NCBI GenBank assembly: GCA_964534195.1
Contig: CAZHQX010000001.1
Location: forward strand, 30,474-94,473
DNA length: 64,000 nt
From: an uncultured Oscillospiraceae bacterium
Lineage (GTDB): Bacteria; Bacillota; Clostridia; Saccharofermentanales; UBA5734
Direction: 5' to 3'
Shown: piece after piece, positions 1 to 64,000 of the stretch
How the letters are laid out: each line of letters begins with the position of its first letter
How positions within the stretch are numbered: the first letter of the stretch is position 1
Position numbers and translations under genes: made by a program
Notes under the pieces: model-generated
What the model was told of the DNA's origin: nothing
Database searches by the model: none
What the model saw: the letters and a program-made list of their open reading frames with translations, nothing else

Positions 1-105
1 AGGCTTGAAGCCGCAAATTGTGTGATCTGGAGAACAGACACAAATGGTTGTGTAATTGTTGAATATAGTAATGGTGAAGCAAGAATAAAGGATTATGGCA
101 GGTAA
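1..105 (+). CDS. 3' end of an upstream CDS (partial, enters from window edge)
   Basis: Frame +1 is open from nt 1 to TAA at 103-105 (...VIVEYSNGEARIKDYGR*). comEC often precedes holA in Firmicutes, but 34 aa is too little to call. Confidence 0.3.
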   Translation, partial: RLEAANCVIWRTDTNGCVIVEYSNGEARIKDYGR

Positions 106-110
106 TACAT

Positions 111-1247
111 ATGGCGGCAGCTAAGAAGTCTGCGGACAAATCAATTCAGAATTATGCTCAGACCAAGGCACAGCTAAGGTCTGAGGAGCTTCATGATGTC
201 TACTTGTTTTTTGGGGAAGAGGATTTCCTGATAGAACGTTTGGTGCTCAGCATTCAGGCTTTGGTTCTGGAGCCAGCATCAGCTGATCTGGATCGTGTTC
301 GTATTGACGCAGAAGGTTATTCCTCACGTCTTGATATGTCAAAGCTTAAGGCTGAGATCCAAACTCCGCCGTTTATGTCAAAGCGTAAATTGATTATTGT
401 AAAGAACAGCACGTTGTTTTCAGCAGGTACCGGCAGAAAAAGCAGCAGTACGGCTAATGTTGATAATGATGACGATAACAAAGGTGACGGCAGCCACAAG
501 GATCGTCAGCAGGAGCTGGTAGAATTGTTGAAAATAGTTAACGACCAGATTTGTCTCGTTTTTATAGAGCAGAAGGCTGACAAGCGCCTTAAGAGTTTGT
601 TAGCTGCTGTTCAAGAGAGAGGAATAGTCGCTGAAATGGCTCAGGAGAAGCCTGCAGTACTTAAACAATGGGTCGAAGCTGAGTGCAGGCAGAAGGGCAT
701 CACAATAAGTTCTCAGGCAGCTGAGAGTCTTGTTGATCGTTGCGAGCAAAGTATGCGGGTCATCTGGTCCGAATTGGAAAAGCTCTTTTTATATGTTGAA
801 TACACTGATATAAAACGTGTGGACGAAGATACGATATCTTTGGTTAGTCTGCCAGATCTTAGAGGTAATATCTTCGATCTTACAGATTCAATTTCCAAAG
901 GTGATACTGGCAGAGCTCTGGTTCTTTTGGATACTCTTGTTAGACAGAGACAACCATTACAGTTGATTCAGTTCATGTTTGCCAGACATTTCAGGCAGCT
1001 GATATGTGCCGCGGAAACTGGTCAGCCAAATGAACTAATCAGTAAGCTGAAGATAATGCCTTTTGTTGCTGCCAGGCTCATCAAACAATCTAAGCAGTTT
1101 CCGTTAGCTGTTATGGAGAGAATTTATGAATTATGCTTCGAGAGCGATATGATGGTCAAAACGGGTAAAATGAATGATCGCCTGGTGCTTGAAACACTGA
1201 TCGTACGAGCAGGAGAGGCTGCTGGCACTTATCGCACCACTCGCTGA
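111..1247 (+). CDS. holA: DNA polymerase III delta subunit
   Basis: 378-aa ORF. The N-terminal 'HDVYLFFGEEDFLIERL' and the length and architecture are typical of HolA. It carries a Ser/Asp/Asn-rich insert around aa 105-130. Confidence 0.8.
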   Translation: MAAAKKSADKSIQNYAQTKAQLRSEELHDVYLFFGEEDFLIERLVLSIQALVLEPASADLDRVRIDAEGYSSRLDMSKLKAEIQTPPFMSKRKLIIVKNSTLFSAGTGRKSSSTANVDNDDDNKGDGSHKDRQQELVELLKIVNDQICLVFIEQKADKRLKSLLAAVQERGIVAEMAQEKPAVLKQWVEAECRQKGITISSQAAESLVDRCEQSMRVIWSELEKLFLYVEYTDIKRVDEDTISLVSLPDLRGNIFDLTDSISKGDTGRALVLLDTLVRQRQPLQLIQFMFARHFRQLICAAETGQPNELISKLKIMPFVAARLIKQSKQFPLAVMERIYELCFESDMMVKTGKMNDRLVLETLIVRAGEAAGTYRTTR

Positions 1248-1256
1248 TAGATATGA

Positions 1257-1286
1257 TTGACTGAACTTACTGTGCTTCTTTATAAT
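1257..1286 (+). promoter_or_regulatory. sigma-70-type promoter upstream of icd
   Basis: TTGACT (1257-1262), 18-nt spacer, TATAAT (1281-1286). Confidence 0.5.
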
Positions 1287-1358
1287 ATGTTGGATATATA
1301 TTTATAACAGATGATAGATAATGCCGGAGCAGCCGGCCAAATAATGGAGGTAGAAAAC

Positions 1359-2564
1359 GTGAGCAAAATTGCAATGAAAACACCCTTGGTCGAGATGGAT
1401 GGAGATGAAATGACAAGAATTATCTGGAAACAGATCAAGGATATAGTTCTTGAACCGTTCGTTGATTTGAAAACAGAATATTTCGACCTTGGTCTTGAGC
1501 ATAGAGATGCTACTGATGATCAAGTAACAATAGACTCGGCCATCAGAACACAAGAGCTAGGTGTAGCAGTTAAGTGTGCCACGATTACTCCTAATGCCCA
1601 GAGAATGGATGAGTATTCACTTAAGAGTATGTGGAAGAGTCCTAACGGCACCATCCGAGCCATTCTTGATGGCACAGTTTTTCGTGCACCGATCATGACA
1701 AAATGCATTACACCATTCGTATCAAGCTGGCAGAAGCCTATTACCATAGCCCGTCATGCTTATGGAGATGTTTATAAAGATTCTGAAATGATCATCGATG
1801 GAGCCTGCAAAGCGGAGCTGGTTCTGACTTTACCTGATGGCAGTGAGAAGCGGCAGATGATTCATGAATATGCGGGACCTGGTGTCCTGCTAGGTATGCA
1901 TAATACTGACAAATCAATATTCAGCTTCGCCAGAGCCTGCTTTAACTATGCTCTCGATGTGAAGCAGGATCTTTGGTTTGCTACCAAGGATACGATTTCC
2001 AAGCAGTATGACCACAGATTCAAAGATATATTTGCAGAAGTCTTTGAGGCTGAGTTCAAACAAAAATTTGATGATGCTGGAATTGAGTACTTCTACACAT
2101 TGATAGACGATGCTGTTGCCAGAATAATGCGCAGTGAGGGCAACATTGTCTGGGCCTGCAAGAATTATGATGGTGATGTTATGTCTGACATGATCGCTTC
2201 AGCTAACGGCAGCTTGGCCATGATGACGTCTGTTCTGGTTTCTCCTGATGGGAAGTATGAGTATGAGGCTGCTCATGGAACAGTTACAAGGCATTACTAT
2301 CGATACCTGAAGGGACAGAAAACCTCGACTAATCCGATGGCAACTCTATTTGCCTGGACAGGCGCTTTGCGTAAACGCGGAGAGCTTGATGGTCTGAACG
2401 ATCTGATGGAATTCGCTGACGCGATAGAAAAAGCTTCGCTTGAAACAATAGAATCAGGAACAGTAACTGGCGATTTGAAGAGCTTGATGGAAATCGATAA
2501 TGTCCGGGTAGTAGATACAGAGGATTTCCTAAAAGCAATTGTTGAACAATACAAAAAAGCGTAA
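1359..2564 (+). CDS. icd: NADP-dependent isocitrate dehydrogenase, homodimeric eukaryote-like (subfamily II) type
   Basis: Motifs '[14 protein letters not shown]', 'NYDGDVMSD' and '[10 protein letters not shown]'. Start placed at GTG 1359, 8 nt after GGAGG (1346-1350), rather than at the track start 1311. Confidence 0.9.
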
Positions 2565-2632
2565 AACATAGTTAATGATGAAAGGAGAGAATCGTCACTT
2601 GCTGATGAAGTAAGAGTGAACGATGCTTATAT

Positions 2633-3151
2633 ATGAGTTATTTTGAAATCTGGCAGAACAAAATTGAGGATACAACTGATCCAAACGCCTATAACGAATT
2701 CGTACAGGATTATTATTTAAAAGAGCAAAATGCCTATGATCAGATATTGCAGGCAGGCTCGGCGAAGGTACAGGACAAGGCCAAAGAACTGGCAGATAAG
2801 CTTGGTTTTGGTGATGACATGATCATTTTCACCGGTTTTCTCGATGGCATTCAGACAAGCTTGAGCAAGCCTATCGATCTGGATAATGTTGATGATGAGA
2901 CAGAGCTCGAGCTTGATATTGATTTTGAAAAATTGTTTTGGAATATGCAGGACGCAAAGGCGGATTGGCTATACAATCTCGAGAGCTGGGACAATGTTCT
3001 TGCTGCGGATAAGAGGGTCGAGCTTACTCGTGAATACAAAGAATCCCAGATCGTAAGAGTTGAGAAAATTGGCAGAAACGACCCCTGTCCTTGTGGCAGC
3101 GGTAAAAAGTATAAACAATGTTGTGCCAAGAAGCAGGGGGCAAAATTATGA
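2633..3151 (+). CDS. SEC-C metal-binding motif protein
   Basis: C-terminal '[18 protein letters not shown]' is the SecA-type zinc-binding SEC-C motif. The N-terminal ~150 aa are uncharacterised. Confidence 0.7.
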
Positions 3152-4545
3152 TCGGTGCTGTTTCTGTTCGTAGTCTGTACAAGGATACAGAGGTTTATAC
3201 GGGCAAGAGTGTAACTGTTGCCGGCTGGATCAGAACTGTTCGTGATCAGAAACAGTTCGGCTTCATCAGTCTTAATGATGGTACATATTTTCAACCTCTG
3301 CAAATTGTTTTTGAACGCGACCAGCTTGAAAATTACGATGAGGTCGCGAAATACGGTAATGGCAGCGCTATTATCGCCACTGGTTCAATATCGTTGACGC
3401 CAGGAGCCCGTCAGCCATTTGAAATGAAGGCTGAGAGTATAGTTTTGGAGGGGGCTTGCCCGCCTGAGTACCCTCTTCAGCCTAAGCGCCATACACCTGA
3501 ATATCTCAGGAGCATAGCTCATCTTAGAGCCAGAACAAATCTTCTTTCTGCTGCCTTCCGTGTTCGTTCGGTTGCTGCATACGCAATCCATCGTTTTTTC
3601 ATGGAGCGTGAGTTTGTCTATGTTCATACACCTATAATTACAGGTAGTGATGCCGAAGGTGCGGGACAGATGTTTACGGTCACCACACTTGATCTCAACG
3701 ATCCGCCGCGTGATGATAAGGGTATGATCGATTATAGTCAGGATTTTTTTGGCAAGCATACCAACCTGACTGTTAGCGGCCAGCTTTCGGGCGAGACTTT
3801 TGCCATGGCGTTCAAAAATATTTATACGTTCGGTCCGACCTTCAGAGCTGAAAATTCAAATACGGTCAAGCATGCTGCTGAGTTTTGGATGATCGAGCCT
3901 GAGATCGCTTTTGCAGATCTTGAGGATGATATGAAACTGGCAGAGGACATGATCAAATACATAATCCGAGCAGTACTTGATGAATGTCCGGAAGAGATGG
4001 AGTTTTTCAATCAATTTGTCGACAAAGGGCTGATGGATAGACTACAAAATGTTATCAGTAATGATTTCGCGGTTATAACATATACTGAAGCGATTGAGAA
4101 GCTGCAGCTTGTAAAAGAGAGATTTGCCTATCCTGTTGATTGGGGCAGTGATCTGCAGACAGAACATGAACGCTATTTGACAGAGGTGTTGTTTGGAAGG
4201 CCTGTTTTTGTAATTGACTATCCAAAAGATATCAAGGCCTTCTATATGAAGCTCAATTCAGATGGCAAAACAGTAGCTGCTATGGATTGCTTAGTTCCTG
4301 GAATCGGTGAAATCATTGGCGGCAGCCAGCGTGAAGAGAATATCGAAGTTCTTAAACAACGTATGCAGGAATGTGATCTTGAGGAGAAGGATTATTGGTG
4401 GTATCTGCAGCTTAGAGAGTATGGATCTGCCAGACACGCCGGTTTTGGCCTTGGATTTGAGAGAATGATCATGTACCTCACGGGCATCCCGAATATCAGA
4501 GATGTTATTCCATTTGCCAGAACAACAGGCAGTGCTGACTTCTAA
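3148..4545 (+). CDS. asnS: asparagine--tRNA ligase
   Basis: Class IIb aaRS motifs ('[21 protein letters not shown]', 'GFGLGFERM') with an OB-fold N-terminus. ATG 3148 follows AGGGGG and overlaps the upstream stop as ATGA. Confidence 0.95.
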
Positions 4546-4548
4546 TAA

Positions 4549-5232
4549 ATGGCAATGAATAATGCTTGTGTTAACAGCGAGACTCCTGTGAAATTGTATC
4601 TGGCTTCGGGTTCTCCACGTAGAAGAGAGTTGTTTGATCGCTTCTGGGGAAATAAAGGCTATACGGTAAGTGTTCCTGAATTTGATGAACAGGCAGCTGC
4701 GCTTGAGTTTATTAATTCATCTGTTCCTGAAGATCTTGCCAAACATCTTACAACAGGCAAAATAGAGGCTGTGAAAAACTCGATCAGCATCAGTGGACAA
4801 TATCTGGCAGTTGCAGCAGACACAATTGTTGTTATTGATGATCATATATTGGGTAAGCCGCTGAATCAAGCTGAGGCAGCCGACATGCTTCATAGGCTTT
4901 CAGGAAGACGCCACAAGGTCATAACAGCTATAGCTCTTCTTGTCAGTGGCAAAGATACTGAACAATTGATCGTTGAATCTGAAACAACTTATGTAGAATT
5001 TTCTTTGCTTGATCAAAGGCAGATCGATTGGTATATATCGACCGGTGAGCCGATGGACAAGGCTGGTGCTTATGGGATACAGGGCTATGGCAGCGCCCTT
5101 ATCAGAAAAATTGACGGCTGCTACTATAATGTAATGGGTTTGCCGGTGAACAGGCTGATGAACATGCTGCGTACTGCAGCTGAAAGATCACCTGAGTTCA
5201 GTTTTATTTCTGGTTTATTGCCCTGGTCCTGA
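4549..5232 (+). CDS. maf: Maf-like nucleoside-triphosphate pyrophosphatase (septum formation protein)
   Basis: Motifs 'LASGSPRRRELF' and 'DKAGAYGIQG'. Classic position upstream of radC. Confidence 0.85.
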   Translation: MAMNNACVNSETPVKLYLASGSPRRRELFDRFWGNKGYTVSVPEFDEQAAALEFINSSVPEDLAKHLTTGKIEAVKNSISISGQYLAVAADTIVVIDDHILGKPLNQAEAADMLHRLSGRRHKVITAIALLVSGKDTEQLIVESETTYVEFSLLDQRQIDWYISTGEPMDKAGAYGIQGYGSALIRKIDGCYYNVMGLPVNRLMNMLRTAAERSPEFSFISGLLPWS

Positions 5233-5257
5233 CAGGCCTCCGGAAGGAGACTGAAAA

Positions 5258-5959
5258 ATGGAACAGCAAAACAGACTTTTGATGAAAGAAATGCCAGAAG
5301 GTGATCGTCCTTATGAGAAGCTGGAGCGGCTTGGCGCCAGAGCGATGTCTGATGCCGAGCTGCTTTCTATTATTATTAGAAGCGGAACTAAAAAGGAGTC
5401 GGCACTGCAGCTTGGGCAACGGATCATGTCAACTGCTGGAGATCGTGGACTTATGATGCTTCAGGAGCACAGTCTTGAAGAATTGATGGAAATACAAGGC
5501 ATCGGCAAAGTAAAAGCATTGCAGATCAAGGCCTCACTTGAACTTGGGAATCGAACGATCGATAAAGCGAGAAATACACCTAGGCGACAAGTAAAAACAC
5601 CGGAGGATGCCAGATCTGTGTTGGAGGAACAGCTCAGATCATGTCCTCGTGAAGAGCTGCATATGATAATGCTTGACATACGGAACAGGGTTATCAGAAC
5701 TGTCAGATTATCAGAGGGAGGTCTGTCGTCAGCTGTTATTCAACCAAGAGATTTGTTTCGTGAAGCTGTAAAAGCTAACGCTGCCTCGATAATTCTGGTT
5801 CATAATCATCCTAGCGGTGATCCCAGTCCCAGTCAGGATGATATTGATTCTTCACTGCGATTGATAGAGATGGGTGGTCTTATGGGCATTAGAGTAGTAG
5901 ATCATCTTGTAATATCTTTGTCAGGTTATATTAGTATGAAACAAGAAGGCATGATCTGA
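5258..5959 (+). CDS. radC: RadC-family JAB/MPN domain protein
   Basis: HhH segment 'IQGIGKVKALQI' and JAB motif 'HNHPSGDPSPSQDD'. Confidence 0.9.
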   Translation: MEQQNRLLMKEMPEGDRPYEKLERLGARAMSDAELLSIIIRSGTKKESALQLGQRIMSTAGDRGLMMLQEHSLEELMEIQGIGKVKALQIKASLELGNRTIDKARNTPRRQVKTPEDARSVLEEQLRSCPREELHMIMLDIRNRVIRTVRLSEGGLSSAVIQPRDLFREAVKANAASIILVHNHPSGDPSPSQDDIDSSLRLIEMGGLMGIRVVDHLVISLSGYISMKQEGMI

Positions 5960-6048
5960 TCGAAGCATTAGTTTGCTGATGTCTTGTATTTGCGATATTA
6001 TATCGAGGTGACGGGCAATAGAACCGCAGCTGAAAGGATGGATACTAT

Positions 6049-6894
6049 TTGCGCAAGGTAGTACGGACACGAATATTTACTGTTGTTCTGACAAGCCTGA
6101 TATTACTGGCTCTGATACTTTTGTCGTCTTTTCCCGGCAGTCCACTTAATCACCTCACAACACCGGTCAGTGCTGTATTCAAGCCTGTTCAAACAGCGTT
6201 TAGATCAGCAGCCGATAATGTGGCGGGTTTTTGGCAGTCCTTGACAGATGGTATAAAAATACGCGATGAGAATAAGCAGCTTCTTCAGGAGAATGCTCAA
6301 TTGAGAAATCAGGTCGCTCAGCTTGAGGCAGCCGGCAGGAATTATGAAGAGCTGAAAGATGCTCTTTCATTGAAGGATCAATTCGATAGATACGAGATAG
6401 CTGGTGCAAGAGTCATGACCAGAGAGCTCGGTACATGGTTTGATGTATATAAGATAGATATGGGAACAGCTGATGGACTTGAGATATCAGATACTGTTTC
6501 TTATGCTGTTATAGATTCGCAATCAAGACTGATCGGCAGGGTTCTATCTGCTGATCTTACGACTGCCAAGATACTGCCGATGCTCCACGAGGGCTTCTCG
6601 GTCAGTGCGCGTGTCAATGAAGTAAATGGTGCGATCGTAAGAATGCGTGGAGACATAGAGCTTAAGAATAGTAGTCTTTGTATGATAGATCAGATACCCG
6701 CAAGTGCTGATCTGCGTATAGGTGACCAGCTTGTTACCAGCGGACTTGGCGGATTGTTTCCAGAGGGTATCATAATTGGCGAGATAATTGAGATAAAAGA
6801 TGATAATTCCGGTAGACGAACTGCTATTGTAAAACCATTAGCGGATTATGATAATTTATCGGTGGTATTTGTGATGAAGGGACGACAACCATGA
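6049..6894 (+). CDS. mreC: rod shape-determining protein MreC
   Basis: N-terminal TM segment, coiled coil 'ENKQLLQENAQLRNQVAQLE', and C-terminal 'VTSGLGGLFPEGIIIGEI'. TTG start. Confidence 0.9.
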   Translation: MRKVVRTRIFTVVLTSLILLALILLSSFPGSPLNHLTTPVSAVFKPVQTAFRSAADNVAGFWQSLTDGIKIRDENKQLLQENAQLRNQVAQLEAAGRNYEELKDALSLKDQFDRYEIAGARVMTRELGTWFDVYKIDMGTADGLEISDTVSYAVIDSQSRLIGRVLSADLTTAKILPMLHEGFSVSARVNEVNGAIVRMRGDIELKNSSLCMIDQIPASADLRIGDQLVTSGLGGLFPEGIIIGEIIEIKDDNSGRRTAIVKPLADYDNLSVVFVMKGRQP

Positions 6895-7478
6895 GACTTC
6901 TAAAAAAGTATGGTCGTCAAATAGTCATATATTCATTTTATCTCCTCCTCATAACGGTGATTCAGTTTACTTTGTCAGGATGGTTGATACCTGTATCTCT
7001 AATGCCTGATCTCGCGCTTGTTTTTGTTATCATATGTGGGAGCTTTTATGGTGGTGACGAAGGCATGATAATTGGAATAATTGCAGGTTTCTTAAGAGAT
7101 ATGCTTGCCGGCAGGGTTTTGGGACTAGGCATGTTGTTGCTGATGCTTGCAGGGCTTGCTGCATCTGGATTATTCATAAAATGGTTCAGAAGAAATGCAA
7201 TTGTAGTTCTTTTGCAGGTCTCTGTCATTAGTTTGTTTTATGAGATGATTATCGTAGGTATGACATTTCTCTTTCCGATGCTGCCTGATCAGATATACAC
7301 TTTGAAGCTCCTTTTCGATTTAAATCTGCAGGATTCATTAGTCCAATTGGGACTGAATGTGGCAGCTGCTGTTCCCTTAATGTTTTTGCTTCATTTTATT
7401 GGGCCTTATCCTCGTGGACAGAAGCGAACCGGTATGGAGGAAGATGAAAACGGAGAGAATTTATGGCGAACGATTTAA
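6891..7478 (+). CDS. mreD: rod shape-determining protein MreD
   Basis: Polytopic membrane protein that overlaps mreC by 4 nt. Position and size are typical of MreD. Confidence 0.7.
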   Translation: MRLLKKYGRQIVIYSFYLLLITVIQFTLSGWLIPVSLMPDLALVFVIICGSFYGGDEGMIIGIIAGFLRDMLAGRVLGLGMLLLMLAGLAASGLFIKWFRRNAIVVLLQVSVISLFYEMIIVGMTFLFPMLPDQIYTLKLLFDLNLQDSLVQLGLNVAAAVPLMFLLHFIGPYPRGQKRTGMEEDENGENLWRTI

Positions 7479-9835
7479 AGGACACTTTTTATATATTTGA
7501 TCATGATGAAGCTGTCGCATTTGAAAAAAAAGAGGATAAACGTCCCGGTTTCAAGCATAGGGTCCGGTCATTTATCCGATCCCGGTTTGCTGTTCTTAGT
7601 ATTTTGTTTCTAGCAGCAGGCGCCATGATTTTTTATCGAACGGCTGCATTGCAGCTTAATCCCGGATCGGTCAGCGGTGTAAGTGAGACAAGTGGGATAT
7701 CAAGGCAGCAGGTTATTAAGGCCCCGCGCGGAGATATTTATGATGCGTCTGGTATAGCTCTTGCTTATTCTGAAACTATACCTGTTATGTATTTGAGCTA
7801 TGCGGGACTTGATAATAATTCACTCAATTCGATGCTGCTTGATCTGTCGTACTTTCTTGAGGAACATGGTGTTGACGTTTCAAGTGAATTGACTGATTAT
7901 TTCGCAATTGACCATTCCAGATGCGATCATGAACAAGGCCAAGGGATTGATTGTGGAGTGGCCGTCTTTTACAAGAATGATGAGGAACTTAGCTATTGGC
8001 AGACTAATCAGAATTTATTCGCGCTCAAAGAAGGTAAGGACGGAGAAAAGTCAGTTTTTACAGATGACAGAGTTAAGCTTGATCCTGAAGAGTTTTATAA
8101 ATATCTGCTTTATAACAAGTATCAGATAGAGAATTATGATGCTGATGGCCTCATATACAGTAGAGAGGAAGCTTATAGAATCATGAAGCTTCGCTATCTG
8201 ATCATGAAAAATTACTGGTCTTTTGTAAATGGCACGCCAATAGAGCTTACAAGACAAGTTACAGAGGATATGGTAAGTGTAATTCATGAACAGAATTATC
8301 GTTTCCGTGGAGTGATTATTGGCCAGGATAGTCAGAGAATATACTCTGATCAGGTCAGGTTTTTGAGTCATGTAATTGGCTACACTGGTCGGATATCTGC
8401 TGTTCAATATGAACAGCTGCGTGAGTTAGGCTACGAACCTGACGCAATCGTGGGTCAAGCAGGTGTTGAAGCCTCCGCTGAGAGATACCTTGCAGGCCAA
8501 AACGGTGTTAAGCCATATAATATTTGGTCGGCATCTGGTGAGGAGGGAACTTTTTTCCCGGAAGATGTTGGCAAGAATGCTGTTCCGGGATATGATGTTA
8601 GACTTACTATTGACCTGAAATTGCAAAAGGTTGCCCAGACATCTCTTGAACAGGTGATAGAACAGATCAGAAATAGTCCGGATAACAAGAATAAGGGTGA
8701 TGCTGATGCCGGTGCAGTTGTAGTTCTTGATGCTAAGAGCGGTGCCGTCAAGGCGATGTCCAGTTTCCCGTATTATGATCCAAATGACTTCCTCAGGCAG
8801 GCAGAAGATAAGGAGGCGGCTGAGCGAGTTGAAACTTATCTGCAGGATAACGAACAGAAGCCGATGATGAATCGTACGATCATGGAGATTTATGCCCCGG
8901 GTTCTACGTTTAAACCTGCTACGGCTATAGCTGCCTTGCAGTCAGGTGCGATCACTCCGGTTTCCAACACGATAAGGTGCCGTGGATCTGAGGTGATTGG
9001 CGATTGGCCTTGGCGTTGCCTTGAATATCCTTATGGAGGTCATGGAGATCTTACTCTTGTTAGAGGAATGGCAACATCATGTAATATGTACTTCTATCAC
9101 TTGGGAGTTAAAACTGGTGTTGACAACATAGACTACTGGGGAAAGAAGCTTGGTCTGGGTGAATACACAGGGATTGATCTGCCTGGTGAGGTTAAGGGAT
9201 ATCGTTCTAGCAGAGAAACAAAAATATTGTTACGAAGCGATCCATCAGATCAGGTATGGTTTCCGGCGGATACCTGCCAAACAGCGATTGGCCAGTTTGA
9301 TAATAGCTTCACGATCCTTCAGCTTGCCAGATATACTGCTGCTGCAGCCACTGGCAATCTGGTAACTCCTCATGTTATATCTCAGATTACCAGAAGTGAC
9401 GGGGTCGTAATAAGCTACAATGAGCCGGAACCACAGCCAATAGGTCTTGAGCAGTCAACGATTGACATCATACATGAAGCAATGCTGGCAGTCAGCAGGG
9501 ATCATGAAGGTACTGCCCGCAGATATTTCGCTGATTATCCGATCGATGTAGCTGCCAAAACTGGAACTGCAGAGACAGGAAAAGAGGACGTATCATCTTC
9601 TAATGGCTTATTTATATGTTTTGCTCCTGCGGATGATCCAGAAATCGTAATTGCTCAGATAATAGAGAAGGGTGCCTGGGGATCGAATACTATTGGTATT
9701 GCCAAGAATATACTGGATGCCTATTTTGGCTTGGACAGGCCAGATGATCAGGCTTCTGATCAGATTCTGGATCCGGCTCTTGTTGGTGTTGACATTTCGC
9801 AAGCTTCAGACAATCAACAGGATGACCAAACTTAA
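7463..9835 (+). CDS. mrdA: penicillin-binding protein 2 (class B transpeptidase)
   Basis: N-terminal TM anchor. SxxK 'GSTFKP', SxN 'TSCN' and KTG 'AKTGTAE' motifs are present. Confidence 0.9.
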   Translation: MANDLKDTFYIFDHDEAVAFEKKEDKRPGFKHRVRSFIRSRFAVLSILFLAAGAMIFYRTAALQLNPGSVSGVSETSGISRQQVIKAPRGDIYDASGIALAYSETIPVMYLSYAGLDNNSLNSMLLDLSYFLEEHGVDVSSELTDYFAIDHSRCDHEQGQGIDCGVAVFYKNDEELSYWQTNQNLFALKEGKDGEKSVFTDDRVKLDPEEFYKYLLYNKYQIENYDADGLIYSREEAYRIMKLRYLIMKNYWSFVNGTPIELTRQVTEDMVSVIHEQNYRFRGVIIGQDSQRIYSDQVRFLSHVIGYTGRISAVQYEQLRELGYEPDAIVGQAGVEASAERYLAGQNGVKPYNIWSASGEEGTFFPEDVGKNAVPGYDVRLTIDLKLQKVAQTSLEQVIEQIRNSPDNKNKGDADAGAVVVLDAKSGAVKAMSSFPYYDPNDFLRQAEDKEAAERVETYLQDNEQKPMMNRTIMEIYAPGSTFKPATAIAALQSGAITPVSNTIRCRGSEVIGDWPWRCLEYPYGGHGDLTLVRGMATSCNMYFYHLGVKTGVDNIDYWGKKLGLGEYTGIDLPGEVKGYRSSRETKILLRSDPSDQVWFPADTCQTAIGQFDNSFTILQLARYTAAAATGNLVTPHVISQITRSDGVVISYNEPEPQPIGLEQSTIDIIHEAMLAVSRDHEGTARRYFADYPIDVAAKTGTAETGKEDVSSSNGLFICFAPADDPEIVIAQIIEKGAWGSNTIGIAKNILDAYFGLDRPDDQASDQILDPALVGVDISQASDNQQDDQT

Positions 9836-9988
9836 ACAGAATGACAAATACTGTGCAATAGGTTGAAACATATTTAACGAAGATGGGCTTAATCTACAGA
9901 AAATGATCATTATGCCCGTTAAGTCTTGTTTGAATCGGCAAATGCCGATAGAATAGGTTATAGTTATCTGATATTAGGAGGTAGCCTT

Positions 9989-10378
9989 GTGAATATTGTT
10001 TTGCTTGCAGATAATCGCAAGAATGAACTTCTGGTTAATTTCTGTATTGCTTACAGCCAGATTTTATCCAGGCATACGATGTACTCGCTTTTTAATACAT
10101 CCAGATTGATTCGTGACGCGACTTCGATCGATATTATTGGGCTTTCCACAGAAATATCCGGTAGTCTTGATCAGCTTGCTTCCAGAGCAATGTACAATGA
10201 AATAGACGCCGTTGTGTATCTGCGGGATCCTCTTCTAGATTCATATGACGCGCCTAACGCTTTGCTCAAGGCCTGTGATACAAACAGTATTCCAGTAGCC
10301 ACAAATATTGCGACGGCAGAGCTGCTTGTTCTAGCGATAGATCGCGGTGATCTGGATTGGCGTGAGCTGGTCAGATAA
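9989..10378 (+). CDS. methylglyoxal synthase-like (MGS-like) domain protein, catalytic residues not conserved
   Basis: Collinear with MgsA ('NIVLLADNRKNE...', 'IDAVVYLRDPL', 'NSIPVATNIATAELLV'). The 'HDHxK' and 'ATGTTG' motifs are replaced by 'ADNRK' and 'SLFNTS'. GTG 9989 follows AGGAGG. Confidence 0.6.
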   Translation: MNIVLLADNRKNELLVNFCIAYSQILSRHTMYSLFNTSRLIRDATSIDIIGLSTEISGSLDQLASRAMYNEIDAVVYLRDPLLDSYDAPNALLKACDTNSIPVATNIATAELLVLAIDRGDLDWRELVR

Positions 10379-10408
10379 GATTAGTCTGATTTACGTTTTC
10401 TAAATAAC

Positions 10409-10445
10409 AAATGCAAGTTATAGATAAATAACTTGCATTTTTTCT
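10409..10445 (+). terminator. rho-independent terminator after the cell-shape operon
   Basis: 13-bp perfect stem (AAATGCAAGTTAT / ATAACTTGCATTT) followed by a T-run. Confidence 0.8.
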
Positions 10446-10473
10446 TGACGAATATGCATGTAAGCAATAAAAT
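10445..10473 (+). promoter_or_regulatory. sigma-70-type promoter upstream of gdhA
   Basis: TTGACG (10445-10450), 17-nt spacer, TAAAAT (10468-10473). Confidence 0.5.
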
Positions 10474-10526
10474 GATTGTTAGGCTCAGAGTTAATTAGAG
10501 TCAGCTATAGTGGATATAGTTAATAA

Positions 10527-11882
<1,356 letters not shown>

Positions 11883-11932
11883 TTCAGATATGATATTTGA
11901 TCATTAACAACTGATAACATTATATTGCTCCC

Positions 11933-11988
11933 AAAGAACCAGAACTGTGTTTGCCTTGTTAGGCAACGCTGAATCTGGTTCTTTTTTG
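11933..11988 (+). terminator. rho-independent terminator after gdhA
   Basis: Outer stem AAAGAACCAGA / TCTGGTTCTTT encloses an inner TTGCCT/AGGCAA hairpin and is followed by TTTTTT. Confidence 0.8.
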
Positions 11989-12040
11989 TGCTATTATGGA
12001 GTTCGTTAAATGTAAATCTGCATATTATTGGAGGTTCAAT

Positions 12041-12697
12041 ATGTCCTGGGAAATAGTTAAGCTGCCTGTAAATGGTTTTGCCGCAAATTGTTATTGGTTG
12101 GAAAATGGTACAAATGCCTGGCTGATCGATCCGGCGGCCTGGCCAGAGAAGAAGCCGCATACTGATTCAAAGCTTCAGGGGATCATAGTCACTCATGGAC
12201 ACATGGATCATATTCTTACTGCAGATGATTGGAGATCCAGCTTCAAAGTTCCATTGATGATTCATAGCGCCGATGCTCATATGATGACTGACAGCATGGC
12301 AAATGTTTCAGCCAAATTCGGCAGACCGGTCAGTTGGCAGCCGGCTGAAGCAACCTTGGAGGATAATCAGGTTATCGATCTTGGTGATGGTTCTCAAATG
12401 ATAGTCATAAGTACGCCGGGACATACCAGTGGAGGTGTCTGCCTGCAGCTGATAGACGAAAATAAGCAGCAAATAGCTATGTTTACAGGTGACACGATAT
12501 TTGCCGATAGTGTAGGCAGAACAGATCTGGGTGGCTCAGACCAGCAGCTCATGGAATCGATTGCCAGAATAAGATCTTTACATACTGAAAGCAACGATAG
12601 CATGGTGGTATATCCTGGACATGGTCCTTCTGTCAGCTTCGGGGAACTTTGCAGGAACCATCCTTGGATGAGAGGGTCTGAAACCGTATTTGTTTGA
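12041..12697 (+). CDS. MBL-fold metallo-hydrolase (glyoxalase II-like)
   Basis: 'THGHMDH' HxHxDH motif, plus 'TPGHTSG' and 'GDTIF'. ATG 12041 follows GGAGG. Confidence 0.8.
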   Translation: MSWEIVKLPVNGFAANCYWLENGTNAWLIDPAAWPEKKPHTDSKLQGIIVTHGHMDHILTADDWRSSFKVPLMIHSADAHMMTDSMANVSAKFGRPVSWQPAEATLEDNQVIDLGDGSQMIVISTPGHTSGGVCLQLIDENKQQIAMFTGDTIFADSVGRTDLGGSDQQLMESIARIRSLHTESNDSMVVYPGHGPSVSFGELCRNHPWMRGSETVFV

Positions 12698-13783
12698 TCA
12701 ATTAATCCTAATAGGTCTGGAATTACTTATATCAGTACGATAAAGTCTGTTTATTCCTGCTCTGCGGTAGTACACATATGGCCCGATAAGGCAGAAACTG
12801 TCTACTGCATCATCTGCAGTCAGAACAGCATCCGCTATGCTTGTTTTGTTATCATTGTCGAGCTTGCTGCGAAAAAGCTGCTGTTGACTGCCGCTGTCAA
12901 TGAAATAAATCATCTGATCATAAACAGCAAACTGGCGATCGAATGAATACTCAATGATCAAAGACGGCTTAAGCTCATCCTTGTCTTGAGAAGATTCAGT
13001 CACAGTCTCTTTACCCTGACCCCCATCGTTGTCGACTAAATCGTCAAAACCACTGAGGTCAAGAGCGTATAGATGATATTGTTTCTGCAGATCGGCATAG
13101 TAGAGAAAACCATTGTCTAACTGCAAATTGCCTGCAGCAGACTCGGCAAGTCTCTCTTGACTGCTATTATCTAATTCGTACCTGATGATTCCATCCTGTG
13201 CAGACTTGCCAGCGGCATATAAACTGCTGCCTCTCAGCACAAAGCTGCTAACAGGGAAGTCCAGCAGCTTCTCACGCTTGGTACCGTCCGTCTTGATTCT
13301 GATAAGTGATCTATCAGGCTCCTCTATTGCATAGATCATATCCTGATAAAAGACGAGATTGCTCAGTGATCCGGATCCTGCTCTGACATGCGAGCTGCCA
13401 TCCAGCTTCATTTTAGAAAGAGGCCCGCTCGTGCTGCCGGCCGCGTAGAAGATCTGCTCATCAGCGATCATTGGCCATGATGCTTGTTGTTCATTCAATA
13501 CCGTGAGATTCTGACCATCCGTGTCAGCTCTGCTGAAGTTATTCTCACTGCTTGTAAAATAAATATGACGTCCGTCAGTTATGACCTGATTGCTTCCTGG
13601 AATATTAACTGATGTCGCAAGAGATCTTACAACCTCATTGTCAGTTGGTAATGAATAATTGATTTGAATGCTCTTATTATCGTCCTTGTCATTGCAGCCT
13701 GAAGCGAAAAACATGGCAGTTATCAGCACAATGATCATTATTATCGGATATAAAACTATGTGTTTAAGAGAAGTTATTCTCAT
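12698..13783 (-). CDS. lipoprotein with DUF5050-like beta-propeller repeats
   Basis: Signal peptide plus lipobox 'FFASGC'. Repeated 'IY(Y/F)...DG(T/S/Q)' blades resemble DUF5050 (family recalled from memory). Confidence 0.55.
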   Translation of the reverse strand: MRITSLKHIVLYPIIMIIVLITAMFFASGCNDKDDNKSIQINYSLPTDNEVVRSLATSVNIPGSNQVITDGRHIYFTSSENNFSRADTDGQNLTVLNEQQASWPMIADEQIFYAAGSTSGPLSKMKLDGSSHVRAGSGSLSNLVFYQDMIYAIEEPDRSLIRIKTDGTKREKLLDFPVSSFVLRGSSLYAAGKSAQDGIIRYELDNSSQERLAESAAGNLQLDNGFLYYADLQKQYHLYALDLSGFDDLVDNDGGQGKETVTESSQDKDELKPSLIIEYSFDRQFAVYDQMIYFIDSGSQQQLFRSKLDNDNKTSIADAVLTADDAVDSFCLIGPYVYYRRAGINRLYRTDISNSRPIRIN

Positions 13784-13929
13784 ATGATTTGCCCCTTATA
13801 AAATATAATTTATCAGCTGCTATTATAGCATGGATAAACCACTGATTAGCAGGTTGTTGGCAAAAGCCTATCTACGTTTGCATAATTCTGCATAATTTGA
13901 CAGTATATTTACTAATAATGATGTGAAAC

Positions 13930-13958
13930 TTGAAAAAATGTTGATTCTGATGTATAAA
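13930..13958 (+). promoter_or_regulatory. sigma-70-type promoter for the amino-acid ABC operon
   Basis: TTGAAA (13930-13935), 17-nt spacer, TATAAA (13953-13958). It leaves a ~125-nt leader. Confidence 0.45.
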
Positions 13959-14085
13959 TAGTCAGTAAACATTAATATTTCTGACTAATGCCTGCCTGGA
14001 TACCGGCTGGATGCCGGATTGGTATTTGCAGAACAAGGCGCGGTTTTCACCGCTGACAATTAGATATAGAAGGATGGGAAAAGTA

Positions 14086-14868
14086 ATGAAAAAAATGATC
14101 AGAATTACAGCAGTTGTCTGTTTGCTGGCTATGGCACTATCGATTGCCGCCTGCTCTGGAAAAGAAGTGCAAATTGGTTCACAGGAAGATCTGGTGGGCA
14201 AGGTGATCGGCGTTCAGCTGGGAACGACCGGCGATGACATCGCCAAGGAAATCGATACTAAGAGTGTTGAGCGTTATAATGCCTATGTTGATGCGATCAC
14301 ATCTCTTAAGCAGAAGAAAATTGATGCGATCATTATGGATCGGGACACTGCAACCTCATATGTTTCGATCAATGATGACCTGGTAATACTTGATGTCGGC
14401 TTTGAGCCTGAGCAGTATGCTGTAGCGGTTCAGAAAGGTGATTCTGAGCTTAAGGCAGTTGTTGATGAAGTTATTGCGGAAATGAAGAATGACGGTTCGC
14501 TTGAAGCATCGCTGGAAGCACATAAGGATTCAAATGGTGAAGCACCTGATTTCAATGTTGGAGCAGCCGGTGGCAAACTGGTTATGGGCACAGAGGCAGG
14601 ATTCCCGCCGTATGAATATATGAGCGGCAATGATGTTATCGGAACGGATGTCGATCTGATGGCATTAGTAGCAAAAAAGCTTGACAAAGAGTTGGTTGTT
14701 GAAAACATGAACTTTGATGGTCTGATCGCTGCACTGCAGCAGGGCAAGATAGATGCTATCGCTGCAGGTATGACAATTAACGAAGAGCGTAAGGTCAACG
14801 TCGATTTCTCAGTACCATATGTTGATGCATCACAAGTCGTTGTAATTCGTAAGACTAGCGCTAAATAA
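14086..14868 (+). CDS. amino-acid ABC transporter substrate-binding lipoprotein, circularly permuted lobe order
   Basis: Lipobox 'LSIAAC'. The 'GKVIGVQLGTTG...' lobe-2 segment comes before the 'GTEAGFPPYEY...GTDVDL...IDAIAAGMTINEERKVNVDFSVPY' lobe-1 segment. Confidence 0.85.
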   Translation: MKKMIRITAVVCLLAMALSIAACSGKEVQIGSQEDLVGKVIGVQLGTTGDDIAKEIDTKSVERYNAYVDAITSLKQKKIDAIIMDRDTATSYVSINDDLVILDVGFEPEQYAVAVQKGDSELKAVVDEVIAEMKNDGSLEASLEAHKDSNGEAPDFNVGAAGGKLVMGTEAGFPPYEYMSGNDVIGTDVDLMALVAKKLDKELVVENMNFDGLIAALQQGKIDAIAAGMTINEERKVNVDFSVPYVDASQVVVIRKTSAK

Positions 14869-14978
14869 GATTATTACTTATATACAGGTACACTTAACAA
14901 TCGACAAAACATAAATATTGAGAAGAGGCTGTCCTGCCCTGGCGGGGCAGCTGATTTTTTAGAAAGTGAGGGATCATA

Positions 14979-15845
14979 ATGATTGAACAGGCTGATAAGC
15001 ATGAATCCGTTGAAGAGATTGTGTTTGCATACGAGCCATCTCCCAAGCCTTTTTGGAAGCGTCATATTTATGACTTTATAATCGCTGCAGTCTTCATTAT
15101 TTTTGCTTCAATTACAGCCTTCGCGCCTCAGATTGGGTTGGATATTCCATTTTTCATTAAGTTGCGCACGAATTTTATCAATGATTTTATTGTAGATAAT
15201 AGATTCATGTGGCTGGTTACAGGTCTTGGTACAACATTGGTCATAACAGTCATGGCGACTACCCTGGGCCTGACACTTGGCCTGACATTGGCGATAATAA
15301 AGGTTCTTGATTATAACGGTAAAAGAATATTTTTTATTACCAGACTTGCGGAATACTATTTGACAGTAATTCGGGGTACACCGGTCGTTGTACAGCTGAT
15401 GATAATCTACTATGTTATCTTCGGATCGATCAGCGTCAGTAAGATACTGGTTGCGGCTCTTGCTTTTGGCATCAACAGTGGTGCCTATGTAGCAGAAATC
15501 ATCAGGGCCGGTATATTGGCTGTTGATCGTGGACAGATGGAGGCAGGACGCTCTCTTGGCTTGACCTACGGTGTGACCATGCAGAAGATAATTCTGCCGC
15601 AGGCTTTCAAAAATGTTCTGCCAGCTTTGTTCAACGAATTGATCACACTGCTAAAAGAAACAGCCGTTGCGGGATATATCGCGGTAGCTGATCTTGCCAG
15701 AGCAGGGGATATGATCAGATCAAGAACCTTCGATCCGTTGCTCCCGCTCTTTGCGGTAGCCGTTGTATATTTGGTAATGGTAATGGGATTGACCCAGTTG
15801 ATGTCAAAGATAGAAAGGAGGCTGCGTCGAAGTGATAACCGTTGA
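14979..15845 (+). CDS. amino-acid ABC transporter permease (His/Glu/Gln/Arg/opine family)
   Basis: EAA loop '[22 protein letters not shown]'. It has an extra N-terminal TM extension. Confidence 0.9.
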
Positions 15846-16560
15846 TAAATTGTGTAAAAATTTCGGTAGCCTGTCTGTTTTGAAAAATATCGACGCGGAG
15901 ATCAAGGTAGGGGAAAAAATTGTTATTGTCGGGCCTTCCGGTTCTGGCAAAAGTACTTTCCTGCGTTGTTTGAATATGCTGGATCAACCATCAGCAGGTA
16001 AGATTATCGTTGATGGTGAGGAAACAACTGCTGAGGGTACTGACATAAACGAGGTCAGGCAAAAAATGGGTATGGTTTTTCAGCATTTCAATTTATTCCC
16101 GCATTTAACTGTTGTAGAAAATATTACGCTTGCACCCATTCAGCTCAAGAAAATGAACAAGGATGATGCGATCAAAAGAGCGTATGAGTTGCTTGATCGT
16201 GTTGGCTTAAGAGAAAAAGCTAATGAATATCCAATTAAACTCTCTGGCGGTCAGAAGCAGAGGATAGCAATTGCTAGAGCTCTGGCAATGAATCCTGAAA
16301 TAATGCTATTTGATGAACCAACATCTGCACTTGATCCTGAAATGATCGGTGAGGTTTTGGACGTGATGCAGGAGCTGGCTGAAGAAGGCATGACTATGGT
16401 CGTGGTTACTCATGAGATGGGATTTGCACGTAAGGTAGCTAGCAGAGTTATGTTTATGGACGAAGGGAGAATAGTTGAACAAGGAACTCCTGAAGAGGTT
16501 TTCGGCAATCCTCAAAACGATAGAACTAAAGTGTTCCTTTCCAAGGTTTTAGCTCACTGA
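15832..16560 (+). CDS. amino-acid ABC transporter ATP-binding protein
   Basis: Walker A 'GPSGSGKST', signature 'LSGGQKQR', Walker B '[11 protein letters not shown]'. Overlaps the permease gene by 14 nt. Confidence 0.95.
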
Positions 16561-16576
16561 AGTTGAATGTTCGCTT

Positions 16577-16615
16577 AATGGCTCTCCTGAATGAAACAGG
16601 AGGGCCATTTTTTTG
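16577..16615 (+). terminator. rho-independent terminator after the ABC operon
   Basis: 13-bp stem (AATGGCTCTCCTG / CAGGAGGGCCATT, one G-U pair) followed by T7. Confidence 0.85.
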
Positions 16616-16758
16616 ACCATTTTTGACAAAAAATGTCTGACTATCAATCAACTCAGCCGTCTTTTGCCAATATATTATAAATGGCATGAACTGGATCTAT
16701 TTTAGAAGCATCAATCTTACGATCGTTTAATACGTGGCTGAATTTGGGGGTGTTTGAT

Positions 16759-17076
16759 ATGGCTATGTCTTTGGAAGCAGCGATTACGGTACCGGTCTGC
16801 ATTATCACTTTCAGTTTAGCGCTGAGTCAGGCTGTTCCAGCTTACATACAAGCAAATACAGCGTCAGCTCTGTCTGCTGAAGCTGTGAAGGTCAGATGTG
16901 CGAACAATTCGATATTTGAGGATATAAGTGTTGAGTATCGCAGTTCGTATATGACTGCTGTGTCAACCAGTCCTGATGGTATTATTGATCTTTATCGTTT
17001 GGGTAAGGATATTCTCCGGCCGCTGGGAGATTTATGCGATAACGAGGTATCGACTGATGAAGAATCGGGCAAATAA
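16759..17076 (+). CDS. TadE-like pseudopilin-type small membrane protein (hypothetical)
   Basis: The N-terminus 'MAMSLEAAITVPVCIITFSLAL' fits the TadE-domain pattern (xxxxE-A-A-x-x-x-P plus a hydrophobic helix). ATG follows GGGGGTG. Confidence 0.5.
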   Translation: MAMSLEAAITVPVCIITFSLALSQAVPAYIQANTASALSAEAVKVRCANNSIFEDISVEYRSSYMTAVSTSPDGIIDLYRLGKDILRPLGDLCDNEVSTDEESGK

Positions 17077-18694
17077 ACAAAACTCTATAGATAAATACTC
17101 TTTTAACAGGAGACGAGGAGCAGTTACACTATTTCTTTGCTTATTGTTAGGCTCAACATCAACAATACTGTTGATTTGCCTTCAGGCTTCCGTGATTAGA
17201 AGGGATGAAGCCGCAATGATTCGTGCAGGACGTGCTGCTGCTGAGAGCTGCCTGGCAGCATATGACATTGATTTGTTGGAGGACTATGGTATTTGGGCAG
17301 TAGAGAGTGGCAATATTACAAGCGCCGCATGCGACAATCTTTTAATAGATCAGATAAACGGTCCGCAGATCAACATAAGCGCCGCAAATGACGCACTTGA
17401 TAATGAGTTGCTTTCTGCGCAGATTGCTTCATATATGAAAATAAGAGCTCCAGCTATTTGGATTGAAAAAATAACTGCAGCACTAATGTCTGTCAGTGCG
17501 CCTTCACTTGATTCTGGAACTGAGATTGTGCCTGTCAGAACAGGCAGCTCAACATCTGAAACCCCTATTAGTAAGTCTTATGGCTTATACAGAAGCGATA
17601 TATTTTCGGCTCCACTTAAACCTGATCTTAACACATTGAAGGATATCGATATGGACGATATTATGGATTTTCAAATGAAACTTCAGGAGTATATGTTTAA
17701 GTGTATTCCGTACAATCTCGCGGTTTCAGCAGTCAATAGCTGTCTTGACTGGATATTTTCACCAATTACTGAACCACTCAAGGATGCAGCAGCCAAGAAG
17801 ATCAGCAGCACCATTGATGATATGATCAAGGATAGACTCCCTGTAGATCCAGTTGATTTTGGAGCTGATGATAGTGATTATACTTCAGGTTCACTACCAG
17901 ATTATTTTGATCCTGCTGACTTGGCTGAGCTGTCCGGCTTGGCAGATCGCTTGCTTAATTCCCCAGCAAAGGCAAGTAGTGTAGCTCTTGCCGAGTATGT
18001 GCTTGCGCTATTTCCATCACAGGTCACTGAAACTATAAATAGGGATACCGGAACAAAGAATAAGATCATCACTCCTGATGGCAGGGCTCATGATAGCCTG
18101 GTCAAACGTTTATCACCGACATCTTCTGAAAAGAGCAACATTAGAAAGAATGAACTTGAAATGATAATAACAGGACTTGATTCTCCAGAGAAAGCAGCTG
18201 ACAGGATGAAAGGAAATCTGATGATGGTAAGATCGATCATCAGAATAATCGAGATTACATCTGATCAGAATAGAATGAACAGTTACCGACCGGCGGCCAA
18301 TATTATGTCTGCTTTGATAACTGCTGCAAGTGCAGGTTCTGTGAACATTGATTCTGAAACTGCTTTGTGGCTTATAGCAGTATCTGAAGCTGTCAAGTCT
18401 GCTGCAGGTGATACAAAACAGCTGATCGATGGTAAATCTGTTGCTTTGTGGACATATAAGCAGCAATCATATATTTATTTCAATTATCACGATTATATGC
18501 GTTTGTTTTTGCTCATAAGCCCTCAAGAAAAAGTACTGACAAACATATCTAAAACGATCCAACAGGCTCTGCCCGGAAATTATTCCAGCTCGCTGGAAAC
18601 AAGAATTTCTTATGGTGATAAGAGTTGCTGTTTTGTATCCTCTTATAGAGTCAATAATTCAGAAATCTTCTTTGAACATGATGAAGTCAGTTGA
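17057..18694 (+). CDS. TadG-like (Flp pilus-assembly TadE/G-like N-terminus) large membrane-anchored protein (hypothetical)
   Basis: 'RRRGAVTLFLCLLLGSTSTILLICLQASVIRRDEAAMIRAGRAAAESCLAAYD' resembles the Pfam Tad (TadE/G-like) N-terminal domain. ATG 17057 follows GAGGT and overlaps the upstream gene by 20 nt. Confidence 0.5.
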   Translation: MKNRANKQNSIDKYSFNRRRGAVTLFLCLLLGSTSTILLICLQASVIRRDEAAMIRAGRAAAESCLAAYDIDLLEDYGIWAVESGNITSAACDNLLIDQINGPQINISAANDALDNELLSAQIASYMKIRAPAIWIEKITAALMSVSAPSLDSGTEIVPVRTGSSTSETPISKSYGLYRSDIFSAPLKPDLNTLKDIDMDDIMDFQMKLQEYMFKCIPYNLAVSAVNSCLDWIFSPITEPLKDAAAKKISSTIDDMIKDRLPVDPVDFGADDSDYTSGSLPDYFDPADLAELSGLADRLLNSPAKASSVALAEYVLALFPSQVTETINRDTGTKNKIITPDGRAHDSLVKRLSPTSSEKSNIRKNELEMIITGLDSPEKAADRMKGNLMMVRSIIRIIEITSDQNRMNSYRPAANIMSALITAASAGSVNIDSETALWLIAVSEAVKSAAGDTKQLIDGKSVALWTYKQQSYIYFNYHDYMRLFLLISPQEKVLTNISKTIQQALPGNYSSSLETRISYGDKSCCFVSSYRVNNSEIFFEHDEVS

Positions 18695-19700
18695 AATCGA
18701 TCATACATATAAACTTGAGGTTGGATCCAAGTGTGGATCAATAGCACTTGAGGCTGCTATTTCAATATCACTTATGTTGCTTGTAATATTCTTTATGCTG
18801 ATGGCGATCATTGCATCACAGCTAGAAGCTGCCATGGGAGCTTCACTTGATAATACAGCAGCCGAAATCAGTTTGGTTATACCAATTGCTGATTTGATAA
18901 TAGAAGCAAGTGAACCGGCTCAAGAAATTCTTGCTGAGTTGAAAGATATAGATCATCAGCTCTCTGATGATCCAATTATCAGCCTTCTTTATGATGGTCA
19001 TGTCACAGATTTGTTGTCATCTGTGCTTTTGGGTGAGTTGTTAGAAAGACGTTGTAATTTCTGGCTGCATGATGCCTCAAGTGGACAGAAGCTCTATCTG
19101 CATCTGCTATGCGACAAGCATATCGAAATGATCTGGCATGAGGATGAGAACCATCTGATACTAGAGGCTGACTTCAAAATCAAAACTGTATTTGGAAACT
19201 TAGAGCGTACAGTCAGGTCGATCGTGCCGCTCTGGACTGGCAAAAGCAGAGCTGTTGAGAATAGTGAAGACGGGCCGAATGTCTGGGATCTTGACAATTT
19301 TAGCAGGGGTATTGCCCTAAGGGAGCATTTTGGTGCGGAATTACCGCTGAATTACCCTGTAATAGCATCATTCAAGGATAATTCGGCTTGCGCAATAAGA
19401 AGTATGGATCTTACCGCAAAATCATATCAGGATAATAACAGAGTAATAAAAGTTGTTGCCGGCGAAATCAACCGACTTGCCGATTTTAGTGGTTATAAAG
19501 GGTCAGCTAAGATGCCACGTATCGATAATGACATGATATCTAAGCGTAAGCTTATGTTAGTTATACCATCAAACAGCCCAGACAAATTCGAGAATCAGAT
19601 TTTGCCGGAGCTGATAATGCTTGCAGAATCAAGGTCTGTGGATCTTGAGGTGATTCGATATCTAGACAGTGATAGGAAGCAAGCTGAACTTGTATCTTAA
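18678..19700 (+). CDS. TadE-like pseudopilin-type protein with a C-terminal globular domain (hypothetical)
   Basis: 'KCG/SIALEAAISISLMLLVIFFML' has a G at -1 and E at +5, like a prepilin-peptidase site, followed by a hydrophobic helix. It overlaps the upstream gene by 17 nt. An alternative start is at 18612. Confidence 0.5.
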   Translation: MMKSVEIDHTYKLEVGSKCGSIALEAAISISLMLLVIFFMLMAIIASQLEAAMGASLDNTAAEISLVIPIADLIIEASEPAQEILAELKDIDHQLSDDPIISLLYDGHVTDLLSSVLLGELLERRCNFWLHDASSGQKLYLHLLCDKHIEMIWHEDENHLILEADFKIKTVFGNLERTVRSIVPLWTGKSRAVENSEDGPNVWDLDNFSRGIALREHFGAELPLNYPVIASFKDNSACAIRSMDLTAKSYQDNNRVIKVVAGEINRLADFSGYKGSAKMPRIDNDMISKRKLMLVIPSNSPDKFENQILPELIMLAESRSVDLEVIRYLDSDRKQAELVS

Positions 19701-19792
19701 GTCCTAATGAGTTATCATTTTAAGGTATTTGACAGGTCGTCATCAGATGGCCTGTTTCGTTGCATTCAGTCAGCTTCGAGGTGATATAAAGA

Positions 19793-20137
19793 ATGAATGG
19801 GAAGCTAAGAGACGAGAGTACGGATATGCTGTTTCAAGGGATTTTGAGCCTGGACAGCCTTGATGAATGCTATGCATTCTTCGAAGATATTTGTACGATC
19901 GCTGAGATAAAATCTCTGGCGCAGCGACTTCAGGTCGCTGTTATGCTGCGGGGTGGGAAAACTTATACTGAGATCTGTGATTTGACCGGAGTCAGCACTG
20001 CTACCATAAGCAGAGTTAATAGATCACTGGAATATGGTGCTGATGGCTACAAAATAGTACTTGATAAATTGGGAATTGAAGAAATTCATCCTGACAGACA
20101 TAATTATGACAAGACCGGAAAGGAATCAACTAAATGA
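19793..20137 (+). CDS. TrpR-like YerC/YecD family DNA-binding protein
   Basis: '[58 protein letters not shown]' is typical of the YerC/YecD family. Confidence 0.8.
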
Positions 20138-22965
20138 ATATAATTGATAAGCTATTTGGGACACATTCTGAAAGAGAAATCAAGAAATTGATGCCTCTTG
20201 TCAAGCAAGTCGAGGATCTTGCTCCCAGATTTAAGAAGATGGATGAAACTGAGCTTAAGGCCTGCACTGAGTTGTTTAAAAAACGTTTGAACGAAGGCGA
20301 AACTCTCGATCAATTGCTGCCGGAGGCTTTTGCCGCTGTTCGTGAAGCGGCTGGAAGAGTCCTGGGTATGTATCACTATCCAGTTCAGCTTCTTGGTGGT
20401 ATCGTTTTACATCAAGGTCGTATTGCCGAGATGAAAACTGGTGAAGGCAAGACTCTGGTTGCAACATTGCCTGTATACCTTAATGCGTTGACTGGTAAAG
20501 GTGTTCATGTTGTAACTGTTAATGATTACCTGGCGTCCAGAGATAGTGAATGGATGGGTAAGGTATATAGATACCTGGGCTTATCTGTGGGACTGATCGT
20601 TCATGGTTTAAGTAATGAACAGCGGCGAAAATCATATGCTGCCGATATAACATATGGAACCAATAATGAATTTGGCTTCGATTATCTAAGAGATAACATG
20701 GTTACCTATAAGCAGAATATGGTTCAGCGTGAATTGAATTTCGCTATAGTTGACGAGGTCGACAGTATTTTGATCGATGAAGCCAGGACCCCTCTGATTA
20801 TTTCAGGCATGGGCGATGAGTCGTCTGATTTATACGAAAGAGCAGACAGACTTGTCAGAAGGTTTAAGCCTTTTGTCATGACAGAAACCGATGATAAGGT
20901 TGATCAGGATGAACTGACAGAGGACGCTGATTATATCGTAGATGAGAAGGCTAAGACAGCTGTATTAACAAGAAGAGGTGTGAAAAAATCTGAGGAATAT
21001 TTCTCAATTGAGAATCTTTCAGATCAAGAAAACTATCAAATTAATCATCATATAAACAATGCGCTCAAAGCTTATGGAATAATGCATCTTGACTCTGATT
21101 ATGTTGTCAAAGACGGAGAAGTGATCATTGTCGATGATTTTACAGGACGACTAATGCTGGGGCGCAGATATAGCAATGGCCTGCATCAGGCAATCGAGGC
21201 TAAAGAAAATGTAAAGGTTGAGCGGGAGAATAAAACGCTTGCCACTATAACTTTCCAGAACTATTTCCGTATGTATGGCAAGCTTTCAGGTATGACTGGT
21301 ACAGCTCTAACGGAGGAAAATGAGTTTCGAGCGATCTATTCGCTGGACGTTATCTGTATACCGACAAACCGTCCGATGGTCAGAGAGGATATGGCGGACG
21401 CGGTTTTTAAAACGCAAAACGGTAAATATACAGCTTTGCTGCGTGAAGTGACAGAGGCGAACAAGCATGGTCAGCCTCTTCTGATTGGTACAGTATCAGT
21501 TGAGCGTTCTGAGTACATATCAGCACTGTTCAGAAAAAATGGTATTCCGCATAATGTGCTCAATGCCAAGCAGCATGACAGGGAAGCTGAGATAGTTGCA
21601 CAGGCAGGCCGATATGGCGCGGTAACTATAGCCACTAATATGGCCGGTCGAGGTACTGATATACTTCTTGGCGGCAACCCTGAATTCCTTAGTAAGCAGG
21701 AAATGCGTAAACGTGGGATTCAAGATGAGCTGATCGAGGCCTCTACTACCTTGAACGATACAGATGATCAGCTGATATTGGATGCACGCAAGCTCTACCG
21801 TGAACTTTTTGAAGATTTTAAGCAGAAGACTCAACAGGAGCGTGACAGAGTTGTTGAAGCGGGCGGACTGTACATCATAGGTACTGAACGTCACGAATCT
21901 AGGCGAATAGATAATCAGCTGCGTGGTCGTGCCGGTCGCCAGGGTGACCCTGGCCGCAGCCGGTTTTACCTTTCGCTGGAAGATGATCTTATGAGATTAT
22001 TCGGCGGCGAACGTATGACGAAGGTTTTCGCTGCTCTTGGTGTTGATGAGGATATTGAAATACAACATAATATGCTCTCGAATGCCATAGAATCAGCCCA
22101 GAAAAGGGTTGAAGGCAGAAACTTCAGTATTCGTAAACATGTTCTCGAATACGATGATGTTATGAACAAACAGCGTGAGATCATTTATGCTCAGAGAAGA
22201 AAGGTCCTCGAGGGTGATGATCTACATGTCAACTTCCGCAAAATGATCGAGGATGTCATGAGAGAGACCCTTCTTGATTTCTGTGCGGGTCTGGCAAATT
22301 CAGCGGAGTGGGATACGGTTGCCCTCGATGCTAAGGTCAGAGATATTTTTGGAGATTTGGATGGATTGAGCGAACTTGGTAAAGCGCGCCAGGGAATTGA
22401 TGCTGAGGAGTTCAACGATCTCCTTACAGAACAGGCTTTGGCAAAGTTTGAGAGCAGGTCTGAGGAGTTAGGTTCTGCAGAGCTGATGCGCGAAGCTGAA
22501 CGTGTTATCCTGCTGCGTACTGTTGATAGCCATTGGATGGATCATATTGATGCGATGGATGATCTCAGAGACAGTATAGGTATGCGAGGCTATGCTCAGC
22601 ATGATCCGGTGATCGAATATAAGAAAGAAGGCTTCTCGATGTTTGAGTCTATGAATCAGGTCATTAGAGAGGATTCGGTCCGCTTGATCATGAGAGCCAG
22701 ATTTAATACAGAACAAGCTATGAAACGCAAAGAAGTCGCCAAAAACATTACCGAGGGACATGGTGGAAGCGGCTATACCGGACAGGCTGATGCTAAGTCA
22801 AATGCTTTGCCTTCTGTGAATACTGGCAGACAGCAAATAAACAGGCCGGAAGGTACAGGACCTCAACAGCCTCAGCGCAGAGAAGAGTCGAAGGTAGGAA
22901 GAAATGATCCTTGCCCGTGCGGCAGCGGCAAGAAATACAAAAATTGCCATGGTAAGAATGAATAG
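20134..22965 (+). CDS. secA: preprotein translocase ATPase SecA
   Basis: Motifs '[14 protein letters not shown]' and '[19 protein letters not shown]', plus C-terminal SEC-C '[19 protein letters not shown]'. Its ATG overlaps the yerC-like stop as ATGA. Confidence 0.97.
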
Positions 22966-22995
22966 AAGGACTGTTTATTTTGTGAGGGTACTAAT

Positions 22996-23823
22996 ATGAA
23001 TATTGATCATTACAGACAAGATATAGCAGCGGCAGCAGATGTAATAAAAGCCAGGTTCAGCAGCGAAATAGATTGGCTGCTTGTTCTCGGCTCAGGCTTG
23101 GGAAGATTAGCTGATGGTATTAATGATCCCGTTATTATCAATTATGATGAGCTTCCTGGATTTCCTCAATCTACAGTACCTGGACATGCGGGCAGATTCA
23201 TACTTGGAAGTTGGTCAGGTCATACAGTAGCGATCATGCAGGGGCGTTTTCATTATTATGAGGGTTATGAAATTGCTGAAACTGTTCTGCCAATCAGAGT
23301 CATGCAGTCATTAGGTGTGAAGAATATTCTTCTAACGAATGCTGCCGGTGGTATGGCTGACGGTATGAGTCCCGGGGATTTAATGTTGATTACAGACCAT
23401 ATCAGCCTGTGGGCCGAGTCACCGCTGAGAGGACCTAATATGGATGAGTTCGGCTCCAGATTTATTGATCAAACCTCGGTTTATGACAAGGAGTATGGCA
23501 GGATAATTAAGGATCAGGCAGCTGCACTTAATATCAATATGCATGAGGGTGTTTATTCATGGTGCAGAGGGCCGCAATTTGAGACACCAGCCGAAATTAG
23601 ACTTTTGAAGCTAGTGGGAGCTTCTGCCGCCGGTATGTCTACGGTGCCTGAAGCAATTACAGCCGCTCATGGTGGTATGAGGACCGCAGCTATTTCCTGT
23701 ATTACAAATTTGGCCGCTGGAATCAGCAGCCAGAAGCTTAGTCATGAAGAGGTTATGGAAACCGGCGCAAAAGCGGCTGACGCGACTATTGCTCTGATTA
23801 CAGCGTTTTTGGAGCATGTTTAG
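22996..23823 (+). CDS. punA: purine nucleoside phosphorylase, trimeric PNP/MTAP family
   Basis: 'GHAGRFILGSW.GHTVAIMQGRFHYYEGY' and 'GMSTVPE' motifs. Confidence 0.9.
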   Translation: MNIDHYRQDIAAAADVIKARFSSEIDWLLVLGSGLGRLADGINDPVIINYDELPGFPQSTVPGHAGRFILGSWSGHTVAIMQGRFHYYEGYEIAETVLPIRVMQSLGVKNILLTNAAGGMADGMSPGDLMLITDHISLWAESPLRGPNMDEFGSRFIDQTSVYDKEYGRIIKDQAAALNINMHEGVYSWCRGPQFETPAEIRLLKLVGASAAGMSTVPEAITAAHGGMRTAAISCITNLAAGISSQKLSHEEVMETGAKAADATIALITAFLEHV

Positions 23824-23849
23824 TCTACAAGGGATCCAGGAGGGATAAA

Positions 23850-25109
23850 ATGGATTATGATATCAAAGATCTAGGACTTGCGGAATCTGGTCATAGGAAG
23901 ATCAAGTGGGCTGCGGCCAATATGCCTGTTTTAAGCAGAATAGCAGATGAATTTTCTGTTTCCAAACCTTTTGCCGGTTTGAGGATCGCTGTAAGTGTTC
24001 ATGTAGAGGCAAAAACAGCTTACTTAGCACAGGTGCTGCGGATTGGTGGAGCCAGAGTAGCTCTTACAGGCTGCAATCCTCTGTCGACTCAGGATGATGT
24101 AGCCGCTGCACTGGCGAGTGAAGGCATGGAGGTGTTCTGTATACATGGGGCAGACTCAGAAACCTATGTTCGCCATCTGAGGCAGGCACTTGATTTTGAT
24201 CCGCATATCGTTATAGACGATGGTGGTGATTTCGCGCAGCTTCTGCATACTACTGAACAGCATCGGCTCAAAGATCTTATTGGTGGTTGTGAGGAGACTA
24301 CCACCGGTGTCAAACGGTTGAAAATTCTGGAGAAGACCGGTCAGCTCAAGTATCCTGTTATTGCGGTTAATGATGCCAGATGCAAGCATCTTTTTGATAA
24401 TCGTTTTGGGACGGGACAATCAGTGTGGGCTGCGATCATGAGTACTACTAATTTGCTCGTTGCAGGTAAAACTGTTGTTGTTAATGGCTTCGGTATGTGT
24501 GGTAAGGGCGTTGCTTTGAGAGCAGCGGGGCTTGGCGCCAGAGTGATCGTTACAGAAATTGACCCTGTTAAGGCCTGTGAAGCATTGATGGAAGGCTATG
24601 ATGTCATGAAAATGGATGACGCTGCACAGCTCGGAGATCTATTTGTTACAGTGACAGGGTGCAAGGACGTAATTACAGCTAAGCATTTCCGTAAAATGAA
24701 AAATGGCGCTATTATGTGCAATGCTGGACATTTTGACGTTGAGATCAATTTACCTCAGCTCGCCGGCATGTCAAAAGAAAAAAGAGAAGTTCGTGAAAAT
24801 ATTGATTCTTATTATCTGCAAGATGGACGCGTGTTGAATGTGCTAGCACAGGGTAGGTTGGTTAATCTTGCGGCAGGCGACGGACATCCTGCTGAGATTA
24901 TGGACATGAGCTTCGCGCTTCAGGCAAGATCTGCCCAATACATCGCCCAGCATGGAAAAGAGATGGAAGCAGCCGTTTATGATATACCAGCGGAAATTGA
25001 TGATTCAGTCGCGATGACGCTTCTTCTGCATAAGAACAGAGGTTTGGATAGATTGACGCCTGATCAGCAATACTATATTGATAATTGGGACTTAAGTGAA
25101 ATGGAATAA
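23850..25109 (+). CDS. ahcY: adenosylhomocysteinase, short archaeal/Thermotoga type
   Basis: Motif 'EETTTGV', NAD site 'VNGFGMCGKGVA', 'TEIDPVKACEALMEGY' and 'CNAGHFDVEI'. 419 aa. Confidence 0.9.
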   Translation: MDYDIKDLGLAESGHRKIKWAAANMPVLSRIADEFSVSKPFAGLRIAVSVHVEAKTAYLAQVLRIGGARVALTGCNPLSTQDDVAAALASEGMEVFCIHGADSETYVRHLRQALDFDPHIVIDDGGDFAQLLHTTEQHRLKDLIGGCEETTTGVKRLKILEKTGQLKYPVIAVNDARCKHLFDNRFGTGQSVWAAIMSTTNLLVAGKTVVVNGFGMCGKGVALRAAGLGARVIVTEIDPVKACEALMEGYDVMKMDDAAQLGDLFVTVTGCKDVITAKHFRKMKNGAIMCNAGHFDVEINLPQLAGMSKEKREVRENIDSYYLQDGRVLNVLAQGRLVNLAAGDGHPAEIMDMSFALQARSAQYIAQHGKEMEAAVYDIPAEIDDSVAMTLLLHKNRGLDRLTPDQQYYIDNWDLSEME

Positions 25110-25167
25110 TTTGATGATAAGTCTTATTGGAAGAGATCAAATTGGCAAACAATAGGGGTATGCAGAT

Positions 25168-26538
25168 ATGACAAAAAAAAAGACCAATGTACTTCTTGAA
25201 AACATTTTGCTGGTAACGGCGGTTCCTGAAGAGGTAGGCAGACAGCCGGAATATTCTGCGTTTTACTCCTCTGAAAAAGGCCTTTTGATAATGCGGGATG
25301 CTTTTGTAGCCGTTTGTGACGGGATAATCGTTTATGTGGGTCGCGATAGAGCTGAAGCTGAGTCTGCTTTTGCCGGTAGCTCATATGAAATATACAATGG
25401 CAAAAGCAAGCTGGTCTGGCCATCTATGGCCAATACGCACGGCCATATTCCTATGACCTTAATGAGAAATCGGACAGATGATCACAATCTTCATGATTGG
25501 CTTTTTAATGTTATATTCCCGATGGAGGCCCATCTTACAGAGGCCCACGTATATAGCGGCACAATGCTTGGTCTTGCAGAAATGATCCGTCATGGAACAG
25601 GTGCAGCTGCGGACATGTACTATTTCAGTGATTCAGTTGCCGAGGCCGCCAGTCAGGCTGGGTTCAGACTAAATGTCTGTTGTGATGGCAAGCTTGAAGG
25701 AAGTGACGGCAAAGCTCATGTTTCTAACAGCGAGCTTGCCCGATTCAATACTCGCTGGGAAGAAGGAAGCAAAGGCCTTATCAGGACTTCCTTGCTTGTT
25801 CATTCTGTGTATCTTTATGAACCGTATATTTATGAAGAGCTGGCAGATGCTGCAAGCAGGCACAATATGTTTGTTCAGGTTCATATTTCTGAAACAAAAA
25901 AAGAGGTTGAGGACTGTTTGGCAAAATATGGCAGGAGGCCTCCTCAGCAGCTCAATGAGTTCGGATTGCTAAGTGGCCCTGTAATAGCCGCGCATTGTGT
26001 ACATCTTGATGATGATGACAGAGCCTTGCTGGCTGCCAGAAATGTTACGGTAGCTCATAACCCTGCTAGTAATTTCAAGCTCGGCAGCGGTTTCGCTGAT
26101 ATAAACACAATGGTAAAAGCAGGGATCAATGTCAGTCTTGGTACAGATGGAGCAGCCAGCAACAATAATCTTGACCTTTATCAAGAGATGAGATTGGCAG
26201 GGTTTCTGGCAAAAGGATTGACAGGTGATGCTAGTGTTCTGCCTGCAGGTCAGCTGATCAGGATGGCTACATATAATGGAATGAGAGGTCTTGGGTTTGA
26301 CCAAGCAGGCTGTCTGCTGCCAGGTTGGAAGGCAGATCTCCAAATTGTGGACATCGATCATCCGGCTATGCAGCCGCTGGGAGATCCAGAGGCAGCGCTG
26401 GTTTATAGCAGTGACAGCAGTTATGTAGAGTCACTGATGGTTAACGGTGTCTGGTTAATGTATAAAAATGAGCTGAAAACTATTGATGAAGAGAAGGCGA
26501 TAGCTCAAGCGAATTATTATGCAGGCAGGCTTGGCTGA
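25168..26538 (+). CDS. mtaD: 5'-methylthioadenosine/S-adenosylhomocysteine deaminase-type amidohydrolase
   Basis: Motifs 'NTHGHIPMT' (HxH), 'VHISET' and 'LGTDGAASNNNLDL' are characteristic of the MtaD/TM0936 group. Confidence 0.8.
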   Translation: MTKKKTNVLLENILLVTAVPEEVGRQPEYSAFYSSEKGLLIMRDAFVAVCDGIIVYVGRDRAEAESAFAGSSYEIYNGKSKLVWPSMANTHGHIPMTLMRNRTDDHNLHDWLFNVIFPMEAHLTEAHVYSGTMLGLAEMIRHGTGAAADMYYFSDSVAEAASQAGFRLNVCCDGKLEGSDGKAHVSNSELARFNTRWEEGSKGLIRTSLLVHSVYLYEPYIYEELADAASRHNMFVQVHISETKKEVEDCLAKYGRRPPQQLNEFGLLSGPVIAAHCVHLDDDDRALLAARNVTVAHNPASNFKLGSGFADINTMVKAGINVSLGTDGAASNNNLDLYQEMRLAGFLAKGLTGDASVLPAGQLIRMATYNGMRGLGFDQAGCLLPGWKADLQIVDIDHPAMQPLGDPEAALVYSSDSSYVESLMVNGVWLMYKNELKTIDEEKAIAQANYYAGRLG

Positions 26539-26599
26539 GATTTTGTCTGATTGACAACAGGGCTGCCGATTTGATATGATAATCGACGCCTTGACCGAT

Positions 26600-26674
26600 G
26601 CCGCTGTGGCTCAGGGGTAGAGCAATTCACTCGTAATGAATAGGTCGTGAGTTCAATTCTCACCAGCGGCTCCA
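26600..26674 (+). tRNA. tRNA-Thr (anticodon CGU), CCA encoded
   Basis: Manual cloverleaf: acceptor GCCGCTG/CAGCGGC, D stem GCTC/GAGC, anticodon stem ATTCA/TGAAT with loop CTCGTAA, T stem GTGAG/CTCAC with loop TTCAATT. 75 nt. Confidence 0.95.
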
Positions 26675-26679
26675 TAGAT

Positions 26680-26717
26680 ATGGCTGTCTCAGTTCACTAT
26701 TGAGGCAGCCATTTTTC
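26680..26717 (+). terminator. rho-independent terminator after tRNA-Thr
   Basis: 12-bp stem ATGGCTGTCTCA / TGAGGCAGCCAT (one G-U pair) followed by TTTTT. Confidence 0.8.
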
Positions 26718-26835
26718 GTATCATTGCCAATTTGCATTCTTGCCGCAACAGGTTATAATAGCCTTAGTTGTTGTGAATATCGCAATAACAAGCCCTTTAT
26801 TAAGACAGAAAAACAATTTACAGGAGGCGATTTTT

Positions 26836-27093
26836 ATGAGTATGGCATTTGCGATGAACAATATTGACGTACAGGCTTTTATAAAAGCTCTGGATAAGTG
26901 CAAAGGTGGAGTATACCTCGTAACTGAGGAGAATGATCGATTCAATCTTAAGAGTAAGCTTAGTCAGCTTACAGGTATTATCAGCCTGATCGAGGGCGGA
27001 CGCCTGGTCGACGCTAAGGTTGTATGTGATGATCCTGAAGATGAGTCAATGTTGTTCAGACTTAATCTGTTTGGAGATACCACACAAGAATAA
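26836..27093 (+). CDS. small hypothetical protein (85 aa)
   Basis: ATG 26836 follows AGGAGG. The track ORF from 26740 runs through the terminator and is probably over-extended. No motif recognised. Confidence 0.5.
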   Translation: MSMAFAMNNIDVQAFIKALDKCKGGVYLVTEENDRFNLKSKLSQLTGIISLIEGGRLVDAKVVCDDPEDESMLFRLNLFGDTTQE

Positions 27094-27119
27094 GCTTTAT
27101 GCTTTTTAATGAAATGATT

Positions 27120-27154
27120 AGCGCCATCTGTATATAGCAGAGGCGCTTTTTTTC
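27120..27154 (+). terminator. rho-independent terminator
   Basis: Stem AGCGCC(A)TCTG / CAGAGGCGCT followed by T7. Confidence 0.75.
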
Positions 27155-27162
27155 GTCTGACA

Positions 27163-27191
27163 TTGAGATTCAACGCTTCTGATGTTATATT
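27163..27191 (+). promoter_or_regulatory. sigma-70-type promoter for the 2H-phosphoesterase gene
   Basis: TTGAGA (27163-27168), 17-nt spacer, TATATT (27186-27191). Confidence 0.45.
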
Positions 27192-27222
27192 TATGAAAGC
27201 ATGAAAAGACAGGAGAGCGATC

Positions 27223-27762
27223 ATGGACTATGCTGTGCTGCTATATTTCGATGAAAATGCGGAGAGCTTGATAGATAAATGGACACAAGACTTGGTCAAT
27301 CTAGGACTAAATAGTAGATTTGCTGAAATAGATATGCGGCCTCATTTGACTCTGGCAGAGTTTGATCTGACTGATCTGGGAAGAGTCGAACAGCTCCTAA
27401 AAGAGTTCGCTGATCGACAACAGCCTGTAGATCTGCGCTTTTCCAGCCTTGGTGTGTTCCCGGGGGAGAACGCGGTTTTGTTTCTTAACCCTGTTGTGTC
27501 GGGGCGGCTGGTTGAGCTGCATCAGGATCTAAACAGATTGCTTGAGATATGCTGTAATGAATTTTCTCCTCTGTACACAGAAGAAAACTGGGTGCCTCAC
27601 TGCACATTGGCTTTGGATTACAACAATGATCATCTTGATCAGGCTATGCGCTACCTTAGTGATCGTTTTTTGCCAATTGATACAAAAGCCGTATCAATTG
27701 TTCTCTATGGCTGCTGTCCTTACCATGAAATGATGGTTATTCCGCTAAATAATCAAGTCTAA
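27223..27762 (+). CDS. 2H phosphoesterase superfamily protein (LigT / 2'-5' RNA ligase-like)
   Basis: Two HxTx motifs at the expected spacing: 'RPHLTLAEF' and 'VPHCTLAL'. Confidence 0.7.
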   Translation: MDYAVLLYFDENAESLIDKWTQDLVNLGLNSRFAEIDMRPHLTLAEFDLTDLGRVEQLLKEFADRQQPVDLRFSSLGVFPGENAVLFLNPVVSGRLVELHQDLNRLLEICCNEFSPLYTEENWVPHCTLALDYNNDHLDQAMRYLSDRFLPIDTKAVSIVLYGCCPYHEMMVIPLNNQV

Positions 27763-27845
27763 CAATTAGATGATAGCCAGAAAAATAAGTATGATATATA
27801 ATGTACTTTACTTTGATTTGCAAAATATATTGTTAACAAGAAAGA

Positions 27846-30800
27846 ATGCAGGTGTATTACCACATGGTTCAAAACAACATAAAAACTGATGAGATAATAA
27901 ATATTCAAACTTCTCCAAGAGAGCTGGTGATGGCTGATAAGATCGATCTGCCTAAGGACGCCGTTCTTAAAATGGGACTAGATGTTGGTTCCACCACAGT
28001 TAAGATCGTTCTGATTCATGAAGATCGGATTTTGTATCAGCAATATAGAAGGCATAACGCTGACAGCATCGGCGAGCTTCAGAAGGCTTTTGCCGAGGTG
28101 GCTGAACTTTATCCCGATGCGAGCGTAAGCATCAGTATAACCGGTTCAGGTGGATTAAGTGTAGCTAAATGGCTTGAACTTAGCTTCGTTCAAGAGGTTA
28201 TTGCTGAAACTGAGGCGATTCGCGTATACGATCCGGAAGCTGATGTTGTAATTGAGCTTGGCGGTGAAGATGCGAAGATCACTTATATGAAACCTGTGCC
28301 GGAGCAGAGAATGAATGGAACCTGCGCTGGCGGAACCGGCGCATTTATCGATCAGATGGCATCGCTGCTCCAGACCGACGCAGGTGGGCTTAATGAGCTT
28401 GCTGCCAAGTACAAGAGATTGTATCCAATAGCGTCCAGATGCGGTGTTTTTGCAAAAAGCGATCTGCAGCCATTGATCAATGAGGGCGCGGCCAGAGAAG
28501 ATTTGGCGGCTTCGGTTCTTCAGTCGGTCGTCAATCAGACGATAGCCGGTCTGGCCTGTGGTCGTCCAATCAAAGGCAACGTTATTTTTTTGGGTGGTCC
28601 GCTGCACTTTTTGTCTGAGCTGCGCAGAGCCTATGAGAGAACACTTACAGAAAACGTGGAAAGCTTCAAAAATCCGCCTTTTGCCCAGCTGTATGTAGCT
28701 GTTGGAGCGGCATTGCTTGCAGATAATGAGCCTTTGCCGCTGAGCGAAATTCTGAACAGATTCAAAACTAACCGCAAGCTTGATCATGATATCGGCAGAA
28801 TCAGACCATTATTCGCTGATGATAATGAAAAGAGAAACTTTTTCGAAAGACATGATAAGGCGTCTGTTGAGCTGATGGATATAGCGACGGCAGAGGGTCC
28901 TTGTTATCTAGGTATTGACGCTGGCAGTACAACAACAAAGGCTGTGCTTATAGATAATTCAGGTGAGTTGATTTTTACATATTATGCAGGCAACAAGGGA
29001 AACCCGATCACCAGTGCTGTGAAAATACTGCGTAAGATCTATGAACAGCTGCCTGCTTCGGCTTATATAGCCAGATCATGTGTTACTGGATATGGCGAGC
29101 ATCTGATCAAAGCCGCTCTCGGAATTGAGGAAGGCGAGATCGAGACAATGGCCCACTATAAATCTGCAGAGTTCTTCAGCCCTGGCGTTGATTTTATCAT
29201 CGATATTGGCGGTCAGGACATGAAGTGTATGCGCGTGAGAGATGGTATTATTGACAGCATAATGGTCAACGAAGCTTGCTCATCAGGCTGTGGTTCATTC
29301 ATTCAGACCTTTGCTGAAACCTTGAATATGGACGCTCATACCTTCTCGCTTGAGGCTTTGGCTTCAGAAAATCCTGTAGATCTTGGCACACGCTGCACTG
29401 TTTTCATGAACTCAAGAGTTAAGCAGGCTCAGAAGGAAGGCGCCACTGTTGGTGATATTTCCGCAGGCTTGTCTTATTCCGTAGTTAGAAATGCATTGTA
29501 CAAGGTTATCAAGATCAAGGATCCAGAGGCGCTTGGCAATAAGGTTGTCGTACAGGGAGGAACCTTCCTGAATGACGCAATTCTAAGATGCTTCGAGCTT
29601 GTTGCAGGCAGAGAAGTTATAAGACCTAATATAGCGGGATTAATGGGTGCTTTTGGCGCGGCCTTGATCGCAAAAGAGCGATTTGAGAATCAACCGGGCA
29701 GCCTCATAAGCTCAGAAAACCTTGAGGGCTTCACAGTAGATACAGAATTGACTCATTGTAAGCTCTGTACCAATCACTGTCAGCTGACGATCTCAAGCTT
29801 CAGCAATGGTGAACGTTTTGTTTCAGGCAATCGTTGCGAGCGCGGCGCAGGTGTCAGCAGCCCCACTGCTGATCTGCCTGATTTATTTGACTATAAGTAC
29901 AAAAGACTGTTCAGATACAAGCCATTGTCCTTGGAAGCGGCTCAGCGCGGGACGTTGGGTCTGCCTCGTGCTCTTAATATGTACGAGAATTATCCTTTTT
30001 GGTTTACGCTCCTGACCAGTCTTGGCTTCCGTGTCATTATTTCCGGTCAGTCTAATCATAAGCTTTTTGAAAAAGGAATGGACAGTATCCCGTCTGAGAG
30101 TGTTTGCTATCCTGCCAAACTGGCTCATGGACATATAGCCGATCTGATCAGCAAAGGAATCAAGACAATTTTCTATCCGGACCTGCCATATGAACAAAAA
30201 GAAGTTGAGGCAGCAAATAATCATTACAATTGTCCGATAGTTGCTTCATATCCTGAAGTTATCAAAAATAATGTTGAGGATATCAGAGAGCATTCCATTA
30301 AGTTTATGAATCCATTTCTGCCTCTGGAAAATAGAGAAAAACTGGCAGTCCGGCTGGTTGAAGTTTTTGCTGATTATAATGTCAGTTTGAAAGAAGTAAA
30401 AACCGCGGTTGAAGCTGCATTTGCCGAGGATGCCAAGTTCAAGCAGGATATACGTGATAAGGGTACTGAGATACTTAAATATCTTGAAGAAACAGGCAAA
30501 AAAGGAGTTGTATTGGCTGGCAGACCGTATCATGTTGATCCTGAGATCCATCATGGTATACCTAAAATGATCAACAGTCTGGGACTGGCTGTGTTGACTG
30601 AGGATGCAATAATTCAGCCAGGTCTTCTGGAACGGCCGATTCGCATTGTTGATCAGTGGGCTTATCATTCCAGATTATATGAGGCTGCGGCCGTTGTGGC
30701 TATCAGAGATGATCTAGAGCTTGTTCAGCTAAACTCATTTGGTTGCGGACTAGATGCTGTTACAACTGATCAGGTACAGGAGATACTTGAAGCGCAGGGT

Positions 30801-32207
30801 AAGATATATACAGTTCTGAAAATCGATGAGGTCAGCAATTTGGGTGCCGCCAGAATCAGAATGCGTTCACTCAAGGTTGCTATGCAAGAGCGCGAGAAGG
30901 GCAAAAACTTCAGTACCAGGAAGAAGAAGCCATATACATTGGAACGAATACCATTTACAAAGGAAATGAAGCAGAGGCACACTATTCTGGCTCCGCAAAT
31001 GTCGCCGATACATTTCCGCTTCGTCGAAAGTGTCCTCAATAACCATGGATATAACACGAAAGTTTTGGAAAAAACAACAGCTGAGGACATAGAGACTGGT
31101 TTGAAATATGTTAATAATGATGCGTGTTATCCCTCGATAATTGTTGTAGGACAACTGGTCAATGCGTTTATCAATGGTGGCTATGATCCTGACAACTGCT
31201 CAGTATTCATAACCCAGACCGGGGGTGGCTGTCGTGCCACTAATTATGTCGCTTTTCTCAGGAAAGCTCTTAAGGATGCTGGTTTCCCACAAGTTCCTGT
31301 TGTTGCACTGTCTGCGACAGGAATAGAGAACAACCCGGGATTCAAGTTTACGCTTAATCTTCTCCATCAATGCGTTCAGGCTCTGGTGTTGGGCGATTTA
31401 CTGCAGACAGTATTGTTGCGAGTAAGGCCTTATGAGGCAGAGGCTGACAGCGCCCATAAGCTGTATTTGCGATGGGATCAGGCAATTAGAGAGTTCTTCG
31501 AACAGGATGGTTTCTCTGAATCGCTTGGCCGGCGCCTGCGCTATGGCCAGATAATTGATATGGTGGTTGATGAATTCGACAAACTGCCGCTGATTGAGTC
31601 AGAGCGCAAACCAAGAGTAGGACTGGTTGGAGAAATACTGGTAAAGTTCCATCCTGATGCCAATAACCATGCAGTTGGCGTTATAGAGTCTGAAGGCTGT
31701 GAGGCTGTAATGCCAGGGCTTCTGGATTTCTTCCTCTATACGATCTATAACTCGCAATGGAAATATGAAAATCTTGGAACAAGTGCCAAGGGCGCTTACA
31801 TTTCGAAGGTATTGATCAGATTGATTGAGGGATATCGGGCGAAAATGCGTAAGGTTCTGAATGCGACAAATGGCAAATTTGAAGCTCCTGTACCGATAGC
31901 AGAACTGGGCCGCAAGGCCGAAGGTGTTTTGTCATTAGGTAATATAAGTGGTGAAGGCTGGTTCTTAACGGCAGAAATGATTGAACTGATCGAGAGTGGT
32001 GTGCCTAATATCATATGTGCGCAGCCATTCGCCTGTCTGCCTAATCATGTAACGGGAAAAGGCATGATCAAGGAGCTGCGCAGACAGTTTCCACAGTCAA
32101 ATATCGTTCCGATCGATTATGATCCCGGCGCCAGTGAAGTCAATCAGCTTAACAGAATTAAGCTGATGCTCTCAACAGCCCTGCATCAGCACAGCAGAAA
32201 AATTTAA
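27846..32207 (+). CDS. large fused BadF/BadG/BcrA/BcrD-type double ATPase (2-hydroxyacyl-CoA dehydratase activase-related) protein
   Basis: Two acetate/sugar-kinase-fold ATPase modules ('[14 protein letters not shown]', '[15 protein letters not shown]'), each with a cluster-ligand segment ('[14 protein letters not shown]', '[13 protein letters not shown]'). A Cys-rich '[10 protein letters not shown]...GNRCERG' segment and a long C-terminal domain follow. The start is uncertain (27846 or ATG 27930). Confidence 0.85.
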
Positions 32208-33691
32208 CCGATCATTTTGCTGAAACCGTCTACCCATTTGCTGTTGCTGACCGCGAACGTATAATTAATTACAACGATATCATTAATATTATTACCCTGG
32301 ACAAAGGCTGGCAGATCCATGCTTATCGAGCGTGGGTCTGCCACATAAATATTCTCATAATGACTGGCCAAATAAGGCACGAAGGCGTTGCCATAGGATT
32401 CCTTGATAACAATTACGCTACGCCCGTTTTTTGTTGAAGTATTGAAGTGGGCCAGAGGATGATCACCTTCAATAAAAGCAAGATATTGGTTCTTCGTATT
32501 TGCTGATTTCTTAATAAGCTCAATACTGCGGCCGTTTTGCATTGTGGAATCCTGATAAGCCATTCCTGTAACGTCAACTGGTGGTTCATAATAGTTGACT
32601 GTATCTGGAGTAGCGGCCAAAACACTGCTCTGAGTATATCTGTACAAGCTTCCAAGGAAACCTCCTTCGATACTGCCATGTGCAAGTTCGTCAAGGGACA
32701 AGGGCTCAAAACCAGCGGCAGACGCAAATGCGCGATAGCCGTAATAGGCTCCTAGAGCTGTCCAGTGGTGGTCGCTGCGAAAATATATATAATCCTGCCA
32801 GTTGGCTGCGAGCTCGCTGTAGGCGTCTACAGAACGCACTGCGGGCGATAAGCGCGAATAGGTGTTATCTATAGCGACCGCCTGTGAGCTGCTGAGTGAA
32901 TGATATTTCTCTGGAGAGTAAAACTCGATAGCTGTTGGTGCCAAAAGGTTATAGACCTGAGCTGACTCTGTTTTTGCTGCCAGTCTGTTAATTAATTCAG
33001 CATAATGATCTGATTTGCTCTGATTGAAACCATAAATTTCCATCGCAACATTATTTACAACTATTACAGCTGAGTAGTCGGCGACTTCACCCTCGACTCC
33101 AGGTGGAGGTACTGGCTCGGTTGGCGCATCCGTAGTTTCTTCCGTCGTTTCCTTGGTAGTTGTTTCAACCGTTGCAGAATCGGTATTTCCAGTTGCAGGA
33201 TCCGTCGTTTCTGCCATAGATTCATCAGTTGTACTTTCAGATGGATCTGGACTTGATTGAGATGTCTCAAGAGGTTTTGATTCTGTACTTTCAGATGGAT
33301 CTGGACTTGATTCGGATGTCTCAAGAGGTTGGGCTTCTGTAGTTTCTGTTATCTCTTCGTCAATCAGGATCTCACCGCTGCCCAAATCATTAGCCGGGCC
33401 CTGAATGAGAGTAACCTGATCATCATCAAACGAGAAGCTCATAAGCTCTTTTGCTGAGTTGTTGACTTTTATAAGGGTATCACGAAAAGGAAACTGATCT
33501 GCAAACCATTTCTCGGTGTCATGGCCGAAGCTGCCATTAATAAAGCTGTTCCAGCTGAAGGAAGGCCGCTGCTGCAAAGCACGATTCTCCTGAGTGGATA
33601 TGGCCTGATCAGGCCAGACCAGCTTGAAAATTGCCAGTATAAATATCGGCATAAGGAACATTATGACAATTTTCTGTTGATGTTTGTTCAC
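32204..33691 (-). CDS. DHHW family protein (AlgJ/AlgX-like putative O-acyl transfer partner), membrane-anchored
   Basis: N-terminal TM segment, acidic S/T/E/P linker and the signature '[17 protein letters not shown]'. Its stop overlaps the stop of the convergent 27846 gene by 4 nt. Confidence 0.8.
33231..33338 (-). repeat. in-frame 2 x 54-nt tandem repeat inside the DHHW linker
   Basis: Copies at 33231-33284 and 33285-33338 are identical at 49 of 54 nt. They encode an 18-aa '(K/Q)PLETS(Q/E)SSPDPSEST' unit. Confidence 0.9.
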
Positions 33692-33721
33692 CTGATAACC
33701 TCCAGATCTAAGTATATCTTT

Positions 33722-35134
33722 TTAGAAGCGGAAATATAAGAAAGGGTTGAAGCTCGATCCTGCCAGAGCGGCTGTAGCCAAAAACAATATTCCAATATTA
33801 ATGACCACAACAAGAACTGTGTAGGCAGGATGATATGTTTTAACTGCGTGGAGCCTGCCGATCCTTGCGGCTGTTTTCTTCAGAAGTGGTGTAGTAAGAA
33901 CGATCGCGAGCAATAGGAAGAGAAATTCGTTTTGCAGCAGGATCTGTGCTCGGACATCAAAGGCGATGCTTCTGACAAAAAACAATTTGGACAACATCAT
34001 GCGGATATCTCCAACTGTTGTGAAATAGAAGAAGACCCACCCGAAAACAACTATCAACAGTGCGTATATGTGAGAAAACACTGCCGGAAGCTTTTCAAGT
34101 ACTTTAGATAAAAATAGTTTTTCCAGTGTCAGAAACACGAAAAAATATAGTCCCCAGAGTACAAAATTCCAACTTGCTCCATGCCAGAGTCCTGTTAATG
34201 CCCAGACGATAAACATGTTTCTGATCTGATAGCGTCTGTTGCCGCCAAGTGGTATGTAGAGATAATCACGGAAGAAAGTGCTAAGAGAGATATGCCATCT
34301 GCGCCAGAAGTCGGTGATAGAATCAGCGATATACGGGTAGTTGAAATTTTCTTTGAAACGGAAGCCAAACATACTGCCCAGACCTATAGCCATATCTGAG
34401 TATCCGGAAAAATCAAAATATATCTGCAAAGAAAAGGCAATAATTCCGATCCAGGCTTCTGAAGAACTTAATGCCGGTAATCTTGAGCCAATCGTTTGAC
34501 TAACGATCTCACCGGCATGATTTGCGATCAGAACCTTTTTTGCTAAGCCGGTAAGAAATCTGGCAATGCCACCGCTGAAGTTCTCAAGTGTTATTTTTCT
34601 TTTTGTGATCTGCTCGGCAATATCATCATAGCGAACGATAGGACCAGCTATCAGCTGTGGGAATAATGCTAAATAGAGCATAAAGTCAAAATATGATTTC
34701 TGAACCTTGGTTTTACCTCTGTAAAGATCAATAGCATAGGTCAAGGCTTGAAATGTATAAAAAGAAATACCAATTGGTAGTGAGAAGACTGGAACTTTCA
34801 AGTCGATGAAGGGAAGCAGATTTAAATTTGAGATGACAAATCCGCTGTATTTGAAGACTGCAAGAGAACTTAATGAAGCCGTGATGGTTATGATAAGAAA
34901 AAGACGTGATTTGAATTTGCTTGTACGGTACCTATCGATTCCTAAGCCCGCTGAATACACAAGCAGACCTGTCAAAATCATCAATGCGACCCAAACTGGT
35001 TCTCCCCAGGCATAAAAAGCCAGTGAAAATAACAGCAATACTCTATTTCTGGTTTTTACGCTTCCCGACAGCAGATAAACCAAAAGACAAAGCGGAAGGA
35101 AGCCATATAGAAAGACAAGGCTGGAAAAAACCAT
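33722..35134 (-). CDS. MBOAT family O-acyltransferase (AlgI/DltB-like)
   Basis: Polytopic membrane protein. 'FWRRWHISLSTFFRDYLYIPLGGNR' and 'WHGASWNF' include the MBOAT catalytic His region. Confidence 0.9.
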   Translation of the reverse strand: MVFSSLVFLYGFLPLCLLVYLLSGSVKTRNRVLLLFSLAFYAWGEPVWVALMILTGLLVYSAGLGIDRYRTSKFKSRLFLIITITASLSSLAVFKYSGFVISNLNLLPFIDLKVPVFSLPIGISFYTFQALTYAIDLYRGKTKVQKSYFDFMLYLALFPQLIAGPIVRYDDIAEQITKRKITLENFSGGIARFLTGLAKKVLIANHAGEIVSQTIGSRLPALSSSEAWIGIIAFSLQIYFDFSGYSDMAIGLGSMFGFRFKENFNYPYIADSITDFWRRWHISLSTFFRDYLYIPLGGNRRYQIRNMFIVWALTGLWHGASWNFVLWGLYFFVFLTLEKLFLSKVLEKLPAVFSHIYALLIVVFGWVFFYFTTVGDIRMMLSKLFFVRSIAFDVRAQILLQNEFLFLLLAIVLTTPLLKKTAARIGRLHAVKTYHPAYTVLVVVINIGILFLATAALAGSSFNPFLYFRF

Positions 35135-35268
35135 ATACCACTCCGAAGCTTATGATCTGACAAATCAATAATTATTTGACTAATCAGTGCACCTTATAAT
35201 ATAGCTTCATAAATGTCTGTTTTCAATCATAATGTTGCTAACAGATAACATATTACATTTTGCTGACA

Positions 35269-35297
35269 TTGACAGTCTGGGCAACACTCTTTATATT
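35269..35297 (+). promoter_or_regulatory. sigma-70-type promoter for the ECF S-component gene
   Basis: TTGACA (35269-35274), 17-nt spacer, TATATT (35292-35297). The leader is only ~30 nt. Confidence 0.5.
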
Positions 35298-35326
35298 TAG
35301 TACAGACCTATAGAAGGAGCAATAAA

Positions 35327-35935
35327 ATGACTGAGCTGAAAATGAATGACAATAAACCTGATAAGGTTAGACAAGCGATCAGAAAAATAACTTATGGCGG
35401 AATACTGGCAGCTATTGTGCTTATAGCCACGATCGTTTTTCAGTTTCCAATTCCAATGCCCGCGCTTAAGGGATATGTCAATTTTGGCGATGGCGTGATA
35501 ATGGCAGCTGCTATGATCATGGGTCCTTATGCCGCTGTCAGCGCGGCGATTGGCTCGGCAATGGCTGATCTGCTGTCATCATATGTTTTATTTGCACCGG
35601 CAACCTTTATTATTAAGGGCTTAATGGGGCTTTTTGCAGGTTATATGTTCAAGAAGTATCCAAATATCAAATGGTACTCCGCAGCAGGTGTGATTACGAT
35701 CTGCGAAGTAATTATGATCAGCGGCTACTTCATTTTTGAAATGTTCTACTATGCACTGACTAATTCACCGGATGGCCTTGCCAGAGGTGCTATGACAGCT
35801 GCCATAGCGCTGCCTTTTAACGCTGTACAGGGTATAGCAGCGGTGCTTCTCGGTTTGGCAATGCTGCCTGTTGCCAGACGTTTGCGTATCGATAGAACAG
35901 ACGATCACAATACGATAGATCGTGATTTTGTGTGA
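35327..35935 (+). CDS. ECF-transporter S (substrate-capture) component-like membrane protein, substrate unknown
   Basis: ~6 TM segments. 'VNFGDGVIMAAAMIMGPYAAVSAAIGSAMADLL' matches the general S-component pattern. No ecfA or ecfT gene is adjacent. Confidence 0.55.
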   Translation: MTELKMNDNKPDKVRQAIRKITYGGILAAIVLIATIVFQFPIPMPALKGYVNFGDGVIMAAAMIMGPYAAVSAAIGSAMADLLSSYVLFAPATFIIKGLMGLFAGYMFKKYPNIKWYSAAGVITICEVIMISGYFIFEMFYYALTNSPDGLARGAMTAAIALPFNAVQGIAAVLLGLAMLPVARRLRIDRTDDHNTIDRDFV

Positions 35936-36003
35936 TTAAACTCTAATATGGCTTGTTTTATTTGCGAAGCTCAGCCCTGTAAGCTCATGATGAGGATCAT
36001 TTA

Positions 36004-36597
36004 ATGAGAGAACAGCTTGAACGCAGTGAGAGCAAATTGCTTAAACAGGCAAAAGCAGGCGATAGCGAGGCTTTTGCCAATATTGTCGAGCTATATCTGC
36101 CGAAAATATTTAGCTTATGCGTCAAATTGACCGGGAATAAGGAAGACGCTGAAGATTGTGTTCAGGAATCGTTTATCAAAGTTTGGACGTCTTTGGGAGA
36201 TTTTCGGGAGAACTCTTCGTTATATACGTGGATATATAGAATCGCTGCAAACACTTGTAATGATTATTTGCGCAAAAAGAGCAGACATCCTGTTCTGTCA
36301 CTCGAAGGAGATGGTACAGAATCTGATGATGCTCCCTTGGCGCATATTAAGGATGAACGTCCTTTGCCTGATGAGCAGCTGGTAAAAGCAGAGTCGGCCG
36401 AGCATGTCAGAATGCTGCTGTTGGAGCTGCCGGATAACATGAGGGAAGTACTGATTCTAAGGGATCTGCAGCAGCTAAGCTACAGAGAAATATCCAAGGC
36501 TATAGATGTAACAGAAGGAACTGTAAAATCCAGATTGTTCAGAGCCAGACATGAAATGATGAAACTTCTGGAGAAGAGGGAACTATTTGAGCCTTAG
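36004..36597 (+). CDS. ECF-type RNA polymerase sigma-70 family factor
   Basis: Region 2 'YTWIYRIAANTCNDYLRK' and region 4 HTH 'LSYREISKAIDVTEGTVKSRLFRARHEM'. Confidence 0.9.
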   Translation: MREQLERSESKLLKQAKAGDSEAFANIVELYLPKIFSLCVKLTGNKEDAEDCVQESFIKVWTSLGDFRENSSLYTWIYRIAANTCNDYLRKKSRHPVLSLEGDGTESDDAPLAHIKDERPLPDEQLVKAESAEHVRMLLLELPDNMREVLILRDLQQLSYREISKAIDVTEGTVKSRLFRARHEMMKLLEKRELFEP

Positions 36598-36640
36598 TCT
36601 CGTCTAAGCAATAGGTGAGAGCCGGAAAGGAGCTGAAGCT

Positions 36641-37825
36641 ATGAATAGGAAATGCGAACAATTTCAAAATAGAATTCCTGAATATATAGACGGAAGCCTG
36701 CCGGCAAACAAGAAGAACGAGCTGGAGAGTCATCTGGCTGGCTGTAAGGCCTGCAGAAATGAATTTGATAAGCAAAGTGAATGGTTGGCAAGCAGTTTTG
36801 TAAATCAGGAAGAGGCCGATCTGACTCAGGAAGATAAAAATCGATTGCAAGATCAGATAATGACAGCCATTCGTTCCAATGAACAGTCACATAGAGCCGC
36901 TGCTTATATCAATGATTATAAGAAGAAGGCAGATATTCAAGACCAAACATTTATGGAATCTTCCGATAACCTGCCTATCAATTCTATTAGCAACAAGGGC
37001 AATAGAAATGATCGCAAATTCTGGAGAAGTCTGCCAGTTCTATCCGGCTATGCAGCGGTACTTCTGCTGGTTTCAGTAACCGTATTTCTAGTAATGGATA
37101 TGAATTCCCCATCTAAAAGAGAAAGCTTACCAGATAAGGCAGAACGTGCCGTGGTAAATGAAGAAGCAATGATGCCTGCAGCGGTAGATGAGGATATGAA
37201 TTTGGATGTCTACTCAGATGACTCCGCTACGCTGCCGATGATCAGTTCTGAGGCAATGGCAGTTGAGGGTGTTGATGAAACTGCTGCTGCAGCAGTAATG
37301 GAAGATGACGGTTCTCAGGAAGTTGATGCTGGTATGGTTGATAAATGGAAGAGCTTCAACGGACGATTAGGTGATCTTCCTTTGGATCCGGAGCTGTTTT
37401 CAGAGAGCGAAGCTTTTGAGGCTCAAGGTGTTTTCAACTCTTCGAAGGCTCTGCGTATATTGACTACTCAAAGTGTTGAACAAACAGCTGAAACTGAACA
37501 AGCTCCTGACCAACCTGAGGATGCCGGCTCGGAAATTACTTATGAAACGAGTGCTCAAACCTCGACAAACGTATCACATACAGCTGTCGATAAGGTTTTG
37601 ATTTTAACAGCCTGGAATTCCTGGGATATAGTTGACGCGGCGGATAATCTTAAGCATCAGTTGCAGGAAAAAGAGTCAGAATATGATATTATTATACTTG
37701 ACGACTCAATAGGCATTACCAAGATCGAGGAGATGATTGGCTCCGAGGAGGCAAAGGCCTGGCAAGAACAGATCAAAGAGCAGAAGCTTGAAGATCTGGT
37801 CTGGCTGGCATTAATAGCAAAATGA
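36641..37825 (+). CDS. anti-sigma factor (zf-HC2), single-pass membrane protein
   Basis: N-terminal 'C...H(x3)C(x2)C' motif ('HLAGCKACRNEF'), a central TM segment ('LPVLSGYAAVLLLVSVTVFLV') and an acidic extracytoplasmic domain. Confidence 0.75.
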   Translation: MNRKCEQFQNRIPEYIDGSLPANKKNELESHLAGCKACRNEFDKQSEWLASSFVNQEEADLTQEDKNRLQDQIMTAIRSNEQSHRAAAYINDYKKKADIQDQTFMESSDNLPINSISNKGNRNDRKFWRSLPVLSGYAAVLLLVSVTVFLVMDMNSPSKRESLPDKAERAVVNEEAMMPAAVDEDMNLDVYSDDSATLPMISSEAMAVEGVDETAAAAVMEDDGSQEVDAGMVDKWKSFNGRLGDLPLDPELFSESEAFEAQGVFNSSKALRILTTQSVEQTAETEQAPDQPEDAGSEITYETSAQTSTNVSHTAVDKVLILTAWNSWDIVDAADNLKHQLQEKESEYDIIILDDSIGITKIEEMIGSEEAKAWQEQIKEQKLEDLVWLALIAK

Positions 37826-37840
37826 CGGGAGGCTAGTGAC

Positions 37841-40552
37841 TTGGCCGATAAAATAATACTGCTGGACGGAAACAGCCTGATAAATCGGGCATACTATGGT
37901 TTAAACAGCAGAAATCCTTTAACAGCACCTGACGGTACGCCGACGGGTGCTCTTTATGCGTTTATGAACATGTTTATGAAGTATCTTGATGAGCTCAAGC
38001 CACAATATGCTTGTGCCGCGTTTGATCTTAAGGAACCTACGTTCCGCCATTTGGCATATGATCAATACAAGGGAACCAGAAAACCGATGCCTGATGATCT
38101 GGCTGTCCAGATGCCACTTCTCAAGGAACTGTTGGACAGTTTGGGTGTTGCTCGTTTTGAACTAGCCGGCTATGAGGCTGATGATATTCTTGGCACGTTG
38201 TCTTTGGAAGCCGAGAATCAAGGTCTTGATGTAGTTCTTATTACTGGTGACAAAGATAGCTTCCAACTCGTATCCGATAAGACGATCGTTTATCAGCCTG
38301 TAACGCGTGCAGGCAGATCCGATACACAAATTGTTGATGTTAACTATATAAAAGATAAATACAAGGTTCAGCCGGAGCAGCTGATCGATATAAAAGCGAT
38401 CATGGGTGATTCATCTGACAATATTCCTGGTGTTAGAGGCATAGGTGAGAAGGGTGCAATTAGTTTAATTAGTCAGTATGGCAGCCTGGAAAAAGTATAC
38501 GAACATCTTGATGACGTTACATCATCACATGCAAAAAAACTGGTTGAAAACAGAGAAATGGCTGAGCTTTCGTATGATTTGGCAACGATCTGCCGCAGCG
38601 TGCCCATTCCAGGCGGGATCGAGCAATTTAAGATTAAGGATACTGACAAACAGGCGTTGCATCAGTTGTTTATGAAGTATGGTTTCAGAAGCTTAATTGA
38701 CAAATTTGAATTGAGTGGTATTAAGACTGAGCAGAAGAGCATTTATCTGCCTCAGGCAAAGTTCAAATTACTTGATGATATCGACGATCTTGTATTGGTT
38801 GTTTCCAAGGCGCTGTCTAAATCTGATATTGATCTTGTTGTAAGCAGCTCAGATGTTAATTATTTTGCTGCTGTTCTACCAGATGGGTCTTTTTCTGGAC
38901 ATGATATCGTTTTAACGAGATCACAAATGATCAAATTACTGGAGAAGCTGGAGAATTCTGCTTTTGCCGGGGTGCAAGAGCCACATAAAATTGTTTTGAC
39001 AGGATACGATTTGAAATCTTTTTTAGCATCTCTAGAAAGTGCACCTTTTCAAATTGAAGCTCATGATATCATGATTGCCGGCTATTTACTTGACCAGATC
39101 GACGGCAAGCCTGATTTCGGCAGGCTATACCAGAGCGTGACCGGGCATCCCTGGGAGGATGCCGATATTGTACCTAAACAGCTTTCTATTGATTTTGATC
39201 AACTGTCAGGTACAGAGTCAGACAATAAAGCTTCGGCAATACAGGATGTTGAGATGCAGCGAAAGCGTGTTGCAGCTTATTTGCATATTGCTTCAGTCCA
39301 GAGGAAGATGTTTGCAGCAGACATTAGATTGAGCCGTTTGATGTATGAGATCGAAATGCCGTTGGTTTATGTGCTTCGCAGTATGGAAATGGCTGGATTC
39401 ATGTTGGATCAGGCTGCTCTCGACGATCTTGCTGTAGAAATGAATCAGCAGATGTCAGAGCTTACAGCTGAGATTTTTGAATTAAGCGGTGAGGAGTTTA
39501 ATTTGAATTCTCCGAAGCAGCTAGGAGTCGTTTTGTTTGAGAAGCTGGGACTGCAAACAGGTAAGAAGAGAAGCGGCGGAAACTACTCAACTGATGCTGA
39601 TGAGCTTGAGAGACTGCGTGATGATCATCCTGTTGTTGAGAAGGTCATTACATACAGACAGATCAGCAAGCTGAAATCTACTTTTGTAGATGGCCTGATG
39701 AGAGCTGTAGATCAAGAGGATGGCAGAGTAAGAACGACATTCAGCCAGGTTCAAACAGCCACTGGACGCTTGAGCAGCTCTGAACCTAATCTGCAGAATA
39801 TACCGGTTAGAACAGAAGCTGGTACCAGAATTAGACGCGTATTCATTTCGTCACCCGACCATGTTTTACTTGATGCCGATTATTCGCAAATTGAGCTTAG
39901 GCTGCTGGCTCATTTATCACAGGATGAGGCGATGCTGGAGGCATTCAACAATGATCAGGATATTCATATGAATACAGCCTGCAGTATATTTGGCTTGCCG
40001 CCTGAAATGATATCAGCAGATCAACGTTCAGCGGCTAAGACAGTCAATTTCAGCATTGTTTATGGCATCAGCGATTTCGGACTGGCCAGAGATCTGCGAA
40101 TTCCATTAAAAAAGGCTCATGAATATATCAGTGGTTATAACTCAAGGTATCCAGGTGTTAGAGCATATCTTGACAGCTTGGTAGAGGATGCGCGCAGCAA
40201 GGGCTACGTTGAGACAATGCTCGGCCGACGTCGTTATGTTTCCGAGCTTAAGTCAACAAATAGAAATATCCGCATGTTTGGGGAGAGAGCTGCTATGAAC
40301 GCACCGATTCAGGGTACAGCTGCTGATATGATCAAGCTGGCCATGGTTAGAGCTGATCAGGAGTTCAGGCAGCAGGGCTTATCTGCTCGATTGATATTGC
40401 AGGTCCACGATGAGCTCATTGTCGAAGCTCCGGCAGGCGAGGCTGATCAGGCTTCGAAAATACTGCAGAATTGCATGGAGCAGGTTGTCGAATTGTCAGT
40501 CCCACTCATTGCAGAGGTTCATCAGGGTTTAAACTGGGCCGAATGCAAATAG
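37841..40552 (+). CDS. polA: DNA polymerase I
   Basis: 5' nuclease N-terminus, pol motifs A 'DYSQIELR', B 'KTVNFSIVYG' and C 'QVHDELIVE'. TTG start 8 nt after GGGAGG. Confidence 0.95.
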   Translation: MADKIILLDGNSLINRAYYGLNSRNPLTAPDGTPTGALYAFMNMFMKYLDELKPQYACAAFDLKEPTFRHLAYDQYKGTRKPMPDDLAVQMPLLKELLDSLGVARFELAGYEADDILGTLSLEAENQGLDVVLITGDKDSFQLVSDKTIVYQPVTRAGRSDTQIVDVNYIKDKYKVQPEQLIDIKAIMGDSSDNIPGVRGIGEKGAISLISQYGSLEKVYEHLDDVTSSHAKKLVENREMAELSYDLATICRSVPIPGGIEQFKIKDTDKQALHQLFMKYGFRSLIDKFELSGIKTEQKSIYLPQAKFKLLDDIDDLVLVVSKALSKSDIDLVVSSSDVNYFAAVLPDGSFSGHDIVLTRSQMIKLLEKLENSAFAGVQEPHKIVLTGYDLKSFLASLESAPFQIEAHDIMIAGYLLDQIDGKPDFGRLYQSVTGHPWEDADIVPKQLSIDFDQLSGTESDNKASAIQDVEMQRKRVAAYLHIASVQRKMFAADIRLSRLMYEIEMPLVYVLRSMEMAGFMLDQAALDDLAVEMNQQMSELTAEIFELSGEEFNLNSPKQLGVVLFEKLGLQTGKKRSGGNYSTDADELERLRDDHPVVEKVITYRQISKLKSTFVDGLMRAVDQEDGRVRTTFSQVQTATGRLSSSEPNLQNIPVRTEAGTRIRRVFISSPDHVLLDADYSQIELRLLAHLSQDEAMLEAFNNDQDIHMNTACSIFGLPPEMISADQRSAAKTVNFSIVYGISDFGLARDLRIPLKKAHEYISGYNSRYPGVRAYLDSLVEDARSKGYVETMLGRRRYVSELKSTNRNIRMFGERAAMNAPIQGTAADMIKLAMVRADQEFRQQGLSARLILQVHDELIVEAPAGEADQASKILQNCMEQVVELSVPLIAEVHQGLNWAECK

Positions 40553-40608
40553 AACAGCAGTGGAGTTTTAGATATTGAAACTTCTCATGCTTAGGAGGAT
40601 TTCATTTC

Positions 40609-41337
40609 ATGTTTATAATTGGAATAACAGGAGGAATCGGCTCCGGCAAAAGTACTGTAGCTGAGTTTTGCCGTCAGGCTGGCTTCACAGTTCTGGATGC
40701 TGATAGCATATCACGTGAGGTGACTATGTCGGGAGGGGCAGCATTGCCCGAAATAATAGAGATATTTGGGACTTCTGTTCTTAACAGCAAGGGGGCGCTG
40801 GATCGAGAGAGAATGGCCAGAAGTGTTTTTAGTGATAAACGTCGTCTTGACCAGCTGAGTGCCATAATTCATAAGCATGTCATAGAGCAGATTATGGATC
40901 GGACAGAGAAGCTCAAGAAATCCAAAGAGAAAGCAATTTTCCTTGATGTACCGATTCCAGTCAAACATGGATTTTTGGATATCAGTGATCAGATATGGGT
41001 CGTATGGGCTGAGGATGATGTAAGAATAAAACGGCTCAGAGCGCGTGGGATGTCTGATGATGAAGCAAGAAGACGCATGCAAATGCAAATGACAAATGAA
41101 GAGTATCTTCGCCTGGCAGATCGTCAAATCGATAACAGCTCTGATCTTGATGCTCTGCGAGAGCAGGTATTAATTCTGATGCAGCAGGAGCTCGCTTCAC
41201 GCGGAATCAGATTCAACAAGCTGGAAGATCCAGATAGCAAGCCGGATGATCATGAAAATAGTGATGATAGCGAAATCAAGGCAGATGAACGAGAACAGGA
41301 TAATGAGGCTCAGGTGACCGAAAATGAAGCTGAATGA
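40609..41337 (+). CDS. coaE: dephospho-CoA kinase with an acidic C-terminal tail
   Basis: P-loop 'GITGGIGSGKST'. The ~45-aa Asp/Glu-rich C-terminal extension is not part of the canonical enzyme. Confidence 0.9.
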   Translation: MFIIGITGGIGSGKSTVAEFCRQAGFTVLDADSISREVTMSGGAALPEIIEIFGTSVLNSKGALDRERMARSVFSDKRRLDQLSAIIHKHVIEQIMDRTEKLKKSKEKAIFLDVPIPVKHGFLDISDQIWVVWAEDDVRIKRLRARGMSDDEARRRMQMQMTNEEYLRLADRQIDNSSDLDALREQVLILMQQELASRGIRFNKLEDPDSKPDDHENSDDSEIKADEREQDNEAQVTENEAE

Positions 41338-41716
41338 GCACGCTGACAGGAGAATCAATATTATCAGCAGTATTGCCTGGTCATTCATTGCCGCTATACT
41401 GGCGGTTATATTTTTCTATAGTCATGACCTGTCTGAAAGTTTCTATAAACTGGTTCTTGCCTTGTTGATCACGATCGTACTGATAAATATTGTTGGTTTA
41501 CTGTCATGCTTACATAAGAAAAGAAAACTTGATATTGTTAACTGGGCTATATTTCAAAGCGCTATCCTCATTCTGGCTTTATTTGCAGATAGATTCCCAA
41601 TAGCTGACCGCAAAGCTTTTTGGCTCGGTATTGTCGCAGTTTGCGCACTATATGCAACAACCAGACTGAGTTCAGCCTGGTTGTTTAAAAAGTTTGATGA
41701 TATTGAAAAGCTTTAG
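41324..41716 (+). CDS. hypothetical membrane protein (4 predicted TM segments)
   Basis: Hydrophobic ORF that overlaps coaE by 14 nt. No motif recognised. Confidence 0.45.
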   Translation: MKLNEHADRRINIISSIAWSFIAAILAVIFFYSHDLSESFYKLVLALLITIVLINIVGLLSCLHKKRKLDIVNWAIFQSAILILALFADRFPIADRKAFWLGIVAVCALYATTRLSSAWLFKKFDDIEKL

Positions 41717-41764
41717 AATTCAAACCTAGTTCATCAAATAATTATTTATTAAGCATTGGATCTG

Positions 41765-42856
41765 TTATACATTGAAGCGGAAAAGCACGATATCACCATC
41801 CTGCATGATGTATTCTTTGCCTTCTGATCTGACTAATCCCTTTTCTCTGGCGTGGGCATAGGTTCCGCTAGCCATCAGATCACTATAATTTACTACCTCA
41901 GCCCTGATGAAGCCTTTTTCAAAATCGCTGTGGATCTTGCCGGCAGCCTGAGGTGCTTTGGTTCCTTTTTCGATGGTCCAGGCACGTACCTCTTGCGGGC
42001 CTGCTGTCAGATAGGACATCAATCCCAACAGATCATAGCCTGCGTGAATAATCTTGTCGAGGCCGCTCTCATCAAGCCCAAGATCTTGTAGAAACAACTG
42101 TTTCTCTTCATCATCAAGCATTGAAAGCTCTTCCTCGATCTTCGCACTGATCACAACGACCTCGGCCTTCTCATCAGCAGCGATCTGTCTGACTGTTTTT
42201 ACATATTCCGGCTCGGTACCACCAAGCTCATCCTCATTGATATTAGCAGCGTAGAGCACGGGCTTGAAGGTTAGCAGAAACAGGTCGTCACAGTAATTTT
42301 TCTCATCCTCACTTATATCAAGTGTACGCGCAGGCTTGCCTGATTCAAGATGCATAGTCAGCCTCTCGTAAAAGGCGGCCTCTGCCTGATGCTTCTTATC
42401 TCCGCCTTTCAGCAGCTTTTTTACTTTGTCGAGTCTTCTGTCCATATATTCCATATCGGATAATATCAATTCAAGATTTATGGTTTCGATATCGCGTGCC
42501 GGATCAGTTTGGCCGTCCACATGCATGACATCCTCATCATCAAAGCAGCGAACCACATGTACAATAGCGTCAACCTCACGGATATTAGCAAGAAATTTGT
42601 TGCCTAGTCCCTCTCCCTTGCTCGCACCACGGACCAGACCGGCAATATCAACAAACTCTATCGTTGCAGGTGTGATTTTCTCAGGCTTATACATTTCCGC
42701 AAGCGCATCCAAACGGCTATCCGGAACAGCAACCACACCCACATTTGGCTCAATAGTACAGAAGGCATAATTGGCTACCGCAGCCCCTGCCTTGGTTATC
42801 GCATTGAACAGTGTGCTTTTGCCGACATTTGGCAATCCTACTATTCCTAAACGCAT
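41765..42856 (-). CDS. ychF: redox-regulated ATPase YchF
   Basis: '[16 protein letters not shown]' and the C-terminal TGS-like '[11 protein letters not shown]'. Confidence 0.95.
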
Positions 42857-43054
42857 TCTTCATTCCTCCAATTTCAAATCTACCTCAGGTATTATGTCAG
42901 ATTCAGACAGAACAGGCAACCTGAATGGCCATATATCTTGATGATATCGCGAAAAGCGTACTAGCTGTGACAGATATTGTCTGTTTTTGACATGCAAACA
43001 AAGTTTTTGCACTGATTTTGTAAGCTATCATCAAACAGATTGGAGTTGATAGTA

Positions 43055-44701
43055 ATGGACGATGTTAAGTATGGCAGAGTGATTTCATGTGCGCTGAGCG
43101 GAATTGAAGGTATTCTTATTGAAATTGAGGTTTCACTTCTGCCTGGTCTTCCTCATTTCGAAATCGTAGGGTTAGGCGATTGTGCTGTTAGAGAATCTCG
43201 TAACCGGGTCTTTGCGGCGATCAAGAACAGCGGATATAGCTTCCCTCAGGGAAGACTAACGGCCAGTTATGCTCCTGCCTGGCTCAGAAAAGAGGGAACA
43301 GGTTTCGACCTGGCGTTGGCGCTGGCAATTCTAATTGCTTCAAAACAGCTGAAAATCGGTCCGGATAAGCAACCTGTCTGTGTTATCGGAGAGTTAAGTC
43401 TCACAGGTGAAGTAAAACCATTGCCTGGTGTTATTTGCAGAGTCGGTGCATGCGTCAATAGAGGAATAGAAGAGATCATAGTACCCGCTCAAAACTATAA
43501 TGAAGCAGTCGGTATTAATGACAGTAAACCATATCCGGTAAGAAGCCTTAGAGCCGCTGCTGCTATCATGGCGCGTGGATCAAATCAAAGAGAAGCAACT
43601 GCAAAGAAAATGTTAAATGATACCGTAAGGCAAGATAGCATTTTTGCGAATAGTAGTGTCAGTTTCAATCAAATGACAGGATCTGCGGATGACGTTTCTG
43701 CGGATGATGGTAACGATAATGATATTTTGAATCAGTTCAGTTCTATTGCCGGACAACAAAGAGCCGTCAGAGGTTTGATATTAAGTGCTGCAGGCTGGCA
43801 TCATACGCTGATGCTTGGCTCACCAGGCTGCGGCAAAACAACACTCGCACGTTGTCTGCCGGCCTTGCTTCCAGATATGGAACCAGATGAAGCCAGAGAA
43901 GTTACGATGATCCGCAGTACTGCCGGATTAACTGGAGAAAACTCACACATTGTTAAGACAAGACCCTTTGAGGCCCCTCACTATACTGCTACAAGAGGTG
44001 CTATGATCGGCGGTGGCTCATCTCCATATCCCGGACTCTGCAGTCTTGCCCATCAAGGAGTGTTGTTTCTTGACGAATTGACTCATTTCTCTTCTGATGT
44101 GCTTGATAGCTTGAGACAACCTCTAGAAGAGGGTGTTGTGAACATATCAAGATTCAATTATCGTATCAGCTGGCCAGCTGATTTTTTGCTGGCTGGAGCT
44201 GCCAATCCTTGCCAATGCGGCAATTTATTCGAAACAAACGGTAAATGCAGATGCAGTGCTGAAAGCGTTAACAGACATCTGAGCAGAATTAGTGGACCTA
44301 TGCTGGACAGGATGGATCTGACAATTGAAATGACCAGATTAAAAACACTTGAGCTGCCTTCAAGTGTAAGCAGACAGATCTCGATTGAACCTGCGCTCAT
44401 TGCCAGACAAACTGTCAGCAGATGCTGGCAACTGCAAAAAGAGCGTTGCCGGGAGCATGGTATTGAGCCTATACAAAACGGACGTGTATCGGGCAGAAAT
44501 ATCGCTGAGCTATTTGATATATCTCAAGAAATACTTGAATATACAGCGCTTGCTTCAGAAAGGCTAAACATTTCTGCAAGAGGCTATATAAAAGCACTTA
44601 AGCTCGCAAGGACGATTGCTGATATTGAAAACGATGACAAGATTGAGCAGGAGCATATAAATGAAGCATTACAATACAGACTATATTCAAGCAGACATTG
44701 A
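43055..44701 (+). CDS. comM: YifB/ComM family Mg-chelatase-like AAA+ ATPase
   Basis: Lon-protease-like N-terminal domain, Walker A 'GSPGCGKTT', and 'GVLFLDEL'. ATG 43055 is preferred over the TTG at 43040. Confidence 0.9.
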   Translation: MDDVKYGRVISCALSGIEGILIEIEVSLLPGLPHFEIVGLGDCAVRESRNRVFAAIKNSGYSFPQGRLTASYAPAWLRKEGTGFDLALALAILIASKQLKIGPDKQPVCVIGELSLTGEVKPLPGVICRVGACVNRGIEEIIVPAQNYNEAVGINDSKPYPVRSLRAAAAIMARGSNQREATAKKMLNDTVRQDSIFANSSVSFNQMTGSADDVSADDGNDNDILNQFSSIAGQQRAVRGLILSAAGWHHTLMLGSPGCGKTTLARCLPALLPDMEPDEAREVTMIRSTAGLTGENSHIVKTRPFEAPHYTATRGAMIGGGSSPYPGLCSLAHQGVLFLDELTHFSSDVLDSLRQPLEEGVVNISRFNYRISWPADFLLAGAANPCQCGNLFETNGKCRCSAESVNRHLSRISGPMLDRMDLTIEMTRLKTLELPSSVSRQISIEPALIARQTVSRCWQLQKERCREHGIEPIQNGRVSGRNIAELFDISQEILEYTALASERLNISARGYIKALKLARTIADIENDDKIEQEHINEALQYRLYSSRH

Positions 44702-45959
44702 AGGAAAAGGCGTTTCAGATAATCTGGATATTAGTGGAATCAAGCTGGCAAAATCGATCTGGTACATAGAGCTATGCAGACGTTTTCAGATGCCTAATCG
44801 TTTGCAAATCAGAATATTACGCTGCTGTGGTGGCAGCAATGCATTGTGGAGCTGTGACATCAGAAAGATTTTTTCCGGAATAAGAGCATATCCGCACAGC
44901 TGCCAAGACTGCTTTTACCAGAATGTCTGCCAGGAATTGAGCAGCAAAGAAATGAAATTTATGGCCGGCAGACTTAAGGATTTTTTCAGTGAATGGCCGG
45001 TTACAAGCCTGCGCGATGATGCCACTGTTAGGGCAGAAAAATATCAAGGTCGAAATATTTATTCGATTGATATAACAGACAGCCTGTATCCGACAAATCT
45101 TATGAACATAAGCGGTTATCCGGCAATTCTGTTTTGCGAAGGTGACGGTTTGCGTAAATTAAATAGTTCACCTCTGAGAATAACTATTGTTGGGACAAGG
45201 GAACCAACGCCATATGGGCTAAAGGCGACTGAAATGATAACAAGAGTTTTAGCTGATCATGAATGTACGATCATCAGTGGTCTTGCCAAAGGTGTAGATG
45301 CTATGGCTCATAAGATCACGCTTGAAAAAAACGGATATACCGCTGCTGTAACAGCTGGAGGCACTGATATATATTATCCTTATCAAAACAAGCAGCTGCA
45401 GCAGGAGATCGCGGCCAAGGGTGTAATAGTTAGTGAACATCCACCGGGCACCAAGCCGATCAAGTATTTTTTCCCGGCTCGGAACAGAATACTTAGCGGA
45501 CTGGCTGATGTTGTAATTGTAACTGAGTCTCCTGAACATAGTGGTACACTGATCACTACATCCTTCGCGACTGATCAGAGCCGTGAGGTATATGCTGTGC
45601 CAGGGAACATTATTCAAACAACAAGCCGGGGCTGCAACAGACTGATAATTGATGGCGCCGCACTGCTTGATGAACCAGGCCAGATTATCGAGCGATATGC
45701 TCTTCAACCGCGAAATAAGGATAATATTCCGCAAGGCGGCCACAAATCGACACATCGCAGTCAAGGTATCCGCAGCGATGACTTGTCAGATCATGAGGGA
45801 AGAATAGTCTCTTGTTTAAGCTCGCATGCTATGAGCTTTGATCAACTGACAATGACGCTAAAACTGCCCGTTGATCAACTTTCATCTTTAGTTACCGGAT
45901 TGGAGCTGAAAAACAAGATAGAGCGAAAAAAAGGACAATACTTTTTGACATATGATTGA
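44661..45959 (+). CDS. dprA: DNA-processing protein DprA (Smf)
   Basis: Motifs 'GLAKGVDAMAH' and 'SGTLITTSFATDQSREVYAVPG', plus a C-terminal winged-helix-like tail. ATG follows AGGAG and overlaps comM by 41 nt. Confidence 0.85.
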   Translation: MKHYNTDYIQADIEGKGVSDNLDISGIKLAKSIWYIELCRRFQMPNRLQIRILRCCGGSNALWSCDIRKIFSGIRAYPHSCQDCFYQNVCQELSSKEMKFMAGRLKDFFSEWPVTSLRDDATVRAEKYQGRNIYSIDITDSLYPTNLMNISGYPAILFCEGDGLRKLNSSPLRITIVGTREPTPYGLKATEMITRVLADHECTIISGLAKGVDAMAHKITLEKNGYTAAVTAGGTDIYYPYQNKQLQQEIAAKGVIVSEHPPGTKPIKYFFPARNRILSGLADVVIVTESPEHSGTLITTSFATDQSREVYAVPGNIIQTTSRGCNRLIIDGAALLDEPGQIIERYALQPRNKDNIPQGGHKSTHRSQGIRSDDLSDHEGRIVSCLSSHAMSFDQLTMTLKLPVDQLSSLVTGLELKNKIERKKGQYFLTYD

Positions 45960-46047
45960 ATATGAAGTATATATGTTACGTGATGCCGCCGAAATCCGAG
46001 CGTTATATATAAGCCGGATTCAATTTATATATTAAGGATGATATTAC

Positions 46048-48456
46048 ATGGGTAAAAATCTCGTAATTGTCGAGTCACCGGCAAAAGCTAAAACAATTGG
46101 ACGCTATCTGGGCAGTGATTACACGATCACTGCTTCTGTTGGACATATCCGTGATCTGCCTTCATCAACGATTGGTGTTGATGTTGAGAATGGCTTTCAG
46201 CCACGATATAAAACGATGAAAGGCAAAGAGAAGGTAATTAAAGAGCTCAAGGAGCTGGCCGCTAAATCCGAAAAAATATTTATCGCAACTGACCCTGATC
46301 GTGAGGGTGAGGCTATAGCTTGGCATATCGCGCAAGTTTTGAAGGTAGATGAAAACAGTGATTGTCGGATAACCTTTAATGAGATCACGGAATCAGCAGT
46401 CAAAAAGGCGATCTCACAACCGCGAGCGATCGACATGAAGAGAGTTAACTCACAGCAGGCCAGACGAATTCTTGACCGTCTTGTAGGCTATGAATTGAGC
46501 CCGCTGCTATGGCGTAAGGTAAGAACCGGATTATCAGCAGGCCGTGTTCAATCAGTTGCCACGCGCATGATCGTTCAGAGAGAACGTGAAATAAAAGCTT
46601 TTGTACCAGAAGAATATTGGTTGCTGACAGCCTTTTTGAAGAAGCAGGTTCAGGACCAGCCTTTTCGCAGCCGTTATCATGGAGAATGGAACGGTAAGAA
46701 GGTTGAAAAGAAAAAGATAGGCACGCTGGAAGAGATGCAGGCACTGCTCAAATCTCTTGAGAATCAGAGCTGGCAGGTACTCAAGGTCAAGAAAGGCAGT
46801 AGACAAAAACAGCCTAACGCGCCTTTTACGACTAGTACTCTTCAACAGGAAGCTTCCAGATACATGGGTTTTAGCTCGAAGCGCACTATGAGTGTGGCAC
46901 AGCAGCTTTATGAGGGTGTAGATCTTGCTGCCGGTGGTGCTACCGCGCTTGTAACATATATCAGAACTGACTCTGTTCGTGTTTCACCGGAGGCCGCTCA
47001 AGAGGCCAGAAAATATATCATGGGTGTTTATGGCGAAGAGTATCTGCCCAAATCAAATAGAATGTTTAAAAACAAGAATGCTTCACAGGACGCACATGAA
47101 GCGATCAGGCCAGCGCATTTCGATTTGGCTCCCGATAAAATCAAGAGCCAATTATCGGCTGACCAGTATCGTCTTTATAAGCTTATCTGGGATAAGTTCA
47201 TGGCATCACAAATGGCAGCAGCTATTGTTGATACAGTTACAGCAGATATTACCGCTGCCGCTAACTTGTTTAGAGTCAGTGGTGAAACCGTTAGATTCCC
47301 GGGTTGGCTCAAGCAATACGGCATAAGTGCGGAAAATGAGAATGAAGATAACGATGAGAGCGATGAACTGAAGAAGGAGACGCTGCCGGAGTTGAATGAA
47401 GGAGATATCCTTATACTCGATCAGCTCAAGCCTGAACAGAAATATACACAACCACCTGCTAGATATACAGAAGCAAGTCTGATAAAAGCTATGGAAGAGC
47501 AGGGGATCGGACGACCATCAACTTATTCGCCAACGATATCGACCATCCTTGATCGTAAATATGTTGAGAAGGACAAGAGACACTTGCTGCCTACAGATCT
47601 TGGCACTATCGTCACAGAATTGCTTGAGGCAAATTTTGACAACATAGTTGATATTTCTTTCACCGCAGATATGGAGGAAAATTTAGATACTGTTGAGTCA
47701 GGTGATGAAAATTGGGTGGAACTGCTGCAGGAATTCTATCCACCGTTCCACGAGCGGATCGAGCAAGCAAATGCCAATGTCGAAAGAGTTAAGATGCCGG
47801 AGGTGCCCACCGGAGAGAAATGTCCTGATTGTGGTGAAGGCGATCTTATGATCAAGGAAGGAAGATTCGGCAAATTCATAGCATGCTCTAATTATCCTGA
47901 ATGTAAATATACAAAGAATATTGAAGAGCAGGTTCAGGGGAAATGCCCTCTGTGCGGATCTGGCCTTGTTTCGAGAATATCGAGGAAATACAATTCAAAA
48001 TTCTATACCTGCGACAAGAAGGGCAGTGATCCTGAATGTGGTTTCATAAGCTGGAATCTGCCGATCGAAGGCAGAAGCTGTGAGGTCTGCGGCAGCTATA
48101 TGGTCTGGAAGCGTTTCAGAGGCAGAACGTATCCAAAATGCGGAAATAGAGACTGTCCAACTAATCAGAAGGCAGAGAAAAAAGCTAATGATAAGTCTGA
48201 GGCTGACAAGAAGGCAACAAAAACAACAGCAGCCAAAGCCAAAGCCAAAACTGCTAAGAAGCCAGCCAAGAAGACTACCGCGACAAAAACTGCAAAAACT
48301 TCGGCTGATAAGCCGGAAACCAAAACAACTGTAAAAGCTGGAGCCAAGAAGACAGCTGCAAAAAAATCAACGACCAAGAAAGCAACAAAAACCAGCAGCT
48401 CTGCGAAGATAAAAAAAGATGATTCTACTAAGAAAGCTGATGGAGGCGAGTCCTGA
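46048..48456 (+). CDS. topA: DNA topoisomerase I with a Lys/Ala/Thr-rich C-terminal tail
   Basis: Toprim 'LVIVESPAKAKTI', active-site 'YIRTDS', three C4 zinc ribbons, and a ~95-aa basic tail. Confidence 0.95.
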   Translation: MGKNLVIVESPAKAKTIGRYLGSDYTITASVGHIRDLPSSTIGVDVENGFQPRYKTMKGKEKVIKELKELAAKSEKIFIATDPDREGEAIAWHIAQVLKVDENSDCRITFNEITESAVKKAISQPRAIDMKRVNSQQARRILDRLVGYELSPLLWRKVRTGLSAGRVQSVATRMIVQREREIKAFVPEEYWLLTAFLKKQVQDQPFRSRYHGEWNGKKVEKKKIGTLEEMQALLKSLENQSWQVLKVKKGSRQKQPNAPFTTSTLQQEASRYMGFSSKRTMSVAQQLYEGVDLAAGGATALVTYIRTDSVRVSPEAAQEARKYIMGVYGEEYLPKSNRMFKNKNASQDAHEAIRPAHFDLAPDKIKSQLSADQYRLYKLIWDKFMASQMAAAIVDTVTADITAAANLFRVSGETVRFPGWLKQYGISAENENEDNDESDELKKETLPELNEGDILILDQLKPEQKYTQPPARYTEASLIKAMEEQGIGRPSTYSPTISTILDRKYVEKDKRHLLPTDLGTIVTELLEANFDNIVDISFTADMEENLDTVESGDENWVELLQEFYPPFHERIEQANANVERVKMPEVPTGEKCPDCGEGDLMIKEGRFGKFIACSNYPECKYTKNIEEQVQGKCPLCGSGLVSRISRKYNSKFYTCDKKGSDPECGFISWNLPIEGRSCEVCGSYMVWKRFRGRTYPKCGNRDCPTNQKAEKKANDKSEADKKATKTTAAKAKAKTAKKPAKKTTATKTAKTSADKPETKTTVKAGAKKTAAKKSTTKKATKTSSSAKIKKDDSTKKADGGES

Positions 48457-49799
48457 TGACTGAAGTGACAGTAATTGGTGCTGGGCTTGCAGGTTGTGAA
48501 GCAGCATGGCAGCTGGCAGAAGCTGGTATATCAGTTAAATTGATTGAGATGAAACCCAAGCAGATGACGCCGGCCCATCATAGTACTGATTATGCGGAAC
48601 TGGTATGCAGCAACTCCCTGAGAGCTTCTCGGCTGGAAAATGCTGTAGGCTTGTTAAAAGAAGAGATGAGACGATTAGGATCTCTGATCATATCATGTGC
48701 CGACCAAACTGCTGTTCCTGCTGGTGGAGCTTTGGCTGTCGACCGTGAGGTTTTTTCCAAGCTGGTAACTGATAAAATAAGAAATCATCCGCGAATTGAA
48801 ATGATCAATGAAAGAATAGATCATATTCCCGGGAGAGGACTTACTATCATCGCGACCGGTCCTCTTACAGAGGGTGATCTTTTTACTGATATCCAGCATT
48901 TTCTTGGTGCAGATACGCTGCACTTTTTTGACGCAGCCGCACCGATAGTAACGGCAGAATCGATTGATCATTCGATAGCCTTCAGACAATCCAGATATGA
49001 CCGTGGTGGTGCGGACTATATTAACTGTCCGTTTAACCAAGAAGAGTATCAGAAATTCTATGATGCTCTTATTACGGCTGAGCTTGCAGATGTTCATGAT
49101 TTTGACCGGGAAATTGTTTTTGAAGGCTGCATGCCAATTGAGACAATGGCCAAGAGGGGACGAGATACAATACGTTTTGGACCTTTGAAGCCAGTTGGCC
49201 TGCGAGATCCCCGCACAGGCAGAGAACCTTATGCCTGTGTCCAGCTCAGGCAGGATGATCAAGCCGCTAGTCTTTATAACATAGTTGGTTTTCAAACAAG
49301 GCTTAAGTTTCCAGAACAACGCAGGGTCTTCAGAATGATTCCAGGACTTGAGAACGCAGAATTCGAGCGTTTAGGCGTGATGCACCGTAATACATTTATT
49401 AATTCCCCGATGGCACTTAATTCCGATTACAGCTGCAAAATAAGGGAGGATTTGTATTTTGCCGGTCAGATGACAGGAGTAGAAGGATATGTTGAATCAG
49501 CAGCCTCAGGTTTGCTGGCTGGTTGGCAGGCTGCGCTTCAGGCGCGGGGTATCGCAGCCGCTGAACGTATGAAGCAGATTCCTGACAGGCACACGGTTAT
49601 TGGTGCGATGGCACAGTATATATCATCTGCTGATGAGAATAACTTCCAGCCGATGAATGCTAATTTTGGTTTGGTGGCCGCACCTGAACGTAAGTTCAAA
49701 GGCAAGGCTGCACGAATACAGGCAGTGATAGCGGAATCTCTCGAGCAAATTGACCGTTTGGCTAGTCTGCGTTATAATTTTTTGACTGAAGAAAAATAG
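48456..49799 (+). CDS. trmFO: methylenetetrahydrofolate--tRNA-(uracil54-C5)-methyltransferase TrmFO
   Basis: FAD motif 'VIGAGLAGCEAAWQLA' and 'MHRNTFINSP'. Conserved dprA-topA-trmFO synteny. Confidence 0.95.
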   Translation: MTEVTVIGAGLAGCEAAWQLAEAGISVKLIEMKPKQMTPAHHSTDYAELVCSNSLRASRLENAVGLLKEEMRRLGSLIISCADQTAVPAGGALAVDREVFSKLVTDKIRNHPRIEMINERIDHIPGRGLTIIATGPLTEGDLFTDIQHFLGADTLHFFDAAAPIVTAESIDHSIAFRQSRYDRGGADYINCPFNQEEYQKFYDALITAELADVHDFDREIVFEGCMPIETMAKRGRDTIRFGPLKPVGLRDPRTGREPYACVQLRQDDQAASLYNIVGFQTRLKFPEQRRVFRMIPGLENAEFERLGVMHRNTFINSPMALNSDYSCKIREDLYFAGQMTGVEGYVESAASGLLAGWQAALQARGIAAAERMKQIPDRHTVIGAMAQYISSADENNFQPMNANFGLVAAPERKFKGKAARIQAVIAESLEQIDRLASLRYNFLTEEK

Positions 49800-49828
49800 A
49801 TATTATTAGAACCCGACGGAGGCAGATA

Positions 49829-50776
49829 ATGGCTGGTATTTTTGGATTCATGAATTATAACAAAGAAGGGAAGGGCGTCAATCCTGAGGACTTGGACCGC
49901 GGACCGCTACCGACTTTTTTTGGAATTATAGGTCGTAAATTCTGGAAGCTCATTCCGATAAATATGCTTTATGTATTATTTAGTCTACCGGCTTTGGTTC
50001 TGGCTTTTTTCGGCAGCTCCTACTTAGTTCAGGCCATATTTCCCGGTTTGGATATGTCTTTGGTTGAATCAGCTGTGGGTACAGCCCAGGACGCAGATCA
50101 AGCTTTAGCACTTCAAGTGTTTGAGATGACGATAATTTTCTTACTGTTTGCCATGATGCTGGCTGGCCTGGCACTCGTAATAGTTGGTCCGGTACATGCA
50201 GGAATTGTGTATGTTTTACGTAACTATTCACGTGAGGAACATTCATTTATATGGTCTGATTTCAAAGAACATGCATTATCAAATTTCAAACAATCTTTGG
50301 CATCCGGTACGATCAGCCTGATAGTGACTGTAATATTCGTTGTAAATCTATATTTTTATCGTCAAACTGATTTCGTCAGCAATGATATGCTCCGGTCAAT
50401 TCTACTGACCGTAATAGTGTTAATGTTCGCGATCTGGTGCATTATGCAGATGTATCTTTACCCCATGATGGTGACATTCAAACTTACTCTAAAGCAAATG
50501 TATAAGAACAGCTTTTTCTTCGCTATCCTCAAGCTGCCAATGAATATTCTTATGCTTTTCCTGTCGTTGGTATTAATGCTGATTGGTCCAGCTGTTCTAT
50601 TGTTCACAAATGTTGGCATTGCCTTTATTGTGGCTGTTTTCTGGTATATGCTGCTTGCATTTGCTATCAACACGCTGATGTTGACCTTCTATGCTTATCG
50701 TGGTCTCGATAAATATATGCTTAGCAAGATAAATGAAGGCGATAACGCAGATATTGAAAATGATCCCACGATCTAG
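49829..50776 (+). CDS. YesL/DUF624 family membrane protein
   Basis: N-terminal 'FFGIIGRKFWKLIPINMLYVLFSLP' and a polytopic profile are typical of DUF624 (family recalled from memory). Confidence 0.65.
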   Translation: MAGIFGFMNYNKEGKGVNPEDLDRGPLPTFFGIIGRKFWKLIPINMLYVLFSLPALVLAFFGSSYLVQAIFPGLDMSLVESAVGTAQDADQALALQVFEMTIIFLLFAMMLAGLALVIVGPVHAGIVYVLRNYSREEHSFIWSDFKEHALSNFKQSLASGTISLIVTVIFVVNLYFYRQTDFVSNDMLRSILLTVIVLMFAIWCIMQMYLYPMMVTFKLTLKQMYKNSFFFAILKLPMNILMLFLSLVLMLIGPAVLLFTNVGIAFIVAVFWYMLLAFAINTLMLTFYAYRGLDKYMLSKINEGDNADIENDPTI

Positions 50777-50812
50777 AAACACAGTATCTTTTTTATAACG
50801 ACTTATGAACGC

Positions 50813-50850
50813 AAAAAGAGGCCTGGTCAATAAAATTGATCAGGCCTCTT
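50813..50850 (-). terminator. rho-independent terminator for dapB, possibly bidirectional
   Basis: 14-bp stem AGAGGCCTGGTCAA / TTGATCAGGCCTCT. The A5 run on the + side reads as a T-run on the - strand. Confidence 0.75.
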
Positions 50851-50864
50851 AATATGACTATGCA

Positions 50865-51626
50865 TTAAATACTTTTGTTTATAAGCTCTTTCATGCTGTA
50901 CATACCGGGTTGCTTCCCGGCCATGAATCTTGCTGCTGCCAGGGCGCCTCTCGCGAAAACATCTCTGGATTGAGCACTATGGTGAATAGAAAGAGTTTCC
51001 TCTCCACCAGCAAATATGACGGTGTGCTCTCCAACGATAGTACCGCCGCGGATCGCATGTAATCCGAGCTCCTTGGACCCGCGCTTCTCGCGCTTGCCGC
51101 TGCGGTCGTATGTGTACTCGAGAATATGGTCTAGCTCTTCATTTAGTTCGTCTGCTATCATCAGAGCAGTGCCGGATGGAGCATCAACCTTTTGCTTATG
51201 GTGAGCTTCCACAATTTCAAGATCAAAATCAGGGTAAAGCAGTGAAGCCGCCTGTCTGGCCAGGTGAATCAAAATATTGATTCCGAGAGACATGTTCGCA
51301 GAAACAAAAATTGCTTGATTCTTACTTAATTCAGCGATTTCCGCCTTTATTTCGTCTGTCAGACCTGTCGTACAGATTACTGCCGGTTTGCCGGTCTTGC
51401 GCAGAAGCGTGAATAATTCTGGCAAAGCTGCCGGAATAGAAAAATCAATTACAACATCAAAATCCACATCACATTCAGAGGCCTTCTCAAAAACAGGGAA
51501 GCCTGCTGACATGTCTTGCTTTATATCGCTGCCTGCTGCGATCTTGAGATCATCGCTCTCATTGACCAAGGTAGTAATTACTTTGCCCATTCTGCCCATA
51601 CAACCACTTAAAAAAATTGAAATCAT
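50865..51626 (-). CDS. dapB: 4-hydroxy-tetrahydrodipicolinate reductase
   Basis: 'GCMGRMGK' NAD(P) motif and 'EAHHKQKVDAPSGTA'. Confidence 0.9.
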   Translation of the reverse strand: MISIFLSGCMGRMGKVITTLVNESDDLKIAAGSDIKQDMSAGFPVFEKASECDVDFDVVIDFSIPAALPELFTLLRKTGKPAVICTTGLTDEIKAEIAELSKNQAIFVSANMSLGINILIHLARQAASLLYPDFDLEIVEAHHKQKVDAPSGTALMIADELNEELDHILEYTYDRSGKREKRGSKELGLHAIRGGTIVGEHTVIFAGGEETLSIHHSAQSRDVFARGALAAARFMAGKQPGMYSMKELINKSI

Positions 51627-51639
51627 AATGTCCTCCAGG

Positions 51640-52518
51640 TCAGATCAGATTATAGAGTGCCAGTGCGCTGCGTATTTTCTCCAGATTCTCAGCAGATGGA
51701 TCAGTCAAAGGCATTCTGCAGGGGCCAACATTCATTCCCATTAGATTCATGGCGGCTTTTACCGGGATAGGATTGACATCACAGAACAAAGCCCTGATCA
51801 AAGGCATAAGCTTGATCTGAATGCTTCTTGCTTCGTCATGTCTGCCGTTCATCCAGCTGTTGACAATATTATGTACCTGCTCAGGCATTATGTTTGCCGC
51901 AACTGATATAACACCAAGTCCACCATATGAGAGCATCGGCACGACCATCGGATCTTCACCGGTGTATAGGTTAAGCTGATCCTTGCACTGATAAACGATA
52001 TCAGGTACCTGATCGAGGTTGCATTCCTTGACTCCATTGATATTGGGAATGGCACTTAGACGCTTATAGGTTTGCGGAGCGATATTCAGCGCTGTTCTTG
52101 AGGGTACATTGTAGAGAATGACCGGCTTGTCAGAAGCCTCTGCGACAAGCTTGAAATGCTGATAAAGACCCTCCTGAGAGCATTTGTTGTAATATGGGGT
52201 TACACTTAGTATCGCGTCGGTACCAAGTTCGCAGGCACGTTTGGCTAGTTCAACTGCATGAATCGTATCATTGCTGCCGGTACCGGCAATAACAGGTAAA
52301 CGACCATTTACCGCCTTAACAACATGGTCGATCGCCGAGAGATGCTCAGCATCAGGCATGGTTGAGGCTTCGCCGGTGGTTCCTGCTACCAGGATAGCGT
52401 CAGTTTTATTCTTGATGTGAAATTCACACAACTCAGTTAACTTCTCAAAGTTGATACCTTTATCCGTAAATGGCGTTACGATAGCTACAGCTGAGCCAGT
52501 AAATACGGGTTTCTTCAT
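51640..52518 (-). CDS. dapA: 4-hydroxy-tetrahydrodipicolinate synthase
   Basis: 'GSAVAIVTPF', 'GTTGEASTM' and 'YNVPSRT'. Start trimmed to ATG 52518, which follows GGAGGA; the track ORF extends to 52602. Confidence 0.95.
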   Translation of the reverse strand: MKKPVFTGSAVAIVTPFTDKGINFEKLTELCEFHIKNKTDAILVAGTTGEASTMPDAEHLSAIDHVVKAVNGRLPVIAGTGSNDTIHAVELAKRACELGTDAILSVTPYYNKCSQEGLYQHFKLVAEASDKPVILYNVPSRTALNIAPQTYKRLSAIPNINGVKECNLDQVPDIVYQCKDQLNLYTGEDPMVVPMLSYGGLGVISVAANIMPEQVHNIVNSWMNGRHDEARSIQIKLMPLIRALFCDVNPIPVKAAMNLMGMNVGPCRMPLTDPSAENLEKIRSALALYNLI

Positions 52519-52595
52519 AGTGATTTCCTCCAGTAATATTGGCCATATCCGGCCTGTTTCTGTCTGTGGGAACAAAAAATATGTACCCTCTAAGA

Positions 52596-52624
52596 TTGAC
52601 ACATAGTCTCAATAATCATATCAT
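52596..52624 (+). promoter_or_regulatory. candidate promoter for queA-tgt
   Basis: TTGACA (52596-52601), 17-nt spacer, TATCAT (52619-52624). Its -10 element overlaps the divergent dapA -10. Confidence 0.4.
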
Positions 52625-52644
52625 TATCACTGGTTTATCGTCAA
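52615..52644 (-). promoter_or_regulatory. candidate promoter for dapA-dapB
   Basis: On the minus strand: TTGACG (52644-52639), 18-nt spacer, TATGAT (52620-52615). Confidence 0.35.
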
Positions 52645-52664
52645 CGAAACAGAAGAGGGGTCCT

Positions 52665-54903
<2,239 letters not shown>

Positions 54904-55019
54904 TTGATCTTTCTGTTAAGTTTATTGTTGCAATTGCATTGCCTACAGTGTTAGTATATGATTTGTTCAGAAATTGTCCTTATAATTATGGGCAGAAGAT
55001 AATCGGGAGGCTTCTTTAG

Positions 55020-55343
55020 ATGAATATGACTAATATTGTTTTAACAACTGGTGCCACTGCAGGTGGTATGGAGAGCATACTGGGTCTGGTGCTGCCTTTG
55101 GCACTTATGTTCGGCCTGATGTACTTCCTGTTGATCCGTCCACAGAGAAAGAAAGAGAAGAAGCTGCGTGAGCAGATCAACTCGATGGTAGTTGGAGATA
55201 GTGTTGTCACTATTGGCGGTGTGGTTGGTCGCGTTGTCAATATCAAGGACGATGAGGTAACGGTTTCAACCAGTGTTGCTAATACTTTGGTGACATTTAA
55301 GAAATCCGCAGTAAATACTGTTGTAAAGCCCGTATCAGAATAA
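55020..55343 (+). CDS. yajC: preprotein translocase subunit YajC
   Basis: Single TM segment followed by 'LLIRPQRKKEKK' and 'GDSVVTIGGVVGRV'. Confidence 0.85.
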   Translation: MNMTNIVLTTGATAGGMESILGLVLPLALMFGLMYFLLIRPQRKKEKKLREQINSMVVGDSVVTIGGVVGRVVNIKDDEVTVSTSVANTLVTFKKSAVNTVVKPVSE

Positions 55344-55402
55344 ATTACAACCTGCCTGCAGGTCGATAATAACTATGTAATAAATATCAGGGGGACACAA
55401 AC

Positions 55403-55549
55403 ATGAAACACATTCAGACTATTAGTGGAGTTTGCATTAAACCTGCTGAGCATTCCGCAGCTTGCGGTGAGTGCCAGACATCCTGCCAGTCAGCCTGTAA
55501 AACCAGCTGTACTGTTGCAAATCAGCCATGTGAGCAGATACAACGCTGA
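55403..55549 (+). CDS. scfA: SCIFF (six-cysteine) ranthipeptide precursor peptide, 48 aa, absent from the ORF track
   Basis: Translation: MKHIQTISGVCIKPAEHSAACGECQTSCQSACKTSCTVANQPCEQIQR. The core 'CGECQTSCQSACKTSCTV.NQ.CE' is the SCIFF hallmark. RBS AGGGGGA lies 7 nt upstream, and the maturase gene is next. Confidence 0.9.
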   Translation: MKHIQTISGVCIKPAEHSAACGECQTSCQSACKTSCTVANQPCEQIQR

Positions 55550-55591
55550 GCATTGTTCTGGATTGCTTTTCCTAATGAGTGATAACTGACA

Positions 55592-55627
55592 AAATAGTGA
55601 AAAGCCTGATCGGGCTTTTCACTATTT
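55592..55627 (+). promoter_or_regulatory. intercistronic stem-loop between the precursor and maturase genes
   Basis: 15-bp perfect stem (AAATAGTGAAAAGCC / GGCTTTTCACTATTT) with a 6-nt loop. Only a short U-tract (TTT) follows. Confidence 0.7.
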
Positions 55628-55656
55628 GCGTATATGGAGGAATAGAATTGGTTCAT

Positions 55657-57009
55657 ATGTTTAAAATGCTGGGTGATCACCTGGTATTCGATTCAGAAAG
55701 TGGTGCTCTGCACCGTATAGATGAGATGGCAGCTGAGGTTATTGAGTTATACCAAAATGCTGGCGGCAGGAGGCCTGCCCAGCCAGAGCTTGAGGCGCTG
55801 GCTCTTAACTATGGCACAGATATATTTGAATTAGCCGATGAAATAGATACATTGATCGATCGTGAAGAGCTTTTCTGTCCATCCAGAGAAGTTACGGTTG
55901 AACAGCTATATCCAGATCGGCCACGTATCAAGTCGATGTGCCTGCATCTTTGTCACGACTGTAACCTTCGTTGTGAGTATTGCTTCGCCGGAACAGGTGA
56001 TTTTGGAACAGGGCACAGATCAATGCTTTCGGAAGAAGTTGGACGCAAAGCAATAGATTTCCTGATCGAAGCGTCAGGACCACGCAAGCATTTGGATATC
56101 GATTTTTTTGGCGGTGAACCTCTAATGAACTGGCCTGTGGTTGTCGCTCTTGTTAAGTATTGTCGCCAGCGCATGGCTGAAACTGAAAAGATCATCAGAC
56201 TTACGATCACTACAAACGCCACCCTGCTTGATCAGAATAAAATTGATTTTATTAATGATAATTTCGAAAACTGTGTTCTCAGCATTGATGGGCGAAAAGA
56301 AGTGCATGATCGTATGAGGCCTGATGCCGGTAGACATGGTTCTCATGACCGAGTCGTCAATAATATCAGGAAATTCCTTGCTGTAAGAGGTAACGGCCAG
56401 TATTATTTGCGCGGTACTTATACCAGACATAACCTGGATTTCGCTGAAGATGTTCTTCATTTAGCAGAACTGGGTGATCAGGTGTCCATGGAACCGGTAG
56501 TTGCGCCTCCTGGAAGTGGTTACGAGATAAGGCAAGAGGACTTGCCAGCGATAGAAGCTGAGTATGAGAGATTAGCGCAGATCATAGATCAACGAAGGCA
56601 GGAGGGCAATCCCTTCAACTTCTTCCACTTTGTAATGGATCTGAGCAAGGGTCCTTGTGCGTTTAAGCGGCTCAAGGGCTGTGGTGTTGGCATGGAATAC
56701 TGTGCTGTCACGCCTGAGGGTGATATTTATCCATGTCATCAGTTTGTTGGCGAAGAGCAGTTCAAAATGGGCAGTGTAATGGACGATCCGATCACGCTTG
56801 ATCCGACAGTTCAGAAGCCTTTCCGCCAGCTCATGGTACCTGATAAACCAGAATGTCATGACTGCTGGGCCAGATTTTTCTGCAGCGGCGGCTGTGCGGC
56901 CAATAGCTACCATGTAAGCGGAAGTATAACCGGATCTGATAAAATTGGCTGTGCAATGCAGAAGAAGCGGCTTGAATGCGCTTTGTGGCTTAAGAGCCGC
57001 CAGGCTTGA
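55657..57009 (+). CDS. scfB: SCIFF radical SAM/SPASM thioether-forming maturase
   Basis: Radical-SAM 'CNLRCEYC' and a C-terminal SPASM domain 'CGVGMEYCAV...YPCHQF...CHDCWARFFCSGGCAANSY'. The start is ATG 55657 or TTG 55648, after GGAGG at 55636-55640. The track start 55579 lies upstream of the hairpin. Confidence 0.9.
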   Translation: MFKMLGDHLVFDSESGALHRIDEMAAEVIELYQNAGGRRPAQPELEALALNYGTDIFELADEIDTLIDREELFCPSREVTVEQLYPDRPRIKSMCLHLCHDCNLRCEYCFAGTGDFGTGHRSMLSEEVGRKAIDFLIEASGPRKHLDIDFFGGEPLMNWPVVVALVKYCRQRMAETEKIIRLTITTNATLLDQNKIDFINDNFENCVLSIDGRKEVHDRMRPDAGRHGSHDRVVNNIRKFLAVRGNGQYYLRGTYTRHNLDFAEDVLHLAELGDQVSMEPVVAPPGSGYEIRQEDLPAIEAEYERLAQIIDQRRQEGNPFNFFHFVMDLSKGPCAFKRLKGCGVGMEYCAVTPEGDIYPCHQFVGEEQFKMGSVMDDPITLDPTVQKPFRQLMVPDKPECHDCWARFFCSGGCAANSYHVSGSITGSDKIGCAMQKKRLECALWLKSRQA

Positions 57010-57141
57010 TCAAACGGTTTTTGCAAACAGCTTATAGCTATTTTAAATATTCTGTCTGCCAAAATTTCAAATATGATTCGCGACTATTTTCAAAAAGAGG
57101 TATTTTGAAATCAACAGCGAATATTATATATTACGGCTGTT

Positions 57142-57171
57142 CTGATCGATAGGGCAACACTTATCGATCAG
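57142..57171. repeat. perfect 10-bp inverted repeat in the dnaG 5' region
   Basis: CTGATCGATA - 10 nt - TATCGATCAG. It lies just downstream of a candidate promoter, TTGAAA (57105-57110) / TATATT (57127-57132). Confidence 0.8.
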
Positions 57172-57220
57172 AATCAAGTTGTAACAACAAGGCAGAAAGA
57201 AGGCGCATAATATCAGCCCA

Positions 57221-59056
57221 TTGATTCCTGACAATGTGATTGAGGAAATTAAAAATCGCAATGAACTTGTTTCAGTCGTAGAGCAGTACGTAACTCTCGA
57301 TCGCAAGAGCTCGGCGAATTATTTCGGTCTCTGCCCCTTTCACAGGGAAGATACCCCTTCTTTCAGCGTTTCGCCTTCTAAACAGATTTTTTACTGCTTT
57401 GGCTGTCATAAGGGTGGAAATGTCATTAATTTTATCAAAGAGATCGAGCATGTGTCGTATCCTCAGGCCCTGCAGATTTTGGCAGAGCGAGCTGGAATAG
57501 CTTTGCCGGAGCCGGATGATGAGGGCTGGCGCAAGCGCAGTGAGCTGAGCAAAAGGCTGCATGAGACGATGCTGGAGGCTGCACGCTGGTTTTATATGCA
57601 GCTGATCGGCGGACAAGGTAAGCCGGCTCAGGATTATCTCAGAAAACGCGAAATTTCCCCGGCTACAGCTAAGAGATTTGGAATAGGATATGCTCCGGAC
57701 AATTGGGATGCTCTTCTGAAGCATTTGCGAGCCAAGGGCTTTTCCGAGGAGGAAATTGATGTCAGCGGCTTATTTAAGAGAACCAAGCAGGGCAACCTGA
57801 TCGATCTGTTTCGCGGCAGACTTATGTTTCCGATATTCGATGTGCTTGGTAAGGTTGTGGCTTTTGGCGGACGCGTGCTCGATGACAGCCTGCCCAAATA
57901 TATAAATTCGCCTGAAACGCCAATATATACCAAGGGCCGCCATCTATACGGACTCAATCTGGCAAAAGCCAGCAGAGCTGACAATTTGATCATAGTTGAG
58001 GGTTATCTTGATGTTATAGCAATGCATCAGGCTGGTATAGATCAGGCTGTAGCTGCTCTTGGAACAGCGCTTACTGAACAACAGGCGATACTTCTGCGCA
58101 AATATACGGAGAAAATAATAATTGGTTTTGATGCCGATGCCGCTGGTCAGAAGGCCGCATTGCGTGGATTGGAAATTCTGGCAGGCAAAGATATGGATGT
58201 TTCGGTTCTTATGGTTCCTGATGGCAAGGATCCTGACGAGTATATCAGAAAAAATGGGCCGGAGAGATTTCATGCACTGGTAGAGAAATCAATGCCTCTG
58301 CTTGATTATAGATTGTATTGTGCCCGCAGAGACAGTCAAACAGAAAAAGGACTTGATATTATTGAATATCAGGACAGAGCCTGTGACATTTTATCTGAGC
58401 TTGATAATGGCATAGTAAGGGAATTATATGCTGATAAGTTAGCATCTGAGCTCCATGCAAGCAAGGATATCGTAATAAGAGAAATTGAGCGGCGTAAGCT
58501 GGTGCCTGCGGCAGATAAGAATAAGGATCTGCTTAAGCAGCAGCTGCGGCAGAGACAGTTGGATCTAACCAGGAAACAAGAGGAAAACAAGGATCAGATA
58601 ACAAAAGAAGAAATATATTTGATCGTACTTCTGGCCGCCTATCCTGATTGCTGGCGCGAAATGAAGGATAAACCTAGTCCGAATGATTTTTCAGCTGGTA
58701 CGATGAGGAAGCTGTTTGTTGAGGCAATGCCGCTGCTGGCTGAGGCCAGATTAGATTCATCAAGATTGCTTGATCTGGCCGGTGACACAGTTATAAGAGG
58801 CAGAGAGCTCAAAGAGCTTCTAGCCAAGGCTAGTATGCAGATAGATGATATTTTAGGCAGCCAGAGCGAGGTCAAAGCAGCCCGACTATGGATGCTGAGA
58901 ACAAGAATGAAGCAGCTGTTAATAAATAAGAAAAAGCTTGAGCAGAGCCTAACTGAAGAAAACGATGAGCAAAGAACAAGATCGCTGCGCGGTGATCTGC
59001 TGAGATTATCTCAAATTTACGCACAGCTTAAGGAACAATATAATACCGAGTTTTGA
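57221..59056 (+). CDS. dnaG: DNA primase
   Basis: Zinc ribbon 'CPFHREDTPSFSV...CFGCHKGGNVI' and Toprim 'IIVEGYLDVIA'. TTG start. Confidence 0.95.
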   Translation: MIPDNVIEEIKNRNELVSVVEQYVTLDRKSSANYFGLCPFHREDTPSFSVSPSKQIFYCFGCHKGGNVINFIKEIEHVSYPQALQILAERAGIALPEPDDEGWRKRSELSKRLHETMLEAARWFYMQLIGGQGKPAQDYLRKREISPATAKRFGIGYAPDNWDALLKHLRAKGFSEEEIDVSGLFKRTKQGNLIDLFRGRLMFPIFDVLGKVVAFGGRVLDDSLPKYINSPETPIYTKGRHLYGLNLAKASRADNLIIVEGYLDVIAMHQAGIDQAVAALGTALTEQQAILLRKYTEKIIIGFDADAAGQKAALRGLEILAGKDMDVSVLMVPDGKDPDEYIRKNGPERFHALVEKSMPLLDYRLYCARRDSQTEKGLDIIEYQDRACDILSELDNGIVRELYADKLASELHASKDIVIREIERRKLVPAADKNKDLLKQQLRQRQLDLTRKQEENKDQITKEEIYLIVLLAAYPDCWREMKDKPSPNDFSAGTMRKLFVEAMPLLAEARLDSSRLLDLAGDTVIRGRELKELLAKASMQIDDILGSQSEVKAARLWMLRTRMKQLLINKKKLEQSLTEENDEQRTRSLRGDLLRLSQIYAQLKEQYNTEF

Positions 59057-59123
59057 TCAGACGTTGAAATGATCAGACGAGAAAAAGAAATAAAATTAGA
59101 TCACATATGCGGAGGTAGAGCTG

Positions 59124-60419
59124 ATGGACAAGGAAAACGTGAACAACATCACAGAAGAACAGAAGAAAGAGCTTAATGCAGAGCAAGAGATCGCAGTGGA
59201 TTCAGAGGTTAATGAAACTGATGAAGTCAAGCAGGAGAAAGCAGCACCAGCTAAGAAGAAAGCTCCGGCTCGCAAAAAGACAGCTGCTAAGAAGAAGTCA
59301 GACGATAACGATTCAGATAACAAGGATCAGTCAGAGCCGACCCCTGGTGATGTTATCAAGGAACAGCGTCTGGGTCTGATCAATGAGCTGATCAAAAAGG
59401 CCAAGGAGAACGCGAACAAAATATCTTCCAAGGACGTTATGGATCTGGTCGAAGCGTCAGATATTGACATTGACCAGGCAGAGAAGGTGATCGAGAAGCT
59501 TGAGGGCTTCGGGATCGAGGTTATCGCTGACAATTCTGTTGAGGAAGACGTCAGTGATTCAGAGGTAGAGATCAGCTCGATCGATGGTATCGGTGTTGAT
59601 GATCCGGTACGTATGTATCTTAAGGAGATCGGCAAGGTGCCGCTGCTGACAGCAGATCAGGAAAAAGAGCTTGCACAGGCTATGCGGGATGGCGACGAGG
59701 ATGCTAAGAATTCTCTATGTGAAGCCAATCTTAGACTGGTCGTTAGTATTGCCAAGAGATATGTCGGCAGAGGAATGCAGTTTCTTGATCTGATTCAAGA
59801 GGGTAACCTGGGACTGATCAAGGCTGTTGATAAGTTTGATTATACCAAGGGCTACAAGTTCAGCACATATGCCACCTGGTGGATTAGACAGGCCATAACA
59901 AGAGCCATTGCCGACCAGGCACGTACGATCAGAATACCAGTTCATATGGTTGAGACGATCAACAAGCTGATCAGAATACAGCGTCAGCTTATCCAGGAGC
60001 TCGGCAGAGAGCCAGAGGCAGAAGAGCTTGCCAATGAAATGGGGATGACTGTTGAGAAGGTTCGCGAGATCATGAAGATCTCACAGGAGCCTGTATCACT
60101 CGAGAAACCAATAGGTGAGGAAGAAGACAGCCATCTTGGCGATTTCATACCTGATGACGATGCGCCATCACCTGCGGATCAGGCGGCTTTTACCTTGCTG
60201 AAGGAACAGCTGCTCGAGGTGCTTAAGGGACTGACGCCCAGAGAAGAAAAGGTTCTGAGATTAAGATTCGGCCTCGATGATGGCAGAACCAGGACACTTG
60301 AAGAGGTTGGCAAAGAGTTTAATGTTACCCGCGAGCGTATCAGACAAATTGAGGCCAAGGCTCTCAGGAAAATGCGTCATCCGAGCCGCAGCAAGAAGCT
60401 GAAGGATTATCTGGATTAA
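59124..60419 (+). CDS. rpoD: primary RNA polymerase sigma factor (SigA/RpoD)
   Basis: Region 2.4 '[16 protein letters not shown]' and region 4.2 '[30 protein letters not shown]'. A basic/acidic N-terminal extension is present. Confidence 0.95.
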
Positions 60420-60420
60420 G

Positions 60421-61146
60421 ATGGCACAAGAACTTGAGTCTGATATTGTTCTGCCGCAGCTTAGTCCTAGATTGCAGGCTATTGCTGATATGGCAGAGCC
60501 TGCATCGGGCAGGGTCATCGATATTGGCACAGATCACGCATATTTACCGATCTGGTTGACAGGTAATGGGAAATGCAGCAGTGCAATAGCCTCTGATCTG
60601 CGCAGCGGTCCGATAATGAGGGCAAAAGCTAATATCAGCAAATATGGATTTAGCGACAAAATAGATGCCAGAATAGGCGATGGCCTTGAAGATATTGTTT
60701 TGGCAGAGGACGACACAATTATCATCGCAGGGATGGGCGGTCTTGAGATCATTAAGATACTGGACCGCCGTTCAGGCGATATTCCCGGTGGAATGACTCT
60801 GATCATCCAGCCGCAAAGATCGGTTTATGAGCTTCGTTACTGGTTATCGCAAAACGAATTTGTGATAGCAGATGAGAGCATCGTTCATGATAGAAGGCAC
60901 TTTTATACCATAATGAAAGTCAAATTCGATGCTTGCCAGGTAAATGATGCGGTCAGAATTGATGAGCTTTCAGCCTTGATCGGTCCTATTCTGATGGAAA
61001 AGTATCAAGACAATGCAGAAGATCCAACATGGATCAACTATCTCAAGGATAAGAGGAACACATTGGCAAAAGCCGTCCGCGGCAAACCGGAGCTTACAGA
61101 AATATTGGATCAAATTGAAAAAATGCTGGCAAAAGCAGACAAATGA
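60421..61146 (+). CDS. trmK: tRNA (adenine22-N1)-methyltransferase TrmK
   Basis: 'LSPRLQAIADM...VIDIGTDHAYLPIWL' and 'IIAGMGG'. Conserved position after sigA. Confidence 0.85.
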   Translation: MAQELESDIVLPQLSPRLQAIADMAEPASGRVIDIGTDHAYLPIWLTGNGKCSSAIASDLRSGPIMRAKANISKYGFSDKIDARIGDGLEDIVLAEDDTIIIAGMGGLEIIKILDRRSGDIPGGMTLIIQPQRSVYELRYWLSQNEFVIADESIVHDRRHFYTIMKVKFDACQVNDAVRIDELSALIGPILMEKYQDNAEDPTWINYLKDKRNTLAKAVRGKPELTEILDQIEKMLAKADK

Positions 61147-61223
61147 TCAGCATCTAAAGATTGATTTACGATCATATCAAATGATAGCCAATAAGTATTG
61201 TGTGATAGAGGAGGCTGTGGCTC

Positions 61224-62033
61224 ATGCCGACTATAGCTGAAATAGTTAGAAAAATCGAAGCGATGGCTCCGCCAGCACTGGCTGAGAGCTGGGATCCTGT
61301 CGGCCTGCAAACTGGCAGTATGGATACAGAGATCATTTCTGTACTGCTCTGCCTGGATATTACAGGCTCGGCTATCGCCAGAGCCAAGGCAAACAGAGCT
61401 GAACTTATAATAACTCATCATCCGCTTATATTTTCGCCTGTTAAAACAGTAAGAGCAGATATTCCTGAACAGCAGCTGCTTTATGATCTGATCAGACACA
61501 AAATCGCGGTTTACAGCGCGCATACCAATCTGGACGCAGCACCAGGCGGAGTTGCCGACTGTTTGGCACAGACTTTGAACCTTGATGCAGATACATGGCA
61601 GACAGTATTTCCTCAGAAAAATGATCTGACTGGATTTGCTGAGGCCGGGCACGGTCGATATGCTGATCTTTATCAGCCAATCAAGCTCTCGAGATTAAGA
61701 AAAATAGCAATAGAGCAGCTAGGCAGTCCTGGCTGCAGGATCAACACTGATAGTGATCCCATGGTTTCCAGGGTCGCAGTGTTTCCTGGATCATTTTCAG
61801 AGGAATGGATATCTGATCTCGATCTATTGGATATTGATACTGTCATAACCGGGGAGGCTAAGCATAATATAGCAATCGCTCTTGCCAACAGGGGCATCGC
61901 AGTGATCGATGCAGGACATGATGTGACTGAGCGAGTAGTTCTTAAGCCACTTGCTGAGAGATTAAAATCTGAATTCCCGCAAATATCCTTTACCGTTGAC
62001 ATGGGCTTGGATTATAATAAGGTGGCTTTCTGA
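61224..62033 (+). CDS. Nif3-like dinuclear metal centre protein (GTP cyclohydrolase 1 type 2 homologue)
   Basis: 'WDPVGLQTG', 'IITHHPLIF', 'AHTNLD' and 'GEAKHN' motifs. Confidence 0.85.
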   Translation: MPTIAEIVRKIEAMAPPALAESWDPVGLQTGSMDTEIISVLLCLDITGSAIARAKANRAELIITHHPLIFSPVKTVRADIPEQQLLYDLIRHKIAVYSAHTNLDAAPGGVADCLAQTLNLDADTWQTVFPQKNDLTGFAEAGHGRYADLYQPIKLSRLRKIAIEQLGSPGCRINTDSDPMVSRVAVFPGSFSEEWISDLDLLDIDTVITGEAKHNIAIALANRGIAVIDAGHDVTERVVLKPLAERLKSEFPQISFTVDMGLDYNKVAF

Positions 62034-62368
62034 GCTGATTGGACAGCCGCAGGCATAAGGCGAAAGCCTGTGCGTGAGGAAAGTCCGGGCTCCATAGGGC
62101 TGGGTGCCGGGTAGTTCCCGGTGAAGGCGACTTCAAGGATAGTGCAACAGAAATATACCGCCGGCAGCAGCCGGTAAGGGTGGAAAGGCGAGGTAAGAGC
62201 TCACCAGCGGTCTGGCGACAGTCCGGCTCTGTAAACCCCACCTGGAGCAACACCGTGGAGGGACAATAGTGTGGCCCGCATGTCCCGGGGAGGTGGCTTG
62301 AGCCATTCAGAAATGATTGGCCTAGATAGATGGCTGTCCACGACAGGACCCGGCTTATAGATCAGCTC
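62032..62368 (+). ncRNA. rnpB: RNase P RNA, bacterial type A
   Basis: 'GAGGAAAGTCCGGGCTCCATAGGGC', 'GGTAAGGGTGGAAAGG..GGTAAGAGCTCACC', 'GTAAACCCCACCTGGAGCAA' and 'CTAGATAGATGGCTGTCCACGACAGGACCCGGCTTAT' align with the E. coli M1 RNA conserved blocks. P1 is GAGCTGAT / ATCAGCTC. Confidence 0.9.
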
Positions 62369-62398
62369 AGAAAGCATATATTTATTATGGAGGACATC

Positions 62399-63574
62399 AT
62401 GAAAGCAGAATCCTATTTATCACGCGGTGTTTCGCCGACAAAAGATGATGTTAAGCTAGCGGTAGCAAAACAGTCAAAGGGACTTTTTCCAGGATCCTTT
62501 TGCAAGGTGATCGATGATCCTGCCGGCGATGACAGATGGTGCAGCGCAGTTCATGCAGATGGTGCCGGTACAAAATCTTCGGCAGCCTATCTGATGTACA
62601 AGATTACCGGGGACACCACGTGGTTCAGAGGCATAGCACAGGATTCTCTGGTCATGAATACAGATGATCTGGCCTGCATTGGCGCTGTTGATAATTTTCT
62701 TGTGTCGAACACGATTGGCAGGAACGCACATCGAGTAAATGCTGATTGCCTGGCAGCGATCATTAACGGATATGACAGCTTCATCGAAAAAATGGCTGAG
62801 CATGATGTAAAAATAACGATGACAGGCGGCGAGACAGCCGATGTTGGTGATCTGGTCAGAACTGTTATTTGTGATTCGACGATCGTTGTAAGAATGCAGC
62901 GAGAAAATGTAATTAATGCAGCGGATATCAAGCCTGATCAAGTGATCGTAGGACTTTCTTCATTCGGGCAGACCAGTTATGAGGATAAGGAAAACTCTGG
63001 TATAGGTTCAAACGGTCTGACGGCTGCAAGACATTTGCTTTTGCATTCTGATTATCGTGACCAGTATCCGGAGACTTACGCCGATACGATGCCTGCGGGC
63101 AAAGCGTACTGTGGATTATATCATGTTGAAGATAAGCTGCCTGGCAGTACATTGACAGCGGGAGAAGCAGTTCTGTCGCCAACCAGGACATATTTACCGG
63201 TCATTCGCAGGATCCTTGCTGAATACAGAAGCTCCATCAGCGGAATAATCCATTGTACTGGCGGTGGCCAGGTCAAATGCCGCGATTTTGGACATGGTAT
63301 CAGATATGTAAAAGATAATCTGTTTGAGCGTCCGCCAGTATTTAAGGCAATATTTGAATCCGGTGATGTTAAACAGCATGAGATGTATCAAATTTTCAAT
63401 ATGGGGCATCGTATGGAACTGTATTGTGATCAAGCATCTGCTGAAGCAATTATCGGAATTGCTGCGGAATATAAGCTGGATGCCAGAATTGTCGGTCATA
63501 CCGAGAAGATGACCGGTCAGGATGGCGCCAATCAGGTCATCATAAAGGATCAGGGAGAAGAGTTTGTTTATTGA
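62399..63574 (+). CDS. AIR synthase (PurM)-related protein
   Basis: 'RGVSPTKDDV...KGLFPGSFCKV...HADGAGTKS...IAQDSLVMNTDDLACIGA' resembles the PurM-like family. Start trimmed to ATG 62399 after GGAGGA, because the track start 62330 lies inside rnpB. Confidence 0.7.
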   Translation: MKAESYLSRGVSPTKDDVKLAVAKQSKGLFPGSFCKVIDDPAGDDRWCSAVHADGAGTKSSAAYLMYKITGDTTWFRGIAQDSLVMNTDDLACIGAVDNFLVSNTIGRNAHRVNADCLAAIINGYDSFIEKMAEHDVKITMTGGETADVGDLVRTVICDSTIVVRMQRENVINAADIKPDQVIVGLSSFGQTSYEDKENSGIGSNGLTAARHLLLHSDYRDQYPETYADTMPAGKAYCGLYHVEDKLPGSTLTAGEAVLSPTRTYLPVIRRILAEYRSSISGIIHCTGGGQVKCRDFGHGIRYVKDNLFERPPVFKAIFESGDVKQHEMYQIFNMGHRMELYCDQASAEAIIGIAAEYKLDARIVGHTEKMTGQDGANQVIIKDQGEEFVY

Positions 63575-63691
63575 TCTTTGACATCTTATCAGACATCTTA
63601 TCAGATATTTTAGTGTGATCACTGCAGATCGTACCCGGGGTCACGGCCGTGGTCAGTGCTTGGATATGTTATGAGAACAATGTCTGCTTTC

Positions 63692-63720
63692 TTTACAAAC
63701 ATATCAGCATATGTTAAAAT
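63692..63720 (+). promoter_or_regulatory. sigma-70-type promoter for rpsO
   Basis: TTTACA (63692-63697), 17-nt spacer, TAAAAT (63715-63720). It leaves an ~80-nt leader. Confidence 0.5.
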
Positions 63721-63801
63721 TTTTAACAGTCTGCCATGTCAAGGTTTATGGATCGTCCGACCATATACTTTGACAACGGTGAATATCAAGGAGGAAATAT
63801 A

Positions 63802-64000
63802 ATGGACAAGGCAAGAAAAGCAGAAATCATGACAACTTATGCGCGTCATGAAGGCGACACAGGATCACCTGAGGTTCAGGTAGCATTGCTCACAGAGCGT
63901 ATCAATCATCTGACTGAGCATCTGAAGACACATAAGAATGATCATCATTCACGTCGTGGTCTTCTGATGATGGTTGGACGTCGTCGTGGTCTTCTCGATT
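63802..64000 (+). CDS. rpsO: 30S ribosomal protein S15 (partial, runs off the window end)
   Basis: Translation [65 protein letters not shown]... RBS AGGAGG lies upstream. Confidence 0.95.

Follow-up and report, generated by a model that had tools for sequence, protein, structure and literature searches.

A standard scfA-scfB SCIFF ranthipeptide gene pair between yajC and dnaG in a Clostridia chromosome

In the window, which is the whole 64-kb stretch of DNA analysed here, a small open reading frame (scfA) is followed on the same strand by the gene of a radical-SAM enzyme (scfB). The coordinates of both genes and of the features around them are listed in Table 1. The scfA frame begins with ATG, consists of 48 codons and a stop codon, and encodes MKHIQTISGVCIKPAEHSAACGECQTSCQSACKTSCTVANQPCEQIQR, which is identical to the peptide quoted in a preliminary description of this DNA.

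Table 1. Genes and sequence features at the SCIFF locus, with positions in the window
Feature	Position	Strand	Basis or remark
yajC	55020..55343	+	TIGR00739, 82.1 bits (cut-off 44.2); 59 nt 5' of scfA
scfA ribosome-binding site, AGGGGGA (purine-rich)	55389..55395	+	7 nt 5' of the ATG; direct sequence reading
scfA, SCIFF precursor	55403..55549	+	TIGR03973 and PF13165 scores; synonymous differences far exceed non-synonymous ones
scfA leader, codons 1-20	55403-55462	+	Extra Cys at residue 11
scfA Cys-rich core, codons 21-48	55463-55546	+	Cys 21, 24, 28, 32, 36 and 43
scfA-scfB spacer hairpin, perfect 16 bp, 4-nt loop	55592..55627	+	Predicted fold; z-score -2.84 for the spacer
scfB ribosome-binding site, GGAGG	55636..55640	+	7 nt 5' of TTG 55648; direct sequence reading
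scfB, radical-SAM/SPASM SCIFF maturase, 453 aa, TTG start	55648..57009	+	TIGR03974, Pfam domains, alignment to CteB, gene calls on L001 and L002
dnaG	57221-59056		3' of scfB

The leader of the scfA peptide opens with the conserved MKHIxTI, and the six cysteines of the core are spaced C-x2-C-x3-C-x3-C-x3-C-x6-C within the 48 residues, as expected of SCIFF peptides (about 45 residues). The peptide scored 67.8 bits with TIGR03973 ("six-cysteine ranthipeptide SCIFF"; cut-off 50), and the match covered positions 1-43 of the 43 positions of the model. In addition, it scored 69 bits with PF13165 (cut-off 27). Its SCIFF relatives in the database amount to 5767 clusters.

The core of the peptide is highly conserved. 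The six core Cys columns were invariant in an alignment of 36 sequences and also in 81 loci, and the invariant core residues among relatives were C21, C24, C28, C32, K33, T34, S35, C36, N40, Q41 and C43, with T37 nearly invariant. For the 24-codon core, we compared the window with 80 related loci of named genomes among the matches listed, and found 960 synonymous versus 132 non-synonymous codon differences, the latter mostly at positions 39 and 42. Furthermore, the Cys codons switch between TGC and TGT from one of these 80 loci to another, whereas the Cys itself is invariant in the protein. Thus, the scfA frame is far beyond chance and is a real gene, and its core is under clear purifying selection. 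We found no credible second SCIFF or other small Cys-rich ORF in the 64-kb window, the other matches being alternative frames of known genes or lying within scfB. Likewise, no promoter specific to scfA could be established; there was only a weak 9/12 match inside the 3' end of yajC (55290-55319).

The mechanical ORF of scfB begins at GTG 55579 and ends with the stop codon at position 57009. From the sequence, the start codon of the gene is most likely TTG 55648 rather than GTG 55579. Several lines of evidence speak against the GTG. They are the spacing of the GGAGG motif, the 453-aa product called by gene callers on L001 and L002 (two other short contigs of the same species), and the N-terminal alignment both to CteB, in which MVHMF of ScfB is aligned with MIHKF, and to TIGR03974, which is entered at position 2. 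With the TTG start, the spacer between the two genes, which lie on the same strand, is 98 nt long, in line with the distance of about 100 nt given in the preliminary description.

ScfB scored 571.6 bits with TIGR03974 ("thioether cross-link-forming SCIFF peptide maturase"; cut-off 425). The Pfam domains found in it are Radical_SAM (52.9 bits), Fer4_12 and SPASM, and the last of these was matched by both PF13186 (26.8 bits, cut-off 21.5) and TIGR04085 (68.5 bits, cut-off 27). The CX3CX2C motif is formed by Cys105, Cys109 and Cys112, which align with C107, C111 and C114 of CteB. The SPASM region contains nine cysteines (337, 345, 363, 403, 406, 412, 416, 435 and 444), all of them conserved with CteB. 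The C-terminal SPASM domain thereby has every Cys that in CteB belongs to the auxiliary Fe-S clusters, two of which are expected in a SCIFF maturase. An hmmsearch of the peptide and the enzyme against the SCIFF models had been proposed as a check, and both proteins scored above the curated cut-offs, which bears out the earlier assignments of scfA as a SCIFF precursor and of the downstream CxxxCxxC and SPASM enzyme as its maturase. Residues 1-90 of ScfB align to the N-terminal domain of CteB and to positions 2-90 of TIGR03974, and no separate RRE model matched this part of the protein. In their 2017 work on the CteB structure, Grove et al. reportedly identified the N-terminal domain of CteB as an RRE. 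On the models of related enzymes, ScfB stayed below the cut-offs, with 212 bits for QhpD, and 241 and 257 bits on the models of the other peptide maturases, which include PapB (freyrasin type), nif11-type and sactipeptide enzymes; its score with the mycofactocin maturase model was 81 bits.

The genes queA, tgt and yajC lie 5' of the pair, and dnaG and rpoD lie 3' of it, each scoring above its curated cut-off. The position of the pair between yajC and dnaG had thus been given correctly. The 59 nt between yajC and scfA contain no terminator that the scan could find on the + strand, and these two genes may be co-transcribed. As mechanical ORFs, queA (which ends at 53771) and tgt (GTG 53740) overlap at 53740-53771; the 379-aa call on L001 and the model alignment suggest ATG 53764 as the start of tgt, with an 8-base overlap with queA.

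To see how far this arrangement is shared, related loci were compared. In 78 of the 80 loci among the matches listed, a ScfB gene lies directly 3' of the SCIFF gene on the same strand and within 800 nt, and one of the exceptions is a truncated contig. Nearly all of these 80 loci are titled Clostridia or Bacillota, and the closest named relatives are MAGs of Clostridiaceae and Clostridiales. Of the 69 loci whose upstream sequence was long enough, 23 have yajC within 1.4 kb 5' of scfA, usually with queA and tgt before it; the yajC-side neighbourhood is therefore shared by many Clostridia and is no peculiarity of this genome. In nine loci, mostly of the Lachnospiraceae type, tgt-yajC instead lies 4-5 kb downstream. 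The order with dnaG-rpoD directly after scfB was found, among the fetched loci, only in L052 (Clostridiales bacterium UBA11385). In the literature searched, there was no paper that deals with both SCIFF and yajC.

The whole window is a leading-strand housekeeping region, with holA, asnS, mreCD, secA, polA, topA, dapAB and other genes. Its GC content is 0.41-0.47 throughout, and no compositional island is seen at the SCIFF genes. These housekeeping neighbours and the lack of an island fit a place in the chromosome that is old and has been inherited vertically, and not a bacteriocin cluster that moves between genomes. In addition, we found no dedicated protease, leader peptidase, ABC or other exporter, transporter or immunity gene at the locus, and no partner redox enzyme in the neighbourhood.

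Several other features were seen elsewhere in the window. The gene at 14011-14868 (+) encodes a lipoprotein-type family-3 solute-binding protein with swapped halves, an apparent circular permutation (residues 49-166 correspond to profile positions 135-254, and residues 188-283 to positions 24-120). It is followed by genes for an ABC permease (14979-15845) and an ATPase (15832-16560). Just 5' of secA there are two overlapping ORFs on the + strand without an NCBIfam name. The one at 16976-18694 has a weak DUF5702 match, and the C-terminal part of the one at 18612-19700 weakly matches (35.9 bits) a restriction-endonuclease-like domain of the CDI-toxin EC869 type. A 1453-aa protein with two matches to acyl-CoA dehydratase activase (BcrAD/BadFG-type ATPase) is encoded at 27846-32207 (+), adjoining a 2'-5' RNA ligase-family gene (27223-27762) and a tRNA (26600-26671). 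At 32204-35134 (-), there is a pair of genes of the MBOAT (DltB-like) and DHHW/AlgX-like types, and beside this pair, at 36004-37825 (+), an ECF sigma factor is accompanied by a zf-HC2 anti-sigma factor. The RNase P RNA, class A (62031-62373, +; 287.6 bits), starts at the stop codon of a gene of the NIF3 family (61224-62033). Since this RNA reaches 44 bases into the mechanical ORF 62330-63574, the real start of that ORF must be further downstream.

The spacer between scfA and scfB contains a predicted hairpin whose 3' arm ends with CUUUUCACUAUUU and is followed by GCGUAU. A simple terminator scan made no call at this hairpin, and its U-tract is weak. An Rfam scan found no known RNA element in the spacer, the only Rfam matches of the window being the RNase P RNA and one tRNA. 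We also surveyed 73 related loci with a spacer of 50-400 nt. The best 40-nt hairpin of the spacer had a mean dG of -18.8 kcal/mol, versus -8.7 for shuffled spacers and -11.8 for scfB-internal pieces of the same length (Wilcoxon, p ~1e-13 and ~2e-12, respectively). A hairpin of -12 kcal/mol or stronger was predicted in 71 of the 73 loci, and a T-rich 3' flank was present in 27 of them. Thus, a strong predicted hairpin between scfA and scfB is a near-universal feature of SCIFF loci. From this family-wide pattern only, we infer that the hairpin of the window may be a leaky terminator or a stabiliser of the mRNA 3' end. Elements that set the ratio of precursor to enzyme are known in other RiPP operons. 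Besides the window, examples of the hairpin are the spacers of L005, L006, L014, L021, L052, L063 and L065. In part of the family, the stem base is conserved in sequence too (GTGRAARG...CYTTYCAC).

Three residues or segments of the peptide, namely Cys11, Pro42 and the EQIQR tail, had been described as specific to this locus. All of them are physically present, but they are common variants of the family. Among the best 120 of the 5767 SCIFF clusters in the database, 29 have Cys11, 17 have Pro42 and 10 have both, while a tail of five residues past the sixth Cys is the modal length (45/120). Furthermore, in an independent set of 80 genome loci among the matches listed, position 42 is the sole hypervariable site of the core, with eight different residues. 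These counts rule out the three features as locus-specific.

In the same best 120 SCIFF clusters, Ala20, which replaces Gly just before the core, is present in 19 of the 29 peptides with Cys11 versus 4 of the 90 without it. Judged from these sequences, Cys11/Ala20 is a recurrent leader subtype of SCIFF and not a property of this locus; to our knowledge, it has not been described before. It could be supposed that SCIFFs with Cys11/Ala20, the present one among them, are a subtype of their own in which the leader Cys is involved in the chemistry, either in a seventh thioether, say, or as a ligand of an auxiliary cluster. The recurrent adjacency of yajC, an accessory gene of the Sec translocon, would on this view have a functional basis, for example that a housekeeping peptide is handled in association with Sec, and would not be mere inherited order. 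We regard this supposition as quite improbable.

The reaction of the gene pair can be proposed from its homologues. As in CteB/CteA and Tte1186/Tte1186a, the N-terminal domain of ScfB would bind the leader of the scfA peptide. The radical-SAM cluster would cleave SAM, and the 5'-deoxyadenosyl radical so formed would take a hydrogen from a side-chain carbon of the acceptor residue. Finally, the thiol of a core Cys would join this carbon, giving a non-alpha thioether. The window peptide has the donor residue Cys32 as well as both candidate acceptors, Thr34 and Thr37. Tte1186 and CteB were each reported to form one thioether, from Cys32 to a Thr (PMC8326336; PMC10114670). The acceptor has been given as Thr37 or Thr34, and the reports disagree on this point and also on further Cys cross-links (PMC8326336). 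In CteA, the link is at the gamma carbon, which places the product in the ranthipeptide class (PMC8326336; PMC10114670). At the RNA level, the hairpin between scfA and scfB would stop or stabilise most transcripts after scfA, and the precursor would thus be made in excess over the enzyme.

Since no dedicated protease, exporter or immunity gene is present at the locus, the product is most likely a conserved peptide with a regulatory or signalling function, and not a bacteriocin. A quorum-sensing role of SCIFF is proposed in two reviews (PMC8326336; PMC8102284). As cited there, knock-outs in C. beijerinckii and C. ljungdahlii by Chen et al. 2020 changed sporulation and the expression of agr genes, which was read as quorum sensing; this single study of knock-outs and transcriptomes, as cited in the reviews, is the basis of the signalling role. 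The preliminary description held that the mature product and its physiological role are poorly understood, and the 2021 review (PMC8326336) bears this out. Taken as a whole, with the proposed chemistry, the attenuation by the hairpin and the signalling role included, the explanation of the locus as a standard two-gene SCIFF ranthipeptide cassette in a Clostridia chromosome is very probably right.

Other explanations were weighed against it. The small ORF might be a chance or non-coding frame, and the radical-SAM enzyme an orphan ScfB-like maturase with another substrate. Indeed, NCBIfam has an exception model for ScfB-related orphan maturases (NF040492, "not_ScfB"), and ScfB matches it at 465.1 bits. 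However, this score is far under the cut-off of 855, while the cut-off of TIGR03974 was passed, and the small ORF itself passed two curated models, has a good ribosome-binding site and is under strong purifying selection. The model scores and codon differences refute this explanation, and we leave it practically no chance.

The product itself could be a secreted, sactipeptide-like antimicrobial peptide, that is, a bacteriocin, or it could stay in the cell as a redox, metal-binding or cofactor-like molecule instead of an exported signal, like the PqqA and MftA products of related radical-SAM/SPASM enzymes. Some relatives of ScfB do produce sactipeptides with antimicrobial activity, among them subtilosin, thuricin and ruminococcin C (PMC8326336; PMC10114670). 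However, the lack of immunity, ABC-exporter, leader-peptidase and other protease genes at the locus argues against a bacteriocin, as does the extreme conservation of the core, which is almost invariant over thousands of clusters from many clostridial lineages. The housekeeping synteny of the locus also speaks against it. In addition, a bioRxiv pangenome preprint of 2026 describes the ranthipeptide clusters of clostridial orders as conserved and as present no more than once per species (10.1101/2025.02.12.637840), and a review considers the wide spread of SCIFF in Clostridia contrary to an antimicrobial role (PMC8326336). A bacteriocin is thus very improbable. The missing exporter and protease fit an intracellular product as well, and so do the extreme invariance of the core, the vertically inherited synteny with queA-tgt-yajC and the relation of ScfB to QhpD and to the mycofactocin maturases (212 and 81 bits). 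Against this stand the quorum-sensing-like effect of the knock-outs, as given in the reviews (PMC8326336; PMC8102284), and the lack of a partner redox enzyme in the neighbourhood, and we consider an intracellular role of this kind unlikely.

The gene pair is an ordinary and already named member of a well-described family, there is nothing unusual in this copy, and the SCIFF pair is found in almost all Clostridia. The founding paper of the family is said to be that of Haft and Basu in 2011. By now, a crystal structure of the enzyme is available, annotation pipelines run the curated HMMs of the family automatically, and its members in the databases number in the thousands. The questions that matter are those of the whole family, namely the structure of the mature peptide, the number of cross-linked Cys, the removal of the leader and the role in nearly every Clostridium, and this copy gives no special access to them. 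The useful results of this study are therefore negative: the residues taken as unique proved to be ordinary family variants, and the annotation seemed to be missing as an artefact of a size cut-off. The precursor-maturase hairpin across the family and the recurrent Cys11/Ala20 leader subtype are modest by-products.

The label "unannotated" in the preliminary description arose because of the size cut-off of the ORF track on which it was based, and it could not be upheld. Sequences identical to the window peptide and to its 453-aa enzyme are among the NCBI entries of the protein collection. They come from a 103-kb contig, and no name is recorded for them in the collection. Furthermore, the pair NLW10482.1/NLW10483.1 from a Clostridiaceae MAG falls into the same 90%-identity clusters as the window pair; its sequences are at least 90% identical to those of the window, though not the same, and NCBI names them "six-cysteine peptide SCIFF" and "thioether cross-link-forming SCIFF peptide maturase".

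Among the fetched loci, L052 is the closest relative overall and the only one with the full order queA-tgt-yajC-scfA-scfB-dnaG-rpoD. Its proteins are 80% (YajC), 79% (Tgt) and 65% (ScfB) identical to those of the window, and its peptide shares Cys11 and Ala20 with the window peptide. Its spacer hairpin is homologous to that of the window (AAATAGTGGAAAGC..GCTTTTCACTATTTTT), with a clearer T-run after it. However, the L052 peptide differs from that of the window in Lys42, Ser26 and the tail.

The best-known relative is the CteA/CteB pair of Clostridium (Acetivibrio) thermocellum, whose product is thermocellin, and which has the same order of precursor and maturase. CteB (PDB 5WGG, 5WHY) was the best match of ScfB among solved structures, over the full length and with an E value of 2.8e-148. 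The two enzymes are 50.8% identical over 445 aligned residues (5WGG), and all 12 cysteines related to Fe-S clusters are kept. The CteA core shares CGECQTSCQSACKTSC..NQ.CE with the window peptide, including Cys32, Thr34 and Thr37. The window peptide differs from CteA in Cys11, in Ala-Ala instead of Gly-Gly before the core, in Pro42 and in the EQIQR tail, all of which are within the normal variation of the family. More distantly, QhpD, PapB, nif11-type enzymes and sactipeptide synthases such as AlbA resemble ScfB in their architecture and likewise form thioethers by radical chemistry; however, they act on unrelated peptide or protein substrates.
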